Made by a program: the position numbers and the translations under genes. From Candidatus Omnitrophota bacterium (GTDB taxonomy: Bacteria > Omnitrophota > Gorgyraeia > Zapsychrales > Fredricksoniimonadaceae), in assembly GCA_044225175.1 (NCBI GenBank), contig JBGAJA010000001.1, positions 70,994-134,993 on the forward strand: a DNA stretch of 64,000 nucleotides. Reading direction: 5' to 3'. The notes under the pieces were generated by a model. The model worked only from the letters and a program-made list of their open reading frames with translations. It was not told the DNA's origin and did no database searches. Positions 1-64,000 of this stretch are shown one piece after another (positions within the stretch are counted from its first letter, which is position 1; the number at the start of each line of letters is the position of its first letter).

Positions 1-2
1 GA

Positions 3-446
3 TTGCTTACTCCTGTATTGGGGGCTACATTTGCCAGCACATTATTCGCAGTTGCTCTTCTAGCTTCTGGCCAAAACTCGACATTAACAGGAACATTAGC
101 TGGTCAAATTGTGATGGAAGGGTTCCTAAATATTCGTTTACGCCCATGGATGCGTCGAATCCTGACACGTTCAGTGGCCATTGTCCCAGCAGTCATTGTA
201 GCTGCGATGTATGGTGAAAAAGGAGTAGGAAGTCTTTTAGTTTTAAGCCAGGTTGTGTTATCTTTACAGTTAAGTTTTGCAGTTGTACCTTTAGTGATGT
301 TTACGTCTGATAAATTAAAGATGGATAAATTTGTTAATCCTACTTGGCTTAAGATCTTAGCCTGGACAATCACGGTGATTATTGGGGGACTAAACGCTTA
401 TTTATTGTTTCAAACAGTCAGTTTATGGTTCGGAGGATCTCATTAA
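3..446 (+). CDS. mntH: Nramp-family divalent metal (Mn2+/Fe2+) transporter, C-terminal part (5' truncated by window edge)
   Basis: Hydrophobic multi-TM C-terminus (…[44 protein letters not shown]…) typical of MntH/Nramp; ORF runs off the window start. Confidence 0.75.
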
Positions 447-874
447 TGTATAAAAAAATTCTTATTCCTTTAGACAATTCACCAACAGATGAGGCTATTC
501 TAAAGCATATACGTCCTTTAGCTAAATTGAGTTCAGCAGAAATTCTACTTGTCCACGTTGCAGATGGTTTTGCAGCTCGTCTTCAAGATCAATTGAATTT
601 AGCTGATTCTGAAGAAATCATTAAAGATCAGAAGTATTTGGATGAACAATGCTTGCTATTGAAAAAAGAAGGTTTTAGGGTTAAGTCTCTTCTACTGCAG
701 CGTAAAGAACCTGCCGATGCAATTCTAGAGACTGCTGATAAGGAACACTGTGATTTGATTGCTATGGCCACCCATGGTCATGGTTTTGTCAAAGATATGA
801 TTTTAGGTTCAGTTGCAGATACTCTTCGTCATAGTACGGACATTCCTATTTTGATGATCCGTTCAAAGTGTTAA
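446..874 (+). CDS. Universal stress protein (UspA family)
   Basis: [12 protein letters not shown]…LLVHV…AMATHGHG…GSVADTLRHSTDIPILMIR is a typical Usp alpha/beta fold signature; the ATG at 446 overlaps the mntH stop by 1 nt (ORF track starts at 425). Confidence 0.8.
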   Translation: MYKKILIPLDNSPTDEAILKHIRPLAKLSSAEILLVHVADGFAARLQDQLNLADSEEIIKDQKYLDEQCLLLKKEGFRVKSLLLQRKEPADAILETADKEHCDLIAMATHGHGFVKDMILGSVADTLRHSTDIPILMIRSKC

Positions 875-925
875 ATAATTCCGCAGTATATTGTATTTCT
901 TGGGTGGAAAATCTATAATGCCTCT

Positions 926-2086
926 ATGCAATTCACGAACCGAATAACAGAGGCTTCCGACCTTGAACAAATCCTTAAAGACCTGACTGAAAATGTCAGG
1001 GGAAATTTTGATTTGGGGGTTTTGTTTGTTTCTCCTTGGCAACCTTATAATCCACAAGAAATTTATAAGGCCTTAAAAGCTCAGATTAAAATTAAACATT
1101 TTTTGTGCTGCACATGCGCAGGGATTATTGGCAGTGAGAGGGAAATTGAGGGGAGACCTGCCGCTTCATTATTGCTGGCTCAATTGCCCAATGTGACTGT
1201 GAGCCCTTTTTATATCAATCAAGTGGCCCTCGAGGGATTACAAACGCGTGAGGCTTTATACAATTTCTTCGAAATCTATCCCAATGAAACTCCAACTTTC
1301 TTAGTCTTGCCTGATCCCTATGCCATCGATACGAATCGTCTCTTAAAGGTTTTTAATGGTGCTTATCCGGGTTGTCCCATCATCGGAGGGTTAGCCTCAG
1401 GAGCTTCAGGACCTGGAGAAAATACCCTTATTATGGATGGAGAGGTTTATACGGAAGGTTTGATGGGGGTTGTTCTAACCGGAGATGTAAAGGTTGAAAC
1501 GGTTGTGTCCCAAGGCTGTCGTCCTTTTGGTGAGACATTCATTGTGACGAAAGCTAAAGACAATCTTATTTATGAACTCGCAGGCCAGCCCTTTTATAAA
1601 ATCTTGGAGGGTGTATTGAAAGCAGGTACAGAATATGATCGTCACTTGGCCAGGGAGGCCATTTTTGTTGGTATTGCGATCAATGAGTATAAGCCGGAAT
1701 TTAAACGAGGTGATTTTCTTATACGGCCTGTCATGGCGGTCGATCCTAATAATGGTGCAGGGGCTATTGGGGATTATATTAGTGCCGGTCAAACGATTCA
1801 ATTTCATCTGCGTGATGCTAAAACAGCCAATGAAGATTTGCATGAACTTCTAACTCTACAAAAACAGAAGAATGGACAAGTTCCTCAAGGAGCATTTGTA
1901 TTTTCGTGTAATGGTCGAGGCTTAGGTCTGTTTAAAGAGCATAATCATGATATTCGTATCATTCAACATCATCTAGGCCCTGTTCCTGCTGCTGGGTTTT
2001 TCTGTGCCGGCGAAATTGGCCCTGTGGGCGGCATTAATTTTCTTCATGGTTTTACCAATAGTATGGCATTATTCTATGCAAAGTAA
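926..2086 (+). CDS. FIST (N+C) domain sensory protein
   Basis: 386 aa; overall similarity pattern of FIST_N/FIST_C proteins (…GVLFVSP…CCTCAGIIGSE…GPVGGINFLHGFTNSMALF); assignment from memory of the family. Confidence 0.55.
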   Translation: MQFTNRITEASDLEQILKDLTENVRGNFDLGVLFVSPWQPYNPQEIYKALKAQIKIKHFLCCTCAGIIGSEREIEGRPAASLLLAQLPNVTVSPFYINQVALEGLQTREALYNFFEIYPNETPTFLVLPDPYAIDTNRLLKVFNGAYPGCPIIGGLASGASGPGENTLIMDGEVYTEGLMGVVLTGDVKVETVVSQGCRPFGETFIVTKAKDNLIYELAGQPFYKILEGVLKAGTEYDRHLAREAIFVGIAINEYKPEFKRGDFLIRPVMAVDPNNGAGAIGDYISAGQTIQFHLRDAKTANEDLHELLTLQKQKNGQVPQGAFVFSCNGRGLGLFKEHNHDIRIIQHHLGPVPAAGFFCAGEIGPVGGINFLHGFTNSMALFYAK

Positions 2087-2945
2087 CTCCCAAGAATATC
2101 TTAAGGTCATGTTTAATTTTGCCCAGAAGGCAGGCAAGGTTGCGCTTAAACATCTTGATCAAAGTTCGCCTTCTTTGAAGAAAGATGCCAGTGTCATTAC
2201 AAAAGCAGACAAAGAAATCTCTCTGTTGTGCCGTAAGTCACTTCAAAAATACTTAAAAGATCCATCCCATCTCTTAATTGATGAAGAAGATCCTAATATA
2301 GCCCTGTACTTAGATCAGAAAAGATTAGAGCAAACAAAGTATCTTTGGGCCGTTGATCCTATTGATGGAACACGTCTGTATGCCAATCGAATGCCATTAT
2401 TTGGAGTTTCTTTGGGATTATTGAAAGATTTAAAGCCATGGCTTGGGGTTGTCTATTTCCCCGTTTTAAAAGAGCTTTTTTATTGTGATGGGATCAATGC
2501 TTACTTCGTCCAAAATGCTTTCACCTCAAAAGCTAAAACAATCAAGATCAAACCTAACCGGGAACAGGTGTCTCCTAAGTCATTATTCTTTTGTAATGAC
2601 ACATTCTTTAACAAATTTGCTTGGTCTGATAAGGATTTCCACATCATGATCCATGCGTGTGCCGTTATTAATCTCTGCTGGCCATCCATTGGCAGGGGAA
2701 TTGGATGCTTTTTAAGGTGTAATCTATGGGATTTTGCCGGTTCCTGGCCCATTATTCAAAAGGCAGGGATGGATTTTCGGTCGGTCAGAACAGGAAAAGT
2801 CTTAAAATCTGTCAATATAGATGTTTTTAATGGCGCTCCAAGGCCATGGGATTTAAAAGAGCATTACATGATTTCCTCAGCAAGAAACTTTTCTCGAATT
2901 AAATCCAAAATAATTATTTTGTCGACGACAAAAAACATTTCGTAA
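2076..2945 (+). CDS. Inositol monophosphatase (IMPase/SuhB) family protein
   Basis: WAVDPIDGT motif plus upstream acidic metal-binding residues. The ORF opens at 2004, but the likely start is ATG 2076 (MQSNSQEY…), overlapping the FIST gene end. Confidence 0.7.
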   Translation: MQSNSQEYLKVMFNFAQKAGKVALKHLDQSSPSLKKDASVITKADKEISLLCRKSLQKYLKDPSHLLIDEEDPNIALYLDQKRLEQTKYLWAVDPIDGTRLYANRMPLFGVSLGLLKDLKPWLGVVYFPVLKELFYCDGINAYFVQNAFTSKAKTIKIKPNREQVSPKSLFFCNDTFFNKFAWSDKDFHIMIHACAVINLCWPSIGRGIGCFLRCNLWDFAGSWPIIQKAGMDFRSVRTGKVLKSVNIDVFNGAPRPWDLKEHYMISSARNFSRIKSKIIILSTTKNIS

Positions 2946-3117
2946 TAGTTGATTTTCATAAAACAGGGTGCTATATTCGTAATAGAAAGCCGGAGGAAGT
3001 CATCATTAGTCTAAGGCCCGCAGATTTGTGGGGGGCACATCAGACAAAATTAAAGACAGATGACAAACCGGCTTTTTATTTCGCAATTTCATTTATTTTT
3101 AGTATATAATTCCCTCC

Positions 3118-3423
3118 ATGTCTAGCGAACGATATCTTCGGATTTATAAGAAATTTTATTTTGATGAGGTCAAATCCCATACTCTTTTGTATGGTGCTCT
3201 TTCTGGCAGCTGCAGCAGTTGTAAGGAAATTGATATTAAGTTAGATGCTCTCAAATGTCCTTCCTGTGGAAATCCTTTCAAATACATTGCATTTATGAAT
3301 ATCAAAGATCATCTGCCTAAAATGCAAAGAATAGCACTTGAGAGGCCAGATATTGTTTTTATGGATTATGAAGATTTTAAGAAGGTTGAAGGAGAGCTTA
3401 AAGCTCGAGATATTTTAGGATAA
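3118..3423 (+). CDS. Small zinc-ribbon protein (CxxC…CxxC), hypothetical
   Basis: 101 aa; SCSSCKEIDIKLDALKCPSCGNPF four-Cys motif; lies directly upstream of the M20 peptidase gene. Confidence 0.5.
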   Translation: MSSERYLRIYKKFYFDEVKSHTLLYGALSGSCSSCKEIDIKLDALKCPSCGNPFKYIAFMNIKDHLPKMQRIALERPDIVFMDYEDFKKVEGELKARDILG

Positions 3424-3432
3424 GGGGAATGT

Positions 3433-4575
3433 ATGGTAAATAAAGATCGTTTGGTTAAGTTGACTCAGAAATTACTACAATTTGATTCAGTTAATCCTCC
3501 TGGAAATGAACTTGAAGTTTCTCGATTTATAGAAAAAGACCTTAAATCTTTAGGGTTAGATGTGAAAACAGTCTCGTATGCTAAGAATAGGCCTAACGTC
3601 ATTGCCACGCTTAAGGGGACATGGCCTCGTGCCAAAGCTGCCTCTGAAGCGATTTTAATTACCCCTCATATTGATACAGTACCTTTTGGTTCCGGATGGA
3701 AATTTAATCCGACCGGTGGCACCATCCATGCAGGCAAGATTTATGGACGTGGCGCTTCGGATGATAAAGGCAATGCAGCCGTTGGAATGGAAGTTTTACG
3801 TTCTTTAGTGGAAGATGGCATTAAGCTTAATCGCGATATCATTTATGCAGCGACCGTTGATGAAGAAACTGGATCTCACCAAGGAATTAGACCTTTACTT
3901 GAAAAAGGCGTACTTCGTCCTAAGGTTGCTTTGATTACTGATTCCGAAGAGTTCGACTGCATCATAGCCCAAAAGGGACTATTCCATTGCCGTGTGCAGA
4001 TCTTTGGAAAGAAAGCTCATGGGGCCTATAATTGGCGAGGAATCAGTGCTATTGAAATTGCTGCCAAGGTCATCAATCGTCTCAAAGAACATCAATTCAA
4101 ATTTAAGAAGCATCCCTTACTTGTACCACCGACCAAAAATATCGGAACTATTCGTGGCGGAGATAAGGTCAATATGGTGGCTGATTTTTGTGAGTTTGCC
4201 TTAGACATTCGTTTTATGCCAGGAATGACTGCAGCTGGAGTCTTGAAAGAGGTCAAAAGCATTATTGCCAAGGAAACAAAGAAGTTTAAGGTGATTATTG
4301 ATGATTCTCAAAAGCCCTACGAACTTGATCCTAAGCACCCCTTTGTGAAGACGTACGTCGATGTTTGTCGAAAAATGGGCTTTGATGCAAAGTATCTAGG
4401 AAGCCAGGGGGCCACAGTCATTACATTTTTCCAAGATTATGGTATTCCTGCCTTTTCAACGGGCTGGGGAGCTCATGGGGTCATTCATGCCAATGACGAA
4501 TATGCTGTTATTAAAACTCTTTATCATGGAGCTCAGGCTCTTGAAGCTTATTTGAAGGAATACGATTCCAAATGA
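3433..4575 (+). CDS. M20 family metallopeptidase (ArgE/DapE-like deacylase)
   Basis: ITPHIDTVPFG…GRGASDDKGNAAVGMEV metal-binding motifs of M20 peptidases. Confidence 0.8.
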   Translation: MVNKDRLVKLTQKLLQFDSVNPPGNELEVSRFIEKDLKSLGLDVKTVSYAKNRPNVIATLKGTWPRAKAASEAILITPHIDTVPFGSGWKFNPTGGTIHAGKIYGRGASDDKGNAAVGMEVLRSLVEDGIKLNRDIIYAATVDEETGSHQGIRPLLEKGVLRPKVALITDSEEFDCIIAQKGLFHCRVQIFGKKAHGAYNWRGISAIEIAAKVINRLKEHQFKFKKHPLLVPPTKNIGTIRGGDKVNMVADFCEFALDIRFMPGMTAAGVLKEVKSIIAKETKKFKVIIDDSQKPYELDPKHPFVKTYVDVCRKMGFDAKYLGSQGATVITFFQDYGIPAFSTGWGAHGVIHANDEYAVIKTLYHGAQALEAYLKEYDSK

Positions 4576-5243
4576 GAACACTTCTTTTAGCTATCTTTTT
4601 AATTTTTAGTGCTAGTCTTCCGTCGTGGGCAGTTGAAAATGGTGAGACAATCCATTACAACGTAACACAGGTGGGATTGAAGGCTGGAGAGGCGACCCTA
4701 ACATTTGTCGGGCCTGCTCAATATCGAAATCAAGAAACATATTCTATTGACTTTTACTCTAAAGGGATGAACTTTGAGGATCATGAGAAGATTTATTTGG
4801 ATCCTAAACGATTGAAACCGATCTTTGTTGAGCGAGATTTAAACATTTTTGGCAAAAAAGAGAAGATTCTGGAAGAGTATACCGAAGGTCACTTAAAGAT
4901 CACTAAGACCGTAGGTAATAAAACTACAGAACAAACCATAGACAAAGCAGGATGGATGGATAATATTTATGCGTTTATCTATCGTTATCGTCAGTCTGAA
5001 AGCTTCCAAGCTCAAGAAGAATTCGATATTAACCTTCCGACAACAAGTTTAAAGATTGCCATTGTCAAGAAGGATGCTCTCAAAGCAGGAAAAAAGAAGT
5101 ACGATGTTCTTTATATGCAAAGCAAACCTTCTAAATATAAGATTTGGTTTGATGCTTCCCCAGAGAAACTTCCTCTTCGAATCAGCGGAGCAGTTGGCTT
5201 GGGAAATACCGTTATGATGATGACAGACTATGAAAAAAAATAA
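4572..5243 (+). CDS. Secreted hypothetical protein (N-terminal signal peptide)
   Basis: [20 protein letters not shown] signal peptide; ATGA overlap with the upstream gene; no motif I can assign confidently. Confidence 0.55.
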
Positions 5244-6423
5244 AATTCAATTACCAGACAGTAGAGGTCACTTCGGCGAATTTGGCGGCTGTTATGCTCC
5301 AGAGACGCTCATGGGACTTTTGCTTGATTTAGAGAAAGAATTTCAAAAGATCAAAAAGGACAAAACATTCCAAAAGGAGTTTGATTTTTATCTCAAGGAA
5401 TATGCTGGACGTCCAACCAATTTATATCTCGCCAAACGTTTGAGTGCTCATTTAAAGACATTAAAGGTGTATTTAAAACGTGAAGATTTGCTGCACACAG
5501 GTGCTCATAAGATCAATAACACATTAGGCCAAATCATCGTAGCCCGTCGTATGGGAAAGACCCGTATTATTGCGGAAACAGGAGCTGGGCAGCATGGAGT
5601 TGCGACTGCTACAGTCTCAGCTTTGTTTGGCTTGAAGTGTGTGATTTATATGGGCGCTGAAGATGTGAAGCGTCAGTCTTTGAACGTTATACGTATGAAA
5701 CTTATGGGAGCAGAAGTAATTCCTGTAGAAAGCGGCTCCAAGACCCTTAAAGATGCCATGAATGAAGCTGTTCGTGATTGGGTCACCAACGTTCATGACA
5801 CGTTTTATATCATCGGCTCGGTGGCAGGGTTCCATCCTTATCCTGTTATGGTGAGAGCTTTTCAATCTGTGATTGGTAGGGAAGCTCGTGAGCAATTCTT
5901 GAAAAAAGAAGGACGCTTGCCCAATTATTTAGTTGCATGCGTTGGTGGGGGTAGTAATGCTATGGGATTATTCCATCCATTCTATGATGACAAATCCGTC
6001 AAGATTATTGGGGTTGAGGCAGCAGGTCATGGGGTGCATACCAAGGAACATTCAGCTACATTGACCAAAGGAAAAGTTGGGGTGCTTCATGGCAGTAAGA
6101 GTATGCTTCTTCAAGACAAAGACGGGCAAGTACAAATTGCTCATTCCATTGCAGCTGGTTTAGATTATCCAGGAGTTGGGCCAGAGCATTCATTTTATAA
6201 AGCAAGTGGTCGGGCTGAATATGTTTCAGTCGATGACAAACAAGCCATCGCAGCCTTGAAATTGTTAGCCAAGACAGAAGGAATTATCCCCGCTCTTGAA
6301 ACATCGCATGCCATTGCCTATTTAGAAACATTAGCCAAAAAAGTAAAATCCAAATCTTCCGTCATTCTATGTCTCTCCGGACGTGGGGATAAGGATATGA
6401 ATCAAATTTCGCAGTTTGTATAA
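5230..6423 (+). CDS. trpB: Tryptophan synthase beta subunit
   Basis: [16 protein letters not shown]-lysine motif, [18 protein letters not shown]; full-length, 397 aa. Confidence 0.9.
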
Positions 6424-6437
6424 ATAATGAAGAAGTT

Positions 6438-7175
6438 ATGATTAAACTCTTAATAGGATTGATATTTTTAAATAGTTTTTCTGGAGCCGCCATTGCTCAA
6501 ACTATTAAAGATGGTTTTGGTAAAACTTTGCTTCCTGACAATTGTTTATATGAGGGGAATTTTAAAGGAGGTTTGTTTAACGGGAAGGGCACTCTCAAAT
6601 GTGCCAATGGAGATAAATTTGAAGGAGAGTTTAAGAATGGATTTATGGATGGAGCAGGAGTCTATATTTTTGGAAATGGTGATAAATATTCAGGGGAATA
6701 TAAGAATGGTTATATGAACGGTAAGGGCGTTTTAAATTATTCAGATGGCAGTAAATTTGAGGGAGGATTTAAAAATGGTCGGATAAATGGCCAAGGCGTA
6801 TTAATTACTGATTTAGGCGCTAAATATGAAGGAAGTTTTAAAGATGGAAAATTTAATGGAAAAGGCATAGTTACCTATACAGATGGAAGTAGTTATCAGG
6901 GTGAAATCAAAGATTATAAGCCTCATGGCAAAGGTCTTTTCACTTATCCTAATAATTCTGTATATAAAACCTATGAGGGAAATTTTGAGGAAGGTAAATT
7001 TAAAGGTAAGGGAATATTCTTATATGTTGATGGCAGTAGATATGAGGGTATGTTTGAAGATGGTCGATATAATGGGCAAGGAATTTTATATTGTGGCAAT
7101 GGCAAGAAATTAGAAGGTATTTTTGAAAATGGTCAATTTACTGGCAACGAAAGATGCTTTGATAACAATGAATAG
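6438..7175 (+). CDS. MORN-repeat protein with N-terminal signal peptide
   Basis: About 10 tandem YxGxxKNGxxxGxG MORN units (YEGNFKGGLFNGKGT, YSGEYKNGYMNGKGV, …); inserted between trpB and trpA. Confidence 0.8.
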   Translation: MIKLLIGLIFLNSFSGAAIAQTIKDGFGKTLLPDNCLYEGNFKGGLFNGKGTLKCANGDKFEGEFKNGFMDGAGVYIFGNGDKYSGEYKNGYMNGKGVLNYSDGSKFEGGFKNGRINGQGVLITDLGAKYEGSFKDGKFNGKGIVTYTDGSSYQGEIKDYKPHGKGLFTYPNNSVYKTYEGNFEEGKFKGKGIFLYVDGSRYEGMFEDGRYNGQGILYCGNGKKLEGIFENGQFTGNERCFDNNE

Positions 7176-7956
7176 AATCGATCAAACATTTAAGAAATTA
7201 CGTCTACAAAAGAAAAAAGCTTTCATTGCTTTTATCACTGCTGGCGATCCTAACTTAAAGGCGACTTATGATCTGGTGTTAACATTAGAGCAGGCTGGTG
7301 CTGATATTATTGAGCTGGGCGTTCCTTTTTCTGATCCTATGGCCGATGGTCCAACCATTCAATCATCTTCCATGAGAGCGCTCCAAAACGGAACGACGTT
7401 AACGAAGGTGTTAGATTTAGTCAAACGGCTTCGACTAAAGACCCAAGTTCCGTTGTGCTTGATGACCTATTACAATATTATTTTTAGTCACGGCGAAGAG
7501 AAGTTTGTGAAAGAGGCTGTTGCGGCAGGGGTAGATGGGATTATTATTCCTGATCTTCCTGTAAGTGAGGCAGCTGTCCTTAGAAAGCATGCTCTTGCCA
7601 AAGATTTGGCTACTATCTTCTTTATTGCGCCAACGACGAGTAGTGAACGCGTTAAATCTATTGCTCAAGCAAGTACTGGCTTTATTTATTATGTATCTCT
7701 GACAGGTGTCACTGGAGTTAAACAAACCCTCCCTAAAGAAGTCGTTGCTGATATTAAACGCATTAAGAAAATTACTAATAAACCTATTTGTGCTGGTTTT
7801 GGGATTTCTACATCGGCTCAAGTTAGGTCTATAGGCCAGGCAGCGGATGGCGTCATTGTTGGAAGTGCTATTGTTAAAGAAATTCTCAAATATTCAAAAG
7901 ATAAAAACTTGGCCTCTAAAGTTGCTCATTTCGTAAAGCAATTATCCAAAGGATAA
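7168..7956 (+). CDS. trpA: Tryptophan synthase alpha subunit
   Basis: IAFITAGDP…ELGVPFSDPMADGPTIQ motifs. The ORF opens at 7123, but the likely start is ATG 7168 (MNRIDQ…), overlapping the MORN gene stop by 8 nt. Confidence 0.85.
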   Translation: MNRIDQTFKKLRLQKKKAFIAFITAGDPNLKATYDLVLTLEQAGADIIELGVPFSDPMADGPTIQSSSMRALQNGTTLTKVLDLVKRLRLKTQVPLCLMTYYNIIFSHGEEKFVKEAVAAGVDGIIIPDLPVSEAAVLRKHALAKDLATIFFIAPTTSSERVKSIAQASTGFIYYVSLTGVTGVKQTLPKEVVADIKRIKKITNKPICAGFGISTSAQVRSIGQAADGVIVGSAIVKEILKYSKDKNLASKVAHFVKQLSKG

Positions 7957-7961
7957 ATCAC

Positions 7962-9233
7962 GTGCAAAAACTGACTACACTCGATAATAAGATTCGAGTC
8001 ATTACGCAAACTTTTAAAGATCGTCAAAGCACATCTCTTGGGGTGTGGTTTGGTGTGGGTGGCCGGTATGAGAACTTTAAGAATAAAGGCATTGCCCACT
8101 TTATGGAACACATAGCTTTTAAAGGCAGTCGTCACTATTCCTGCCAAGAAGTTAAACAATTGATTGAAGGTGTGGGAGGCAATCTTAATGCTTTTACAGG
8201 AGAGGAAGAAACCTGTTATTACGCTAAGGTTCCAAGAAAACATTTGAATCGAACATTTGATATTTTGGCTGACATTAGTTTGTTTCCAACTATCAACAAG
8301 AAAGACTTAGAAAAAGAACGAACTGTTATTTTGGAAGAAATCAAAATGTATCATGATCTTCCTCAATACTATGTGATGGAACTCTTAGAAGAGCTTCTTT
8401 GGCCTAACCATCCCCTGGGGGTTAGTTTAGCTGGAAGTAAAGAAACTGTTTCAGCTTTAACCGAAGTTGATTTGAAGAGCTTTCAGAATGATTTTTATGT
8501 TCCAGATAATTTGGTTGTATCGGTTTGTGGAGACATTAATCATGAAGCCATTGTTAAAATGATTGATAAAAAATTAGGAAAACTTAAAGGCAAGATCCAG
8601 GAAAGCTATATTCCAGCTCGAAAAGACCAAGATAAGCCTTCGGTTAATTTTCATGTCAAAGATACAGAACAGATGCATTTGGCTTTAGGATATTTGGCGT
8701 ATGAGACCAACCACAAAGATTATTATGTGATGGCGACCTTAAGCATTATTCTAGGCGGCAATATGTCGAGCCGTTTATTTAATGAAGTCCGTGAAGACAG
8801 AGGTCTTGCGTATTCGATAGGAAGTTCGTCAAAGACGTTAGATGATACGGGTGTTTTTATTGTAAGAGCAGGTGTCGATAACAATAAAATCGAAGATGCT
8901 TTGGCCGTAATTTTGAAGGTCCTCAAGAAGGTAACTAAGGATGGCGTTACTCAAGATGAGCTTTCCCGTGCGAAAGAGTACTTTATCGGTCAATTCCTCT
9001 TAGGCCTTGAAGACACCTTAGACTACATGATCTGGCAGGGTGCTGGATTAATCAGTCATGATAAAACAAGAACCGTTCAAGCTGTTGTGAATAAGATTAA
9101 AGCCGTCAGTTTAGAGGACATCAAAAGAGTAGCTCGGCACATTTTTTCTGAAAAGCGTCTGAATGTAAGCTTGATTGGTCCTGTAGATGATGCCAAACAG
9201 AAGCGTTTGAGGGGCATTGCCGGCATTGCCTAA
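7962..9233 (+). CDS. M16 (pitrilysin/insulinase) family zinc peptidase
   Basis: HFMEHIAFKGS inverted zinc-binding HxxEH motif; GTG start. Confidence 0.8.
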   Translation: MQKLTTLDNKIRVITQTFKDRQSTSLGVWFGVGGRYENFKNKGIAHFMEHIAFKGSRHYSCQEVKQLIEGVGGNLNAFTGEEETCYYAKVPRKHLNRTFDILADISLFPTINKKDLEKERTVILEEIKMYHDLPQYYVMELLEELLWPNHPLGVSLAGSKETVSALTEVDLKSFQNDFYVPDNLVVSVCGDINHEAIVKMIDKKLGKLKGKIQESYIPARKDQDKPSVNFHVKDTEQMHLALGYLAYETNHKDYYVMATLSIILGGNMSSRLFNEVREDRGLAYSIGSSSKTLDDTGVFIVRAGVDNNKIEDALAVILKVLKKVTKDGVTQDELSRAKEYFIGQFLLGLEDTLDYMIWQGAGLISHDKTRTVQAVVNKIKAVSLEDIKRVARHIFSEKRLNVSLIGPVDDAKQKRLRGIAGIA

Positions 9234-9260
9234 TAACATTCAATATGATATGATTTAAGT

Positions 9261-9599
9261 ATGAATACACAATTACCTATAGCCACATTAACTGATTCAG
9301 CCGTCGAGAAAATTAAGTCGATGATGACCAAAGAAGGTAAGGAAGGTTATGCCTTACGTTTGGGTGTCACGACGGGCGGTTGTGCAGGTCTTTCATATGA
9401 AATGAAGTTTCAAAAGAACCCGTATGACAATGACATTGTTTATGAACAAAAGGGATTAACAGTCATTGTTAACCAGGAAAGCTTAGAATTCTTAAAAGGT
9501 ATTGAAGTTGACTATGTCGATACCCTCCGTGAAAGCGGCTTTAAATACAAAAACCCCAATGCCAAATCCAGTTGTGGCTGCGGAACCTCATTTAGTTAA
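9261..9599 (+). CDS. Fe-S cluster insertion / A-type carrier protein (IscA/ErpA/HesB family)
   Basis: 112 aa; GGCAGLSY … SSCGCGTSF C-terminal cysteines characteristic of HesB/IscA. Confidence 0.8.
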   Translation: MNTQLPIATLTDSAVEKIKSMMTKEGKEGYALRLGVTTGGCAGLSYEMKFQKNPYDNDIVYEQKGLTVIVNQESLEFLKGIEVDYVDTLRESGFKYKNPNAKSSCGCGTSFS

Positions 9600-11393
<1,794 letters not shown>

Positions 11394-11403
11394 TTTTGGA
11401 TTT

Positions 11404-13260
11404 TTAAGCTGCTGGAGTTAATGCCATCGGAGTAAAAGCATTGGCATGTTCTTTGCAGATGTTGAGCAAATTTTGACGGCATTCATCTAATTCACTTAAC
11501 ATTCTAGCTCGTGCTTCTGCAGATTCATCGACCATCTGTGGGAAAAGTTTAGCGTAGTAATCCATTCCTTCTAAAAGATTATCTTTAAACTCTGTGAAGT
11601 ATTTTGCTTTATTGCCGTTAAGTGATTCTAAAGACTTAACCACATCATTTCTCAAATAATCCACATACATTCTTAATTCTTTGATGAACATATTAGGTCT
11701 ATAGGTGTCATTTAAGATATTGATACGGCCATAAATATGATCCGTCATTTCCTTAAGAGTGACAATCTTCGAGAAGTAAGCAATATTCGGTCCTGGGCAA
11801 ACAGCGGTGAAGCGAGGCACATTGCCAATTTCGTGATTAATGAGTACTGCTTCAGCAAGGTCATTGCAAATGCAAGACTTGGTAACAATGGCATCAAATC
11901 GTTTTTTGTACTCTTGTTGTTCTAAATTTAAAGAGGTGAGTTGCTCTAATTTTAATTTTTGATATTGGCGGCTGGCTGTACAAATTGGTTTTGGCGTAAA
12001 TTCTGTATTAGAAACCAAGTGTCCCTTTGGACAAGCACTTCCTGGACGGCCTTTCATGACGCGCTGATCACGCTCCATATCGCTTAAAGATTCACGCAAA
12101 TTATTGAAAGGAACTCCTAGAGGAGACACAGGACTTAAATACACATCATTTTCCGTTGCTTTAGATAATTTTTCCAAAGTGATTGCATCAACGTTCGTGA
12201 CCTCCGGGCAGAGCAACATAGGTGTACCCCAGCCAGTGCCATCAAGATTGTAGTACTTGCGAATAAAAGTATCTTCTTTATAAGTACCAATACCACCTTG
12301 AGCGGTAATTTTCATATTCAGAGGAAGAGCAGAGGTGATTTTATTTTTTAGTTTCAAAGCTTCTGTACAGATTTTGTGCAAATCTTCTGCTAATTGATGG
12401 CGCTTAACTTTGAATTCTTCCATGATAGGGGCCATAAGATACCCATCCGTTGCAAAGGCATGTCCGCCGCAATTAAGACCGGACTCAATACGATATTCAG
12501 AAACCCATAATCCTTTTTTAGCTAAGAATTTTCCTTGAATCAAGGTAGAGCGAAAATCACTCACCTTTAATATAATTTTCTTTTTGATGTCTCCAGTTGA
12601 ATCCGCATAAAAATCTTTAAAGTTTTCAACATAACCATATAAACGTCGATTAAAGCCAGCAGAGAATTCAATGGCTGAGCGCACTTTACTTTGGGCATAG
12701 CCACGCAGCGCTGCTAAGCCATCGGAGAACTCAGGAGGCAAGAGATTGCCTTTAGGATCATAATTATCACGATCCAATTTGGTCATGATATTCACATTAA
12801 TGTCGCCTGGTCGCATGGCATCACGAAGGTTCTTTTGAAGACCTTCTTTGATCTTTGCATCTTGGCAGGCAAGCATGTCTCTATAGGCAGCTTTAAGTAC
12901 GGAATCATCAGGAAGTATTTCGAAATATTTGGTGATTTCTGAACCAGGGGAGAATTCTGAGTTTTTGACAGCGGTGAATTCTTTTTCAACAATAAAATCA
13001 AGTAAATCTAAATAGGCAGTAATACGACGCGCGCGGAAGTCTTCGTCATATTTGGTAATGGGGGTATATGGCTGCTGATATTTTTCACTGTAAAACTTAC
13101 GCATTTGCTCGATTAAAATGTCATCTACCAGAGAAATGACAGAGTGGATGCCATATTTAGCCACCTTAACAGGGCTGTCTATCGTGAAAGCTGTACCCAT
13201 AACCGGTATGTGGAACGTATGTATATTTGTGTCCTTAAACATACTGCAAGTATAGTCCAT
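11404..13260 (-). CDS. Hypothetical protein, 618 aa, no confident family assignment
   Basis: Long intact ORF on the minus strand, divergent from ppa; contains GLNCGGHAF and QGGIGTYKED…DGTGWGTPML, faintly reminiscent of FMN-binding TIM-barrel oxidoreductases. Confidence 0.6.
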   Translation of the reverse strand: MDYTCSMFKDTNIHTFHIPVMGTAFTIDSPVKVAKYGIHSVISLVDDILIEQMRKFYSEKYQQPYTPITKYDEDFRARRITAYLDLLDFIVEKEFTAVKNSEFSPGSEITKYFEILPDDSVLKAAYRDMLACQDAKIKEGLQKNLRDAMRPGDINVNIMTKLDRDNYDPKGNLLPPEFSDGLAALRGYAQSKVRSAIEFSAGFNRRLYGYVENFKDFYADSTGDIKKKIILKVSDFRSTLIQGKFLAKKGLWVSEYRIESGLNCGGHAFATDGYLMAPIMEEFKVKRHQLAEDLHKICTEALKLKNKITSALPLNMKITAQGGIGTYKEDTFIRKYYNLDGTGWGTPMLLCPEVTNVDAITLEKLSKATENDVYLSPVSPLGVPFNNLRESLSDMERDQRVMKGRPGSACPKGHLVSNTEFTPKPICTASRQYQKLKLEQLTSLNLEQQEYKKRFDAIVTKSCICNDLAEAVLINHEIGNVPRFTAVCPGPNIAYFSKIVTLKEMTDHIYGRINILNDTYRPNMFIKELRMYVDYLRNDVVKSLESLNGNKAKYFTEFKDNLLEGMDYYAKLFPQMVDESAEARARMLSELDECRQNLLNICKEHANAFTPMALTPAA

Positions 13261-13290
13261 CTAAGCTAAAAGGCAAGGAATAATATCCCC

Positions 13291-13318
13291 TTGAATTTCC
13301 ATTGAACTTGGTTATACT
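13291..13318 (+). promoter_or_regulatory. Candidate sigma70-like promoter for ppa (TTGAAT-16 nt-TATACT)
   Basis: -35 TTGAAT (13291-13296), 16-nt spacer, -10 TATACT (13313-13318), 46 nt upstream of the ppa ATG, in a divergent intergenic region. Confidence 0.3.
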
Positions 13319-13364
13319 AAGGCATCTTTAAACGTGTAACCTCTTCAATTTTAAGGACTTTAAT

Positions 13365-14045
13365 ATGACTGATGATTTGAATTCCCTCTGGCAAAATTTG
13401 GCGCTTTTACTACGTTCTCACCCCTGGCATGGCATTCCAATTGGGGAAGATGCCCCCAAAATGATTAACACATATATTGAAACAGTCCCATCCGATACAG
13501 TTAAATACGAAATTGATAAAAAGAGTGGTTTTCTGAAAGTAGATAGACCTCAGAAGTATTCCAGTATTTGTCCTACTCTTTATGGCTTTATTCCTCAAAC
13601 ATACTGCTCTAAAAATGTCGCAGATCTTTGCCGTGAACGTACCGGACGTGAATATATTATTGGGGATGATGATCCTTTGGATATCTGTGTTTTGACCGAA
13701 AAGGTAATCAGCCATGGCGATATTATCATTCGTGCTATTCCTATTGGCGGCTTTCGCATGATTGATGGGGGACAGGCGGATGACAAAATTATTTCTGTTA
13801 TGCAAGGAGATGGGCTTTACAGTCAATGGGACAATATTGAAGATTGCCCACGCGCTTTCATTGACAGGCTTAAGCACTATTTCTTGACCTATAAAGATCT
13901 TCCTGGATCAGATGAACGTGCCTGTGAAATTACTCATATTTATGGCCGTGAAGAGGCGATGGAGGTTATTCGCCGGTCCCGCCAAGATTACACAGAACGT
14001 TTTAGTAAGCTTGAATCGATGATGGAAGTCATTCAAGAAGAATAA
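13365..14045 (+). CDS. ppa: Inorganic pyrophosphatase (family I)
   Basis: …EIDKKSGFLKVDRP…YGFIPQT…IGDDDPLDICVL matches the PPase family-I signature region (D-[SGN]-D-P-[LIV]-D). Confidence 0.8.
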   Translation: MTDDLNSLWQNLALLLRSHPWHGIPIGEDAPKMINTYIETVPSDTVKYEIDKKSGFLKVDRPQKYSSICPTLYGFIPQTYCSKNVADLCRERTGREYIIGDDDPLDICVLTEKVISHGDIIIRAIPIGGFRMIDGGQADDKIISVMQGDGLYSQWDNIEDCPRAFIDRLKHYFLTYKDLPGSDERACEITHIYGREEAMEVIRRSRQDYTERFSKLESMMEVIQEE

Positions 14046-14067
14046 ACGACATAAGGATAGGCCCATC

Positions 14068-14811
14068 ATGTTTAGAATTAAGTTTCTCTTAATTTGTACT
14101 TTTATTCTCACCAGTGTTTTTAATGCTTCGGCAGCAGAGAATCCATTTAAAAAGAATAATCCTGATGGCAATAAATATGAGTTTGCGAGAAGCTACATTT
14201 CCGCCTTAAGTTATTTTCAAGCCATCCGTACGCGATGGGAAAAATCTCCTCCTAAAAAGAAGTTTGCTAAAGATGACATCAAAGTGATCCATTTAAGTAT
14301 GGATTATTTGGTCAATGATAATGCAGACTTAAGAGTTGCTAAGAATTACATGATCAAATACCTGGATTCACCAAATTCTTTGATGCGTAAAGTGTCCGAT
14401 TTGATGATTGTGGCTTGTGACAGAGATATTGCATTGAATAATAAGTCGAAGAATTTATGGCAGGATTGGTTGATTAAAAAGCTGCAGGAGAAAAAAGTAA
14501 AGCCAGAAGATGAAAAAGTGTTTATTGCAGCTCAAAGTGATTTAGAGCTCAAACGCAAGGAATCCGATAAGTCCATTATTAAAGCATCGATTTTGTTGAC
14601 CAAGGTTTTGTTGAGTCAGGATAATGCGAATGACAAAGGAAAGTTGCTCGCGATTACCAAGAAACAACGATATAAATTGTTAGATAATTTAGATGTGTAT
14701 GGTAAGGATGTATTAGATTGGGGATTAAAGCCCGGTCAGAGCACGCTTGAAGCCTCAATTGCCGTTATCCGTGAAATTTTAGAAGATCCAATGTTTACCG
14801 CTCATAATTAA
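14068..14811 (+). CDS. Secreted hypothetical protein
   Basis: MFRIKFLLICTFILTSVFNASAAE signal peptide; lysine-rich; no recognised domain. Confidence 0.55.
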   Translation: MFRIKFLLICTFILTSVFNASAAENPFKKNNPDGNKYEFARSYISALSYFQAIRTRWEKSPPKKKFAKDDIKVIHLSMDYLVNDNADLRVAKNYMIKYLDSPNSLMRKVSDLMIVACDRDIALNNKSKNLWQDWLIKKLQEKKVKPEDEKVFIAAQSDLELKRKESDKSIIKASILLTKVLLSQDNANDKGKLLAITKKQRYKLLDNLDVYGKDVLDWGLKPGQSTLEASIAVIREILEDPMFTAHN

Positions 14812-14836
14812 CAGCCTTACATCCCTAACATATTTC

Positions 14837-17800
14837 ATGTCCCAATTGTTCCAATTTCCAGAAATCTGTATTACTGAAGCTTCTGCGGGGAGCGGTAAAA
14901 CATACGCCCTTGCCAGACGCTATGTGCAATTACTTTTAAAGACAGCAAACGACAATCCTCAAAGTTTTCAGAACATCCTCGCCATCACCTTTACCAATAA
15001 AGCCTCTTTAGAAATGAAATCCCGCGTCCTTTATTTTCTAAAGAAGATTGCTCTTAATCAATTATCACAAGAAGAAGAAAAAGACTTTCTAGGAAATATA
15101 GGTTTATCTTCACAGCGAGCAGGCAAGATTGCTTTTAATCTGATGGAACTTTTGATCCGTCATTATCACTTTTTTTCAATTAAAACGATCGATAGTTTTA
15201 TCAATGCTCTTTTGGCAGGATGCGCTTTTAAGATCAATCTTTCAGCTAGATTTAAGATTCAGCGTAATAGTGATGATTATCTTCAGCAAAGTTTGGATTT
15301 ATGGATTGCTCAAGCTTCACAAGACGCCAAGATTAGAAAACTCTTAGATGAATTTGTGCACCAATATTTATTTTTGGAAAATAGGAGTGGATGGTTTCCC
15401 AAAGAGGAATTATTTGGGGCGTTAAGATTGCTATTTAGTGAGTTTAATACTTACCAGAAAACTTTTTTGACATTTCCGGTTGAAAGTGGAGATCTTTATT
15501 TAGCAAAGAAGAATTTTTTAGATTTGCTTCGTGAAATCCACGCTCTTTCTAACCCATCCATGAATAAGAAATTTTATGAGGGATTAACTCAATTTTTAGA
15601 GCAGCATCCAGTTTCGTTTGATTTAGATGACTTAAGTCGATACTTCTCTTATCCTGCATTTCCAGGAAACAAAAATGCACAGATTAGCCCAGAACTAGAG
15701 AAGGTATGGTCCAAGGCTCATAAGGCAGCAGCGAATCTTTGTTTGGCAGAAAGCTTTGGAGTGTTTAACCCCTATGTGGTCATTTTTGAACATATCATGG
15801 ATATCTTCCGCAGACTTTGTACTCAAGATGACATTTTATTTCTTCAAGAACTTAATAAGAAAGCATCCACGCTCATTGAGAGTGGAATTACTGTAAGCGA
15901 GTTGTATTATCGTCTGGCTGTTCGTTTTCACCATTATTTAATTGATGAATTTCAAGATACAAGTTTGTCTCAATGGCAGAATTTATTTCCTTTGGTCCAG
16001 GAAGCTCTTTCGACGGGGGGATCGCTGTTTTATGTAGGCGATAAGAAGCAGGCGATCTATTCATTTCGAGGCGGTGAAAGCGGCCTGTTTGATGAATTAC
16101 CTAAGCAAATTCCTAATGCTCCCGTCAATTATGAATATCTTTCGAAGAATTGGCGCAGTCACAAGGCCATTGTGCAGTTTAATAATGAAATTTTTAGCAA
16201 ACAGAATTTAGAAGATTTTTTTCAAAGGCGCCAAGACTTTTATCTAGAGAAAGACAAGTCTCATGATGAGATATTTTTCAGTGATGCAGATATTCATGGT
16301 ATTCAAAAGACGTTTGAACATTCTTATCAAGAAATTAGAGAAGATCTGAACCAAGGTTACGTAAAAATCTTTTCTATTGAAGGTAAAAGAAAACAAGAGC
16401 GCCAGGATTATATTAAACAGAATCTTTTCAACATTATTTCAGATGCTTCTCAAAGATTTGAACCCCAAGACATTGTAGTTCTCACTCGGACTAATGGCCA
16501 GGTAGAGGAAGTAACTCAATGGCTTTTAAGTCAGGGTATTAGCGCTTATTCTGAGAGAAGCTCAGATATCAAAAACCATCCTCTAATCATTGAGATCTTG
16601 GATTTCTTGCGATTCTTGAATTCACCTAACGATCAAGTCAGCTTTGCTAGGATTTTATTGGGTGAGATATTTAGTAAGGCTTCAGGAATTTCCCAGGAGT
16701 CCTTAAGAGGCTTTCTATTTGAATGCCGCTTGAAGAAGATGTCGGTTAAAGACCTTTCTATTTATCAGGAGTTTAAAACTAAGTACACACACGTTTGGGA
16801 GGAACACTTCGAGGATTTCTTTTCTCAGACAGGAATTTATCCTGTTTATGAATTAGTTGTCAGTATTTATGCGAAGTTTCATTTGCATGAATTTAAGGAG
16901 GCTCAAGGGTTTCTCATGCATTTCTTGGAATTGATTAAGCGTCGTGAGGAATTTAGCTCCGATTTGGAAGGTTTTATTGAATATTTTGATCATCTGCAAA
17001 ACGAAGAACGCTTTGTGCCCATTCAATCTCAGAGAGCCATTCAAGTTATGACAGTGCATAAGGCCAAAGGATTGGAATTTCCTGTTGTCATCATCCCATT
17101 CTTAGAAATAGCTATACAGACATCCAAATCTTCCGATAAGGCGCTTTCATACGTATTGGATGTCTCTGACGAGGGTTTACGTATGTTGAGGCTTAAGAAA
17201 ACGTATGGACGTTTTAATGAGCTTTTGAAGGACCGATATGAAAAGGAATATAAAGACTCTCTGGCTATTGAATTAAATAATATTTATGTCGCATTAACCC
17301 GAGCCATTAATGAGTTGTATGTCATGGTTCCTGAGAGAAGTGCCAATAGCATTAATCCTGCAAAATTCCTGATTCCTGATTCCTTGTATTTATTAGGACA
17401 TAAAGAAAGCAATCTCAAACATAACAAAGAAATGGAATCTCTGCCTGTTTTGTCAACAAATCTGAATTTATCTTGGATGAAGCAATTTAAGGAAGAAGCT
17501 CTTGAGGATAGCGACCTGCAACTTAAGATCCGCCAGCAAGGCATTATGATGCATTTTTGTTTGGCGCAGATCACAAGGATTGATAAAGATTTATCTGTCA
17601 TTGTTGCTGAGGTGATTGAATTAGCAAAGATTAAGGGATTTGATATAGAAGACGGGTCAAAATTGTTGAATTTCCTTTCTAGAAAAGATGTGCGACCTTT
17701 TTTTGAGGTCGGTCAAGATGTCGAGATTCTTTGTGAGCAAGAAATGGTCAATAAGTTTGGTGATGCTAAGCGTATAGATAGGTTAATGATCTTTAAGGAT

Positions 17801-17935
17801 AAGGTATGGATTGTTGATTTCAAGACTAGTCATTTTGAACAAGAAAGTCATCAAAAGCAGATTAAAGAATATGAGAATTTAATCAGAGAGATTTATCCGA
17901 AGCATAAGGTAGAAGGATTTTTGGTTTATTTATGA
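14837..17935 (+). CDS. addA: AddA/RecB-like UvrD-family helicase with C-terminal PD-(D/E)XK nuclease
   Basis: Walker A SAGSGKTYAL, motif Ia TFTNKASLEM, motif II DEFQDT, motif III GDKKQAIYSFRGG; C-terminal nuclease motif IVDFKTS. Confidence 0.8.
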   Translation: MSQLFQFPEICITEASAGSGKTYALARRYVQLLLKTANDNPQSFQNILAITFTNKASLEMKSRVLYFLKKIALNQLSQEEEKDFLGNIGLSSQRAGKIAFNLMELLIRHYHFFSIKTIDSFINALLAGCAFKINLSARFKIQRNSDDYLQQSLDLWIAQASQDAKIRKLLDEFVHQYLFLENRSGWFPKEELFGALRLLFSEFNTYQKTFLTFPVESGDLYLAKKNFLDLLREIHALSNPSMNKKFYEGLTQFLEQHPVSFDLDDLSRYFSYPAFPGNKNAQISPELEKVWSKAHKAAANLCLAESFGVFNPYVVIFEHIMDIFRRLCTQDDILFLQELNKKASTLIESGITVSELYYRLAVRFHHYLIDEFQDTSLSQWQNLFPLVQEALSTGGSLFYVGDKKQAIYSFRGGESGLFDELPKQIPNAPVNYEYLSKNWRSHKAIVQFNNEIFSKQNLEDFFQRRQDFYLEKDKSHDEIFFSDADIHGIQKTFEHSYQEIREDLNQGYVKIFSIEGKRKQERQDYIKQNLFNIISDASQRFEPQDIVVLTRTNGQVEEVTQWLLSQGISAYSERSSDIKNHPLIIEILDFLRFLNSPNDQVSFARILLGEIFSKASGISQESLRGFLFECRLKKMSVKDLSIYQEFKTKYTHVWEEHFEDFFSQTGIYPVYELVVSIYAKFHLHEFKEAQGFLMHFLELIKRREEFSSDLEGFIEYFDHLQNEERFVPIQSQRAIQVMTVHKAKGLEFPVVIIPFLEIAIQTSKSSDKALSYVLDVSDEGLRMLRLKKTYGRFNELLKDRYEKEYKDSLAIELNNIYVALTRAINELYVMVPERSANSINPAKFLIPDSLYLLGHKESNLKHNKEMESLPVLSTNLNLSWMKQFKEEALEDSDLQLKIRQQGIMMHFCLAQITRIDKDLSVIVAEVIELAKIKGFDIEDGSKLLNFLSRKDVRPFFEVGQDVEILCEQEMVNKFGDAKRIDRLMIFKDKVWIVDFKTSHFEQESHQKQIKEYENLIREIYPKHKVEGFLVYL

Positions 17936-20733
17936 GCAAAATTATTACCATCCCATTCACCGAAGATTTCATCGATCACTTAGCCGATTATATTCTTCAA
18001 GAATATATGCTCAAGGGTAAGGATTTGCGTCAATTGGCTGTTGTGTTTGGGGGGCATCGGCCATATTTATTCTTGAAACGTGCTTTGGCTAAGCGAGTCA
18101 AAGGAGCTTTTTATCCTCCAGCATTCTTTACGATCGATGAATGGATGAGAAATATCGTGGAGAATTCTCAGAAAGCAAAATCTATATCTCAATTAGATCA
18201 TTATTATTTGATTTATCAGTTAGCTCAACAATGTACTCCAGAGCTTTTAAAAGGAAGAGAGCGTTTTAGTTCTTTTCTTGGCTGGGCCAAGGAAATTCAT
18301 TCATTGATTGAGCACCTTGATCTTGAGCTAACATCCCAGGAAGTTCTTAAGAATTTGCAAGCGCAAGCCCAAATAGGTTTTGATATCCCACAAGATATAA
18401 CTAGCTTGCTTGAGAGTTTATTCATTTTAAGAAAAGAGTATCATCAGCATTTAGATGTAAAGGGTGTTTTTTCTAGAGGATTTCAATATACCAAGGCCAG
18501 CCAATTAATATCTAATGTGGTCTTAAATCAATGGCAGGAGATTCTATTTTGTAATTTCTTTTATTTACATCGTAGTGAGATGAAAGTGATTGAATATTGT
18601 TATACCCAGGCTAATACAACGCTTTTTATGCAAGGTGACGAGCGAAGATGGCCCGCCTTAAAGCGTATTTCTTCTGTTCTAGGAGGACATATTCTTGAAG
18701 GTGACAAGGTGATTGAAGGAGATTTTAAACTCAAGATTCATGCTGCCTTTGATATTCATTCTCAGGCAGCCATGGTGAAAGATATTTTGAAATCTATTTC
18801 TAATCCTGAAAAGACAGTCGTTGTATTACCTAATGCAGATTTTGTTTTACCGTTATTGTCCTTTTTATCCAGTGAAGTTAAAGAATTTAATATTTCTATG
18901 GGCTATCCCTTAAAGCGTAGTGCTTTATATGCTTTGCTTGAGAAGATTTTTTTAGCTCAGAAGTCTAGGCAAAACAATTTGTATTACACCAGAGACTATT
19001 TGAGGGTTTTTCGTCATCCATTGGTCAAGAACCTTGATTTGTCTGGTGAAGAGATCACAAGAATTTTAATTAATACCCTAGAAGAGGCGTTGATTGGACA
19101 GATTGCTTCTGACTTTTCGGGACGGATTTTTATAGATATTAATGAAATTGCTTTTCATGAAAAGATCTTGGATGAAACTATAGGTTCCCTCCAATCTATG
19201 AATATTCCTGTAACACGGGAAGATCTTAAAGCGACTCTTGAAGCTTTACATGACCTTCTCTTTAGAAAATGGCAAAATGCTGCGACCTTTGGAGATTTGG
19301 CTAGTGTGTTAGGAGATTTTACGACACTTATGCGCCGCCAAAGTCCTTTGCTGCAGTATCCATTTAATGAACGTATCGCTTTTTATATGGAATCTGTAAG
19401 CCAAGAACTTTCTTCAAGTGAATTTGCTAAAGAGAAGTTTTCACCCATTGAAATGTTTCGAATTTTAGAAGATACGCTCAGCGGGCAATTGGTTGCTTTT
19501 ACGGGTTCTCCTTTACGCGGTTTACAAGTACTAGGACTCTTTGAAACAAGGGCTTTGAGTTTTGAACATGTGATTGTGGTTGATGTCAATGAAGGCATTC
19601 TGCCAAACTTGAATATCTATGAACCTTTGATTCCTCGAGACATTATGATTAGATTGAATTTAGACCGTTTGGAATTGGAAGAAGAAATTCAGCGTTATGG
19701 TTTTATGCGTTTGGTTTCATCTGCCAAGCATGTCCACTTGATTTATCAGAAGCGTCCAGATCGTCAACGAAGTCGATTCATTGAGGAATTAATTTGGCAG
19801 GAAGAAAAGGCGCAAGAGAAAATTGATGTCGTTCCTTTAGAATCAGGTCGTTTTCAGATTCAGCTGACATCAAAGCAAAGAGTAATTCCAAAGACCCCTG
19901 CTGTGATTGAGTTCTTAAAAGGGATGACATTTTCGGCCTCTAGCCTCAACACCTACTTACGTAATCCTTATGAGTTCTATGAGAACTATGTATTAGGACT
20001 TAGAGAGCAAGATAATTTGTTAGATGAGCCGGATGCGAGGCATATTGGGACTTTTGTTCATGATGTTCTAGAAATTTCTTTTAAGGGCTTTATTAATAAA
20101 AAACCTGTCATTGATGACGAATTCAAGAAGTATTTTTTCAGAATCGTGGGGCAGCGTTTCGAAGAGGTTTTTGGTAAGAAGCAAAGAAGCGATTCTTTCT
20201 TGCTTAAGAGTGTTTTTGATACAAGATTCGAACGTTTTTTAATGACAGAAGCGGATCGTTGTCACAGTACTGTCGAGTCTATTCTTCAGCTGGAGAGAAA
20301 ATTTAATGAAGTTATTCAATTAAAAGAAAACAAGGTTAAATTGACCTATCGCATGGATCGTATTGATAGGCTTTTGGATGGAAGTATTTTGGTTTTAGAT
20401 TATAAGACAGGAGGCCAGGAGATCATGCCTAAAGATTTTGATATGTTTACTCAAGAGCCTCTCTCCAGGGAGCTTATTCGTGATCATTTGCTGTCCTTCC
20501 AAATGCCACTCTACCTTCATTATCTACAAGGTATTTATCCTGACTCTTCAATCAATGCAGGCTTATATCATTTAAGGACCGGTCGTTTAGAAAAGTTTAT
20601 TAAAGAAGCTCGATCAGAAGACTCTCAAAAAGCCATCACAGCTGGACTTGCCGCATTAGATTTTATAGTCAGTGAGATTTTAGATCCAAATACACCTTTT
20701 GTGGATGACCCTGGTCATAAGAACCAAGATTAA
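17932..20733 (+). CDS. AddB-like nuclease subunit (PD-(D/E)XK, no Walker A, no Cys cluster)
   Basis: 933 aa, ATGA-coupled to the upstream helicase gene; RecB-type nuclease motif LVLDYKTGG near the C-terminus; no GxGKT motif; only scattered Cys (no Fe-S staple). Confidence 0.7.
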   Translation: MSKIITIPFTEDFIDHLADYILQEYMLKGKDLRQLAVVFGGHRPYLFLKRALAKRVKGAFYPPAFFTIDEWMRNIVENSQKAKSISQLDHYYLIYQLAQQCTPELLKGRERFSSFLGWAKEIHSLIEHLDLELTSQEVLKNLQAQAQIGFDIPQDITSLLESLFILRKEYHQHLDVKGVFSRGFQYTKASQLISNVVLNQWQEILFCNFFYLHRSEMKVIEYCYTQANTTLFMQGDERRWPALKRISSVLGGHILEGDKVIEGDFKLKIHAAFDIHSQAAMVKDILKSISNPEKTVVVLPNADFVLPLLSFLSSEVKEFNISMGYPLKRSALYALLEKIFLAQKSRQNNLYYTRDYLRVFRHPLVKNLDLSGEEITRILINTLEEALIGQIASDFSGRIFIDINEIAFHEKILDETIGSLQSMNIPVTREDLKATLEALHDLLFRKWQNAATFGDLASVLGDFTTLMRRQSPLLQYPFNERIAFYMESVSQELSSSEFAKEKFSPIEMFRILEDTLSGQLVAFTGSPLRGLQVLGLFETRALSFEHVIVVDVNEGILPNLNIYEPLIPRDIMIRLNLDRLELEEEIQRYGFMRLVSSAKHVHLIYQKRPDRQRSRFIEELIWQEEKAQEKIDVVPLESGRFQIQLTSKQRVIPKTPAVIEFLKGMTFSASSLNTYLRNPYEFYENYVLGLREQDNLLDEPDARHIGTFVHDVLEISFKGFINKKPVIDDEFKKYFFRIVGQRFEEVFGKKQRSDSFLLKSVFDTRFERFLMTEADRCHSTVESILQLERKFNEVIQLKENKVKLTYRMDRIDRLLDGSILVLDYKTGGQEIMPKDFDMFTQEPLSRELIRDHLLSFQMPLYLHYLQGIYPDSSINAGLYHLRTGRLEKFIKEARSEDSQKAITAGLAALDFIVSEILDPNTPFVDDPGHKNQD

Positions 20734-20861
20734 TAGAAATAATGGGAAAGCTATTGATTAAGAAGTGGAATAATATAAAATTAATGCCATACGAACCTGC
20801 CTGCCGGCAGGCAAGCCTACGAGGTTCCGTAAAGTTCCAACCATAGAAAAGGATCAAACTA

Positions 20862-21224
20862 ATGCCAAAATGTGTGATGGTCGTTGATGACGAAGAAATT
20901 GTTGTAGAAATATCCAAGCGAAAATTAATGGAACGCGGCTATGACGTTCTTGTTGCTTTAGACGGTGAGCAAGCATTAGAAGTATTAAAATCTAAGATTC
21001 CTGATTTAATTTTATTAGACATTCAAATGCCAAAAATGAATGGCTATACATTTGTGATGGAAAAGAACAAAGTTCCAGAATATGTCAATATTCCTGTCAT
21101 TGTTTTGACAGCTTATGGCGAAATGGAACCTCTTCTTAAACGTCATGGAATTAGTTCCTACCTCTTAAAACCTCTCAAACTTCAAGAATTACTCGATAAA
21201 GTCCAAGAAACTATTGGAGTATAA
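20862..21224 (+). CDS. Stand-alone response-regulator receiver domain (CheY-like)
   Basis: VMVVDDEE…DLILLDIQMPKMNGY…LKP: phospho-acceptor Asp and conserved Lys pattern; 120 aa with no output domain. Confidence 0.8.
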   Translation: MPKCVMVVDDEEIVVEISKRKLMERGYDVLVALDGEQALEVLKSKIPDLILLDIQMPKMNGYTFVMEKNKVPEYVNIPVIVLTAYGEMEPLLKRHGISSYLLKPLKLQELLDKVQETIGV

Positions 21225-21229
21225 GTTCT

Positions 21230-21499
21230 ATGAGTGAAGATCTTCAAGAACAAGAAAAACAGGTTAAATTAAAAGAGTTCTTTGAAAGAGCTCGTAAAGG
21301 TGTTTTGAAGTATTTAGACCAAAAGGGAGGATTTCTCTCTATGGCTGAATTGCATGACTATAGTCTAAAAACATATTTGATACAGCACCAGAGATTCTCG
21401 ATTATGATGGAATCCTTTGTGAATGAAGGATTAGTCAGTTTTGATCAAGAAACCCAAGACGTTTTAATTACTGATCAGGGTAAAAAATTTATTAAGTAG
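21230..21499 (+). CDS. Hypothetical small protein (89 aa)
   Basis: ORF with plausible spacing between the receiver gene and ssb; no motif recognised. Confidence 0.45.
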   Translation: MSEDLQEQEKQVKLKEFFERARKGVLKYLDQKGGFLSMAELHDYSLKTYLIQHQRFSIMMESFVNEGLVSFDQETQDVLITDQGKKFIK

Positions 21500-21522
21500 G
21501 ATTGTTGTAGAAAGGAATCTGT

Positions 21523-21945
21523 ATGAGCTTAAATAGTGTGAATATTATGGGGAACTTAACAAGAGATCCGGAGATCAGATTTACACCAGCGGGAAAAGGA
21601 GTTTGCAGCCTGTCTATTGCTAATAACCGTGTCTATACAAAGAATAATGAGAAAGTAACAGAAGTCTCCTATTTTGATGTCGAAGTCTGGGGACCCACGG
21701 CGGATAATTGTGTAAAATATTTGAAAAAGGGAAGTGGCATTATTGTCGAAGGTCGTCTGAAACAAGATCGTTGGGAAAAAGACGGCAAGACACAAAGCAG
21801 GGTCAGAATCACAGCCAATAGCATTCATTTTATGCCTAAACGTGCAGATGAGGGTTCAGGTCAGTATGCCAGATCTGAAGCTGGACAATCAAGCCCATCT
21901 AATGAAGAGACGATTAATCCTGAAGATATAGCTTGGCAGGAATAG
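21523..21945 (+). CDS. ssb: Single-stranded DNA-binding protein
   Basis: MSLNSVNIMGNLTRDPEIRFTPAGKGVCSLSIA…YFDVEVWG OB-fold SSB core; the C-terminus ends …NPEDIAWQE rather than the canonical DDDIPF. Confidence 0.85.
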   Translation: MSLNSVNIMGNLTRDPEIRFTPAGKGVCSLSIANNRVYTKNNEKVTEVSYFDVEVWGPTADNCVKYLKKGSGIIVEGRLKQDRWEKDGKTQSRVRITANSIHFMPKRADEGSGQYARSEAGQSSPSNEETINPEDIAWQE

Positions 21946-21949
21946 TTTA

Positions 21950-22330
21950 ATGAGCCTTTCACAGAAGATTTGTCAATTATGGCTCCCGGTTTTTGTTTGG
22001 GCTGGCCTTATCTTTTTTCTTTCCAACATTCCTAACTTAAAGTCAGGTTTAGACGAAGATTTTATACTTAGAAAGTTCGCCCACGTTCTTGAGTATCTTA
22101 TTTTGACCTTTCTTTTATGGCGTGCATTTAAGAATTCGTTCTCCTTAAATCAAGTTTCCCTTATGGTATATCCGGCACTGATTTCTGTGCTATATGCAGC
22201 CAGCGATGAGTTTCATCAAACATTTGTTCAAGGAAGACATGGTTGTTTGAATGATGTTTTGATTGATAGCATAGGTATTTTTGGCCTTTTTCTGGCCTTA
22301 AAATTGATTCCCCGCCACTCCCAAGTGTGA
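21950..22330 (+). CDS. VanZ-like small membrane protein
   Basis: 126 aa, 3-4 TM segments with a FAHVLEYLILTF motif resembling the VanZ family. Confidence 0.5.
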   Translation: MSLSQKICQLWLPVFVWAGLIFFLSNIPNLKSGLDEDFILRKFAHVLEYLILTFLLWRAFKNSFSLNQVSLMVYPALISVLYAASDEFHQTFVQGRHGCLNDVLIDSIGIFGLFLALKLIPRHSQV

Positions 22331-22380
22331 GTTTCTCAAAATTTGCACTATATAAATATATAGTCTATACTTCCACCATC

Positions 22381-25300
22381 ATGAAAAGAGTTATCTCAGT
22401 ACTTACTTTGGCGTGTTTCTTTGCCACAGGACAGATAGGAATTTGTCCGGTTTCTGCCCAAGAAACATTTGTGCTTCCCAAGTCTGGAGAGTTTGTCCCT
22501 TTAAGCTCTAATTTTAATCCTATTGTCATGCGAGGACTTCGCATCGATCCTAAAAATCCATTTCGTTTCAGCTTCTTGGTTGATGAAGGCGATTCCAAAT
22601 TTAAAGAAAAAGATTTCAAAGAGGAAGCCCAAAAGGTCATCAAGTATTTTTTGACATCTCTGACCATCCCCGATGATGATTTATGGGTCAATTTGTCCCC
22701 CTATGAGAAAAACCGCATTATTCCTACAGAGTTTGGAAAGACCGAAATGGGCCGGGACCTTTTAGCCCAAGACTATATCCTCAAACAAATCACCGCTTCA
22801 CTCATTTATCCTGAAAAAGAGTTAGGTAAGACGTTCTGGAACAAGGTTTATAAACTAGCTAAAGAAAAATATGGCTCAGCAAATATCCCGATCAACACTT
22901 TTAATAAAGTCTGGATTGTTCCTAATCAGGCAACAGTTTATGAGCATAAGGGTACGGCTTTTGTAATGAATTATCATTTGAAGGTAATGCTGGAGGAGGA
23001 TTATTTGGCATTGAATAAACATTCTGGTGTCATTGCGAGCGAAGCGAAGCAATCTTTTAAAAAGATTGCCGCGTCGCCTTCAGTTCCTCGCAATGACACG
23101 CATAGTGTTGCCTTTCAAATCATCCGAGATATTATCCTCCCCGAACTCGAAAAAGAAGTCAACGCTGGCAAAAATTTCGCCCCCTTACATCAGATATTCT
23201 ATTCATTGATTTTGGCGACTTGGTATAAGACAAAGGTCAAACAAGATCTTTTAAATCAGGTTTATGCGGATAAGAAGAAAATTGAGGGAATTAAATACTC
23301 AACGCCAACCAGGAGACATGTTCGAAACAAGAACAACAGGAACGTGTCCCCAGGCAGCCTGCCAAGCAAAACAGGGTTGAATATGGAAGCGACCCAGAGG
23401 AACGAACCATTTGATGTTGAAACCATCTACCAACAATACCTCCAAGCCTTCAAAAAAGGTGTTTATAACTATATCAAAGATGAAATCGACCCTCTGACAC
23501 AACAGATTGTTCCCAGGAAGTACTTCTCGGGTGGGGTTGTTGGTCATGTTGCTCCTAAATCCATTCAAACGGTCGGAGCTGAGGCTCTTAAACCTGATGT
23601 TTTATCAAAGTTTCATTTAAGAAACGTTTCAGGAGATATGGCATTAATTAGCCAAAACTCATCACAAGATAATGACTTTGCTGGGGGATTAATGGGACGG
23701 TGGAAATATGAAAAAGCCATATTAAATCAGCAAAAGGGAACGTTGGTGTTACACAATGCAGTTAGGATCCCTCGTAAAGATGGCATTATTGAACCTGAAT
23801 TTTTTATTAATGGGGAGAATAAACCTCGGGACATTATTTTGAAAATACGAAAACTAAGGTCGAATGAAAGTCATATGCTTTTTAAAGCGTTATGGAGGCC
23901 AGAGGGGATCCCTCACAATGATTACAAATATAGAGAACTAACTCAGACTCTTGTTCGAGACGAATCAGCGATCAAGCATCGTATTTATGGGGCAGCAGTT
24001 GATGGTATTCCTTTTATTCGTGAAGATATTTTTTTACAGGGTAACAAAGAACAAATTCGAGAAGCTTTTGAACATGAGGTGATGGAGCTAGCAGGCTTAT
24101 CTCATGATGCCATACGACAGGCACAATATGCGGGAAATTTACGGCTATTAATCCGTGATTTATCTAGTCGAGACAAGAAAGATATTTTATCCTACTCTGC
24201 TGATGCCAATCGTAATGTGCTGCTTAAGCAATATTTTTCCACTAGGAGAGAGACTCTATTCTTGAGCCGACAGAATAAGGCTACAGCCACATTTACTACA
24301 ATTACTCCTGAATTTCGTTCAGATTCAAAGCCCAATGCTTTATACGATGGAGGACTTGGACGTTTTGGGCGGTTGATGAAAGAATTAGAAGAAAGTGATT
24401 TTATTCATATTAAGACAATCAAGGTCGTGACATCTTCTCAATTTACTCATTTACAAAGTTTATCTTTTTCCGTCAATGGTAAAGAAGTTTATATGTATTT
24501 TGAAGATCCAGAAACTTTGGTTCTCACACAAGGATTGTGGGATCAAATCAAAGAAGGAACAGAGCCAAATTTATATTTTGAAATGGCCAAAGCGCTTATT
24601 TTATTAGCTTGGGCTGGATTTCAGGGGGACTCAGTCGAAGGTTTTGCAGAAGAAATAGGTTCTGAAGAGAGTATGGTGATTTATGATTCGGACAATCAAA
24701 AAGAACAGACTAAGTTAGAAACGTTCTTTTATCTTGACCACATTAAACGTACCAAAGGACCCCTCAACGATACAGCGATTCGTTATTTAGGTTATCTTTT
24801 ATATATGTATGGTTTTGATGGTGGTCGGATGAGTATATTTTCTCCCGAAACTTTAGCAGAAGTATTAGTTAAACAGATCCAACAGATTTATGGAAGTGAA
24901 GTTAGCCTAGAGCATGCCAGGGAAGTTATAAAGTCCGATCAGTTTGACCAACATTTTTATTATAAGAGTATAGAGGATTATAAATCTAAAGAAGTCCAAG
25001 GCGACCCCGGGAGTCAAGAGCAGCTTCATGAGATTTTAAGTATTTTTGAAGATCCTTCTATCCAAGAACGCCTAACCTATGAATTAAAGCATTTTGATAC
25101 GATTTATCCAGGACAAAGATGGCGTATATCAATGATTGAGGACATACGTGGTATGGGTATGTCTGCGAATATGGGAACAAAATTGGTTTTGGATTATCCC
25201 TTGGCAGAAACTGGACATAGACCGCGTCTTTATGTGCTGCCTCCAGAAGGTGGAAAGCCCATTTATGGTCACGATTTTAAAGAATTACCTTCTTACGAAC

Positions 25301-28300
25301 TAGAAGTTAAAGGTGAGTTAGGTGAAAGAAAATCTCTTGGCAATGATTTCATGGTTATTGATGGTCAAACAAGAATGCCATTGAAATTATTTTTGGAAGA
25401 ACGTTTAGATGTTGATCTTAAACGAAGCCAGTATATGTTTGATAATTTATTTATTGTTGAAAATGGTGGAGAAATAGCTCGAAATATAAGAACAGGACAT
25501 CTAGAAATTTATTTTATTGGCAATGAAAAGAATTCCAGTGTGAATTTTGAAACAGGTATTATCAATGGTGCTAACATTGCGAGAGAAGAAGAGGAAGAGC
25601 AGGATGAGAAGGAGTCGTGGCAGCAAACATTTAATCCTTTATATGCCCCAACCGATGATCCTGATATTGAATTAGCTTTGAGGTATCATTTCCATCCGAC
25701 AAAATATAAGCCCATTATTTCTTCAGGTGATATTGATTCTAAGATTAATGAAATCTATAGAACAAACCATCAAAGCTCATCTCTGCCTGAACTCATTATC
25801 AATTTTAATCAAGAAGGACGCCTTTATTTGCCAAGGGCCAATATTAATTGGAGAAGAGCTCTCAAAGTTTTGAAGCAAATTACTAAACATCATGGCTGGG
25901 AAGATACCAGATATTTTAATGATGATGGACAAGCTGAACGTTGGGAGCGTCAAAGTTTAGAGTTTGAGAAAGAAGTGGCAAGGTTTTTTGATATTGTATC
26001 TCTGAAATTTAATGATGATGGTAGTGTGAAAGAATGGAAAATGCTTGAGAAAGCAGATTCTGCCATGGGAGCTCATGAGTCGGATCAGCCGATTATTCGT
26101 GATGGTGTGGACCAGCGTGCTTATCTAGAACAAGTACTGGGCTCTTTGCCTGGACCAAAACCGACTGTTGTGATGGCAGATGAAAAAAATAATCAACCTA
26201 TAGATCCTCAACCTTACAGGGGTGGAGGAGTATTCCAAAGAGAATTTAATACCATGCTTAATTCCCAGGATATTTTTGTTCTCTATGGTTATTGGGAATC
26301 GATTAAAAGAGTAGCGCAAGCTTTTGGAGAAACAGAGGAGAAATATCGTCAAAAGGAAAATATTAAGATTGTTTTAAATGGCCAGGGGCTGGTAGGTGTG
26401 TGGAACGTTCCAGAAGGAGTTAATGCTGTCATTCAAGAAATATTCTTAACAAAAAGTTTAACTGTGCCTGTTTTAGCCAATATTGTTCCATTGACAAGTA
26501 TCATTGATTTTTATCGTCAAAATAATCCTTTTGCCAAAGAAATATTAACAACATATATCGATAGTCTTCTTTCTCATAGTGCTGAACCTATTTTATCTTA
26601 TCCGATATTTCAATCTATTATAGATCACCTTATGAAACGTCATGACGAAGGGGAGACTCGAAAGAAAAATGCCAAAAAAAGAAGTGATCCGAATGAGTAT
26701 AAAATAGATCAAGAAAATCGAGAATTTGAAACGATTATAACTCGAGTATTGAGATTATTGACACCCGAGACTTTGAGGGGCTATTTACGTCAGTTTGTGA
26801 TTGATCGTCATTTAGATAGCGGTAGTATTAGAGAATATTTTCCAGTTATTTTGCAAGATCATAATGAAGAAAGAAAAGTCCAAGATATGTTGTGGGACAT
26901 TTATCTCGATGCGCGTAATAATCCTCAACAGAACATATTATTTGCCAAAACACTCATCCATCATCTGAGTTCAAGTGTAGGAAATTCTCAAGCCGTGGGA
27001 TGGATTTATCGTATTTTGTCAGAGGGCAATTTAGAGCATTCCCACAAAGCCATTCGTATTTTATTAGGAATGAACATTAATAAAGATGACCAAAGACAAT
27101 TGTTTTATCTGATAAAAACTACCAGCCCTTATCAAGATATTCTAGCTGCATATACCTTGGCCCACGTTAAAATATTTGGTATGGAGACTCAAACAACCCG
27201 AGGAGGTTCGAGTAATTTCGAACGTGATGGTCTCATGTCTCTTCAATCGGAGGAAACGCGTAATATGTATTACTATCTTATGAATATCGATGCGATCTTA
27301 AAGAAAGGAGGGGTCGCTGATCGTGATGTCGACCATAGGATTTTTCAATATGCAGCAGCACTTGATGAATATGCCGAATATCCAGGTCAGTTTGGTCATA
27401 CATGGTTTTCTAATTTACGACAGAAAATTCATAGGGCAGTTAATCGCAATGATCTGTATCGTATTGAAGGAATTCTGCGTTTTTGGCAGAATCTTGACCC
27501 GCAAGTTTTTGCCAGGATCTCAGAAAAAAGGAAGTTTCCATGGGAGACATCTACAGAAATTGCCAAAGATTTCGATAAAGATGATTACTCTAGGATCTTG
27601 AACAATCTATTGGCTTCTCTTATTCATCAAGGTGACATTAATCCTGGTTTAGATATGATTGAACAGCTTACGCATCTTGAGAAAAATTATGTCATAGAAA
27701 AATTAAAAGAGGCAAATTTAAAAGAAGATAATATTAGGGTTGAGAAAGTCGAACATATGTTGAATTTATATTTTGCATTGAGTCAAAAATTTACAACCAA
27801 TATTCCCAGCATTATTCAGGGAATTAATGACCTGCAGGAGAGCAAAGCAAATTACCTTGGATTTTGTCGTCAAGAGTATAGTGCTTTAAAGAGAGCTTTG
27901 AAAGGTCAGGATGAGCAAGTGGTTCTTGAAGCGGTCGTCAACTTACGGTTGGCCATTAGAAATGATTACTTAACTCATCCTATGCCAAACGAAGATGATC
28001 GAGAAAGCCGTGACAATGAATCTTATAGAAGAGAGAAGCTTGGTCAATTGGACCATGATTTGCATATTTTGGGTCGTTATTATTTAAATAATGTGTTTAG
28101 TCAAACTATTCAACATGTGCTTACCCTGGATGACATTCGATCTAACACGAGTGTTTTAATTTCTGTAGCTAAGTTCATCCAATCTGAAGGATTAGGAGGA
28201 GTAGATTTAGAACAATTTATAGAACAAATGCAGGAAGGTAATCTGAGTCATTCCCAATGGCATGATCTCATTCGTGCTTTACAGACACAAGTTTTAAAAA

Positions 28301-30381
28301 TAGTTCAACAGATCGATAAAAACATACGTTTTGTCACCCCACATATGCTGCAAGCAGAAAATTCTTTGGATATTCGTTGGCAAGGTCTTTCGAAATTTGA
28401 AAAAATCCCTACAGGACATGGGTGGGACAGAGAAGTTTTGACTGAGCAGAGTAAAAAAGACATAGAAAATGCTTTGGTCGATGAATTAATTCGAGAAGCT
28501 GGATTGGATGTTTTTAAAGCCTCTTTAACTCAATTTGATCAAATTCTTGAAAATCAGCCTGCTGAGCAAGAATCCGCACAGCCTTTACCCGTAGATACTA
28601 CTACTCCTCATGCTTTAGATCGTTACTTCTTACATTTTGGGCAAGGTAATATATCTTCCACGCAGAGACTTCTTCTATCTTTATGGAGCAAAAAAGGCTT
28701 GAATTTGGTCCGTATGAGTCAAAGAGGCATTGCTGTTCCTCCTGGCGTTGTTGTGAGTTCAGAGCTCATGACCCGTCCTGATATTATTCATTCCGAGCCT
28801 TTTAAGAAGAAGGTCATGACTGAGATAGACGAGCTACGCAAGCATTCGAAATATCCGGATTTGAAATTACTTTTATATGCCCGTAGTGGTTCTGCATTTA
28901 TGTTGCCTGGGCTCTTGAGTACTATTGCCAATATTGGGATGAATGACAAAGAAGCTAGTGAATTAGAAGCAAGCACAAAAGACACTTGGTTTGCCTATGA
29001 CACTTATGCCTCTTTTATCCGTTCTTTTGGAATGTATGTGTTTGGGATTGAGGAGAAGTTCTTCCAAGAAGTCTTTAATATGTACACCAAGGACAAGGTC
29101 TCTGGAGAACGAATGAAGCAGGTGGTTGAACAATACAAGGAAGTCATTGGTAAGCATGGGGGCGGTAAACAAATACCTGAAACTATGATTGATCAAGTCA
29201 TTATGGCTATGGAAGCTGTCTACGCTTCCTGGGATTCACCCAATGCCAAAGAATACCGTCAAAGGCATCGTATCTCTCAATCATGGGGCACAGTTGTCAT
29301 TCTCCAAAAAGGTGTATTTGGTAATATTCAAAAGACGCATGATGGAAAGATTTCAGGAGCTGGAAGTGCCAGTTTAATGACAGCGCCAGATGGACAGCCA
29401 ATCATTCAAGGGGAGTTTCGATATCAAGCTCAAGGAGACCAAATCATGAGCGGGGCTGATCAAAATACTGTTTCTTTAAACCAAAGAGAATCATCTCTCC
29501 AAAATGGGCAAACATTTGAACAGCTTAATCCAGAGCTTTATAAGAAAGTCCTTCAAGAAGCCCTACGGTTAAAACAAATCTTTGGCCATGACCAATTGAT
29601 TGAATTTGTCATTGAGCGGGGGGATGTTTGGATCACGCAAAGCAATGATGACTTTATGAGAGAAGACTTTCCTGAATTTGCTGAGCAAACGACAAATGGG
29701 CCTATTGTTCGCGGCAAAGGATTAAGCGGGGGCGCTGTTCGTGGATGGGCTGCTCATACAGTGGAAAAAGCCACGGAATTAATGGCCCGATATCAGCATT
29801 TGAAACAAACGAGCCCTCAAGAAGTTAAAGATGTGGATGGTGTGATTTTACTTCTAGATCGCATTAATCCTGAAATGATCAGCCAAATCCCAAAAGGGGT
29901 TCATATTCTAGCCAAAAAGCTTTCCGTCCATGCTGTATCATTGGCCCAAGAGTCAGGTATTAGTGTTGTAGCTGAAGTTCCAGATGACAAAATGATTTTT
30001 GATATCGCAAAGAAAGAATGGGTCATTGCAGGGCGCTTTATATCTGATGGCCAGGTCTTGAGTATGGATGGCCACAGAAATCAACTTGCCTATCATCAAA
30101 GCGGAAATATTTATTTGGGAAGTGTTCCTATTGCTAAAGAAGAAGAGGTAAATCAAGCTTCTACTGATGATCACGCCATGAATAGTCAACAAACACCTGG
30201 CGGTATCGATTTAACCTCTAAAAGGTATAAGATTCTCATCAAGAGCGATGGTCAGGAGATAGCAATGGATTTTAATCCCGCCATGATCCATGATTTAAAT
30301 TTCGACGGCCTAGAGTTCCACATTAACCACATACAACCCATACCAAATCCCCGAGAATTTTTGCTAGAAATCTCTAAATAA
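22381..30381 (+). CDS. Giant secreted multidomain protein (~2,666 aa) with C-terminal PPDK-type ATP-grasp and PEP-utilising phosphohistidine (swivel) domains
   Basis: The ORF opens at 22327; the likely start is ATG 22381, followed by the signal peptide MKRVISVLTLACFFATGQIGICPVSAQE. The C-terminal ~650 aa show motif-level matches to the PPDK N-terminal nucleotide-binding domain (GIAVPPGVVV; ARSGSAFMLPGLLSTIANIGMND…FAYDTYASFIRSFG; TVVILQKGVFGN…GAGSA) and to the His-swivel domain (LSVHAVSLAQESGISVV; His codon 29929-29931). Confidence 0.8.
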   Translation: MKRVISVLTLACFFATGQIGICPVSAQETFVLPKSGEFVPLSSNFNPIVMRGLRIDPKNPFRFSFLVDEGDSKFKEKDFKEEAQKVIKYFLTSLTIPDDDLWVNLSPYEKNRIIPTEFGKTEMGRDLLAQDYILKQITASLIYPEKELGKTFWNKVYKLAKEKYGSANIPINTFNKVWIVPNQATVYEHKGTAFVMNYHLKVMLEEDYLALNKHSGVIASEAKQSFKKIAASPSVPRNDTHSVAFQIIRDIILPELEKEVNAGKNFAPLHQIFYSLILATWYKTKVKQDLLNQVYADKKKIEGIKYSTPTRRHVRNKNNRNVSPGSLPSKTGLNMEATQRNEPFDVETIYQQYLQAFKKGVYNYIKDEIDPLTQQIVPRKYFSGGVVGHVAPKSIQTVGAEALKPDVLSKFHLRNVSGDMALISQNSSQDNDFAGGLMGRWKYEKAILNQQKGTLVLHNAVRIPRKDGIIEPEFFINGENKPRDIILKIRKLRSNESHMLFKALWRPEGIPHNDYKYRELTQTLVRDESAIKHRIYGAAVDGIPFIREDIFLQGNKEQIREAFEHEVMELAGLSHDAIRQAQYAGNLRLLIRDLSSRDKKDILSYSADANRNVLLKQYFSTRRETLFLSRQNKATATFTTITPEFRSDSKPNALYDGGLGRFGRLMKELEESDFIHIKTIKVVTSSQFTHLQSLSFSVNGKEVYMYFEDPETLVLTQGLWDQIKEGTEPNLYFEMAKALILLAWAGFQGDSVEGFAEEIGSEESMVIYDSDNQKEQTKLETFFYLDHIKRTKGPLNDTAIRYLGYLLYMYGFDGGRMSIFSPETLAEVLVKQIQQIYGSEVSLEHAREVIKSDQFDQHFYYKSIEDYKSKEVQGDPGSQEQLHEILSIFEDPSIQERLTYELKHFDTIYPGQRWRISMIEDIRGMGMSANMGTKLVLDYPLAETGHRPRLYVLPPEGGKPIYGHDFKELPSYELEVKGELGERKSLGNDFMVIDGQTRMPLKLFLEERLDVDLKRSQYMFDNLFIVENGGEIARNIRTGHLEIYFIGNEKNSSVNFETGIINGANIAREEEEEQDEKESWQQTFNPLYAPTDDPDIELALRYHFHPTKYKPIISSGDIDSKINEIYRTNHQSSSLPELIINFNQEGRLYLPRANINWRRALKVLKQITKHHGWEDTRYFNDDGQAERWERQSLEFEKEVARFFDIVSLKFNDDGSVKEWKMLEKADSAMGAHESDQPIIRDGVDQRAYLEQVLGSLPGPKPTVVMADEKNNQPIDPQPYRGGGVFQREFNTMLNSQDIFVLYGYWESIKRVAQAFGETEEKYRQKENIKIVLNGQGLVGVWNVPEGVNAVIQEIFLTKSLTVPVLANIVPLTSIIDFYRQNNPFAKEILTTYIDSLLSHSAEPILSYPIFQSIIDHLMKRHDEGETRKKNAKKRSDPNEYKIDQENREFETIITRVLRLLTPETLRGYLRQFVIDRHLDSGSIREYFPVILQDHNEERKVQDMLWDIYLDARNNPQQNILFAKTLIHHLSSSVGNSQAVGWIYRILSEGNLEHSHKAIRILLGMNINKDDQRQLFYLIKTTSPYQDILAAYTLAHVKIFGMETQTTRGGSSNFERDGLMSLQSEETRNMYYYLMNIDAILKKGGVADRDVDHRIFQYAAALDEYAEYPGQFGHTWFSNLRQKIHRAVNRNDLYRIEGILRFWQNLDPQVFARISEKRKFPWETSTEIAKDFDKDDYSRILNNLLASLIHQGDINPGLDMIEQLTHLEKNYVIEKLKEANLKEDNIRVEKVEHMLNLYFALSQKFTTNIPSIIQGINDLQESKANYLGFCRQEYSALKRALKGQDEQVVLEAVVNLRLAIRNDYLTHPMPNEDDRESRDNESYRREKLGQLDHDLHILGRYYLNNVFSQTIQHVLTLDDIRSNTSVLISVAKFIQSEGLGGVDLEQFIEQMQEGNLSHSQWHDLIRALQTQVLKIVQQIDKNIRFVTPHMLQAENSLDIRWQGLSKFEKIPTGHGWDREVLTEQSKKDIENALVDELIREAGLDVFKASLTQFDQILENQPAEQESAQPLPVDTTTPHALDRYFLHFGQGNISSTQRLLLSLWSKKGLNLVRMSQRGIAVPPGVVVSSELMTRPDIIHSEPFKKKVMTEIDELRKHSKYPDLKLLLYARSGSAFMLPGLLSTIANIGMNDKEASELEASTKDTWFAYDTYASFIRSFGMYVFGIEEKFFQEVFNMYTKDKVSGERMKQVVEQYKEVIGKHGGGKQIPETMIDQVIMAMEAVYASWDSPNAKEYRQRHRISQSWGTVVILQKGVFGNIQKTHDGKISGAGSASLMTAPDGQPIIQGEFRYQAQGDQIMSGADQNTVSLNQRESSLQNGQTFEQLNPELYKKVLQEALRLKQIFGHDQLIEFVIERGDVWITQSNDDFMREDFPEFAEQTTNGPIVRGKGLSGGAVRGWAAHTVEKATELMARYQHLKQTSPQEVKDVDGVILLLDRINPEMISQIPKGVHILAKKLSVHAVSLAQESGISVVAEVPDDKMIFDIAKKEWVIAGRFISDGQVLSMDGHRNQLAYHQSGNIYLGSVPIAKEEEVNQASTDDHAMNSQQTPGGIDLTSKRYKILIKSDGQEIAMDFNPAMIHDLNFDGLEFHINHIQPIPNPREFLLEISK
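23027..23099. repeat. Palindromic mini-element copy A (GTGTCATTGCGAG…CTCGCAATGACAC), embedded in frame within the giant ORF
   Basis: Imperfect hairpin with the same termini as copies B and C; translated in the host frame as …GVIASEAKQSFKKIAASPSVPRNDTH…. Confidence 0.7.
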
Positions 30382-30428
30382 AGGTCTGAGCTTCGAAAGT
30401 TGACGCTCGTTACCTTTTATGTTACTTT

Positions 30429-31145
30429 ATGACCCTTATGGTTAAAGAAAATGTGTTAAAAGTTCTCTCGCAGCTTCAGGATGCTTGTCGTGAAGCTGGA
30501 CGAAATCCTCAAGAAGTGACACTTGTTGCAGTCACGAAATATGCTCCTTTAGAGGCTATCCAGGATTCCATTGATGCGGGTATTTTGAATATCGCTGAAA
30601 ATAGAGTCCAGGAAGCTGAAAAAAAATTTCCACTTCTATTAGCCAAAAATCCTCAAGTACGTTCCCATATCATTGGACATTTACAGACAAATAAGGCCAA
30701 AGATGCCATCAAAGTCTGTTCTTTGATCCAATCTGTAGACAGTTTGAAGCTAGCCCAAGAAATTGAAAAGCAAGCTGCTAAACTTAATCAAGTTACCGAA
30801 ATATTAGTTCAATTCAATACCGCCCGTGAAGAACAGAAGTTTGGGGCCCAATCAGAGGAAGCGGCTGCTTTGATTGAAGCGATTTCCAAATTAGAACATG
30901 TAGCCATTAAAGGATTCATGGGAATGGCCCCTTTTACTGAAGACCAGGGGATTATCCGTAAGACATTCGCGGATTTGCGTGCGATTCGTGACAAAATTCA
31001 TTCACAGTTCTCAGGTCATCCTCGAATCGATACGCGAATTTTGTCGATGGGGATGAGTGGAGACTACAAAATAGCTATTCAAGAAGGTTCAACCATGATT
31101 CGAGTGGGGAGCGCCATCTTTAAAGAGGTCATGCAAAATGCTTAA
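30429..31145 (+). CDS. yggS: YggS-family PLP homeostasis protein
   Basis: VAVTKYAP…HIIGHLQTNKAK…SMGMSGDYKIAIQEGSTMIRVGSAIF: canonical YggS/PROSC motifs. Confidence 0.85.
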   Translation: MTLMVKENVLKVLSQLQDACREAGRNPQEVTLVAVTKYAPLEAIQDSIDAGILNIAENRVQEAEKKFPLLLAKNPQVRSHIIGHLQTNKAKDAIKVCSLIQSVDSLKLAQEIEKQAAKLNQVTEILVQFNTAREEQKFGAQSEEAAALIEAISKLEHVAIKGFMGMAPFTEDQGIIRKTFADLRAIRDKIHSQFSGHPRIDTRILSMGMSGDYKIAIQEGSTMIRVGSAIFKEVMQNA

Positions 31146-31935
31146 AACGACTATAGGAATTATTGGCGGGGGAAATATGGGGGAGGCTTTAATCAAAGGT
31201 CTCCATAAATCTTATGCCTTACATGTTACAGAAGCTGACCAAAAGCGTACACAATACTTAAAGAAGCACTATCGATTAACAATTGCAGACATTGATGCCA
31301 CCATCCAAAAATCCCATGTCCTGATTCTTGCTGTGAAACCTCAAGATATGCAAACGGTGCTGTCCTATGTGAAGGTGGGAAATCAATTTTCAAAGAAGGA
31401 TCAGTTGGTTATTTCGATTGCGGCAGGTTTAACAACGAGATTTTTTGAGAAACAATTAGGGAAATCTCGCGTTGTGCGAACAATGCCTAATATGCCCGCT
31501 TTGATTGGAGAGGGAATCACAGGGATATGTCCAGGAAAGTATGCAACTCCTTCTGACCTAAAGCTTGCTCAAAAGCTTTTAGAGACAATTGGAGAGACCG
31601 TTATTGTTAAAGAATCGATGATTGATGCAGTGACTGCTGTTTCAGGAAGCGGCCCGGCGTATGTATTTTTATTTGTGGAACAATGGATGGCTGCGGCTAA
31701 GAAGCTTGGGTTTAATGATAACCAAGCAAAGCAATTGGTCTATAAGACATTGCTTGGAAGTGCACATCTTCTTGAAAAAAGCGAATTTTCAGCTGGAACT
31801 TTACGTGAGAAAGTTACCTCCAAAGGTGGGACTACAGCTGCTGCCTTAGATGTGTTTGCTAAGGGTAAGTTTGATTCACTCATGAACAGTGCTCTTGGTG
31901 CGGCGAAGAAGAGAGCTAAAGAGTTAGCTAAATAA
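31138..31935 (+). CDS. proC: Pyrroline-5-carboxylate reductase
   Basis: IGIIGGGNMGEALIKG Rossmann motif plus ProC C-terminal dimerisation region; 8-nt overlap with yggS. Confidence 0.85.
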   Translation: MLKTTIGIIGGGNMGEALIKGLHKSYALHVTEADQKRTQYLKKHYRLTIADIDATIQKSHVLILAVKPQDMQTVLSYVKVGNQFSKKDQLVISIAAGLTTRFFEKQLGKSRVVRTMPNMPALIGEGITGICPGKYATPSDLKLAQKLLETIGETVIVKESMIDAVTAVSGSGPAYVFLFVEQWMAAAKKLGFNDNQAKQLVYKTLLGSAHLLEKSEFSAGTLREKVTSKGGTTAAALDVFAKGKFDSLMNSALGAAKKRAKELAK

Positions 31936-31940
31936 TTTGT

Positions 31941-32029
31941 GTGTCATTGCGAGGAGCAAAGCGACGAAGCAATCCTTTTAGAATGCTTAAAAGATTGCTT
32001 CGGCCTAAAAGCAGGCCTCGCAATGACAC
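31941..32029. repeat. Palindromic mini-element copy B (intergenic proC-mtnP)
   Basis: 89-bp imperfect hairpin gtgtcattgcgaggagcaaagcgacgaagcaatc…gattgcttcggcc…cctcgcaatgacac; the minus-strand ORF 31928-32218 overlapping it is probably spurious. Confidence 0.75.
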
Positions 32030-32047
32030 CTGTGATCGGAGAAAATC

Positions 32048-32908
32048 ATGGCTATCGTTGGGGTGATTGGTGGAAGTGGACTTTATCAGATGGAGGGGAT
32101 CAGTAATCTTAAGGAGGTTACGCTTAAGACTCCTTTTGGGAATCCGTCCGATGCTTATTTCACTGGCGAAATCCAAAAGACCAAGGTGGTGTTCTTGCCT
32201 CGGCATGGGCGTGGACATGCTATTTCTCCCTCCGAGATTAACTATAGGGCTAATATCTATGGAATGAAAGAACTTGGAGTTGAAGCCATCCTGTCTGTTT
32301 CAGCCTGCGGAAGTCTTCGTAAGAAATATAAACCAATGGATTTTGTGATTCCGGATCAGTTCTTGGATCGTACGCGTAAGGGAAGACTAGATACATTTTT
32401 TACTGATGGCATTGTGGCCCATGTGGCTTTTGCGGATCCGATCAGTCCAGAGATTGCAGACATTATTGAATCCTCAGCTAAAGCTTTAGGAATCAAAGCT
32501 CATCGTGGGGGAACCTACGTCAACATGGAAGGTCCTCAGTTCTCGACGAAGGCTGAGTCTAATTTGTATCGTAAGTGGGGAATGGATATTATTGGAATGA
32601 CGAATTTGACTGAGGCCAAGCTTGCTCGTGAAGCTGAGATTTCTTATGCGACTTTGGCTGCTGTCACAGATTATGATTGCTGGCATCCCGAACATGATTC
32701 GGTGACTGTTGAAATGATTATCCATAATTTGCATGAGAATGTAGGTAATGCGAAGAAAATTTTAAGTGCTGCTATTCCTCAGGTAGGAAAATTAAAGAAG
32801 TTTTCAGCTTCAGAAGCGTTGAAATTTGCTATCATCACAAGTCGCGATAAGATTAGCGCGCAAAAGAAGAAAGAACTCAATGTCATCATCGGAAAATACA
32901 TCAAATAG
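32048..32908 (+). CDS. mtnP: S-methyl-5'-thioadenosine (purine nucleoside) phosphorylase
   Basis: IGGSGLY…FLPRHGRGH…GMTNLTEAKLAREAEISYATLAAVTDYDCWH: MTAP-type PNP signature. Confidence 0.8.
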   Translation: MAIVGVIGGSGLYQMEGISNLKEVTLKTPFGNPSDAYFTGEIQKTKVVFLPRHGRGHAISPSEINYRANIYGMKELGVEAILSVSACGSLRKKYKPMDFVIPDQFLDRTRKGRLDTFFTDGIVAHVAFADPISPEIADIIESSAKALGIKAHRGGTYVNMEGPQFSTKAESNLYRKWGMDIIGMTNLTEAKLAREAEISYATLAAVTDYDCWHPEHDSVTVEMIIHNLHENVGNAKKILSAAIPQVGKLKKFSASEALKFAIITSRDKISAQKKKELNVIIGKYIK

Positions 32909-35705
32909 CGTTGATTACCAAAAGACTTTAAATTTGCCCAAGACAGATTTTGCCATGAAAGCAAATTTGACCCAGCGTGAGCCTCAGTTTTTGGCAAAAT
33001 GGGAGAGTGATAAGATCTATCAACGTCTTCGTGAGAAATCCAAAGGCAAGAAGCCTTTTATTCTTCATGATGGACCTCCCTATGCTAATGGTCATATTCA
33101 TATAGGCCATGCTCTCAATAAAATTCTTAAAGATATTATAGTTCGTTACAAGTCCATGAAAGGCTTTGATGCTTTGTATGTTCCTGGCTGGGACTGCCAT
33201 GGGTTACCTATTGAACATCAATTGCTCAAAGACTTAAAGGCAAAGAAGGGGGACTTTGATACGGTTGTCTTTCGTAAGAAAGCCCATGATTATGCTATGA
33301 AGTTTGTTGGTATTCAGCGTGATGAATTTAAGCGCCTGGGAATTTGGGCACAATGGGACAATCCCTATTTAACCTTGGCTCCGGGTTATGAATTTTGGAT
33401 TCTTAAATCTTTAGCTACTTTGGTTGATAAAGGCTATGTGTACCGCAGTTTAAAGCCTGTGAACTGGTGTTTTAGCTGTGAAACAGCCTTAGCTGAGGCA
33501 GAGGTAGAACATGAAAATAAAGAGTCTCCAACTGTATTTGTGAAGTTCAAAGTGAACAATCCTCAAGTACTGGCAATGCCTAGTGGTCCGTCGGTATCTC
33601 TACTTATTTGGACAACTACTCCATGGACTTTATTAGCCAATGTGGCCGTTGCCACCCATGCCGATTTTACTTATGTTTTAGCAGATTTAGGTCATGAAGT
33701 TGTCATTGTAGAAAAGACCCTTTCAGAAGCTATCTTTGCTAAGGCCAATGTGCAGGCTAAGATCATTAAAGAAGTTAAGGGTAAGGATTTAACTGGGCTC
33801 ACATACACACATCCTTTTGATAAGCTAAAAGATTGTCCTGTTGTAAATGTCGATTATGTCACCAAAGAAGATGGTACTGGTCTTGTTCATACGGCTCCTG
33901 GTCATGGCCAGGAAGATTATCAAACTGGCTTAAAGTACAAATTGCCTATTGTGATGCCTGTTAACAGCAAGGGTGTTTTTAATGAAGAGGGCGCTCCATT
34001 TACAGGTCAACATGTCTTTAAAGCTAATGAAGTCATTATTGCCAATCTTAAAGAGAGAGGTTTATTATTTTCAACTGAGAATATTCAGCATTCTTATCCT
34101 CATTGCTGGCGTTGTAAAAATCCTGTGATTTTTCGTGCCACAGAACAATGGTTTTTGAATGTGTCTCATCATGGTCTGCGAGAAAAGCTTAAGAGTTCGA
34201 TTGAGAATGATGTTCAGTGGGTCCCGCCAGCTGGGCGTGAACGTATTTTGGGAATGGTGGCTACTCGTCCGGATTGGTGTTTGTCCCGCCAAAGACTCTG
34301 GGGGGTTCCTATCCCAGCTTTAGTCTGTCAAGGCTGCCAGGGAGAGCATAAGCTTTTTGTTAAGGTTATTGAACATTTGGCTGGAATTGTCAAAACAGCA
34401 GGCAGCGATGTTTGGTTTGAACGTGATGTGAAGGATTTAATTCCTCCTGGCTTCAAATGTCCTGATTGTGGGGGAGATTCATTCGAGAAAACTCATGATA
34501 TTCTGGATGTTTGGTTTGATTCTGGCGTTAGCCATCAAGCGGTCTTTCATACGCTCATCAATTTGCCTTTACCTGCGGATCTGTATTTGGAAGGCTCCGA
34601 TCAGCATCGCGGATGGTTCCAATCATCTTTGATTCCTTCTGTTGCCATAGATGGCAAAGCGCCTTATCGCCAAGTCTTGACCCATGGTTTTGTAGTGGAT
34701 GGGCAAGGACGTAAGATGTCCAAATCTCTAGGAAATGTCATGTCTCCGCAAGATATGATTAAAGATAATGGGGCTGAGATTCTCCGCTTGTGGGTTGCTT
34801 CCAGCTCTTACAACGATGATGTACGAATCTCCAAAGAAATCATTGATCGTTTGGTTGACTCTTACCGTAAGATTCGTAACACCGTGCGTTATCTTTTGGG
34901 TAATTTAAGCGACTTTAAGCCTGATACAGATCTTTTAGACTACACCAAAATGCTAGACCTAGATCGCTGGGCTTTAAACCGTTTGGCACATGTGATTGAA
35001 GAGGTAGATAGAGCTTACGAAACCTATGATTTTGTAAAGGTTTATAAGACAATTCATAGCTTTTGCAATGAGGATCTTTCAACCATTTATCTTGACATCC
35101 TAAAAGACCGCTTGTATACTTGCCGCACTTTATCAGTCGAAAGAAAGTCGGCCCAGAGCGTTTTATATTATATACTTGATAGTCTGATGCGTATGATTGC
35201 TCCAATGATGGTTGTAACCTCCCAGGAGATATTTGACATAAGTCCTTCAAAATCTTCAGGTTCAAAAGAACCTAGTGTTCATCTGTTAGATTGGCCAACG
35301 GTTGATCCGCAGTGGAAGAATCAGCCTATTGAAGAGAGGTATAAGGTTCTTTTAGACTTCCGGTCCTTTGTTCTTAAAGCTTTGGATGAACAAAGAAAGC
35401 TAGGGGTCATTGGAAGCGGATTGCAAGCTAAAGTCATCATCAAAAGTGCAAGCAATCGCGATTTAGAGTATTTAAAGAGCTTTCAAGCAGATTTAGCCAC
35501 TTATTTTATAGTTTCAAGTGTGGAAATTGAACAAGTATCAAGTGTTTCACAGGGTTTAAACGATTATTTCTCTCAAACATCAATTGAAGTACAAGCAGCT
35601 GATGGGGTCAAATGCGCCCGCTGCTGGAATTATAAGACTGATGTCGGAGAAAACAAAAAACATCCAAGCTTGTGTGTGCGTTGTTCACAAGTGGTGGAGA
35701 ATTAA
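32880..35705 (+). CDS. ileS: Isoleucine--tRNA ligase (bacterial type with C-terminal zinc finger)
   Basis: HIGH (PYANGHIHIGH) and KMSKS motifs; C-terminal CARCWNYK…CVRCSQ Zn cluster. The ORF opens at 32826; the likely start ATG 32880 overlaps the mtnP end. Confidence 0.9.
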   Translation: MSSSENTSNSVDYQKTLNLPKTDFAMKANLTQREPQFLAKWESDKIYQRLREKSKGKKPFILHDGPPYANGHIHIGHALNKILKDIIVRYKSMKGFDALYVPGWDCHGLPIEHQLLKDLKAKKGDFDTVVFRKKAHDYAMKFVGIQRDEFKRLGIWAQWDNPYLTLAPGYEFWILKSLATLVDKGYVYRSLKPVNWCFSCETALAEAEVEHENKESPTVFVKFKVNNPQVLAMPSGPSVSLLIWTTTPWTLLANVAVATHADFTYVLADLGHEVVIVEKTLSEAIFAKANVQAKIIKEVKGKDLTGLTYTHPFDKLKDCPVVNVDYVTKEDGTGLVHTAPGHGQEDYQTGLKYKLPIVMPVNSKGVFNEEGAPFTGQHVFKANEVIIANLKERGLLFSTENIQHSYPHCWRCKNPVIFRATEQWFLNVSHHGLREKLKSSIENDVQWVPPAGRERILGMVATRPDWCLSRQRLWGVPIPALVCQGCQGEHKLFVKVIEHLAGIVKTAGSDVWFERDVKDLIPPGFKCPDCGGDSFEKTHDILDVWFDSGVSHQAVFHTLINLPLPADLYLEGSDQHRGWFQSSLIPSVAIDGKAPYRQVLTHGFVVDGQGRKMSKSLGNVMSPQDMIKDNGAEILRLWVASSSYNDDVRISKEIIDRLVDSYRKIRNTVRYLLGNLSDFKPDTDLLDYTKMLDLDRWALNRLAHVIEEVDRAYETYDFVKVYKTIHSFCNEDLSTIYLDILKDRLYTCRTLSVERKSAQSVLYYILDSLMRMIAPMMVVTSQEIFDISPSKSSGSKEPSVHLLDWPTVDPQWKNQPIEERYKVLLDFRSFVLKALDEQRKLGVIGSGLQAKVIIKSASNRDLEYLKSFQADLATYFIVSSVEIEQVSSVSQGLNDYFSQTSIEVQAADGVKCARCWNYKTDVGENKKHPSLCVRCSQVVEN

Positions 35706-35720
35706 CCGGAGATAAGTTCA

Positions 35721-36128
35721 ATGCCTGGAAAAGTCATTAAAAGAGTCAAAATCAAGATTAATCCAAAGTTAGAAGTTTATAGAAAGCTTCTGATTAAAGC
35801 TAAAGATCAAATTGTGGGGGACATTAGAAATCTTTCCAATGACAACGATGGCAGTGCTAATGATCGAAGCGGAGACGTCTCTGGTCACGCACTTCACATG
35901 GCTGATGTGGCAACGGATATGTATGATCGTGAATTTGCAATGGGATTAGCTGCCAACGATCGCGAACTTTTAACTCGTATTCAAGATGCAATGATGCGTA
36001 TACAAGAAGGTACTTTTGGTGTTTGTGAACAATGCAAGAAACCAATCGCCGCCACACGTCTAAAGGCTCTTCCTTATGTTACAACCTGCTTAAAATGTCA
36101 GGAACAAATTGAATCTAAGCGCAGATAA
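35721..36128 (+). CDS. dksA: DksA/TraR-family C4 zinc-finger protein
   Basis: C-terminal CEQCKKPI…CLKCQ four-Cys finger; a coiled-coil-like N-terminus with an acidic stretch. Confidence 0.7.
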   Translation: MPGKVIKRVKIKINPKLEVYRKLLIKAKDQIVGDIRNLSNDNDGSANDRSGDVSGHALHMADVATDMYDREFAMGLAANDRELLTRIQDAMMRIQEGTFGVCEQCKKPIAATRLKALPYVTTCLKCQEQIESKRR

Positions 36129-36131
36129 CAC

Positions 36132-36608
36132 ATGAATGATTTCAAGCGCTCTAAAATTGATATTCTTATTTTTGTCGGTGGTGTCTTAGGGACGATCATT
36201 TTAGACAGATTCAGCAAGATCTTTTTTTCCAATCTCCTAGATGTTAATGATTCCCTTATTCTCATCAAAAACGTTTTCCATTTTACTCTAGTTCATAATA
36301 CAGGAATTGCTTTCGGACTTTTTAAAGACCAAGGTTTTGTGTTTTTTATCATTCCTGTTGTTTTAACAGGGCTCCTCATTTACAACATTTATTACTACAA
36401 GCACGCAGATCAATTAAGCCGTATTTATATTGCAGCTTTTTCTTTAATTTTAGGAGGGGCAATTGGAAATTTAATTGATCGAATTACATTAGGCTATGTG
36501 ATTGATTTTATTGATTTTCGTGTCTGGCCGGTGTTTAATATTGCGGACAGTGCCATTACAATCGGGGCGGCCATTATTTTGTTGAAGTGTATTCCATCAG
36601 TCAAATAA
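36132..36608 (+). CDS. lspA: Lipoprotein signal peptidase (SPase II)
   Basis: NTGIAFGLF and FNIADSAITIGA conserved boxes; 4 TM. Confidence 0.85.
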   Translation: MNDFKRSKIDILIFVGGVLGTIILDRFSKIFFSNLLDVNDSLILIKNVFHFTLVHNTGIAFGLFKDQGFVFFIIPVVLTGLLIYNIYYYKHADQLSRIYIAAFSLILGGAIGNLIDRITLGYVIDFIDFRVWPVFNIADSAITIGAAIILLKCIPSVK

Positions 36609-36612
36609 ATAA

Positions 36613-36682
36613 GTGTCATTGCGAGCGAAAGCGAAGCAATCTTAAAGATTGCTTCAGTCGCTTTGCTCCTTCGCAATGACAC
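36613..36682. repeat. Palindromic mini-element copy C (intergenic lspA-lgt)
   Basis: gtgtcattgcgagcgaaagcgaagcaatcttaaagattgcttcagtcgctttgctccttcgcaatgacac; the minus-strand ORF 36494-36697 overlapping it is probably spurious. Confidence 0.75.
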
Positions 36683-36691
36683 AAAATTCCT

Positions 36692-37414
36692 ATGCATCCT
36701 ATTCTTTTCAATATAGGTCCAGTCACAGTATTTTCTTATGGCGTGATGATTGCTCTTGCAGTCATTGTCTGCGCGTTTCTTTTAAGTCGAGATGCCAAAG
36801 TTTATAATATTCCTGCCGAAACCATTCATGATTTGATGTTCATGGTCGTTGCTTGTGGAATTTTAGGGGCACGAGTTTTTTATATTATTTTGACTTGGGA
36901 TTACTTTAAAGATAATCCCATGGAAATGATTATGTTAACTCATGGCGGTCTCGCATGGCAGGGTGGATTGATTGCTGGGATGCTCTCTGGATTTTGGTTT
37001 GTTCGTCTTAAGAAGTTAAAACTAAGGTTTGTTTTAGATTTAGTTGCTCCGTATGTTGCTTTAGGACAAGCCATTGGCCGTCTTGGTTGCTTTTTTAATG
37101 GTTGTTGTTATGGAAAGCCAGCTCCCTGGGGAATATATTTTCCCGTTCATCACGACCGTCTTCATCCGACTCAACTGTATGAAACAGCTGGATTGTTTGT
37201 GGCATTCTTGATTCTTAAGTATGCTCAGAAAAAACCTCATCATGCAGGTATGATTTTTGTTCTTTATTTATGGTTGGGGGCAATTGAACGTTTTATTGTG
37301 GAATTCTTCCGCGCAGACCATGATCAACTATGGTATGGCTTAAGTTTATTTCAGTACATTTCGCTAGGGATCTTTAGTATAGGGCTAGTGCTTTTAATGC
37401 GGTTTAGAAAATGA
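36692..37414 (+). CDS. lgt: Prolipoprotein diacylglyceryl transferase
   Basis: N-terminal TM with the MHPILFNIGPVTVFSYG start; GRLGCFFNGCCYG signature-like box. Confidence 0.85.
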   Translation: MHPILFNIGPVTVFSYGVMIALAVIVCAFLLSRDAKVYNIPAETIHDLMFMVVACGILGARVFYIILTWDYFKDNPMEMIMLTHGGLAWQGGLIAGMLSGFWFVRLKKLKLRFVLDLVAPYVALGQAIGRLGCFFNGCCYGKPAPWGIYFPVHHDRLHPTQLYETAGLFVAFLILKYAQKKPHHAGMIFVLYLWLGAIERFIVEFFRADHDQLWYGLSLFQYISLGIFSIGLVLLMRFRK

Positions 37415-38304
37415 AACATACCTTTATTGTTGAAGAGGCTTATAAAGATTTACGATTAGATATTTTCTTAACTCATGTGATTGAAAATGTTCCCTCCCGT
37501 ACATTTATCAAAAAGCTCATTGATTCAGATCAAGTCTTTGTCAACGGTAAGCCCTCTAAGACAAAATATAAGATGGCGATAGGCGACAAGGTGGAGGTTG
37601 ATGTGGATGAAGCATCCTTTGGGCCTAAAGATTTACCAGCCCAGAAAATGTCTTTGGATATTTTTTATGAAGACCCAGATCTCATCATTATTAATAAGCC
37701 TTCTGGATTAACAGTTCATCCAGCAAGCGGCGATCAAAGCGGAACGTTAGTAAATGGACTTTTAGGAAGGTTTGAAGAGCTTTCTGATATTAATGGCACG
37801 GTTCGTCCGGGCATCGTCCATCGTTTGGACAAAGACACCTCAGGATTAATCATTGTAGCCAAGACAAACGTGGCTCATGCCAGATTAGCCCGCCAATTTG
37901 AAAAACATACTGTAATTAAACGATATGTAGCGTTGGTTGAAGGCGTGATCCAATTTGATCAAGGCCTTATTGATGCAGAAATAGGACGTCATCGAAAATA
38001 TCATGATCAGCGAAGCATTGTAGAAGAGGGAGAAGGCAAGGAAGCCAGCACCCTTTATCAAGTCATTAAACGTTTTAAAAAATCCACACTAGTCGCCCTC
38101 TTTCCCCAAACGGGCCGAACGCATCAGCTTAGGGTTCACTTGAAACACCTAGGACACCCTATTCTTGGAGATGAGAAATATGGACGTAAAGAGTCCTTTT
38201 CAAGATTGGCCTTGCATGCGCAAAGTATAGCCTTTGATCATCCAATCACTAAAGACTCAATCGAATTTTCCTGTCCGGTTCCTAAAGAGTTTCTTGAGGG
38301 ATAG
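37411..38304 (+). CDS. rluD: 23S rRNA pseudouridine synthase, RluA family (RluD-like, S4 + catalytic domain)
   Basis: S4-like N-terminus; HRLDKDTSGLIIVAKT catalytic Asp motif; ATGA overlap with lgt. Confidence 0.85.
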   Translation: MKHTFIVEEAYKDLRLDIFLTHVIENVPSRTFIKKLIDSDQVFVNGKPSKTKYKMAIGDKVEVDVDEASFGPKDLPAQKMSLDIFYEDPDLIIINKPSGLTVHPASGDQSGTLVNGLLGRFEELSDINGTVRPGIVHRLDKDTSGLIIVAKTNVAHARLARQFEKHTVIKRYVALVEGVIQFDQGLIDAEIGRHRKYHDQRSIVEEGEGKEASTLYQVIKRFKKSTLVALFPQTGRTHQLRVHLKHLGHPILGDEKYGRKESFSRLALHAQSIAFDHPITKDSIEFSCPVPKEFLEG

Positions 38305-38430
38305 GGATTTTATTTATCCATTGAATTGGATTTTCATCCCATCTTAACCTTCGCTTAGTTATACATATTCTAATGGCCCCTCGTGGGCGCAGTGTTTATT
38401 AAATGGGTAAAAGCAGAAGGGGATATGTTT

Positions 38431-39363
38431 ATGAAAAAAATTTTCATAGTCATGGGGATAGTTGTTCTTTTTTTGATAGGGATAGCGTTGGCTAAGGACT
38501 TCATTATTAAGTCTGTAGTTACACAAGTTGCTTCTAAGATGATAGGGACCAAGGTGCACATGGATGGTTTTTCGTTGAGTCTTTTAAAATCAACGATCAA
38601 AATATCTGGATTTAAGATTTATAACCCCAGCGGCTTTCCGGAAGGGATATTGGTGTCTTGTCCCACAATAAAGGTCATCTATGATCGTGAGGCTTTATTA
38701 AAGAATCAACAACACTTCTTACTTTTGGAGATTGAATTAAAAGAGATGGGGCTTACTAAAAACAAAGAAGGAAAACTCAACGTGGACTCATTGAAAATAG
38801 TGAAGGAACCAAAGTCGTCTCCAACGACCCCTATGCAAATCGATCTTCTTAACTTAAAGATCGGCAAAATTGTTTATAAGGATTACACCACCGGGAGCGA
38901 ACCTAGTGTTCGAGTCCACGATGTTAATAAACAACATAGTTATAAGAGCATTCCTTCGGCACAGCAATTAGCTTTACTTGTGCTTGCAGAGCCGATGAAG
39001 GCTGCGGCAATCAAAAACGCCCAGATCTATGGGGTTGCTATGTTAAGTGGTGTGGCGTTTCTTCCGGTTGCAGTCGCGGCAACATTTATAGGTCAAGATA
39101 GTGTACAGGAGATCGTTCATGCCAATTTTGATCATGTGTATAAAATCAGTCTTGAGGTAGTCGGGCGTATGGGTAAGATTACAAAAGATGATGCATCCAA
39201 TGGCTCAATTAAAGCCAATATCAAGGGGTCGAATATAGCGCTTGCGCTTAAGAAAAAATCAGACAATGAGACGGAAATAACAATTTCCGCACGTAAATAC
39301 ATGTTGCCTCAGCCTGATATTGCAGGAGGGGTTTTGTATCAAATCCTTGATAAGCTGCAATAA
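38431..39363 (+). CDS. Membrane-anchored hypothetical protein
   Basis: The ORF opens at 38383; the likely start is 38431 (MKKIFIVMGIVVLFLIGIALA), with a GAAGGGG RBS 9 nt upstream; no domain recognised. Confidence 0.5.
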   Translation: MKKIFIVMGIVVLFLIGIALAKDFIIKSVVTQVASKMIGTKVHMDGFSLSLLKSTIKISGFKIYNPSGFPEGILVSCPTIKVIYDREALLKNQQHFLLLEIELKEMGLTKNKEGKLNVDSLKIVKEPKSSPTTPMQIDLLNLKIGKIVYKDYTTGSEPSVRVHDVNKQHSYKSIPSAQQLALLVLAEPMKAAAIKNAQIYGVAMLSGVAFLPVAVAATFIGQDSVQEIVHANFDHVYKISLEVVGRMGKITKDDASNGSIKANIKGSNIALALKKKSDNETEITISARKYMLPQPDIAGGVLYQILDKLQ

Positions 39364-39449
39364 AAATAATCGGGACATTGAGAAGTCCACGCCAATTCTT
39401 TCCATTTAACCCTTTACTCTAAAAAACTTCTTTTTATAATGATTACACT

Positions 39450-40268
39450 ATGAAAAATTCGAAAGGCAAAACATCTACTATTATTATCATTTTGATCACT
39501 CTTTTGTTGATCTCTTGTACTGCCATAGGGTTTTATTTGTATCAAAAAGAAAACCAGATGCGAAAAGACCTTGAGGTGCAGCTGCAAGACAGTAAAACGC
39601 AGCAAGATAAGCTTTCCAATGACCTTCGCGATGCTAAGAAGCAACTCCTGCTTCTTCAAGATAAAAATAAAGAGGCTGATGCCAAGATTAATAACTTGAT
39701 GGATGAAATTGAACTCACCCAAGGTCTTCGTAATGAATTAAAGAAAGAAAATGGTTCTTTAAAGGAAGCCATAGAGGCAGCAAAAAAAGAAAAAGAAGCA
39801 TTGAAAGCTGAACTCAATGATACCGCAAAAAAGTTGCAAGAGAATCTTGAGATTTTAAAAGCAGAACAAGTGAAAACAAAGGATCTACAAGCTCAAATCT
39901 ATTCTTATGATCAGTCAGAAACCCGTCGTCAGTCTAGATCTGACATCGCAAGATCTAGAGAGTTATCTCCAGACATGCCGCCACCAGCGCAGCAAAAAAT
40001 GGAGCTAGATAAGATTGTTGTTGGTGAACAGTCCGACAAAGGAAGGGTTCTAAGTGTGGATAAAGAATCAGATTTTGTTATCTGCAATTTAGGATCTCTG
40101 CATGGTATCCAGGCTGGAGATGTTTTGTCTGTTTATCATGAGGATCAGTATCTTGGTGAGTTAAAAGTCTCACGGGTACAGGAAGAAATGTCTGCTGCTG
40201 ATTTTGTTCCGCCATTATCCAGTCGTAAAGTCCGAAAGAATGACATCGTTGTGCTTAAACAATCATGA
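39450..40268 (+). CDS. Coiled-coil protein with N-terminal TM anchor
   Basis: TM helix, then ~150 aa of heptad-rich K/E/L sequence; the C-terminal ~80 aa may form a small beta domain. Confidence 0.5.
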   Translation: MKNSKGKTSTIIIILITLLLISCTAIGFYLYQKENQMRKDLEVQLQDSKTQQDKLSNDLRDAKKQLLLLQDKNKEADAKINNLMDEIELTQGLRNELKKENGSLKEAIEAAKKEKEALKAELNDTAKKLQENLEILKAEQVKTKDLQAQIYSYDQSETRRQSRSDIARSRELSPDMPPPAQQKMELDKIVVGEQSDKGRVLSVDKESDFVICNLGSLHGIQAGDVLSVYHEDQYLGELKVSRVQEEMSAADFVPPLSSRKVRKNDIVVLKQS

Positions 40269-41488
40269 TTCTAAACGTCAAACCAGCCCAATCTTTAAAA
40301 GGGCAGTTTCATCTGCCTGGTTCTAAATCCTACTCCATTCGAGCATTTTTTGTTGGTTCTCAAAGTAGCAAATCCTCTTCTATTATTGATGCGTCCAATT
40401 GTGATGATGCCAAAGTGGCTCAGAATATTTCGAAACATTTCAAGTCTAAGGCAAAGGTATTTGATGTGGGTGAGTCTGGGACGAGCCTGCGCTTTTTATT
40501 GCCGCTATTAGCCTTTCAACCAAATCAGGTTGTCGTCAAAGGTAAGGGAACTCTGATCGGCAGGCCTAATGCCCATTTATGTGAAACTTTGCGTCGGCAA
40601 GGAATGAATATCAAAGGCAGCGGTGTGAAAGAATCTGTTCCTATTACCTACACAGCGGGAAAGCTTAAGGCAGGGAAAATTAAGATTGATGGAAGTTTAA
40701 GTTCCCAATTTGTGTCTGCATTATTAATCGCCTTGCCCCAGCTCAATGAGGACAGTCGTTTATTAATTACAGGTTCTAAGATGGTATCGGTAGATTACAT
40801 TCAGATGACGATCCAGATTCTTTCTAAAGCAGGAATTAAAATTCAGCAAATATCTCAACGAGAATATGTGATTAAAGGAAATCAAAAGTTTAAAAGATTA
40901 AAAGATTTTAAAGTTCCCTCTGATTATGGACTTGCTGCTTTTCCTTTGGCGGCAGCTAGTTTAATTAAATCAAATGTCGTTTTAAAAGGGCATTTGAAAG
41001 AAGATTTGATTCAGGCAGATGGTCATATTATGGAATTTTTGAAGCGCATGGGAGTGGTTTACAAGAAAAACAATTCTTTAATTTCACTTCAAGGTCCTTT
41101 TGATTTAAAAGGAGGAGTTTTTTCTCTTAAAGATTGCCCGGATTTAGTTCCTATTATGTCTGTTTTAGCCCTATTTGCTAAAGGCCAAACAAAGATTGTA
41201 GATATCCATCATGCAAGAGCTAAAGAATCAGACCGGATTTCTGATGTGAGAAGGGAGCTTCTTAAGGTGGGGGCTGATGTCAAAGAAACCGCCAATGCTT
41301 TAATGATTAATCCTAAGCCAGGAAGTTATAAAGCAGGCCAGGTTTTAGACAGCCACAACGATCATCGTTTAGCCATGGCTTGGACTGTCCTTGGATTAAA
41401 GATTGGCTGCAAAATTAAGGGTATAGAATCCTGCCGAAAGTCCTATCCAGATTTTGTTAAAGATATGAGAATATTGGGTTTAAGATAG
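40265..41488 (+). CDS. aroA: 3-phosphoshikimate 1-carboxyvinyltransferase (EPSP synthase)
   Basis: LPGSKSYSIRAFF N-terminal motif and overall EPSPS layout; ATGA overlap upstream. Confidence 0.85.
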   Translation: MILNVKPAQSLKGQFHLPGSKSYSIRAFFVGSQSSKSSSIIDASNCDDAKVAQNISKHFKSKAKVFDVGESGTSLRFLLPLLAFQPNQVVVKGKGTLIGRPNAHLCETLRRQGMNIKGSGVKESVPITYTAGKLKAGKIKIDGSLSSQFVSALLIALPQLNEDSRLLITGSKMVSVDYIQMTIQILSKAGIKIQQISQREYVIKGNQKFKRLKDFKVPSDYGLAAFPLAAASLIKSNVVLKGHLKEDLIQADGHIMEFLKRMGVVYKKNNSLISLQGPFDLKGGVFSLKDCPDLVPIMSVLALFAKGQTKIVDIHHARAKESDRISDVRRELLKVGADVKETANALMINPKPGSYKAGQVLDSHNDHRLAMAWTVLGLKIGCKIKGIESCRKSYPDFVKDMRILGLR

Positions 41489-41541
41489 TCTTGGAAATCG
41501 TTTGACACCATAGAGGCTTTTGGTTAAGATGTTGCATCATT

Positions 41542-42615
41542 ATGATTAATCAAATCAAAAAACTTACCGAAAGAATTTCCGATTACGTTTCTAGCCTATT
41601 TTCCAAAGACATGGGAATAGACTTAGGAACAGCTACCACCCTTGTCTATGTAAAAGGCGAGGGTGTTGTTTTGTGTGAACCTTCCGTAGTTGCCATTGAA
41701 AAGGATACCAATCGAGTTGTTGCCGTAGGTGAAGAAGCTAAGCGTATGTTAGGCCGTACCCCGGGAAGTATTGTTGCCATTCGTCCTATGAAAGATGGTG
41801 TTATCTCTGATTTTGAAGTTACAGAGGCTATGCTTAAATATTTCATTCAAAAAGTCCAACCAAGTAAATTTTCGTTTCGCCCAACTATTGTCATTGCAAT
41901 CCCTTCTGGAATTACCGAAGTTGAAAAACGTGCTGTTATTGATTCAGCTGAACATGCTGGAGCGCGCCATGTTATTTTAATTGAAGAACCTAAAGCAGCT
42001 GCTATTGGCGTGGGTTTACCTGTCCATGAGCCTGCTGGAAACATGATTATTGATATTGGTGGCGGTACAACCGAGTTTGCAGTCATTTCATTAGGTGGAC
42101 TGGTTTATGCTAAATCCATCCGAATTGCAGGGGACGAGATGGACATGGCCATTATTGAATATTTACGTAAAACTTATAATTTGATGATTGGTGAACGCAC
42201 AGCTGAAGAAATCAAGATTCGTTTAGGTTCTGCGTATCCTTTAGACGAAGAATTAAATATGGATGTGCGTGGGCGTGATTTGATTGCGGGGTTACCAAAG
42301 ACAATCAACATTACTTCCGTTGAGATTCGCGAAGCTTTGGCAGATCCTGTTCAGGCCATTGTAGATGCTTCTAAATCAACTTTGGAACATACTCCTCCTG
42401 AATTAGCTGCAGATTTAATAGACCGTGGGATTGTTATGGCCGGTGGAGGATCTTTACTTCGAGGCCTTGATAAACGTATTGCTGAGGAAACCGGACTACC
42501 TGTTCATGTGGCGGATGATCCTCTTACCGCAGTCGTCAATGGTACTGGAGAAACTCTAAATATGTCTCCTGCCATGCGTCGACGTTTTACCCAGCACACA
42601 AAACTAGACTTTTAG
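41542..42615 (+). CDS. mreB: Rod-shape protein MreB (actin homologue), with an extended N-terminus
   Basis: [12 protein letters not shown] phosphate-1, DIGGGTTE phosphate-2, adenosine motif GGGSLLRGL; about 25 residues precede IDLGTA. Confidence 0.9.
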
Positions 42616-42624
42616 TAGACTCCC

Positions 42625-43401
42625 GTGTTTCGTAAATATCTTAAACAAATTATTTACATTAGCATTCTTGTCATTCCTCTATTAATTCTTTTTTTACATC
42701 CGAAACAATCACGGCCGACCTTTTTATTGGATTTAACAGTAAAACCTATTCATTGGTTTGAAGCTCCGATTGTTGAATTAAAGAAGTTGTTCTTTTACAG
42801 AGAAGCATACGATGAGTATTACAAAATGAAGAAACAGGTGGATGCTCTAAGATCTCGAATTGTATTTTTACAAGAAACTTTTGAAAAAAATAAGCAAGAT
42901 CGTGTCGTTAGTGAATTTCGTCGTAATCAAAGCTATGTTTCATTAACAGCGCATGTGATTGGACGAGACCCTTCGAATTGGAATGCTTCTTTGATTATTG
43001 ATAAGGGGCAAAAAGATGGACTAAAGATTGGGATGCCTGTTATTTCTGTTCTGGGTGTGGTTGGTAGGATTTTTGAGATTGGCAAGAATACGGCTAAAGT
43101 TATTTTGCTCTCTGATTCGGCGTTTAGTGTTGCGGCAACAGTACAAAGAACACGGGAAAGCGGCCTATTAACGGGTTCTTTAGAGGGTGTTTGTAGATTA
43201 GCTTATTTAACAGATAAGGCAGATGTGAAGGTTGGTGATCGAGTGATTACTTCGAAACTCAGTTCTGTCTTTCCAGAAGGAATTTTAATAGGACTCGTTC
43301 AAGATGTCAGGGCCAGTCAGAATACACATACGGTGGAATGCTTAGTTGAACCGGCGGTGGATTTGTCGCAGATAGAAGAGGTTATTGTAATTAAAAGGTA
43401 G
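42625..43401 (+). CDS. mreC: Rod-shape protein MreC
   Basis: N-terminal TM, coiled coil, then the MreC beta domains (GMPVISVLGVVGRIFEIG…); follows mreB. Confidence 0.75.
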   Translation: MFRKYLKQIIYISILVIPLLILFLHPKQSRPTFLLDLTVKPIHWFEAPIVELKKLFFYREAYDEYYKMKKQVDALRSRIVFLQETFEKNKQDRVVSEFRRNQSYVSLTAHVIGRDPSNWNASLIIDKGQKDGLKIGMPVISVLGVVGRIFEIGKNTAKVILLSDSAFSVAATVQRTRESGLLTGSLEGVCRLAYLTDKADVKVGDRVITSKLSSVFPEGILIGLVQDVRASQNTHTVECLVEPAVDLSQIEEVIVIKR

Positions 43402-43402
43402 G

Positions 43403-43422
43403 GACGACCGGCCGGTCGTCTG
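43403..43422. repeat. Perfect 18-bp palindrome GACGACCGGCCGGTCGTC immediately after the mreC stop
   Basis: Read directly; GC-rich in an AT-rich context; no downstream T-run. Confidence 0.4.
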
Positions 43423-43439
43423 TACAGATAATCAAAATT

Positions 43440-44339
43440 ATGAACGCCATAGAAATCAAAAATTTAGTTAAGACATATAAAAACGGAACTCAAGCTGTTA
43501 AAGGTGTAGATTTAACGGTTGAAGAGGGGGATTTCTTTGCGCTTTTAGGGGCAAATGGAGCCGGAAAAACAACCATCATTAGCATTCTCATTGGTTTAGT
43601 GAATAAGACTTCAGGTGATATAAAAATTTTTGGGCATAGTCTTGAGAAGGAATTTGATACGGCTAAACGTCTGATTGGAGTTGTTCCGCAAGAATTTAAT
43701 TTTAATATGTTTGAAAAGGTTTTAGATATTGTTTCTATCCAGGCTGGTTTCTTTGGGATTGAACGTAAAGAGGCATTGAAGAATACAGAAGAAGTGTTGA
43801 AAAAAGTGGGGCTATGGGAGAAAAGAAATTCCATGTCGCGCACTTTATCTGGAGGAATGAAAAGACGTTTAATGATCGCTCGCGCATTGGTGCACCGACC
43901 AAAAATTCTTATTTTAGATGAACCAACCGCAGGTGTAGATGTGCAACTGCGGGTAGGTATGTGGGATTATTTGCGTGAACTTAATTCTCAAGGAGTAACG
44001 ATTCTCTTAACGACCCATTATTTGGAAGAAGTTCAGCAAATGTGCAAAGAAGCAGCGATCATTAAAGATGGGAAAATTGTCCGTTTAGATAGTGTTAAGA
44101 ATTTAAATAAACTGATTACAGAAGAGACATATGTGATTACTGTCAAAGCTATGCAGCCTTTAACTGGAATCTCAGCCTATAAACCCGTCGTAGTTGATGA
44201 GCATACGTTAGAAGTTAATTTAAATCGTGATGCTCAACTAAACGATTTATTAGTTCATCTTATTAAAAATGGCTTTTCGATTACGGACGTTCATCCTAAA
44301 GAACAACGCTTAGAAAAATTATTTTTATCTCTCATATGA
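43440..44339 (+). CDS. ABC transporter ATP-binding protein
   Basis: Walker A GANGAGKTT, signature LSGGMKRRL, Walker B ILILDEPT. Confidence 0.85.
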   Translation: MNAIEIKNLVKTYKNGTQAVKGVDLTVEEGDFFALLGANGAGKTTIISILIGLVNKTSGDIKIFGHSLEKEFDTAKRLIGVVPQEFNFNMFEKVLDIVSIQAGFFGIERKEALKNTEEVLKKVGLWEKRNSMSRTLSGGMKRRLMIARALVHRPKILILDEPTAGVDVQLRVGMWDYLRELNSQGVTILLTTHYLEEVQQMCKEAAIIKDGKIVRLDSVKNLNKLITEETYVITVKAMQPLTGISAYKPVVVDEHTLEVNLNRDAQLNDLLVHLIKNGFSITDVHPKEQRLEKLFLSLI

Positions 44340-45103
44340 AACATCAATGGATTGCATTTCAAACATTAGTACGTAAAGAAATTACCCGGATCGTGCGTAT
44401 TTGGACGCAAACCTTATTGCCGCCTTTGGTAACTCAAACTTTATATTTTGTCATTTTTGGTAAATTTATTGGTTCCCAAGTAGGCGCGATCAGCGGGGTC
44501 TCATACATGTCATTTATAGTACCAGGACTTGTGATGATGGCGGTTATCAATAGTTCTTATGGAAATGTCGTCAGTTCTTTCTTCGGTGCTAAATTTCAAC
44601 GCAGTATTGAAGAAATGCTTGTGTCTCCCATGCAGGAGTGGGTGATTGTTGCAGGTTATGCTTGTGCTGGAATTATAAGGGGTGTGGTGGTTGGGTTTTT
44701 AGTGTTTTTGATTTCCTGTTTCTTTACGCATCCAACAGTGCATCATTTGGGGATTATTCTCCTTTTTACAATCCTTTCTGCGACAGTCTTCTCGCTGGCT
44801 GGTATGGTTAATGGTATTTTTGCCAGAAATTTTGATGAAGTAGCCATTTTTCAGAATTTTGTTCTTGTTCCTCTGATTTATTTAGGTGGTGTTTTTTATT
44901 CTATTTTAAGTTTGCCCGTATTTTGGCAAAATGTTTCTAAATTGAATCCGCTTTTATATATGGTGGATGGTTTTAGATATGGATTTTTTGGATTTTCAGA
45001 TGTGAATGTTGGCTTTAGTGCAGGGTTCTTGGTTGTATTGACTTTGATTCTTTGGCAACTGAATATCTGGTTGTTGAAGAAAGGAATAGGAATTAAAAAT
45101 TAG
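44336..45103 (+). CDS. ABC-2 type transporter permease
   Basis: 6-TM hydrophobic protein, ATGA-coupled to the ATPase gene. Confidence 0.75.
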   Translation: MKHQWIAFQTLVRKEITRIVRIWTQTLLPPLVTQTLYFVIFGKFIGSQVGAISGVSYMSFIVPGLVMMAVINSSYGNVVSSFFGAKFQRSIEEMLVSPMQEWVIVAGYACAGIIRGVVVGFLVFLISCFFTHPTVHHLGIILLFTILSATVFSLAGMVNGIFARNFDEVAIFQNFVLVPLIYLGGVFYSILSLPVFWQNVSKLNPLLYMVDGFRYGFFGFSDVNVGFSAGFLVVLTLILWQLNIWLLKKGIGIKN

Positions 45104-45152
45104 AGTCGTAATGTGCGGCTTAAATTATGGAATACCAAATCAAGGAGGATGT

Positions 45153-45740
45153 ATGAATAAAGTTTCTTTTGCTTTATTGTTTACCGTAGGATTGTTGGTT
45201 AATTCTGCTTTTGCAGCCGACAGTTATAAAATAGACCCAGCACACACAACTTTTGGGTTTACAGCAAAACATATGATGATTAGTAATGTTAGCGGTCAAT
45301 TCGATAAATATGACGGAACGATTGTATATGATCCTAAAGATTTGGTTAATTCACAGATTAACGTCACAATCGATGCTTCTAGTATTGATACTCGTAATGC
45401 AAAGCGAGATGATCATTTACGAAGTGGGGATTTCTTTGAAACAGAGAAATATCCTACAATGACATTTGTCAGTAAAAGAATCACTGCTTCTGAGATTGTA
45501 GGGGATTTAACTATGAAGGGTGTTACTAAAGAGGTCTCAATCCCAGCTACTATCGCAGGCCCAATTAAGACCCCTATGGGTAATGCTATTGGTATTACTG
45601 GTACATTTACTCTTAACCGTCAAGATTATGGGGTTAGCTTCAATAAGGTCCTAGATCAAGGTGGAATGGCCGTATCTAATGATATTGTTGTTACTATCAG
45701 TGCCGAAGCAACCAAAGCAGAAGATAATACAAAAAAATAA
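45153..45740 (+). CDS. YceI-family periplasmic protein
   Basis: Signal peptide MNKVSFALLFTVGLLVNSAFA; …SYKIDPAHTTFGFTAKHMMISNVSGQF is the YceI-like N-terminus; AAGGAGG RBS 6 nt upstream of ATG 45153 (the ORF opens at 45111). Confidence 0.8.
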   Translation: MNKVSFALLFTVGLLVNSAFAADSYKIDPAHTTFGFTAKHMMISNVSGQFDKYDGTIVYDPKDLVNSQINVTIDASSIDTRNAKRDDHLRSGDFFETEKYPTMTFVSKRITASEIVGDLTMKGVTKEVSIPATIAGPIKTPMGNAIGITGTFTLNRQDYGVSFNKVLDQGGMAVSNDIVVTISAEATKAEDNTKK

Positions 45741-45764
45741 TTTAATATATATATGCAGTTTTAG

Positions 45765-45796
45765 AAACCCTCGTGCTTTATCGACGAGGGTTTTCT
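45765..45796 (+). terminator. Rho-independent terminator after yceI
   Basis: AAACCCTCGT-GCTTTATCG-ACGAGGGTTTTCT: 7-10 bp GC stem followed by a T-run. Confidence 0.6.
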
Positions 45797-45938
45797 ATTT
45801 ATACACAGGAAACCGTTTTCTTAAAACAGACCCCAGGGCCTTGATTTTGTCTTGACAGGTGATATCCTTGCATTAGAAGGTCTCACAAGGCCTTCGAGTT
45901 CCGCGGACAAAACCGATGGAACGGAAAGGAGGGTCCAT

Positions 45939-46592
45939 ATGAATACTTTCATCTTGGATCCACTAAAATCAGTAGTAGGTATGGTGTACAGTTATATCCC
46001 CATCACAGTTGCTGTGTTGGCGGTCTTAGTGATTGGTACCTTATTGGCTAGAAGCGCCGGGAAACTCGTCGCTGGCCTTTTGAAGGACATTCACGCAGAC
46101 AAATTAAGCCACACCGTAGGTTTAGATCGTGTCTTAGTCACGGGTGGAGTCAGACGCTCTGTATCTGAGACGGTAGGTTGTGTGATTACATGGATGCTTT
46201 TAATCACCACCTTCGTGATTGCCTTGAGAATCGCAGGCTTTAATGTGTTAGGTATGACCGATTCAATCACAGGTTATATACCCACTGTTATTACAGCTGC
46301 GGTAGCCTTGATTGTAGGGATTATCTTGGCACACATTATTGGCATTTTCGTCCGTATGGTTGCTGCTAACTGCGGAATGCCACAGCCTGATTTGATCGCT
46401 ACTTTCAGTAAATGGGCCGTAGTAGCCACCGCTTCTATCGCTTTCTTGGATAAAATCGGCCTTGGGTTCCTATTTACTGGAACAGCCTTAACATTAATGG
46501 TAGCAGCCCTAGCCTTGGCCCTAGGATTGGCCTTTGGTATAGGCGGACGTGAGCATGCTTCTCATTATTTAACTAAGCTGCTTAAGCATTAA
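45939..46592 (+). CDS. Integral membrane protein with repeated conserved TM helices
   Basis: Strong RBS GAAAGGAGGG 8 nt before ATG 45939 (the ORF opens at 45852); ~6 TM, Gly/Ala-rich helices. Confidence 0.55.
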   Translation: MNTFILDPLKSVVGMVYSYIPITVAVLAVLVIGTLLARSAGKLVAGLLKDIHADKLSHTVGLDRVLVTGGVRRSVSETVGCVITWMLLITTFVIALRIAGFNVLGMTDSITGYIPTVITAAVALIVGIILAHIIGIFVRMVAANCGMPQPDLIATFSKWAVVATASIAFLDKIGLGFLFTGTALTLMVAALALALGLAFGIGGREHASHYLTKLLKH

Positions 46593-46645
46593 AAGAGATC
46601 CCTCAGCCACTCCTGAAAATGGGGCAGGGTGGCATCCACAAAACG

Positions 46646-46687
46646 GCCCTGCTGGGTCGAAAGATCCGGCAGGGCTCGTCCTTTTAG
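46646..46687 (+). terminator. Rho-independent terminator
   Basis: GCCCTGCTGG-GTCGAAAGAT-CCGGCAGGGC, a 10-bp stem with one G-U pair, then TCGTCCTTTT. Confidence 0.55.
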
Positions 46688-46755
46688 TATATTTTATTGG
46701 TAAAATCCTTCGAGGATGCTATACTATCACCAAAAGAACAACCAAGGAATTAGGG

Positions 46756-47100
46756 ATGGATAACAGAAGACGATATCAAAGATATCCTTTTTATGAACCT
46801 GTAAGTTTTCAGCAAAAGCATTTAGAAACACCATTAGAAGGCTCTCTTTCGGAAGATATTAGCCTTCAGGGGTTAAAGCTGAATGTCAATGAGTTTATCC
46901 CTCTTAATACGGTTCTAGAGTTACAGATCCAAATACCTGGTCAAGTTCGGATGGTCTTTGTGAATGCTAAAGTGGTATGGGTCAAAGAAAGTCCAAAGCG
47001 TATTGATGGCTGGCAGGTGGGTTTAGAGTTAGTCGATGACAAATCTTCTTTATCTGAAATTGAAAACTACGTCAGATTTCTACGATTTGAAAGAGCTTAA
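46756..47100 (+). CDS. PilZ-domain protein (c-di-GMP receptor-like)
   Basis: N-terminal RRRYQRYPF (RxxxR) and later D-S-x-G-type box (EDISLQGLKL) typical of PilZ. Confidence 0.7.
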   Translation: MDNRRRYQRYPFYEPVSFQQKHLETPLEGSLSEDISLQGLKLNVNEFIPLNTVLELQIQIPGQVRMVFVNAKVVWVKESPKRIDGWQVGLELVDDKSSLSEIENYVRFLRFERA

Positions 47101-47160
47101 TTTTCCCCAAATAATTTAAAATAAAAGATTTACCAACAATTGAAAGGAGTTTTACGTTTT

Positions 47161-47364
47161 ATGGCAGAAGCAAAAGCATCCACACCGGTAGTAGAAGAAG
47201 TAAAGAATTGTCCTTCTTGTAAAAAACCTCTTAAGAAGGCTCGAAGATTTTATCGCAATGGTTCTTATTTTTGTAATAGCAATTGCTTCAAAAAAGCAAA
47301 GGCAGTAGCTGATAAAGCAAAAGCCGATAAAGCTGCAGCTGAACCAGCTGAGAATAAGGGTTAA
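47161..47364 (+). CDS. Small basic zinc-ribbon protein (YacG-like CPxC…FCNxxC pattern)
   Basis: NCPSCKKPLKKARRFYRNGSYFCNSNCF followed by a K/A-rich tail; the ORF opens at 47140, probable start ATG 47161. Confidence 0.45.
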   Translation: MAEAKASTPVVEEVKNCPSCKKPLKKARRFYRNGSYFCNSNCFKKAKAVADKAKADKAAAEPAENKG

Positions 47365-47368
47365 TTTT

Positions 47369-47755
47369 GTGAATTCTCACAACTCCCAAGGTTCAGAAAG
47401 ACGCAGGCACCCCCGCTTAGAGCAACCCATTGCACTTAAAATTTCTAGTGGAGATGGAGATATTGTCACTGAAACAAAGAATTTAAGCAGCTCTGGCGCT
47501 CTTTGTCTGATCAATAAATTTATTACTCCCATGACGAAGTTAAAGCTGCACTTCTTGTTGCCAATTAAGAAAAATAAGAAGATTGTCAATAAACGAATCA
47601 GTTGTGAAGGGGTGGTGGTTCGTTCAGAAGCAGCGGTTGATCAGGATTCTTTCCAAACCGCTATTTTTTTTAGCGATATTTCTCCCAAAGATAGTCAAAC
47701 CATCCATGAGTTTATTGATTTCACAATGCCTGCCCATGGAATCCCAGGAAAATAA
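47369..47755 (+). CDS. PilZ-domain protein
   Basis: ERRRHPRLEQPIALKIS (RxxxR) … NLSSSGALCL (DxSxGG-like); GTG start. Confidence 0.7.
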   Translation: MNSHNSQGSERRRHPRLEQPIALKISSGDGDIVTETKNLSSSGALCLINKFITPMTKLKLHFLLPIKKNKKIVNKRISCEGVVVRSEAAVDQDSFQTAIFFSDISPKDSQTIHEFIDFTMPAHGIPGK

Positions 47756-48407
47756 ATCATACATTGAAATTCTATACGAAGATAATGACTGCGTTGCTTT
47801 TTATAAGCCCGCTGGGTTATTAGTTATTCCAACAGATAAAGGGGGGGGCCGTAACATGGTTTCCTTGGTTAATGACAATAAAGAAGCACAAAGACTGTAT
47901 CCGGCCCATCGTTTGGATCGAGATACATCAGGAATCATCCTTTTTGCTAAAGGTAAAGATAATCAACAGCGTTTAATGGACTCTTTTAAAGAACGTAAAG
48001 TTAAGAAAACTTACACCGCGTTTGTTCATGGTCGCATTAAGTTATCTCAAGGTGAAATTCGAATTCCTATCAAAGATTTTTATCAAAAGAAATTTCAGAA
48101 GAACATTCCAGCCCAAGAAGCTTTGACTCGATACAAAGTTATTGAATACCATAAGAATTATACTGTTGTTGAAGTCAACCCCATCACAGGGCGTACTAAT
48201 CAAATTCGTATCCATTTTCTTAATATAGGACATCCTTTGGTAGGGGAACATAAGTATGTTTTTCGTAAAGACTTTGATTTAAGATTTAAACGAACAGCTT
48301 TACATGCCAAAGAATTATCATGGCCTCATCCAGTTACAGGAAAAATGATCACTGTTCAAGCACCTTTGGCGAAAGATATGACTAATTTTCTAGGAAAAAA
48401 TCCATAG
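47736..48407 (+). CDS. RluA-family RNA pseudouridine synthase
   Basis: HRLDRDTSGIILFAKG catalytic motif. The ORF opens at 47583, but the probable start ATG 47736 overlaps the PilZ gene by 20 nt. Confidence 0.8.
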   Translation: MESQENKSYIEILYEDNDCVAFYKPAGLLVIPTDKGGGRNMVSLVNDNKEAQRLYPAHRLDRDTSGIILFAKGKDNQQRLMDSFKERKVKKTYTAFVHGRIKLSQGEIRIPIKDFYQKKFQKNIPAQEALTRYKVIEYHKNYTVVEVNPITGRTNQIRIHFLNIGHPLVGEHKYVFRKDFDLRFKRTALHAKELSWPHPVTGKMITVQAPLAKDMTNFLGKNP

Positions 48408-48426
48408 TCGCGCTACAATTGGCCAT

Positions 48427-49200
48427 ATGTTAATTACTTCTCTTGTTGATTTTATCAAACCTATTATCGAAATTGCTATTCTCTGGTTTGTGTTTTATCG
48501 CATTTTATTATTCTTTGAAGGCACGCGAGCTTTTCAAGTCCTCAAAGGGATCGCTTACCTAATCATCGCCCTTTTACTATCTCAGCTTTTTGGTTTCCAA
48601 GTCCTTAACTGGCTGCTTAAGAATTTCTTTTCCATCTGGATCGTTGTGATCGTTGTTATTTTTCAAAATGAATTACGTGCAGGTCTTGCACGTTTAGGGC
48701 AAAATCATTTGTTCAGTATTTCATTAGGGGAAAGTGAATTGAAAGCATTGATTGAAGAAGTTTCAGATGCTGTTTATCGATTATCAAGACGTAAAACAGG
48801 ATGTTTAATCGCAATTGAGAGGGAGATGAAGTTAACGATGTACATCGAAAGTGGGGTTATTCTCGATTCTAAGATTTCATCATCGCTGTTGCAAAGCATT
48901 TTTATGCCTCAAGCCCCTTTGCATGATGGGGGAGTTATCATTCGAGGTGAACGTATTGCTGCCTCCTCATGTTTATTTCCGCTATCCGATAATCCTTCCG
49001 TCAGTAAGACTGTAGGAACCAGGCATAGAGCGGCTCTAGGTTTAAGTGAGCATACAGATGCCATTTTAGCTTTAGTTTCAGAAGAGACATCAGATGTCAG
49101 TATTGTTTATGAAGGACGATTGATCAAGATTGATGATCAAAAACATTTTGTAAGTGTCCTTGAAACATATTTAAATCCTACCCAAAGGTCTACGGTATGA
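48427..49200 (+). CDS. cdaA: Diadenylate cyclase (c-di-AMP synthase), membrane-anchored CdaA/DacA type
   Basis: Three N-terminal TM helices; DAC domain with HDGGVIIRG (DGA box) and GTRHRAALGLSE (RHR box). Confidence 0.85.
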   Translation: MLITSLVDFIKPIIEIAILWFVFYRILLFFEGTRAFQVLKGIAYLIIALLLSQLFGFQVLNWLLKNFFSIWIVVIVVIFQNELRAGLARLGQNHLFSISLGESELKALIEEVSDAVYRLSRRKTGCLIAIEREMKLTMYIESGVILDSKISSSLLQSIFMPQAPLHDGGVIIRGERIAASSCLFPLSDNPSVSKTVGTRHRAALGLSEHTDAILALVSEETSDVSIVYEGRLIKIDDQKHFVSVLETYLNPTQRSTV

Positions 49201-49286
49201 AAAATTGGCTTAATTCACATATATTGCTCAAACTTGTTGCCCTTGGGCTTGCGATTATCACATGGTTTTATGTGAAAAACGGATAA
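49197..49286 (+). pseudogene. 29-codon ORF resembling only the N-terminal TM segment of CdaR/YbbR (possible remnant or micro-protein)
   Basis: MKNWLNSHILLKLVALGLAIITWFYVKNG*: ATGA overlap with the cdaA stop, ends 3 nt before pdxJ; resembles the YbbR start (signal-anchor + IIALLFAxLLWxxV) that normally follows cdaA. Confidence 0.3.
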
Positions 49287-49289
49287 TCA

Positions 49290-50003
49290 ATGCCTAAACT
49301 AGGGATTAACATAGATCATGTCGCAACCCTGCGTCAAGCTCGTCGAGAAATAGATCCTGATCCTATTTTAGCGGCCCGTATTTGCCAACAGCAGGGCATT
49401 CACAGTATAGTAGCCCATCTCAGAGAAGACCGACGCCATATCCAAGATATAGACATTGTCATGTTGCGTAAGTGTGTGAAGACAAGATTCAATCTGGAAA
49501 TGTCTATCGCTAAAGATATTGTTAAGCTGGCTTTGGATATCAAACCAGATCAAGTAACTTTAGTTCCTGAAAGAAGACAAGAAATTACAACGGAAGGTGG
49601 ATTGAATGTTGTGCAGCTCAGAAATAAACTCCTTCCTGTGTGTGAGAAATTTAAGAACAATGGAATTGAAGTCAGTCTTTTTATCGCTCCTGATAAGAAA
49701 CAAATCGATGCGTCCAAAGCATTAAATGTCCCTATGATTGAATTACACACCGGCGCCTATGCCCATGCCTTTTCTAATGGAGAAGAAGCCAAAGAATTGG
49801 CCAAGATCAAAGCGATGACAGCGTATGCCCTAAAGTTAGGGTTAATTGTCCATGTTGGTCATGGGCTGAATTATCAGAATGTTTCTAAGATTGCACGTAT
49901 ACCTGGAATCACAGAGTTAAATATTGGGCATTCCATTATCTCTCATGCTGTTTTTGTCGGACTCAAACAAGCGGTTAAAGAAATGTTAGAGAAAATCAAA
50001 TGA
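49290..50003 (+). CDS. pdxJ: Pyridoxine 5'-phosphate synthase
   Basis: MPKLGINIDHVATLRQAR… canonical PdxJ N-terminus; TIM barrel. Confidence 0.9.
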   Translation: MPKLGINIDHVATLRQARREIDPDPILAARICQQQGIHSIVAHLREDRRHIQDIDIVMLRKCVKTRFNLEMSIAKDIVKLALDIKPDQVTLVPERRQEITTEGGLNVVQLRNKLLPVCEKFKNNGIEVSLFIAPDKKQIDASKALNVPMIELHTGAYAHAFSNGEEAKELAKIKAMTAYALKLGLIVHVGHGLNYQNVSKIARIPGITELNIGHSIISHAVFVGLKQAVKEMLEKIK

Positions 50004-50347
50004 TTCATGGAGTCGGAACAGATATCGTTGAAGTGGATAGAATCCGTAAAGCAGTCAAACGATGGGGCAAGAGGTTCTTACAACATATTTTGACCGATGA
50101 GGAAATTGAATTTGCTAAGCGATATCGCTTTCCTTTTGAACATTACGCGGGGCGTTTTGCTGCCAAAGAAGCTATTTTTAAAGCGGTTGGAGACCCTAAA
50201 CTAGCTTGGCACGATATTACAATTACTAATGACAAAGAAGGTAAGCCTGTATGTCAGCATCGCAACAAGAAATTTAAGAAGAATATTTTAATTTCCATTT
50301 CTCATTCTAAAGAATATGCAACAGCCTTCTGTATTGTTACGTCGTAA
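50000..50347 (+). CDS. acpS: Holo-[acyl-carrier-protein] synthase
   Basis: MIHGVGTDIVEVDRI…FAAKEAIFKA: the 4'-phosphopantetheinyl transferase AcpS signature. Confidence 0.85.
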   Translation: MIHGVGTDIVEVDRIRKAVKRWGKRFLQHILTDEEIEFAKRYRFPFEHYAGRFAAKEAIFKAVGDPKLAWHDITITNDKEGKPVCQHRNKKFKKNILISISHSKEYATAFCIVTS

Positions 50348-51140
50348 TCCTCGACTTAATAAAAAAGACTTTGGCCATGTTCTAGTTGTGGCTGGCTCTA
50401 AAACTATGCTTGGAGCTTGTGCGTTATGTTCTTTATCTGCCATGCGTTCCGGAGCTGGTTTGGTGACAGCCGCAGTTGCCAAAAGTCTCAATCTCACGTT
50501 GCAGAAGAAAATATCTCCCGTTATTATGACCTTGCCCTTACCTGAGAATTCTAAAGGGGAATTATCTTTGAAAGCATTTGATGTTTTGAAGAAGAATTTT
50601 TCTAAATATGTTGCGATTGCCATTGGCCCTGGCCTAGGACTTCATCCCAACACTCAGCAATTGATTTATAGAATGGTGGAAAATTATGCTGGTCCTATGG
50701 TTGTAGATGCTGATGCATTGAACGCTTTAGCCAAAAATCTTAAACCTTTAAGAAACGCGAAAGGGCCAAGAATTCTGACTCCACATCTTGGAGAAATGAA
50801 CCGTTTGATGGGACAAACAGTAGGAGACCGCAAAAAGATGGCTCTAGATTTTGTTAGACAAAACCATTGCGTGCTGGTTCTTAAAGGACCACACACTTTG
50901 ATTGCTTCTAAAAGTAAAGTTGTTGTCAACGCGACCGGAAATGTAGGTATGGCCACAGCTGGTAGTGGGGATGTCCTGACAGGAATGATTGTGGGGATAT
51001 TAGGGCAGGGAGTAGAGGCTTTTCAAGCTGCTCAATTAGGGGTCTACTATCACGGAAAAGCTGGAGATAAGGCGGCACAATTGAGATCTAAAGCATCTAT
51101 GATTGCGACGGACATTATTGAGAATATTAAAATATGTTAA
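50316..51140 (+). CDS. NAD(P)H-hydrate dehydratase (YjeF C-terminal / carbohydrate kinase-like)
   Basis: GHVLVVAGS…GPGLGL…GSGDVLTGMI motifs. Confidence 0.8.
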   Translation: MQQPSVLLRRNPRLNKKDFGHVLVVAGSKTMLGACALCSLSAMRSGAGLVTAAVAKSLNLTLQKKISPVIMTLPLPENSKGELSLKAFDVLKKNFSKYVAIAIGPGLGLHPNTQQLIYRMVENYAGPMVVDADALNALAKNLKPLRNAKGPRILTPHLGEMNRLMGQTVGDRKKMALDFVRQNHCVLVLKGPHTLIASKSKVVVNATGNVGMATAGSGDVLTGMIVGILGQGVEAFQAAQLGVYYHGKAGDKAAQLRSKASMIATDIIENIKIC

Positions 51141-53029
51141 ATATATGGTATCAATCTTTAACTAAACAGGATACTGCAAGAGTCTTATATTTTGGCATTG
51201 CGTTATATGTCTTACTATTTTTCACATGGTGCTATTTAAAGTTTGTTAATTTCGGTTATTACGACTTTGATTTTGCCATTCATGACCAGGTGATTTGGAA
51301 TATTGGACATGGAAACGTTTATAACTCTATTCTTGGGGTTAATTTTCTAGGCAATCACATCCATTTTATTTCTTTTCTGATTGCGCCTATATACCTTATT
51401 TTTAGCCATCCATTGACCTTATTGCTTTTGCAAACCCTGGCCCTTGCTTTAGCAGCTATTCCCATTTATAAGCTTGCTGAGGGTATTGTTGGATATCGCT
51501 TAGCGCTGGCTGTAGGCCTGGTGTATCTTTTATACCCTGGCCTTGGATATACCAATCTTTTTGAGTTTCATCCTCCTGTGTTTGCAACATTCTTTCTAGC
51601 ATGGATGTTTTATTACTTTTATCAAAGTAAAACAGTGCCTTTTGTGATCTCTATGGTGTTGTCGTTATTGTGTCAGGAAAACATTTCATTGGGGGTGGCT
51701 GCGCTTGGTTTGTATGCCCTTTGTACAGGGAGGAATCGAACATACGGGGTGATTGCTTTAATCTGTGGAAGTGTTTATTTTATCCTTTGCGTGAAATTCC
51801 TGATGCCTTATTTTAACCAAGACACCATTCAATTTATTAAGATTTACGGCCAATTAGGAGGCTCATTTCCGGAAGTCATCAAAACCCTTTTGACTGATCC
51901 TTTTAGGGTTTATCTTGTTCTTAATCAACCTGAGAAAATCAAGTATGTGTCGGACCTTCTGGTTTCATTGTCATTTCTACCTTTGCTAAGTCCTGTATCC
52001 TGGATTCTTTCTTTACCATTTTTAGCCCAGCATCTTTTATCCTCCAGGGTCAGTGAAGTCACCTTGCACTATCACTACACAGCGGAATTGATTCCTCCAT
52101 TGTTTGTGGCTTTTATTTGGGGGTTGGACAGGTTTCGACGTTCCAAGCTATTGGTGAAAAGAGAATATTTTATAGGGGCATTCATTATCATCGTCGCACT
52201 AATAGCCACTGTAATGTTAGGCCCTCACTTTAGATTTCTAAAAGAATGGAGGAATTATCCGCCTCAATATGTTTCAGAGCAAAAATTGAGTTTAATCAAC
52301 GAAATCCCTAAAGATGCTTCTGTTGCTTCTACATTTGAAGTTTTACCCCATTTATCGCATCGAGCGAATCTGTATTCGTTTCACCATATTTACTCAGGGC
52401 TTTTTACCATGTCTGAGAAGAAATATCATTTGCCCCAGAAGGTTGATTACGCTCTGCTTGACTTCAATGATCCCTTAACTTTTCGTGGTTTTTATGTTCC
52501 TGGAAAACACCAAAACATTGCGTCATTTTTGAAAGAAGAGAATTTGGGTGTTCTGGATGTTAAAGACAGTATTGTTTTATTCAAAAAAGGCATTAAAGAT
52601 CAATATCCCTTATTTACCGTATCAGATACAGATTTTTTGCCTCATCAGTTTTCAATTATAGTTAATCGAACTATTGAATTGTATGCTTATCAGATCAAAG
52701 AACATAAAGATCCTCTTCATATCGTTCTTTATTGGAAGCTTATTCAACCTACTTCCAGAGACGTGAATATATTCATTGATTTTATGGATGAGAACTACAA
52801 GATACTCAATAGACAATTTAGACCCATAGCCTATCGAATATGGCCGACTCACGCTTGGCAGAACAATCAATCTGTAGAAGAACATCTCTATGTGACTATT
52901 CCACCTATGATCAAAAAGAATTTCAAGCATTTAATGATAGGATTTTATGATTATCAGACGGGTCAATTGCTACCCTCAAATGCTAAGGATGACTCTGGAA
53001 GAATAAAAATCGATTTAAACTCTAAATGA
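51134..53029 (+). CDS. DUF2079-like polytopic membrane protein (possible GT-C-fold glycosyltransferase)
   Basis: About 12 TM helices in the first ~380 aa, then a ~250-aa soluble C-terminal domain; this layout is typical of DUF2079 proteins (family assignment from memory). Confidence 0.55.
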   Translation: MLNIWYQSLTKQDTARVLYFGIALYVLLFFTWCYLKFVNFGYYDFDFAIHDQVIWNIGHGNVYNSILGVNFLGNHIHFISFLIAPIYLIFSHPLTLLLLQTLALALAAIPIYKLAEGIVGYRLALAVGLVYLLYPGLGYTNLFEFHPPVFATFFLAWMFYYFYQSKTVPFVISMVLSLLCQENISLGVAALGLYALCTGRNRTYGVIALICGSVYFILCVKFLMPYFNQDTIQFIKIYGQLGGSFPEVIKTLLTDPFRVYLVLNQPEKIKYVSDLLVSLSFLPLLSPVSWILSLPFLAQHLLSSRVSEVTLHYHYTAELIPPLFVAFIWGLDRFRRSKLLVKREYFIGAFIIIVALIATVMLGPHFRFLKEWRNYPPQYVSEQKLSLINEIPKDASVASTFEVLPHLSHRANLYSFHHIYSGLFTMSEKKYHLPQKVDYALLDFNDPLTFRGFYVPGKHQNIASFLKEENLGVLDVKDSIVLFKKGIKDQYPLFTVSDTDFLPHQFSIIVNRTIELYAYQIKEHKDPLHIVLYWKLIQPTSRDVNIFIDFMDENYKILNRQFRPIAYRIWPTHAWQNNQSVEEHLYVTIPPMIKKNFKHLMIGFYDYQTGQLLPSNAKDDSGRIKIDLNSK

Positions 53030-53038
53030 GGAAGATAT

Positions 53039-54724
53039 ATGTCTATAAAAGTTGTGTGTAATCTGTGCGGTTCAGACCACTATCAAGTTGTCTATGATAC
53101 TTTGGTTGGAGAAGAAGAAGGCGACTATAGCGATTCTTATAAGATCACTGATCATAGTGTTAGTTGTGCTGTTCGAATAGTGAAGTGTTCCAAATGCGGT
53201 TTGATTTATATGAATCCTCGAATAGATCAAACAAAGATTGTTTCAAATTATAAGAATATGGTTGATGACTTTTATGTCATGGAAGAAGAGGGAAGGCGGG
53301 AATCGGCAAGGTCTATTTTAAGGTATCTTAAGAAATTAAATAAAACAGGCAGGATTTTAGACGTAGGGTGTGCAACAGGATTTCTTTTAGATGGGGCCCG
53401 TAAGATGGGCTGGGAGGTTTATGGGGTTGAGCTCTCCAGTTGGGCTGTAGATTATGCAAAAAACAAGCTTCAACTGCCTAACATTACTCAAGGGTCATTA
53501 AAAGAAGCCAATTATCCTGCTAATTTCTTTGATGTGGTTGTGCTTAAAGATGTGATTGAACATTTAACCGACCCTAAAGATACTCTTGAGGACATTCGTC
53601 ATATTTTAAAACCTTTGGGTGTCATGTGCTGCAACACTCCTGATATTGATAGTTTGATGAGTAAGATGCTGGGAGCCAAATGGTGGGGGATCAAACAATC
53701 TCATTTATTCTATTTTAATAAGCACAATTTAAGTGCTTTATTTAAGGCTACAGGTTTTGTATCTTTGAAGATTCGTTCTCATGCTAGAACCTTTACTTGG
53801 AATTACTGGTTGTCTAATTTGCTTGGCTATAGAAAGGGATTTGGCTTCTTGCGTAAGATGTTAGAGAAAAAACCGGCATGGGCCAATAATCTGTTTTGCC
53901 TTGATTTGGGAGATCAAATAGAGATTTTCGCTCGTAAAAGCAGGGAACTTAAGTATCTTCATGAGCTGGAATTGCCTGTTGAGTCGCCTGTTAATAAAAA
54001 GATGAAGGTATGCGTTGTTCTTCCAGCCTACAATGCTGCCCAAACACTCAAACGAACACTGGCAGATATTCCTAAAGATCTGGTTGATGAAATTATCTTA
54101 GTTGATGATGTGAGCCAAGACAATACGGTTGAAGTAGCTAAAAGTTTAGGTCTAAAAGTTTTTGTCCATGAGAAAAACAGAGGATATGGTGGAAACCAGA
54201 AAACATGTTACAAAAATGCCTTAGCTTCCGGAGCAGATGTGATTGTCATGCTTCATCCAGATTACCAATATGATCCAACAGCAATCACTCAATTGGTTGA
54301 GCCAATTTTAAAGGGAAGAGCAGATGCTGTATTTGGTTCTCGAATGATGAAAGGCGGAGCATTGGAAGGCGGCATGCCTTTGTGGAAGCATAATGCCAAT
54401 ATCCTTTTAACTGCGTTGGAAAATGTGGTTTTAGGGATTTATCTGACGGAATATCACTCAGGCTTTAGAGCTTACAGCGCCAAATATTTGAAGAGTGTTA
54501 ATTTGGAAGCTAATTCAGATGGCTTTGTGTTTGATACGGAAATTATTGTTCAGGGGGTCGTCAAGTACATGAAATTTGAGGAAGTCCCCATCAAAACACG
54601 ATATTTCGATGAAGCTTCCTCAATTAAACTATGGCCTTCCATCGTCTACGGACTAAATATTCTAAAGACCCTGCTCAAATTCTTTCTGTTTAAACGTGGG
54701 ATTAAATTTAAACAGTTTGAATGA
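53039..54724 (+). CDS. Fusion protein: zinc-ribbon + class I SAM methyltransferase + family-2 glycosyltransferase
   Basis: CNLCGS…CSKCG Zn ribbon; MTase motif I ILDVGCATGFLL; C-terminal GT2 (KVCVVLPAYNAAQTLKRTL…VDDVSQDNT…MLHPD). Confidence 0.7.
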   Translation: MSIKVVCNLCGSDHYQVVYDTLVGEEEGDYSDSYKITDHSVSCAVRIVKCSKCGLIYMNPRIDQTKIVSNYKNMVDDFYVMEEEGRRESARSILRYLKKLNKTGRILDVGCATGFLLDGARKMGWEVYGVELSSWAVDYAKNKLQLPNITQGSLKEANYPANFFDVVVLKDVIEHLTDPKDTLEDIRHILKPLGVMCCNTPDIDSLMSKMLGAKWWGIKQSHLFYFNKHNLSALFKATGFVSLKIRSHARTFTWNYWLSNLLGYRKGFGFLRKMLEKKPAWANNLFCLDLGDQIEIFARKSRELKYLHELELPVESPVNKKMKVCVVLPAYNAAQTLKRTLADIPKDLVDEIILVDDVSQDNTVEVAKSLGLKVFVHEKNRGYGGNQKTCYKNALASGADVIVMLHPDYQYDPTAITQLVEPILKGRADAVFGSRMMKGGALEGGMPLWKHNANILLTALENVVLGIYLTEYHSGFRAYSAKYLKSVNLEANSDGFVFDTEIIVQGVVKYMKFEEVPIKTRYFDEASSIKLWPSIVYGLNILKTLLKFFLFKRGIKFKQFE

Positions 54725-54744
54725 GGTAAAATTCTTCCCCCTTT

Positions 54745-56244
54745 ATGGGAGGCTATGTTAATATTTTGACCATGAATCAATACAAAATTTTTGTTAGCGG
54801 AGTTCAGAAAGAACTCAAAGAAGAACGTCGGACGATTAAAGATTTGATTCAAAAGAATTCTCTTTTGATGGATCATTTTGACGTTTTTTTGTTTGAAGAT
54901 TCACCTGCCAGAAGTAAATCTGCACAACATTCTTATCTTGCGGAAGTTAGAGACTGCGATATTTATATTGGTGTTCTGGGGAATCAATATGGCAACGTCA
55001 CTAAAGGTAAATTATCTCCTGTGGAAGAAGAGTTTCGTACTGCTCAAAAAGCTGACAAAGAGATTTTTCTTTTTATAAAAGGTGAAAATAGCCAGAATGA
55101 CAAGAATCGTGAGGTTGGAATCCAAAAACTTATCAAAGAAATCAAAGACCCTCGTAAAGGACATAGTTATAAGCGTTTTAATAACATCGATGAGTTGACG
55201 GATTCTGTTTTTGACAGTCTTGTTATTTTTTTGAAAGAAAAGGGCATAGTTGGACGCGGTGATTTTGACCAGAGAATATGTGAAGGGGCAACATTGAACG
55301 ATATTGATATGGAGAAGGTCAGATGGTTTATAAGAACGGCTAGAGCTAAACGTAATTTTCCGTTTGATGTGGACACGCCAATTAAAAAAGTTTTTACACA
55401 TTTAAAATTTCTTAATAAAGGACAATTGACCAATGCCGCAATACTTTTGTTTGGTAAGAATCCTCATCAATTTATTTTACAGGCAGAAATTAAATGTGCC
55501 CAATTTGCGGGCATGGAAGTAGTTAAGCCATTTTTAAATTTTAAGGTTTATAACGATAACTTATTTGAACAGGTGGATAAGGCAGTGGGTTTTGTATTAG
55601 ATTCGATCAAGATTGCATTACATCAACAAGAGGGGAAGGCCCAGGCTAAAAGAACTCCGGAAATTCCTTTGTTTGCTATTGAAGAGGCAATTGTAAATGC
55701 GGTCGCTCATCGAAATTATAATAATACTTCCGGGGTTCAAGTGATGGTATTTGCAGATCGGGTGGAAGTTTGGAATTCAGGGAGTTTACCATCGGATTTA
55801 TCTCTTGAAGATTTAAAAAAAGATCATACATCACATCCAGCTAATCCCCTTATAGCAGAAGGTTTTTATAATGCGGACTATATTGAACGCTTCGGATCAG
55901 GAACCACCGAGATGGTTTCTCAGTGTAAACAACAAGGATTGCCTGAACCGCAATTTATTCTTAAGCGTAATGTTGAGTTTAGAACGATATTATCCAGGGA
56001 TGTTTATAGTGAAGATATATTAAATAAGTTGAATCTGAATGAGCGGCAAATCAAAGCAATCAGATTTATTAAGGAACATGGAGAGATTTCCCGTAAAGAA
56101 TACGTTGATGTAGCTTCGATTTCCCCACGGCAAGCGTTATCAGATTTAGGTGATTTAGTGTCTCAAAAGATTGTTTTTTCTGTAGGTAAGGGACGATCTG
56201 TTAAGTATATATTGCGTAATAATCGCGCAGTAATCGCGCAATAA
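54745..56244 (+). CDS. DUF4062 - Schlafen/AlbA_2-like - HATPase_c_4 - wHTH fusion protein (putative conflict-system or regulatory ATP-binding protein)
   Basis: N-terminal YKIFVSGVQKELKEERRTIKDLI…CDIYIGVLGNQYG (DUF4062 pattern). Middle AILLFGKNP… (AlbA_2-like). Then AIEEAIVNAVAHRNY…VEVWNSGSLP…NPLIAEGFYNADYIERFGSGTT (HATPase_c_4 / 'RecG C-terminal' family), followed by a C-terminal wHTH. Alternative start at ATG 54772. Confidence 0.7.
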   Translation: MGGYVNILTMNQYKIFVSGVQKELKEERRTIKDLIQKNSLLMDHFDVFLFEDSPARSKSAQHSYLAEVRDCDIYIGVLGNQYGNVTKGKLSPVEEEFRTAQKADKEIFLFIKGENSQNDKNREVGIQKLIKEIKDPRKGHSYKRFNNIDELTDSVFDSLVIFLKEKGIVGRGDFDQRICEGATLNDIDMEKVRWFIRTARAKRNFPFDVDTPIKKVFTHLKFLNKGQLTNAAILLFGKNPHQFILQAEIKCAQFAGMEVVKPFLNFKVYNDNLFEQVDKAVGFVLDSIKIALHQQEGKAQAKRTPEIPLFAIEEAIVNAVAHRNYNNTSGVQVMVFADRVEVWNSGSLPSDLSLEDLKKDHTSHPANPLIAEGFYNADYIERFGSGTTEMVSQCKQQGLPEPQFILKRNVEFRTILSRDVYSEDILNKLNLNERQIKAIRFIKEHGEISRKEYVDVASISPRQALSDLGDLVSQKIVFSVGKGRSVKYILRNNRAVIAQ

Positions 56245-56256
56245 TTGCGCGATTAC
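56230..56256. repeat. Perfect 13-1-13 palindrome GTAATCGCGCAAT-A-ATTGCGCGATTAC overlapping the stop codon of the DUF4062-fusion gene
   Basis: Read directly; preceded by a direct repeat AATCGCGCA that encodes the protein's last residues (…NNRAVIAQ*). Confidence 0.45.
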
Positions 56257-56497
56257 TGAACAGATCGAAAAGAGGACAAACGCGCCATAAATACGCCAAA
56301 TGCACCTTTCGTGGCCGTGATGATGTCTATGCCAAGGTATTGATCAATAATAAAACGTAAGCTTATCATTAAATGTTCTGAATGCCCGAATCAGGGATTC
56401 CTGTCTCCGGACAAATCGTATTTCTAATTAGTATGTTTAGAAATTTATGACACATCTTTTTGAAATTTTAGCCCTACGCAAGCGAATTCGTAAAGTA

Positions 56498-58027
56498 ATG
56501 AATAAATTAATCCTAATCTTATTTTTATTAATTCTTATCACTAGTAACGCGGTAGTTTTTGCTGAAACTATTAAACTTAAATCGGGTGCTTCTTTTGAAG
56601 GCGCTATTATTGAATTAACCGATGGTCATGTAACAATTGATAGAGGAAAGCTCGGTACATTTCGTATAGATTTTAGTGAGATCGATGATCAAACTCTTAC
56701 CGTTTTAAGAACTCTTCCTAAAGTAATACTTCAAGAACATAATTTTTCTAATCCAACTGCTGCCGTGAATCCTATCGATAGTTACGCGGGCGTGGATATC
56801 CCGAAACTTTTAAAAGCTAGAGGATACCCTGAAAATAGCTGGCCCAATCTTGAGAGAGAACTAAAGATATTTCTTGAGAAAATCAATCTTCCTAATTTAC
56901 AAAAGAAGGCTGTTGAAGCTAAGAAAACTCCAGAAGGGATCCGTGATCTTGCTCAGGAGCTTGGGAGGGCTATGGAGCGGCTAGGATATATTAATCATCT
57001 TTCTCCACCTCCTTTGATTAAAGGGCTTATTGACAGTTTAGGGGATGAAGATGTTGAGACTGTTGTTGGTAATGGTCCACATTCAGATCTAAATGGTGAA
57101 TTGTCTCGGGAGGATTATTTTGCATGTACTGTGTTATCACAATTGGGATTAATCGTTTTTGAACTTTTGGACATTGACGCTAGGGTGACAGTTTCTCCAG
57201 GGCATGTGTTTATCACAGCGTCCAATAGTGCTGGAAAGATTGTCTTTATTGATATTCTTAATCTTGTTTTTGAAATAGTTGATCTCGGATCATGGTATCG
57301 GCCGGTGAGTCAAGTATGGATATTAAAGGATGAGTACCGCTTGCCTTGGAATATGGTAGGTCTCCTTAGGATCAATCACCAAATGGGTCGAACAAAAGCA
57401 CCAGAAGTGCTTAAAGAAAAACTCAATATGTGGTACCCGTTTATTTTTATAACACAGCAACATAATGCAACAACCAATATATATAACAACCGTGGGCTTG
57501 CTTATTATCAAAGGGGCGATCTTAATCGGGCGCTTGCAGAATATGATCAAGCCTTGGCTATTGATCCAAACAATGTGGAGGCCCATTCCAACCGAACTAT
57601 TGTTTATACTATAAAGAAAGATTTTAACCGTGCTCTTGCTGACATTAATGAGGCGTTGACCATAAATCCTAATGATGCTGAGGTCTACAATAATCGGGGG
57701 AATGTTTATAATGCAATGGAAGATCTTAATCGAGCGCTTATGGATTATAATGAGGCGATTAATTATGACCCGAGTCGGGCTTTATTCTACTTAAATCGTG
57801 GGGGAGTTTATTTTCAAATGAAGGATTTTAATCGATCTATAGAAGATTTTAATCAAGGGCTTTCCATCAATCCAAATTATGGAGATGTCTACTATTGGCG
57901 TGGCCTTGCATTTACAAAAATAAAAGATTTTAGTAGAGCTCTGGATGATATGAACAAAGCGCAAACATTAGGGGTACAGGTTTCTTCTAAAGTTTTAGAA
58001 GAACTTCATAAAGCTGCTGGCAGATAG
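56498..58027 (+). CDS. Secreted TPR-repeat protein (N-terminal globular domain + ~6 TPRs)
   Basis: Signal peptide MNKLILILFLLILITSNAVVFA (the ORF opens at 56447); C-terminal half is tandem 34-aa TPRs (YNNRGLAYYQRGDLNRALAEYDQALAIDPNN …). Confidence 0.7.
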   Translation: MNKLILILFLLILITSNAVVFAETIKLKSGASFEGAIIELTDGHVTIDRGKLGTFRIDFSEIDDQTLTVLRTLPKVILQEHNFSNPTAAVNPIDSYAGVDIPKLLKARGYPENSWPNLERELKIFLEKINLPNLQKKAVEAKKTPEGIRDLAQELGRAMERLGYINHLSPPPLIKGLIDSLGDEDVETVVGNGPHSDLNGELSREDYFACTVLSQLGLIVFELLDIDARVTVSPGHVFITASNSAGKIVFIDILNLVFEIVDLGSWYRPVSQVWILKDEYRLPWNMVGLLRINHQMGRTKAPEVLKEKLNMWYPFIFITQQHNATTNIYNNRGLAYYQRGDLNRALAEYDQALAIDPNNVEAHSNRTIVYTIKKDFNRALADINEALTINPNDAEVYNNRGNVYNAMEDLNRALMDYNEAINYDPSRALFYLNRGGVYFQMKDFNRSIEDFNQGLSINPNYGDVYYWRGLAFTKIKDFSRALDDMNKAQTLGVQVSSKVLEELHKAAGR

Positions 58028-58034
58028 GGAACGT

Positions 58035-59240
58035 TTAGAAGTTTCTTTCAATTTTTCCTGTGATCTTGGCCCCTTGAGTATTGATTTTACCTGCCGCACG
58101 ACCAAAACACATACCCATAGCTTCATAAATAGCTACTTGGCTTACGTCGACAAATCTCTGTTGGATAGCTTCTTTAGTATCCATATAACGAATTTGACCG
58201 CCGCTAATTCCAGCTACAGTCACGCCTGAAATGCCTTGATTAAGAAGGATAAAAGCTCCTGCGCCAACTTCTTTTCCGAAATTAACGTCATAAGCACTCG
58301 AATGTCCGCAGCGGACTAAGTGACCTGGGGTGACAGCACGAACTTCTGGGATTTCATTAATTCCTTTAACGTACATATTGGCTTTTTTCATTAGCTCAAT
58401 GATTTCAGGGTCGGCCTTCAGACGTTTGGTTAATTGCTGAGAGACGTATGTTCCAGCACCAGCTAAGCGTTTATGGCCGAAGGCATCCACGGGTGAGTTT
58501 TCATCAACGATATCAGATCCACTGGCATCTTTAATGCCTTCTGCAACGACAATCATGTAGGTCCCCGCATGAACATCGCTGTCTTTGATGCGCTTAAAAT
58601 AGCGTTGTTTCATGTGTTGATAAAGAATATCAAAATCACAGGCAATTTCAGGGATGATGATGGCATCAATGTCAGCAGCGACGCCGCCGCGAAAGGCGGT
58701 GTGTCCCGCATAGCGGCCGAATACTTCCATGACTAAGATACGATTATGGGTTGCGGCCGTTGTTTTTAAGTCTTCAAGAAATGTGGCAATACGATTGATC
58801 GTAGAGTCAGCACCTACGGAATAGGTTTGAAGGTCAAGATCCATAGTTTTGGGAGCATGAACGCAGGGGATACCATGTTCAGTTAAGTCGACAAGCACAC
58901 TTCCAGAATCATCACCACCGGAAATAATGAGGCCTTCAAGCTTGAATTTCTCCATGCCTTTTTTAATACGATCATATTTATTAGGATCTTCGATTTTTTT
59001 AATTTTAACTCTGGAATGGCCAGCCTCAGAACCTGCGAGGTTGGTATTGATTTTATCTAAGCGAGCTTCGGTTAATTCAGTCAATGTATCGAAATCAAGG
59101 AGGTTATAAAGACCAGCATAACCATTAGGGATGATAAAGCAGGAAACACCATGAGCGCGCGCCATAGAAGCGGCACCCTTAATAACACCATTTAAACCTC
59201 CGCAATCACCCCCGGAAGTAATAATACCAACACGTTTCAT
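58035..59240 (-). CDS. 6-phosphofructokinase, probably pyrophosphate-dependent (GGDD variant)
   Basis: MKRVGIITSGGDCGGLNGVI; IISGGDDSGS (Asp in place of the second Gly of GGDG, as in PPi-PFKs); MGR substrate motif region. Confidence 0.8.
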   Translation of the reverse strand: MKRVGIITSGGDCGGLNGVIKGAASMARAHGVSCFIIPNGYAGLYNLLDFDTLTELTEARLDKINTNLAGSEAGHSRVKIKKIEDPNKYDRIKKGMEKFKLEGLIISGGDDSGSVLVDLTEHGIPCVHAPKTMDLDLQTYSVGADSTINRIATFLEDLKTTAATHNRILVMEVFGRYAGHTAFRGGVAADIDAIIIPEIACDFDILYQHMKQRYFKRIKDSDVHAGTYMIVVAEGIKDASGSDIVDENSPVDAFGHKRLAGAGTYVSQQLTKRLKADPEIIELMKKANMYVKGINEIPEVRAVTPGHLVRCGHSSAYDVNFGKEVGAGAFILLNQGISGVTVAGISGGQIRYMDTKEAIQQRFVDVSQVAIYEAMGMCFGRAAGKINTQGAKITGKIERNF

Positions 59241-59322
59241 ATGAATAACTCCTTCTACAAATAAGGTTAGGTTGTTAATGAAGGCAATAAGGTAGCATAA
59301 AAGAATGAGTAAATCAATGGAG

Positions 59323-60987
59323 TTAAGACTTTTGAGCCGTGGCTAGCATATCCTGGGCATGTTCCAATGAAATACGGGTAGCATTATGGCCAGACATCAT
59401 TTGGGCGATTTCTTCCACGCGTGCTTTATCATCTAGAAGCTTAATTTCTGTCATGGCTCGGCCTGCTTTTAGAGATTTGGTAACTTTAAGGTGTTGATTG
59501 GCAAAAGAAGCAATTTGGGGGAGATGGGTGATTAGAATGACTTGGCGATGACGCGCCAATTGGGTTAATTTTTTGCCTGTTATAGTCCCTAGACGTCCAC
59601 CAATTTGAGCATCAATCTCATCAAAGATGAGTACTGGGATAGGATCAACCTTAATTAAAGCTTTTTTCAAAGCCAGCATGACCCGCGCTGCTTCTCCTGA
59701 AGAAACAATTTGAGCCAAAGGTTTTAATTCTTCTCCGGCATTTGGACTAATATAAAAGACCACATGATCAGTACCATTTGGACTAAAAGAGATCTTTTCA
59801 AAGCGAACTTCAAATCGCACATGATTAATTCCAAGATCTTTAAGCTCTTTTTCAATTGTTGCATTTAGCTCTTCCGCAGCTGTTTGGCGGGCTTTGCTCA
59901 TTTTATTGGCAATTTTGGTTAATTCTTTTTCTTTTTCACCAATACTTTGACGAATCTGGCTGTCATTGTGTTCAAAGTTCTTGATGAGCTCTAGTTTTTC
60001 TTTGCTTTCTTGATAGAAGCTGTTCGCCTCAGACAAAGAGGGACCATATTTGCGTTTGATGTCTTGATATTGATCGTAAATTTTATTGGTTTCTTCTGCT
60101 TGGTTCTCATCAAAGCTAAGGCTGTCAGCATAATTGGTCAACTCACCAATCAAGTCATTGGTTTGTTCTTGAATGGATGTTAATTGATCAAAAAGGGGAG
60201 AAGTCTTTTCGTCGATGTGATTTAGATTCTTCAACGGAGAAAAAGCTTTGCGTATTTGCTGATGAACTCCTGAATCCTCATCTTCTAAAATGCCAAGTAG
60301 GTTTTGAATATGCTCATGCAATTTCTGGGCATTGTTGATTTTGACAATTTCTTGGGAGACCTGTTCATATTTCTCTTCATTTAAAGGAACAGATTCTAAT
60401 TCTTTAACTTGATGAGTCAATAAATCTAGATCTCTTTGACGAGTTTGTGTCAGATTGTTCAAAGTTTGAAGCTTATTTTGGAGGTCTGTGTAATCTTTAT
60501 AGATATTGGAGTAATCATTTTTTAAAGATTTGAAGTCTACTAACTTATCAAGCATTTTAAGGTGTTCATTCTCTGATAACAGCATCTGATGATCGTGAGC
60601 GCCATGAAAATCAATGAGATGATTGCCAATACTTCTAAGCTGTGCAACAGTGACATTAAAGCCATTAATTTTAATCTTATTTTTTCCATCGGCAGATATC
60701 GAGCGTTGGATAATTAATTGTGTCTCATCTGCTTGAAGAAGGTCCACAAAGATTTCATTGGAACGAAGGGTCTGATCAAGTTCAAAAACTGCCTCAATGA
60801 TACAGGGATTCTTAGGGTCTCTAATAGAAGAGGAGTCAATCCGTTCTCCCAGTACCGAACGCAGAGCATCAATCAAGATGGATTTCCCAGCACCTGTTTC
60901 CCCGGTAAAGATATTTAGTTTTTGATCAAATTCAATAGATAGGGATTCAATGAGGGCAAAATTTTTGATTGTTAATTGAATCAACAT
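59323..60987 (-). CDS. recN: DNA repair protein RecN
   Basis: MLIQLTIKNFALIESLSIEFDQKLNIFTGETGAGKSILIDAL Walker A; long coiled coil; C-terminal signature/Walker B (LIFDEIDAQIGG). The ORF extends to 61029; the likely start is 60987. Confidence 0.85.
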   Translation of the reverse strand: MLIQLTIKNFALIESLSIEFDQKLNIFTGETGAGKSILIDALRSVLGERIDSSSIRDPKNPCIIEAVFELDQTLRSNEIFVDLLQADETQLIIQRSISADGKNKIKINGFNVTVAQLRSIGNHLIDFHGAHDHQMLLSENEHLKMLDKLVDFKSLKNDYSNIYKDYTDLQNKLQTLNNLTQTRQRDLDLLTHQVKELESVPLNEEKYEQVSQEIVKINNAQKLHEHIQNLLGILEDEDSGVHQQIRKAFSPLKNLNHIDEKTSPLFDQLTSIQEQTNDLIGELTNYADSLSFDENQAEETNKIYDQYQDIKRKYGPSLSEANSFYQESKEKLELIKNFEHNDSQIRQSIGEKEKELTKIANKMSKARQTAAEELNATIEKELKDLGINHVRFEVRFEKISFSPNGTDHVVFYISPNAGEELKPLAQIVSSGEAARVMLALKKALIKVDPIPVLIFDEIDAQIGGRLGTITGKKLTQLARHRQVILITHLPQIASFANQHLKVTKSLKAGRAMTEIKLLDDKARVEEIAQMMSGHNATRISLEHAQDMLATAQKS

Positions 60988-61149
60988 AGCTGCAATACTA
61001 ACAAAGAAAAAGATATTTGAGAAGGCCAAATTGTTTCAGACTTATCATGCGGCACAAAAGATTAGTGCGCACATAGGCATAGTACTACGTAAGAGAAAGG
61101 GTATTTAATATTTTGACTTGTGAGGGAAAATATGTAAGATTTTAAACAA

Positions 61150-62205
61150 ATGCCATTAAGTCCTAAGAATATTTCTCAAGATCCACAAAAAGAGTTAGCT
61201 GATATCAAGCATGCCCTTGATGCCTCCTCCATTGTTGCCATTACTGATCAAACCGGTAAAATTATTTACATAAATGATACATTTTGCCAAATTTCTAAAT
61301 ATTCTCGAGAAGAGCTTTTAGGTAAAGATCATCGGATCATTAATTCTGGTTACCACCCCAAAGAGTTTTTCCGTGACTTGTGGCGTACCATTGCCCAGGG
61401 TAAAGTCTGGAAAGGGGAAGTCCGTAATCGTGCTAAAGACGGTACCTATTATTGGGTGGATACGACGATTGTGCCTTTTCTCAATGCAAAGGGTAAGCCC
61501 TATCAGTATGTCGCTATCCGCAATGAAATTACACAAAAGAAACAGATGGAAGATCAAATAAGAGCTCTTCCGCAGAAGATTATCCAAGCCCAAGAACAGG
61601 AATGTAATCGCATTGCCCGTGATCTTCATGATGATTTGGGACAATCTCTGGCTACGTTAAAGATGATGGTACAATCCGCGTGGCTGGTTGAAAGCCAAGG
61701 AAATAAAATCAAGAAACTCAGTGCAGACCAGCAAAGAATTATGGGTTATTTGAATACGATCATAGAGAAATCGCGCAGTCTGGCTATGCGTTTACGTCCA
61801 TCTACCTTGGATGTATTGGGACTAACATCAGCCTTGGAGGCCATGTTAAAAGAAATTAATTCAAATAATAGGGTAAAGATAAGTTTTCGACACCCGGGGC
61901 TTGATGATCTTCGTTTTAAGGCTGAACCAATTAATTTATTTCGCATCATTCAAGAGGCCATGAGTAATATCTTTAAGCATGCTCACGCCACCCGTGTTCA
62001 AATCAAAATAACAAAATCCAAGGGCTTGCTTAAAATTTCTATCCACGATAATGGTCGAGGCTTTGTTTTTACCGGATCTTCAGGTTTGGGGTTAACAACC
62101 ATGCAAGAGCGCGCCAAGCTGCTCGGTGGAACCATTGGAATTCAATCGCAACCTAAAAACGGGACGACACTGCTAGTAGAAATTCCTGTTAATGAGGGGA
62201 TATAA
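61150..62205 (+). CDS. PAS-domain sensor histidine kinase (HisKA_3 / NarX-DegS type)
   Basis: PAS fold (…ITDQTGKIIYINDTFCQISKYSREELLGKDHRIINS…); H-box ERNRIARDLHDDLGQSL; HATPase N/G boxes (IHDNGRGF…GLGLTTMQERAKLLGGTI). Confidence 0.8.
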   Translation: MPLSPKNISQDPQKELADIKHALDASSIVAITDQTGKIIYINDTFCQISKYSREELLGKDHRIINSGYHPKEFFRDLWRTIAQGKVWKGEVRNRAKDGTYYWVDTTIVPFLNAKGKPYQYVAIRNEITQKKQMEDQIRALPQKIIQAQEQECNRIARDLHDDLGQSLATLKMMVQSAWLVESQGNKIKKLSADQQRIMGYLNTIIEKSRSLAMRLRPSTLDVLGLTSALEAMLKEINSNNRVKISFRHPGLDDLRFKAEPINLFRIIQEAMSNIFKHAHATRVQIKITKSKGLLKISIHDNGRGFVFTGSSGLGLTTMQERAKLLGGTIGIQSQPKNGTTLLVEIPVNEGI

Positions 62206-62206
62206 G

Positions 62207-62848
62207 ATGATTAAAATTATTTTGGCTGATGATCATGAAATGCTTCGCGCCGGCCTTAAAGGGCTTTTGGAAAAAGAGTCTGATTTTAAGGTTGTGGCTC
62301 AAGCCAAAGATGGCGAGGATTTATTAGAGAAACTGGCTTCAACTAAAACGGATTGTGTAGTTATGGATCTTTCCATGCCCAATATGGATGGACTAGCCAC
62401 ACTTAAAGAGATTCGTAAAAAATTTCCTAAAATGAAAGTTTTGGTTTTAACCATGCAAAAAGATGCTGAACATTTTAAGCATGCGATGGCCAATGGCGCT
62501 TGTGGATATATTCTCAAAGACGGTGCTTTTGATCAATTGGTAATGGCCATCAAAATCATTATGAAAGGAAAGAATTTTATTTCGCCTGATATATCTAATT
62601 TAATTGCCGAACAATATGTTCGTTCGATAGATCAAGAAGCTGATATTCCTTCGTTAGAAATTCTGACTTCAAGAGAAAGAGAAATCTTACAGCGCATTGC
62701 CGAAGGTAAGGCAAACAAAAATATCGCTGCTGCACTCAAAATTAGTATCCGCACCGTCGAAACTCACCGCAGTCATCTCATCCAAAAACTGGGGCTTAAG
62801 ACGCCGGCCAGTTTAGTGAAGTACGCACTTTCGAAAGGTTTGATTTAA
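62207..62848 (+). CDS. LuxR/NarL-family response regulator
   Basis: Receiver IILADDHEMLRAGL…VVMDLSMPNMDG; C-terminal HTH LTSREREILQRIAEGKANKNIAAALKISIRTVETHRSHLIQKLGL. The ORF opens at 62192. Confidence 0.85.
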   Translation: MIKIILADDHEMLRAGLKGLLEKESDFKVVAQAKDGEDLLEKLASTKTDCVVMDLSMPNMDGLATLKEIRKKFPKMKVLVLTMQKDAEHFKHAMANGACGYILKDGAFDQLVMAIKIIMKGKNFISPDISNLIAEQYVRSIDQEADIPSLEILTSREREILQRIAEGKANKNIAAALKISIRTVETHRSHLIQKLGLKTPASLVKYALSKGLI

Positions 62849-62997
62849 AGTTTCTGCCCATTACCTTCGTAAATACAATCTTTATAAAACTGCGTAGTAC
62901 TACTTATTTTTCTACGTATATCCCCTAATTATTATTTCAAAATTTCCCGTTATCATAAGTGCTTACCAATTTTGTTAGATAAGCTGCAATGAATTAG

Positions 62998-63531
62998 GTG
63001 GATTTAATGAATGCCTCTATTATTGAAATCAAACTACATAGCCTAGATCAATTATTTAATTCCATGGATCCCTCCCCGTTTCATGAGAGGGATCTTGACC
63101 ATGATGCGGAAGAATTTATTGTAAGCTGGGCCCAGGAATATGCTTTAAAAACGCCGTTGATTCTCAGGGTGAGACTGGACAAGTTGTCTGATGGGGATAA
63201 TGTGGATATGGTTAGTCAGGCTATTCATAATTATTTTATTTACCGGACTGATATTTATAGAAGAGAATTTAAGTATCTTATGAAGCAGGCGAGGATTTAT
63301 TTATTGATTGGATTGATGTTTCTTGGGGTATGTTTCTTAGCTGGACACATGATCATGACCTACAACGCCAATATGTGGGGCGGTTTGTTAAGAGAGAGCC
63401 TTATGATTGTTGGGTGGGTGGCTATGTGGCGTCCGATACAGCTTTATTTCTATGAATGGTGGCCGGTTAAGCAGAAGATCAATATTTATAAAAAATTAAG
63501 TGAAATAAGAGTTGAAGTTGTGCAAAGCTGA
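62998..63531 (+). CDS. Hypothetical membrane protein
   Basis: 177 aa with two predicted TM helices (YLLIGLMFLGVCFLAGHMIM, IVGWVAMW); no domain recognised. Confidence 0.5.
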   Translation: MDLMNASIIEIKLHSLDQLFNSMDPSPFHERDLDHDAEEFIVSWAQEYALKTPLILRVRLDKLSDGDNVDMVSQAIHNYFIYRTDIYRREFKYLMKQARIYLLIGLMFLGVCFLAGHMIMTYNANMWGGLLRESLMIVGWVAMWRPIQLYFYEWWPVKQKINIYKKLSEIRVEVVQS

Positions 63532-63610
63532 TAGTTTTACGTATTACCACGTAGTTTCCTGCGTATTTTAGCCAATTTTCATTTAATGCATCCACATTTA
63601 TAATTATTTC

Positions 63611-64000
63611 ATGATGTTTAAATCTCACGAATCCCACAATCAGCCTGGCCTTATTATGATTCAGATTGATGGTTTCTCTAAAATAGAATTAGAGAAAGCC
63701 CTTGAACGTAATGAAATGCCTTTTCTTAAAAGTCTGATTAAAAATGAAAAATACCGTCTACATGCTCTCTATACTGGATTGCCCTCAACCACGCCGGCGG
63801 TCCAGGGAGAGTTGTTTTATGGTGTCAAACAGTGTGTGCCATCGTTTTTCTTTTATGATAAACCATCAAAAAAGGTCTTTCGTATGTTTGATGGTGATTC
63901 GGTCAGAACCATTGAACAGCAGATAGAAAAGCAAGGGGAGGGTCTTTTAGAAGGAGGGAGTTCTTATTCCAATATCTATAGCGGTGGAGCTAAGGAAACA
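63611..64000 (+). CDS. Alkaline-phosphatase-superfamily (NPP/metalloenzyme-like) protein, N-terminal part (3' truncated by window edge)
   Basis: LIMIQIDGFS … YTGLPSTTPAVQGELFYG resembles the metal-binding Asp and nucleophile Ser/Thr region of the AP superfamily. Confidence 0.45.
   Translation, partial: MMFKSHESHNQPGLIMIQIDGFSKIELEKALERNEMPFLKSLIKNEKYRLHALYTGLPSTTPAVQGELFYGVKQCVPSFFFYDKPSKKVFRMFDGDSVRTIEQQIEKQGEGLLEGGSSYSNIYSGGAKET

Follow-up and report, generated by a model that had tools for sequence, protein, structure and literature searches.

Palindromic units with an unpaired 5' CGTC or TGTC tag (variant CCTC) were described as the CGTC superfamily of REPs, comprising families CGTC-1 to CGTC-4 (Di Nocera, De Gregorio and Rocco 2013, BMC Genomics 14:522; PMC3733652). 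The stem of these units is 8 to 9 bp long and starts with A-T and T-A pairs, the loop is 4 to 5 nt long, and a 3-nt tail with the consensus CCA follows. Most units form head-to-head dimers, among which heterodimers are common, and the dimers lie between unidirectional or convergent genes. Intragenic dimers are in frame and contribute 20 to 30 amino acids (VIPAKAGI for CGTC-1, VIAGLDPAI for CGTC-3, VIPWLDHGI for CGTC-4, and the Kosmotoga/Sulfurovum peptides for CGTC-2). Transposase was absent, and no RAYT flanked by CGTC units was found. CGTC-1 was equated with dRS3 and RPE-6, and RPE-4 consists of CGTC-4 units (PMC3733652).

A second line of work concerned the Ssn-related motifs (SRM), which include the Neisseria Transformation Sequence, NTS (Chenal et al. 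2025, Nat Commun 16:2388; PMC11893778). Of the ssnA homologues, 71% have the NTS (CGTCATTCCCGC...GCGGGAATCYRG) or a related motif nearby, and 42% have such motifs on both sides. SsnA cleaves ssDNA of one strand only, and it does not bind RNA (PMC11893778).

The repeat analyzed here belongs to this class, recently identified as the DNA partner of the small Ssn (GIY-YIG) single-strand nucleases. It was studied in a 64-kb stretch of Candidatus Omnitrophota DNA (64,000 nucleotides, here called the window). We consider it likely that the window copies are CGTC-tagged head-to-head dimers of the REP/SRM class and represent the non-autonomous form of a unit-ssn-unit module. The features are as follows.

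23027 to 23099, no strand assigned: copy A, a head-to-head dimer of 73 bp within a 2684-aa ORF; its in-frame reading is the peptide G-VIASEAKQSFKKIAASPSVPRND-T
23028 to 23056, plus strand: left unit of copy A, the short arm, with TGTC tag, ATTGC stem, GAGCGAAGCGAA segment, GCAAT stem and CTT tail
23062 to 23098, minus strand: right unit of copy A, the long arm, with the minus-strand sequence TGTCATTGCGAGGAACTGAAGGCGACGCGGCAATCTT
31941 to 32029, no strand assigned: copy B, a head-to-head dimer of 89 bp in the proC/mtnP gap, with two long-type arms
31942 to 31976, plus strand: left unit of copy B, TGTCATTGCGAGGAGCAAAGCGACGAAGCAATCCT
31991 to 32028, minus strand: right unit of copy B, with a GC mini-hairpin cap, TGTCATTGCGAGGCCTGCTTTTAGGCCGAAGCAATCTT
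36613 to 36682, no strand assigned: copy C, a head-to-head dimer of 70 bp in the lspA/lgt gap, with one mismatch in the right terminus
36614 to 36643, plus strand: left unit of copy C, the short arm, TGTCATTGCGAGCGAAAGCGAAGCAATCTT
36645 to 36681, minus strand: right unit of copy C, the long arm, TGTCATTGCGAAGGAGCAAAGCGACTGAAGCAATCTT
22327 to 30381, plus strand: host gene, the 2684-aa ORF that contains copy A
23005 to 23118, plus strand: hypervariable loop in the N-terminal domain of the host protein, flanked by the conserved motifs KVMLEEDY and QIIRDIILP, into which copy A has landed
31928 to 32218, minus strand: spurious antisense ORF of 96 aa over copy B; its C-terminus, ...SLRGLLLGRSNLLSILKGLLRRFAPRNDTQII, is translated copy B
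36494 to 36697, minus strand: spurious antisense ORF of 67 aa over copy C

The preliminary description had reported three copies with shared termini and an inner core at these positions, and our data agreed with it. The terminal inverted repeats were GTGTCATTGCGAG/CTCGCAATGACAC, five of the six termini were exact, and the right end of copy C read TTCGCAATGACAC, with one mismatch; the inner core GCGAAGCAATC...GATTGC was present in the copies. When the whole window was searched for GTGTCATTGCGAG with up to two mismatches, 6 matches were found versus 0.87 expected, a number reached in 0 of 100 shuffles. No further copies or other GTCAT...ATGAC palindromes were found in the 64-kb window. Copies B and C were intergenic, as described: copy B starts 5 nt past the proC stop codon and ends 18 nt ahead of the mtnP ATG, and copy C starts 4 nt past the lspA stop codon and ends 9 nt ahead of the lgt ATG. 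The arms within one copy were unequal. Arm types differed in copies A and C, and copy B was inverted relative to these two as judged by arm asymmetry. All six window units carried the TGTC tag, and their tails were CTT or CCT.

More than 120 genomes of at least eight phyla and more than 120 viral contigs share these termini and the inner GAAGCAATC/GATTGCTTC core. The repeat is a genuine dispersed palindromic family, and its presence in many phyla shows that it is not lineage-specific. In 126 full copies at 120 genome loci, the outer 11-mers were fixed by the search itself; the inner GCAAT core was common to these copies as well. At position -1, 67% of the 126 copies had C and 28% had T, and at position +1, 72% had G and 25% had A; these preferences correspond to the YGTC tag. 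Among 448 arms, 55% had CCA and 22% had CTC as the tail 3' of GCAAT. The stem has just 5 Watson-Crick pairs, followed by a 12- to 22-nt segment in which a GAG/GAA internal loop is joined to a cap, either GCGAAGC or a GC hairpin. Dimers were tight, with spacers of 3 to 25 nt. Solo units also occurred, and the half is therefore the module. Of 224 dimers, 130 had the same variable 4 nt in both arms, versus 120 +/- 4 by shuffling. Thus, the two arms of a dimer assort almost independently, which favors recognition at the level of the unit and disfavors a selected long hairpin.

The window repeat and the CGTC REPs have in common the YGTC tag, a stem starting with AT, the CCA tail, head-to-head dimers and heterodimers, as well as unidirectional or convergent gene contexts, an in-frame dimer (copy A, 24 codons) and the lack of a nearby transposase. 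However, the window repeat matches none of the four described families in sequence, its 5-bp stem and longer loop fall outside the 8 to 9 bp and 4 to 5 nt of these families, and its host range, unlike theirs, reaches Omnitrophota, Patescibacteria, Chloroflexota, Planctomycetota and Cyanobacteria. With the SRM, it shares the 5' (C/T)GTC tag, a hairpin that starts with AT and ends with ...AT-CC/CT, and directional units of about 30 nt that are inverted on the two sides of ssn and occur in hundreds of copies in many phyla. The SRM differ in having a plain 8- to 9-bp stem, whereas the window repeat has 5 bp, a purine-rich GAG/GAA internal loop and a cap; in addition, the window repeat occurs mostly as tight dimers.

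Each copy was predicted to fold into a long imperfect hairpin on either strand (RNA z = -6.6 to -8.9; DNA z = -7.5 to -9.3), as the preliminary description had proposed. The fold predicted for a lone unit was weak (-2.7 kcal/mol, z = 0.4), and the Neisseria unit gave -9 kcal/mol (z = -5.5). The stability of GCGAAGC mini-hairpins and G.A pairs is probably underestimated by nearest-neighbor parameters. The very stable RNA folds would suit an RNA element selected by the host, in which a 70- to 90-nt operon hairpin acts as an mRNA stabilizer, an attenuator or a site of processing by RNase III/E. The idea also fits the location of copies B and C between co-directional, probably co-transcribed genes, the preference for tandem and convergent over divergent contexts (42 and 20 versus 6), and the order of the arms on the mRNA, with the short arm on the 5' side in 23 of 30 informative cases. 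We nevertheless regard it as unlikely. The sequence itself is conserved across phyla beyond the structure, pairing between the arms at variable positions barely exceeds random assortment, and functional solo halves and in-frame coding copies occur. Moreover, an Rfam search with the copies returned nothing at gathering or E-value thresholds, no T-run or intrinsic terminator call was obtained at copy B or C, and the absence of RNA binding by SsnA (PMC11893778) also speaks against it. Effects of the copies on RNA may arise as a by-product. The Ssn model does not predict the 23-versus-7 bias in orientation with respect to transcription.

The antisense ORFs over copies B and C, already described as spurious, are so because their element-derived peptides (SLRG..., LLRRFAPRND) recur beside copies in unrelated genomes, where they are the sole ORFs that cluster.

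Related genomes (IleS 67 to 71% identical, gene order conserved) have empty sites where copies B and C lie in the window, which identifies both copies as insertions. The copy C site was empty in L129, L131 and L135 and held other repeat families in L128 and L133; L133 had a full copy in a third gap. In other relatives the B and C gaps were occupied by other families or by an ssn-carrying module; at the copy B site, one relative held an ssn gene with sister units. Independent assemblies break within copies B and C. Genes of the window were carried by just two short Logan contigs.

These insertion sites also bear on the classical MITE, a deletion derivative of an insertion sequence with a DDE transposase that recognizes the terminal inverted repeats. 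The window repeat resembles one in its perfect 13-bp terminal inverted repeats, its small size and its high copy number, and MITEs such as Neisseria Correia/NEMIS and cyanobacterial Nezha, which are small and abundant with terminal inverted repeats, are likewise sometimes co-transcribed and form RNA hairpins. However, MITEs have target duplications and an origin from DDE insertion sequences, neither of which holds for the window repeat: target-site duplications were absent from the 126 copies and from the filled versus empty sites B and C, and no insertion sequence sharing the GTCATTGCGAG ends was found. No gene was linked to the repeat in cis, and the neighbors at the 120 repeat-centered genome loci showed no ssn enrichment, no conserved gene and no IS-type transposase. 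Halves also occur singly, and identical termini in at least eight phyla would not be expected of a MITE. The term "MITE-like" in the preliminary description therefore fails in the strict sense, and we consider this origin highly improbable. The proposed partner is the small GIY-YIG ssDNA nuclease Ssn, and each half of about 30 nt is its own module.

The link to ssn came from genes that are physically bracketed by units. In Omnitrophota, where Ssn homologues are numerous in general, homologues of ssn whose products have a Pfam GIY-YIG domain (60 and 55 bits) were bracketed by sister units in five independent gene contexts (L128, L208-217, L218-227, L291 and L292), one of which was the same proC/mtnP gap that holds copy B. 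The flanking units at L128, L208, L218, L291 and L292 were identical in architecture to the window units, and the sister stems ATTCT/AGAAT, ATCCT/AGGAT and ATTGC/GCAAT differed by compensatory changes. The ATTGCGAG family itself adjoined ssn at a single locus, L407, with a full unit on the 5' side and, on the 3' side, a truncated right arm interrupted by two further full dimers; its Ssn product was 45% identical to the 94-aa Neisseria protein. The arrangement that characterizes SRM, a cd10448-type single-domain GIY-YIG gene between inverted units, was thus found at L407 for this family and at the five Omnitrophota contexts for sister families. Bracketing was also seen in S. meliloti, Rhizobium, Sphingobium, Novosphingobium, Azospirillum, Planktothrix, Spirosoma, Aeromonas and Neorhizobium, and in 27 of 44 viral-contig loci by a crude test. 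In Neisseria, dRS3 units lie on either side but are oriented differently.

The 64-kb window contained no ssn homologue, and none of its units matched the published SRM string HGTCWYN(0-2)YYVSBRHN(0-5)WNVSBRGN(0-2)RNCYNB. As transcribed, this string also fails to find the units that flank ssn at L128, at L208 and in S. meliloti; it thus serves narrow searches and does not define the class. The absence of ssn from the window, the single ATTGCGAG-adjoined locus and the string mismatch were counted against the Ssn model, as were the weak fold of the single unit and the lack of ssn enrichment at the 120 loci.

A small gene flanked by its own repeats is equally a feature of REP/REPIN systems, which are mobilized by RAYT, an HUH tyrosine transposase like that of IS200/IS605. 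As in REPINs, short palindromic units are paired as inverted doublets that make up a larger hairpin; the doublets are extragenic, and no target duplication accompanies them. RAYTs likewise act on ssDNA hairpins, a mode of recognition that, together with non-autonomous copies, may by analogy apply to the window repeat. However, the tag is YGTC and not the GTAG of RAYT systems, the bracketed gene encoded a GIY-YIG protein in every case examined, and the 2013 study found no RAYT flanked by CGTC units (PMC3733652). REP families are also lineage-specific, whereas the window repeat is common to many phyla. We therefore judge mobilization by a RAYT very improbable.

The unit reads 5'-(C/T)GTC-ATTGC-GAG-[CGAAGC or GC mini-hairpin]-GAA-GCAAT-C(C/T)N-3' and spans about 30 to 40 nt. 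If the repeat is an Ssn partner, as we favor, each unit would be a strand-specific ssDNA recognition site of a cognate single-domain GIY-YIG nuclease Ssn of about 95 aa, by analogy with the pairs characterized in Neisseria, N. elongata, N. wadsworthii and Wolbachia. This enzyme would bind the hairpin and nick a few nucleotides 5' of the tag. The cognate ssn would lie at another place in the genome, as a rule bracketed by two units itself, and gene-less dimers would have landed in permissive spots, twice just past operon stop codons and once in a length-tolerant protein loop. The Ssn of this organism would then recognize the window copies, Ssn or host replication and repair would spread them, and a role at the host level, such as restriction of incoming ssDNA, is conceivable.

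Copy A was read through in frame without a stop, as originally reported; translation of the ORF gave ...KHSGVIASEAKQSFKKIAASPSVPRNDTHSVAF..., and the copy adds 24 codons. The host protein has an N-terminal domain of about 400 aa, whose family is greatly expanded in Candidatus Omnitrophota, and a PPDK_N-like region in its C-terminal part. In its in-frame insertion the copy resembles the Rickettsia palindromic elements (RPEs), which insert in frame in protein genes, add short peptides and are absent from orthologues. The likeness, first drawn as a comparison, is more than an analogy because RPE-4 and RPE-6 belong to the same CGTC-tagged superfamily (PMC3733652), although unit sequence and host phylum differ; the RPE-6 and RPE-4 peptides, VIPAKAGI and VIPWLDHGI, correspond to unit sequences other than that of the window repeat. 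The loop entered by copy A varies from 15 to 64 aa across the family. RPE-1 and the other longer RPEs are not known to be related in sequence to the window repeat.

A chance resemblance in ordinary coding sequence, or a loop that gave rise to the repeat, was also considered. Segment and frame are common to paralogues (the window protein, L123 and L124 have the loop repeat in one and the same reading frame), and most "empty" loops read G-I-x-S-E...(K/N)-D-T, which is reminiscent of GVIASE...ND. However, the chance lookalike was refuted by the two exact 13-mers, the complete inner core and the strong DNA fold of copy A (z = -9.3). The repeat is also present in phyla that lack this protein family, and the closest homologues of the window protein (P0001, P0002, P0003 and P0005) lack the segment. 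Either version is hardly credible. Presence of the segment in orthologues, which the preliminary description had named as evidence for ordinary coding sequence, was thus seen in part, in paralogues, and the retained palindrome and exact termini argue against that reading.

The same description had called the region tolerant and recently remodeled, and only the first part stood. Paralogues of about 50% identity hold the same repeat family at the same place, and in other paralogues two other repeat families sit there; the loop is thus an old, tolerant and repeatedly used insertion site.

The family of three palindromes reported in the preliminary description proved to be real, and its coordinates, termini, core, hairpin folds and gene assignments were all borne out. 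The copies, referred to here as A, B and C, are as follows.

Palindromic copies in the window
23027-23099: copy A, within an ORF of 2684 aa and translated in frame
31941-32029: copy B, flanked by proC and mtnP
36613-36682: copy C, flanked by lspA and lgt

The 13-mer GTGTCATTGCGAG and its complement matched the window six times with at most two mismatches, compared to 0.87 matches expected, and no shuffled sequence reached this number. Mismatch in the termini was confined to the right end of copy C, and an inner GAAGCAATC/GATTGC core was common to all three copies. Folding predictions, which had been proposed as a check, yielded a long imperfect hairpin for each copy on both strands, and the folds were strong for RNA (z = -6.6 to -8.9) and for DNA (z = -7.5 to -9.3). 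A scan of the window found no terminal-inverted-repeat element or GTCAT...ATGAC palindrome beyond A, B and C. The arms of each copy are unequal in length, and this asymmetry places B in the opposite orientation to A and C. Antisense ORFs run across B (96 aa) and C (67 aa); they had been called spurious, and indeed their element-derived segments are spurious peptides that recur beside copies in unrelated genomes.

To define the element, we derived a consensus from 126 full copies: (C/T)GTC, ATTGCGAG, a variable segment, G-N-N-GCAATC(C/T), a variable apical spacer and then the mirror image. Position -1 was C in 67% and T in 28% of the copies, position +1 was G in 72% and A in 25%, and the three bases 3' of GCAAT were CCA in 55% and CTC in 22% of the arms. 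The variable segment either resembled CGAAGC or formed a GC-rich mini-hairpin, the two sides of which covaried between copies. Because halves also occur alone (e.g., at position 3159 of locus L123, 3252 of L127 and 12958 of L126), the half of about 30 nt is the module, or unit, and the 70- to 90-bp element is a head-to-head dimer. At four variable bases, the arms of a dimer were alike in 130 of 224 cases, compared to 120 ± 4 after shuffling, and this near-random assortment argues against selection on a single long hairpin. A single unit folded weakly by nearest-neighbour rules, with a predicted 5-bp ATTGC/GCAAT stem and a GCGAAGC cap. The proposed search for target-site duplications was negative, both among the 126 copies and in comparisons of filled and empty sites.

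The gene order proC-mtnP-ileS-dksA-lspA-lgt was kept in about 80 metagenomic relatives, the closest of which had IleS identities of 67 to 71%. In loci L129, L131 and L135, the lspA-lgt gap was empty and 9 to 15 nt long, and the window gap minus copy C is 13 nt; the proC-mtnP gap was empty in L130 and L154. Since the corresponding gaps of relatives are empty, B and C are insertions. The lspA-lgt gap held a ATCCTGAG-family unit in L128 and a unit of the published CGTC-1 family in L133, and L133 also carried a full ATTGCGAG dimer at a third gap, immediately 3' of the mtnP stop codon. In L132 (4023-4085), the lspA-lgt gap contained an unrelated, perfect palindrome of about 50 nt (AAGTGACACACAACTTAATTC...GAATTAAGTTGTGTGTCACTT), which is another hairpin repeat family at that site.

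At copy C, the terminal AATGAC provides an ATG at 36677 that shares its reading frame with the lgt start at 36692, 15 nt further downstream (window 36677-36694), and no Shine-Dalgarno sequence was visible between the copy and that start. Copy C may supply the real lgt start or alter lgt translation initiation.

The repeat is not lineage-specific. When species-representative genomes were scanned with the pattern GTCATTGCGAG-N40-70-CTCGCAATGAC, at least 120 loci matched. Among the matches listed, the hosts included Alphaproteobacteria (Bradyrhizobium and Sphingomonadales), Gammaproteobacteria, Deltaproteobacteria, Bacteroidota (Pedobacter, Mucilaginibacter and Flavobacterium), Chloroflexota, Patescibacteria, Planctomycetota and Cyanobacteria. 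Viral contigs also gave at least 120 matches to this pattern, and it was present on plasmids of Novosphingobium, Methylosinus and Methylocystis. Homologue names point to Candidatus Omnitrophota as the probable source of the window itself. These repeats seed many spurious "hypothetical proteins" in public databases (SLRGAKRRSN..., HCEERSDEAI..., VIASEAKQS... and LLRFARND...), and a search of full-text literature with DNA and peptide strings of the repeat returned unrelated primers only. Two independent short-read Logan contigs carrying the window's own genes (L121 and L122) stop inside B and C, as expected of a multi-copy repeat. Assemblies of the window's organism, which is carried by samples SRR28480385 and SRR28480388, are fragmented by the repeat, and homologues of the ssn gene discussed below are likewise mostly on contigs shorter than 3 kb.

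We clustered the ORFs around the 126 copies, using both the flanking 400 bp and entire 8-kb loci, and found no conserved partner gene. The clusters consisted of generic families and of translations of the repeat itself (SLRAKRSNP..., HCERSEAIQ..., VIASEAKQS... and LLRRFAPRNDG), and no GIY-YIG protein was among them. The gene contexts of the copies were tandem in 42 cases, convergent in 20 and divergent in 6. No Rfam model matched the element at gathering or permissive thresholds. An intrinsic terminator was rejected as a reading of B and C, neither of which is terminator-like, and integron attC, CRISPR and tRNA-like readings were set aside for want of sequence resemblance.

The architecture of the units matches that of a published superfamily. 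Di Nocera et al. (2013; PMC3733652) defined the CGTC-tagged REPs by a CGTC or TGTC tag, a stem starting with AT, a CCA tail and a mostly head-to-head dimeric arrangement. In-frame intragenic dimers were found to encode 20 to 30 aa, the superfamily included Neisseria dRS3 and Rickettsia RPE-6 (both CGTC-1) as well as RPE-4 (CGTC-4), and a dedicated transposase was concluded to be absent (PMC3733652). The comparison with Rickettsia palindromic elements in the preliminary description was therefore apt at the superfamily level, RPE-4 and RPE-6 being CGTC REPs. The intragenic peptides tabulated in that paper were VIPAKAGI, VIAGLDPAI and VIPWLDHGI, and its lists contained no VIASEAKQS-like peptide.

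Chenal et al. (2025; PMC11893778) described the Neisseria unit NTS (CGTCATTCCCGC...GCGGGAATCYRG) and related SRM motifs flanking homologues of ssnA, which encode single-domain GIY-YIG proteins of family cd10448. A motif was nearby for 71% of the homologues and on both sides for 42%. SsnA bound the hairpin only as ssDNA of one strand, cut upstream of it and lowered transformation by NTS-flanked DNA, and the NTS-ssnA-NTS layout was likened to IS200/IS605 and REP/RAYT systems (PMC11893778). This paper did not cite PMC3733652; the repeats are the same under different names, and the 2013 view of CGTC repeats without a dedicated enzyme is superseded. A literature search for GIY-YIG together with "repetitive extragenic palindromic" found nothing. 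The published degenerate SRM string did not match the window units, and as transcribed it also misses several bona fide ssn-flanking units.

No ssn homologue was present within the 64-kb window. Via synteny, we reached an ssn locus in L128, where the proC-mtnP gap, the junction occupied by copy B, holds a 529-nt insert. In order, the insert comprises six truncated unit "heads" repeated in tandem every 25 nt, a full unit (CGTCATTCTGAGCGAAGCGAAGAATC), a 97-aa ORF (L128 1447-1740) with a GIY-YIG domain (60 bits) and an inverted unit that begins at the stop codon of this ORF. One intergenic site is thus known in natural filled, empty and ssn-carrying states. Units of identical architecture bracketed ssn in four more independent Omnitrophota contexts (two integrative elements, the oppA-oppB gap of L291 and the leuC-leuD gap of L292). 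Their stems were ATTCT/AGAAT or ATCCT/AGGAT, and compensatory change was evident across these stems and ATTGC/GCAAT. Two Omnitrophota ssn variants (L208-L227) were found as cargo of an integrative element that also encodes a D5-type primase-helicase, a large serine recombinase and an HTH protein resembling an excisionase, and this element is one route of horizontal spread for ssn and its units.

The association also held outside Omnitrophota. A tblastn search of plasmids and chromids recovered ssn homologues from precisely those taxa in which CGTC repeats are known, and the species' own unit type adjoined ssn in 13 of 14 inspected regions, usually inverted on the two sides of the gene.

Plasmid and chromid ssn regions
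Sinorhizobium meliloti, Rhizobium and Neorhizobium: ssn with CGTC-3-type units
Sphingobium and Novosphingobium: ssn adjoined by own unit type
Azospirillum: ssn in the sufB-sufC gap, flanked on either side by full CGTC-1 dimers
Neisseria: dRS3 units on both sides of ssn, not as an inverted bracket
Aeromonas, Planktothrix and Spirosoma: ssn adjoined by own unit type
Photobacterium: no unit adjoining ssn, the exception among the 14 regions

By a crude test, 27 of 44 ssn homologues on viral contigs were bracketed. None of the 14 plasmid and chromid homologues was flanked by ATTGCGAG units; CGTC-1, CGTC-3 or other units were found instead. Scans of viral contigs for ATTGCGAG ends 320 to 380 nt apart recovered dimer clusters and no ssn. 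The one case found of ssn with ATTGCGAG-family units was L407, which was identified by tblastn over viral-contig loci fetched with the short-gap pattern. It carries, in order, a unit, a 98-aa GIY-YIG ORF (55 bits; 45% identity to a 94-aa Neisseria protein), a truncated right arm and two more full dimers.

The description that best fits the element is a head-to-head pair of Ssn-related hairpin units, and its working partner is likely a trans-encoded Ssn ssDNA nuclease. The association of units with ssn that we recovered is already published, having been shown by Chenal et al. (PMC11893778). The sequence family is not individually described in PMC3733652 or PMC11893778. The window adds a very widespread sequence family outside both definitions and extends the system to Omnitrophota and other little-studied phyla. 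Further interest lies in the insertion polymorphisms and in landing pads used by several families.

One such landing pad is the protein loop that contains copy A. The giant ORF (22327-30381) begins with about 400 aa that belong to a family of over 3,000 detectable members, whose names, where given, are those of Omnitrophota; the domain carries a signal peptide (proteins P0001-P0120) and had no Pfam match. C-terminal fusion partners in the family include kinases, GGDEF domains, glycosyltransferases, peptidases and TPRs, among others, and the window version ends in a PPDK_N-like ATP-binding region. The loop lies between two conserved motifs and ranges from 15 to 64 aa across the family. Among 110 members, repeat-derived peptides were recognisable in about one-third of the loops: the ATTGCGAG-family peptide in about 13 (in two reading frames, complete or partly deleted), the CGTC-1 peptide VIPAKAGI in about 10 and the ATCCTGAG-family peptide VILSEAKDL in about 9. 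The identity of the repeat was confirmed at the DNA level for five members, and the window, L123 and L124 had a common frame and similar junctions (GGT GTC (A/G)TT ... AAT GAC A). At least three repeat families have been incorporated in frame at this one protein loop.

Repeat-bearing members were scattered in a rough neighbour-joining ordering, in which the nearest relatives of the window protein do not have the element. Because of this distribution, the loop is a tolerant region whose use has been either recurrent or long-standing. The preliminary description was right in regarding it as tolerant; it is not recently remodelled, since several families occur in the loops of scattered paralogues.

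In Omnitrophota, short operon gaps and this loop hold different unit families, gene-less dimers or an ssn module, depending on the genome or paralogue. Elements with GTCAT...ATGAC ends might swap for one another at a regenerated target, and in the protein loop such swapping would amount to a cassette exchange by which an exposed stretch of peptide is diversified in frame. The loop pattern could reflect recurrent insertion, replacement between GTCAT...ATGAC families or conversion from dispersed copies. We think it improbable, although worth stating, that Ssn-type GIY-YIG proteins form a new mechanistic class of genuine ssDNA transposases or homing enzymes, with hairpin units that re-use landing pads. 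The data make it testable whether, and how, Ssn enzymes spread their own motifs.

Several additional observations were made. Lone ssn genes with units occurred in tight housekeeping operons (sufB-sufC in L233, leuC-leuD in L292, oppA-oppB in L291 and gltA-lpxB in L229) and between the defence genes MmeI and DrmA in L232. These modules resemble small selfish insertions, and B and C occupy the same type of site. Of 30 informative tandem-context copies (L001-L120; crude gene calls), 23 had the short arm on the 5' side of the sense strand, a bias that the Ssn model does not predict and for which the replication strand or effects at the RNA level may be responsible. Tandem arrays of truncated unit heads (e.g., six CGTCATTCTGACACTTATAGTTGTT with a 25-nt period) adjoined ssn genes or dimers. 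Such arrays are described in neither PMC3733652 nor PMC11893778, and they hint that abortive events have recurred at the tag or cut site.

Arrays of truncated heads
L128: 1276-1413
L232: 3' of its ssn gene
L062: 2729-2790
L076: 553-720
Protein P0236: N-terminus

A second variable loop of the giant ORF (window 23296-23400) encodes TPTRRHV...NVSPGSLPSKTGLNMEATQRN, and at the DNA level it is a palindrome that has decayed (GGAGACATGTTC / GAACGTGTCCCC; fold z of -1.4). In about 10 paralogues, the same peptide module (QPGDM / PTRGHV...NVSPSTLPSELGLNAKAPQGN) was found in the first loop, the site of copy A, and it looks like a further module with a history of movement between loops.

Follow-up and report, generated by a model that had tools for sequence, protein, structure and literature searches.

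In the 64,000-nucleotide stretch of DNA analysed here (the window), a gene ends in a perfect palindrome that overlaps its own stop codon. The locus raises two linked questions, namely what kind of protein the gene encodes and what the structure at its 3' end is for. Judged by its sequence, the protein is a single-polypeptide relative of the Schlafen-GHKL-HTH ('Schlatpase'-HTH) proteins in which the effector has been exchanged, a predicted NIR/DUF4062 NADase standing in place of the Schlafen tRNase, and it is probably a phage-defence protein.

The gene and its surroundings

The open reading frame reported in the earlier note is real and extends over 54745–56244 on the forward strand (499 aa; stop codon TAA at 56242–56244). 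The true start is probably the ATG at 54772 (M10), giving a 490-aa product, because the homologues begin at M10: the alignment of 17 homologues starts at this residue, and the first nine and the last 7–8 residues of the frame are unconserved. The closest homologue (P0002) was 83% identical. Another relative (L001), with 82% identity to the window protein, has a different C-terminus, a TGGCGATT array and a rearranged contig start. The NCBIfam search of the window protein gave no match.

The neighbouring genes were as previously described, with DUF2079 and a Methyltransf_23+GT2 fusion upstream and a TPR protein downstream. The intergenic spacer preceding the TPR gene (56259–56446, GC 0.391) is ordinary and includes a single sigma-70-like match (56340–56369, +). 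It had been called unusually GC-rich, but positions 56245–56446 have 39.1% GC compared to 36.3 ± 4.1% in the 16 intergenic regions of the window and 38.9% in the whole window. Comparison of GC and codon usage showed no compositional sign of recent transfer: the GC of the gene was 0.362 against 0.391 ± 0.026, its GC3 0.29 against 0.339 ± 0.041 and its codon-adaptation index 0.717 against 0.701 ± 0.027. No transposon-like ends or target-site duplications were found around the gene.

Domain architecture

The N-terminal DUF4062, or NIR (TIR-like NADase), domain covers positions 54784–55239 on the forward strand, the Pfam core being at aa 14–100 and the folded unit reaching to about aa 165. The earlier assignment to DUF4062 was confirmed by a Pfam PF13271 match over the entire profile (aa 14–100, profile positions 1–82 of 82, E = 1e-19, 70.9 bits against a cut-off of 24.7). 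F16, E94 and E96 were invariant among 18 homologues, with the motif SPxExE[FY]. In the numbering of the 490-aa product the two glutamates are E85 and E87, and their distance from the N-terminus is that expected for the catalytic Glu of NIR proteins; E94 and E96 are accordingly the candidates for the catalytic residue. The AF2 model had pLDDT values of 82–90 over aa 10–165. Foldseek comparison of the N-terminal domain with the PDB produced generic Rossmann/Ras and nucleoside deoxyribosyltransferase folds, which are compatible with a TIR/NDT-like fold and not diagnostic of it.

The linker or middle domain (VRWF..ARAKRNFP..LTNAAILLFGKNP) and the GHKL (Bergerat) ATPase follow at 55267–56004 (+), identified from Pfam, a PADLOC model match and invariant residues. 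The HATPase_c_4 domain claimed previously was recovered as a Pfam PF13749 match at aa 330–415 (55732–55989; E = 4e-20, 72 bits against a cut-off of 26). All the Bergerat-fold motifs were invariant, including the N-box (E314/N318), G1 (N344/G346) and G2 (G384/G386/T387), and the GHKL domain is assigned by these motifs, the AF2 model of the region being poor (pLDDT 30–60). PADLOC, proposed earlier as a check, had no system model for the architecture and returned just partial matches to the domain common to pAgo-associated models, positions 170–436 of the SLFN-pAgo model matching aa 164–417.

The protein ends in a winged helix-turn-helix (wHTH) at aa 431–490 (56035–56214, +), in agreement with the original reading, and the support for it is indirect. 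The AF2 topology is helix-helix-helix-strand-strand over aa 433–490 (helices 433–445, 450–457 and 461–473, strands 477–480 and 487–490; pLDDT 84–91), the Pfam DIP2311-like_C match to the C-terminus was below threshold (E = 0.0026), and the C-terminus aligned weakly with the C-terminal part of PDB 3LMM. The assignment also draws on the co-variation with the downstream repeats described below. The predicted recognition helix comprises aa 461–473 (56125–56163, ..SPRQALSDL..) and the wing is GKGRSVKYIL. The best solved relative was 3LMM itself, which is DIP2311 of Corynebacterium diphtheriae from structural genomics and the source of Pfam DIP2311-like_C (Foldseek E = 1.6e-8 over 424 columns). In sequence it aligns around the GHKL N-box and over the C-terminal wHTH; the identity to the window protein is only 17%, and its N-terminal part was not DUF4062 by any result.

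The Schlafen/AlbA_2 region that had been claimed was absent, as PF04326 had no match at E ≤ 1 and the sequence does not contain the motif Ex4(E/D)xK. The nearest look-alike, QAEIK at aa 246–250, has an unconserved Glu. Instead of being fused to a Schlafen/AlbA_2 protein, as first described, DUF4062 occupies the position that the Schlafen nuclease has in the canonical architecture. In the canonical relative L081 the motif reads ESETLEFK; the canonical relative on the Rhodothermus plasmid pRMAR01 begins its conserved part with ESETLEFK..AFANTRGG (AlbA_2), after which come the same LTNAGVLLFGKRP middle domain, the GHKL domain and the wHTH.

Relation to known defence proteins

Preprints of 2026 have shown that DUF4062 is a TIR-like NADase ("NIR") acting as an effector in phage defence (10.64898/2026.05.01.722283, 10.64898/2026.06.25.731849, 10.64898/2026.09.04.749371). 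The same preprints include the single-gene systems Swarozyc (KpSwz), Evangelion (Eva01) and Vulcan as well as NIR-Avs, and place the catalytic Glu of the tested NIR proteins at E97 (KpSwz), E98 (Vulcan), E103 (VstA), E108 (PsAvs2) and E87 (Eva01). Like the window protein, the NIR systems have in one polypeptide an N-terminal DUF4062 with conserved Phe and Glu motifs and then a variable C-terminal 'auxiliary' region. They likewise have a patchy distribution of the type produced by HGT, with about 20% of the genes near defence genes. The auxiliary region differs, being here a GHKL ATPase and a wHTH with its putative cognate array, whereas in the NIR systems it consists of HEAT repeats, a STAND NTPase or a portal-binding domain. 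KpSwz, too, has an HTH/winged domain at its end, copies of which pack side by side. However, in Swarozyc this HTH/winged auxiliary domain binds the phage portal, not DNA, and thus the wHTH of the window protein need not be a DNA reader. In two of the NIR/DUF4062 preprints, text searches found no mention of Schlafen, HATPase or AlbA.

Schlatpase-HTH (pSlfn-HisKinase-HTH) consists of Schlafen (AlbA_2), GHKL PF13749 and a C-terminal HTH (Kuzmenko et al. 2026, 10.64898/2026.05.29.728809; Perez Taboada et al. 2026, PMC13056530). It is the commonest prokaryotic Schlafen architecture, for which one paper gives 60,692 proteins, over 90% of the C-terminal tails being HTH. With the window protein it has in common the linker/middle domain, the PF13749 GHKL ATPase with its N-box E/N and the C-terminal wHTH; Schlatpase-HTH genes are also found near type I R-M loci, are patchily and horizontally spread, and in some members have arrays abutting the stop codon. 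With the Schlafen nuclease replaced by DUF4062, the predicted output is NAD+ depletion and not tRNA cleavage. In RzAgo, PF13749 binds and hydrolyses ATP via its own N-box E314/N318 (Mg-ATP), and ATP binding to PF13749 leads to assembly into tetramers and switches on the fused effector. Such ATP-driven oligomerisation is known from RzAgo alone.

Of seven systems tested, defence was seen with just two, the DUF262 and Ig-like fusions, and so the HisKinase-type constructs did not give it. The latter included 100–150 bp of upstream sequence, while downstream sequence was not described. Neither 10.64898/2026.05.29.728809 nor PMC13056530 mentions a DUF4062 fusion or DNA repeats beside the genes.

Distribution and genomic context

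Homologues with 55–62% identity were scattered over Omnitrophota, Elusimicrobiota, Nitrospirota, Patescibacteria, Bacteroidota, Clostridia, Altiarchaeota and Methanomicrobiales, and no synteny was common to the homologue loci. This patchy occurrence across phyla without shared synteny supports the suggestion of a horizontally mobile single gene. Type I R-M genes were located at most 8 kb away in 13 of the 59 homologue loci, giving the family an anti-phage context in part, and R-M, Fic, RhuM or YhcG genes were present in 24 of the 59. The role in biological conflict or immunity proposed at the outset gains from these R-M-type neighbours and from the description of DUF4062 as an NADase defence effector in the preprints. 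The window itself is no defence island: all its 50 ORFs look housekeeping, and no defence or mobile genes were found in the 64 kb. On a Hymenobacter plasmid, a separate DUF4062 gene is located immediately upstream of a Schlatpase-HTH gene.

The palindrome and array at the 3' end of the gene

The palindrome reported at the stop codon is present and perfect, but its length had been underestimated: it is 15-1-15 instead of 13-1-13 (CAGTAATCGCGCAAT-A-ATTGCGCGATTACTG, 56228–56258), with the middle base of TAA as its centre and inverted and forward units as its arms. No second perfect inverted repeat of such kind was found in the 64 kb, the naive expectation being about 64,000 × 4^-15 = 6e-5. The direct repeats noticed in the last codons were also found (TAATCGCGCA at 56220 and 56231).

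Contrary to the earlier view of the palindrome as a separate feature, it is an atypical, partly inverted form of the direct-repeat array present at the 3' end of most relatives. The remnant array, of the TGCGCGATT type, covers positions 56211–56258 and includes a degenerate unit (56211–56221), two reverse units and one forward unit. The reverse units, TAATCGCGCA at 56220–56229 and 56231–56240, are the reverse complement of TGCGCGATTA, and the forward unit TGCGCGATTAC is at 56246–56256; the reverse complement of 56220–56241 reads T+TGCGCGATTAC+TGCGCGATTA. The array has altogether 3–4 units, three of them recognisable and two inverted, and in this reduced form it may be decaying. In the rest of the window there were no copies of the array motif. 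The 13 relatives with the same helix type have four forward units at 0, +11, +20 and +31 past the stop codon and none reversed, and among the 71 family genes only that of the window has a palindrome built from array units.

The inversion of two array units created the palindrome and removed the ancestral stop codon. Because the ancestral stop position (..YxLRK*) was lost, seven lineage-specific codons (NRAVIAQ, 56221–56241, +) are read out of the array, and the coding end is ..TTGCGTAATAAT in the window and ..TTGCGCAAATAA in the relatives.

Repeat arrays across the family

At least four short direct repeats, next to the stop codon or across it, were found in 85 of the 124 full-length homologues (pooled), compared to about 1% of the controls. 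In the first set at least four copies were present in 39 of the 71 family genes, in five of 473 neighbouring genes and in none of 213 shuffles. The replication set of metagenome loci, obtained by a scan with an alignment (a scan with a single protein gave none), had arrays in 48 of 75 loci against two of 233 random windows. The spacing between units was 11 bp in 106 cases and 9 bp in 43, with one each of 10 and 13 bp; the mean, 10.44 ± 0.25 bp, is about one turn of DNA. Of the 39 arrays 25 straddle the stop codon, and no copies of the motif were found in the regions upstream of the family genes.

The arrays co-vary with the putative DNA-binding domain. When the wHTH core was defined by alignment and the arrays were compared by 6-mer Jaccard similarity, array similarity was correlated with wHTH core identity (Spearman 0.416; 0 of 1000 permutations), in contrast to the values of 0.03 for the NIR domain and 0.001 for the GHKL domain. 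A previous test, which located the helix by regex and compared the best 7-mers, was not significant (Spearman -0.03; 309 of 2000), because the register of the 7-mers was arbitrary and the regex frequently selected another helix than the intended one. Concerted one-base switches were present in every unit, SPRQAL pairing with TGCGCGATT and SPRMAH with TGCACGATT. Arrays also occur in some of the canonical AlbA_2 versions, with from five to more than 16 units, and some examples of the canonical family on cultured plasmids have weak 2+2 arrays or none. No arrays were found with C-terminal variants of other types or with Fic proteins having a similar wHTH.

In the literature searched, repeat arrays at the stop codon matching the DNA-binding domain of each relative were not found described. 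The phased copies and the co-variation point to the array as a candidate cognate, iteron-like site of the wHTH, to which it would bind; co-inheritance through linkage could contribute to the correlation.

Proposed function

The explanation that we favour, and hold to be somewhat better than an even bet, is a horizontally spread single-gene NADase effector with an ATP-driven oligomerisation switch, the wHTH of which docks on its own cis-linked array. The GHKL domain would be the switch, and oligomerisation would turn on the NADase as in other TIR-like NADases, so that NAD+ would be depleted and the infection aborted. The winged helix would read a short DNA unit present in 4–5 copies, one helical turn apart, at the stop codon of its own gene. 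With units so spaced beside the gene, several protomers could align on one face of the DNA. The cis-linked array would then be a docking or titration site, which might catch the protein as its C-terminal domain is finished and restrain the effector or set its dose until the trigger.

If this is true, the arrays are a concrete candidate ligand for the HTH of Schlafen-GHKL-HTH proteins, with a readable helix-to-motif code, and they suggest that constructs without the 3' flank leave out a part of the system. As the window's gene demonstrates, the GHKL-wHTH chassis can also bear another effector, the newly recognised NIR NADase, which joins two lines of the defence research of 2026. Should the binding fail, the gene would still be one of the ordinary, uncharacterised representatives of a large family whose proteins are predicted to act in conflicts.

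Alternative explanations of the array

A stronger version of docking, possible in our view though doubtful, makes the array a cis-linked DNA 'antidote' or docking platform common to the NIR-GHKL-wHTH and Schlafen-GHKL-wHTH proteins. Newly made protomers of the toxic effector, bound at the 3' end of their own gene, would be held inactive, and loss, degradation or out-titration of the DNA would free them for ATP-driven oligomerisation and cell suicide. The array could be lost through phage-induced breakdown of the chromosome, loss of the element or competing foreign DNA. Such a reading, if true, would mean a DNA-tethered guard or addiction mechanism and would provide a function for the HTH tail on most of the about 60,000 Schlatpase proteins.

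The correlation of array and wHTH might also be produced by linkage alone, if a recombining cassette made up of the gene's 3' end and the adjacent repeats is passed on as a unit, the repeats being substrates or by-products of recombination or slippage. The wHTH types are indeed shuffled when set against the phylogeny of the N-terminal and GHKL parts, the wHTH core adjoins the array so that co-inheritance could supply a part of the correlation, and there is the inversion inside the array of the window itself. Several loci (L026, L030, L032, L045, L053, L065 and L070) have stacked tandem arrays of two different types, resembling successive replacement of cassettes. However, neutral flanking DNA would not keep 4–5 near-identical units with a fixed 11/9/11 spacing across wHTHs that are only about 46% identical, and where related arrays differ, every unit has changed in concert, in step with substitutions at the beginning of the predicted recognition helix. 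No recombinase was conserved beside the family genes, and the search for silent C-terminal cassettes beside orphan arrays produced just broken fragments of family genes and one small wHTH ORF (L008). We therefore regard linkage alone as unlikely.

The palindrome could instead be a plain transcription terminator or an mRNA-stabilising 3' hairpin, with the repeats incidental. It is part of a compound stem-loop (56194–56267, +), in which the outer arms CGATCTGTTAAGTA and TACTGAACAGATCG surround the palindrome and 13 of the 14 positions of the outer inverted repeat (56194–56207 / 56254–56267) are matched. This hairpin is strong (-37.4 kcal/mol, z = -4.0) and located precisely at the stop codon, and the next gene has a promoter-like site of its own. 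Yet no U-tract follows on the 3' side, where the sequence is AAAAGAGGACAAACGC, the consensus scan called no terminator at the site, and the Rfam search gave no match. Furthermore, in the 70 other family genes the same position is taken by direct repeats unable to form a hairpin, and the 10.4-bp phasing and the co-variation with the wHTH are left unexplained, all of which makes an RNA hairpin as the purpose of the structure unlikely.

Some sources annotate these proteins as 'predicted HTH transcriptional regulator', and the C-terminal wHTH would suit an ordinary transcription factor with the array as the operator of downstream genes. The downstream genes are co-directional in 28 of 35 cases, and in several loci the array stands just upstream of RadC-HsdM-HsdS-HsdR. 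Nevertheless, 30 of the 35 downstream genes are unclassified or unique, no family being conserved, and the median gap is 243 nt. The array is anchored where the preceding gene stops and not where the following one starts, the gene's own promoter is without motif copies, and both the TIR-like NADase and the GHKL ATPase would be superfluous in a regulator, so we find this very hard to sustain.

That the repeats work as RNA, in a 3'-UTR array which, like the antidote of a type III toxin-antitoxin system, binds the protein or is processed by it, is highly improbable: in typical members they are always on the coding strand and co-transcribed with the gene, and the family descends from RNA-cleaving Schlafen proteins, but the units are 9–11 nt compared to about 36 nt in known type III antitoxin repeats, the spacing equals the helical repeat of DNA, the arrays co-vary with a winged helix in a family without the Schlafen RNase, and the two inverted units of the window would ruin an RNA ligand, not a duplex-DNA site.

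As a putative docking site of the winged helix, the array resembles known iteron- and centromere-like arrays, such as the 11-bp parC iterons of R1, to which ParR binds, and the incA iterons that lie downstream of repA in P1. In both, direct repeats phased at about one helical turn are linked to the gene of a small DNA-binding domain. The family differs from them in that the putative binder is not a partition adaptor or a replication initiator and carries an NADase and a GHKL ATPase, and in that the array straddles the stop codon, a partner ATPase and an origin are absent, and most of the copies lie on chromosomes. Diversification of specificity between relatives is common to both, and in one genome two paralogues of the family (L054 and L064) have different arrays.

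Domain architecture and effector swap

The open reading frame for the 499-aa product was found intact at 54745–56244 on the forward strand, as claimed in the earlier note, but a start at 54772 is likelier because the alignment begins at Met10 in 17 homologues. Two of the claimed domains gave strong Pfam matches, DUF4062 or NIR (PF13271; aa 14–100, E = 1e-19) and the GHKL domain HATPase_c_4 (PF13749; aa 330–415, E = 4e-20). Residues F16, E94 and E96 (SPxExE[F/Y]) are invariant in the family and are placed where tested NIR proteins have Phe and Glu, and the GHKL motif residues are also invariant (N-box E314 and N318; G1 N344 and G346; G2 G384, G386 and T387). By profile and motif, the target is assigned to both the DUF4062/NIR and PF13749 families. 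The Schlafen/AlbA_2 region also proposed for it was not recovered, as PF04326 did not match even at E ≤ 1 and the Ex4(E/D)xK motif was absent; judged by these profiles and motifs, the target is not a Schlafen/AlbA_2 protein. The C-terminal winged helix (wHTH) was well modelled by AF2, while the Pfam match to DIP2311-like_C (aa 437–490) remained below the threshold. The AF2 model as a whole (pLDDT 68) was good for the NIR and wHTH parts and poor for the GHKL region; among solved structures, the best match was to DIP2311 (PDB 3LMM), a relative that is uncharacterised. The NCBIfam search of the protein gave no match. PADLOC called no system, and its match was limited to an internal segment shared with Schlafen-pAgo and related pAgo-associated models; in the Schlafen-pAgo model the target matched positions 170–436, the shared domain.

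DUF4062 has been described as a TIR-like NADase and renamed NIR (10.64898/2026.05.01.722283, 10.64898/2026.06.25.731849, 10.64898/2026.09.04.749371), and the same three preprints report that its catalytic Glu is required for phage defence in Swarozyc, Evangelion, Vulcan, Vesta and NIR-Avs. NIR domains act by depleting NAD+, and TIR-like NADases become active when they oligomerise (DUF4062/NIR preprints; 10.64898/2026.05.29.728809). According to the Schlafen-Argonaute paper (10.64898/2026.05.29.728809), PF13749 acts as a genuine GHKL ATPase: the N-box Glu/Asn pair of RzAgo binds and hydrolyses ATP, and ATP binding leads to tetramerisation, which switches on the fused effector. That paper, the only one in which the term was found, names the Schlafen and GHKL pair "Schlatpase" and counts 60,692 such proteins, most with a C-terminal HTH.

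A canonical relative encoded by a frameshifted gene on the Rhodothermus marinus plasmid pRMAR01 has, unlike the target, the N-terminal sequence ESETLEFK..AFANTRGG, but continues with the middle domain (..LTNAGVLLFGKRP..), GHKL and wHTH as in the target. As the target lacks the Schlafen part and the remaining layout is identical, we therefore read it from sequence as an effector-swapped Schlatpase-HTH, with a predicted NIR NADase where the Schlafen tRNase would be. Independent support for a functional link between the two modules comes from a plasmid of Hymenobacter sp. YIM 151500-1 (NZ_CP110140.1; locus L237, 1–1860), in which only 22 nt separate the end of a stand-alone DUF4062 gene from the canonical Schlafen-GHKL-HTH gene downstream, the two-gene counterpart of the fusion. 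The DUF4062-GHKL-wHTH fusion was not mentioned in the text of two of the DUF4062 preprints or of the Schlafen paper of Perez Taboada (PMC13056530). The target is new as a GHKL-wHTH chassis with a swapped effector, while the kinds of its components were already known.

Repeat arrays at the stop codon

Inspection of the downstream DNA revealed short direct repeats 3' of the stop codon in nearly all homologues. When the region from -40 to +80 nt around the stop was scanned for chains of 7-mers with at most one mismatch, 8–13 nt apart, at least four copies were present in 39 of the 71 family genes, against 5/473 other genes of the loci and 0/213 shuffles. Also an independent set of metagenome contigs showed at least four copies in 48/75, compared to 2/233 random windows. 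Pooled full-length genes had at least four copies in 85 and at least three in 111 of 124 cases. In the 64-kb window, four copies were reached solely at the target and in one AT-rich stretch at 40872–40915, which has five TTAAAAG-like units, 8–10 nt apart, inside the ORF 40265–41488 and is probably low-complexity coding sequence.

Two spacings of the units account for almost all cases, 11 bp (106) and 9 bp (43), usually in the patterns 11-9-11-11 or 11-11-9-11; the mean of 10.44 ± 0.25 bp corresponds to one B-DNA turn. The stop codon is straddled by 25 of 39 arrays, and the last codons are thus written by the repeats. The motif was not found upstream of the family genes, and no conserved downstream gene adjoins the arrays. 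Iteron and centromere arrays resemble them in geometry only. Some canonical AlbA_2-GHKL-wHTH genes of viral or prophage contigs, and the pRMAR01 gene, also have arrays, here with 5 to more than 16 units, each exactly 10 bp long. A few cultured plasmid relatives had only weak 2+2 arrays, and other C-terminal types (..GGHWEV.., ..PDKPNSRLQKYRLT..) had none. The available text of the Schlafen-Argonaute paper (10.64898/2026.05.29.728809), searched for DNA repeats, had no mention of stop-codon arrays.

In seven loci two unlike arrays, e.g. ATGAGCC x4 followed by TGGCGATT x3, are stacked 3' of the stop (locus coordinates: L026 5523–5590, L030 9479–9590, L032 9443–9555, L045 1656–1760, L053 9476–9590, L065 9458–9570 and L070 5132–5240). 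They look like successive 3' cassettes or sites kept for a second paralogue. Loci L054 and L064 each have two paralogues with differing arrays. In L008 (2860–3165) a small stand-alone wHTH ORF (..GGHWEVLKKGH*) lies ca. 400 nt past a family gene and is followed by a mixed array of seven units (AAAGGGGCATT..AAAGGGCTCAT..), which is not preceded by a wHTH fragment of the common type.

Co-variation of the array unit and the winged helix

The unit varies among the homologues and tracks the winged helix: ..SPRQAL.DL.. occurs with TGCGCGATT, ..SPRMAHLDL.. with TGCACGATT, ..SDEGAR[RK]DL.. with TTGGCGATTA, ..KKRQSTDDL.. with AAGGGGCG, ..SK[PA]TATR[DE]L.. with GG(G/A)CTCA, ..ERTLNRDL.. with ATCGGACAT, ..R[KR]TLYRDL.. 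with TGGGACAT, and ..KRRLASYEL.. with AATGCGCA. This helix-to-unit code was found again in both sets, genome loci and metagenome contigs. For 100 unique proteins, the 6-mer Jaccard similarity of the arrays correlated with identity in an alignment-defined wHTH core from which the last 24 residues were left out (Spearman 0.416; 0/1000 permutations); the corresponding values were 0.03 with the NIR domain and 0.001 with the middle and GHKL part. Identity of the core was 70.5% in pairs with similar arrays and 46% in other pairs. An earlier form of the test pointed in the same direction, and a crude regex form failed for technical reasons. The correlation could partly come from linkage of a recombining 3' cassette.

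The palindrome of the target gene

The direct repeats TAATCGCGCA reported at 56220 and 56231 were present. The palindrome, centred on the stop codon, is real and perfect, but longer than the 13-1-13 described, being 15-1-15 at 56228–56258. It is flanked by an outer inverted repeat (13/14; 56194–56207 and 56254–56267), and was the sole perfect hairpin of its class in the 64 kb scanned. The predicted folding energy of the complete element is -37.4 kcal/mol (z = -4). A terminator is an unlikely explanation, there being no U-tract after the hairpin and no terminator-like site called there, and Rfam gave no match at the hairpin.

Read in reverse complement, the segment 56220–56241 exactly matches two array units 11 bp apart; one forward unit follows at 56246–56256. 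The 13 relatives with the window's helix type each have four forward units at 0, +11, +20 and +31 past ..YxLRK-stop and none has reversed units; two units have therefore been inverted in the window. Equivalently, the 3' end may be described as having undergone an inverted duplication, which would also explain the outer inverted repeat. This copy has lost the ancestral stop, seven added codons (NRAVIAQ) are read out of its array, and the array is reduced. A palindrome of array units was present in no other of the 71 family genes, and we interpret that of the window as a rearranged member of the family-wide array.

Proposed mechanism and significance

The observations comprise the architecture, the arrays with their phasing and position, and the co-variation. 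PF13749 is described as an ATP-driven oligomerisation switch (10.64898/2026.05.29.728809). If the wHTH reads the repeat unit, four to five protomers could align on one DNA face, at the 3' end of the gene that encodes them. There, on the stop codon, a site would be ideally placed for capturing the protein at birth, because the wHTH is translated last and transcription and translation are coupled, and through such capture the array may titrate or restrain the toxic effector. A further possible effect is negative feedback, with RNA polymerase blocked by the array ahead of the stop. The inverted units of the window favour duplex DNA over RNA as the presumed ligand. For the winged auxiliary domain of Swarozyc, the ligand reported is the phage portal, not DNA (DUF4062/NIR preprint).

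What the analysis offers above all is a testable candidate ligand for the HTH tail found throughout a very large, defence-associated family. For the prokaryotic Schlafen constructs tested in PMC13056530, the cloning description covers 100–150 bp upstream but no downstream flank; of the seven systems, only two, the DUF262 and Ig-like fusions, conferred defence. If the arrays matter, these constructs leave them out.

Distribution and gene neighbourhood

More than 2,000 proteins matched the target, the best 120 of them all having its architecture (58–64% identity). Genome matches came from Omnitrophota, Elusimicrobiota, Nitrospirota, Patescibacteria, Bacteroidota, Clostridia, Desantisbacteria, Altiarchaeota and Methanomicrobiales, and seven loci have two family copies each. 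Neighbour clustering of the homologue loci found no synteny with the window; the recurrent neighbours were the type I restriction-modification genes HsdM (12 loci) and HsdR (7), together with RadC (11), Fic and RhuM (6 each), and YhcG and GIY-YIG (4 each). Restriction-modification genes were present in 13/59 loci of at least 6 kb, in agreement with the ca. 20% published for NIR genes (DUF4062/NIR preprints).

The neighbours of the target are as had been claimed, a DUF2079/methyltransferase-GT2 module on one side and a TPR protein on the other, with pdxJ, acpS, cdaA, pfk and recN nearby. The target is not in a defence setting: 50/50 window ORFs look housekeeping and the PADLOC matches are generic only. 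Neither flanking duplications nor mobile genes were found around the target. The 3' spacer, described as unusually GC-rich, has 39.1% GC against 36.3 ± 4.1% in the intergenic regions of the window, and GC, GC3 and codon index of the suspected horizontally acquired gene are all within ca. 1.2 SD. The observation of the earlier note is partly confirmed and its interpretation partly supported.

The closest genome match (L001 1–1245, 82% identity) lies at a contig start that is rearranged or chimeric: its first 129 nt correspond to window 55629–55757, and 123–1245 to window 54938–56060. Its C-terminus and array (TGGCGATT) are unlike those of the window. In L046, two family copies (5704–7173 and 8192–9661) share a contig, 2.5 kb apart. 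Their C-terminal tails and arrays are identical, as is the downstream sequence over the stretch compared, so that they are either duplicated in tandem or an assembly repeat. Among six plasmid-borne relatives inspected, L081, L082 and L234 adjoin replication or partition genes and L235–L237 do not. A ParB-like gene is directly upstream in L082 (Legionella plasmid NZ_CP021280.1) and L234 (Chlorohelix plasmid), and the relative in L081 (Rhodothermus pRMAR01) is placed between repA and parA. Legionella DUF4062-GHKL proteins (41% identity) have another C-terminus and no array.

The window also includes a giant ORF of 2,684 aa at 22327–30381 on the forward strand and one ORF with a MORN-repeat Pfam match. 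Of the 50 ORFs of at least 120 aa kept by a simple filter, only 11404–13260, pfk (58035–59240) and recN (59323–61029) are not on the forward strand, which makes a strong strand bias over the 64 kb.
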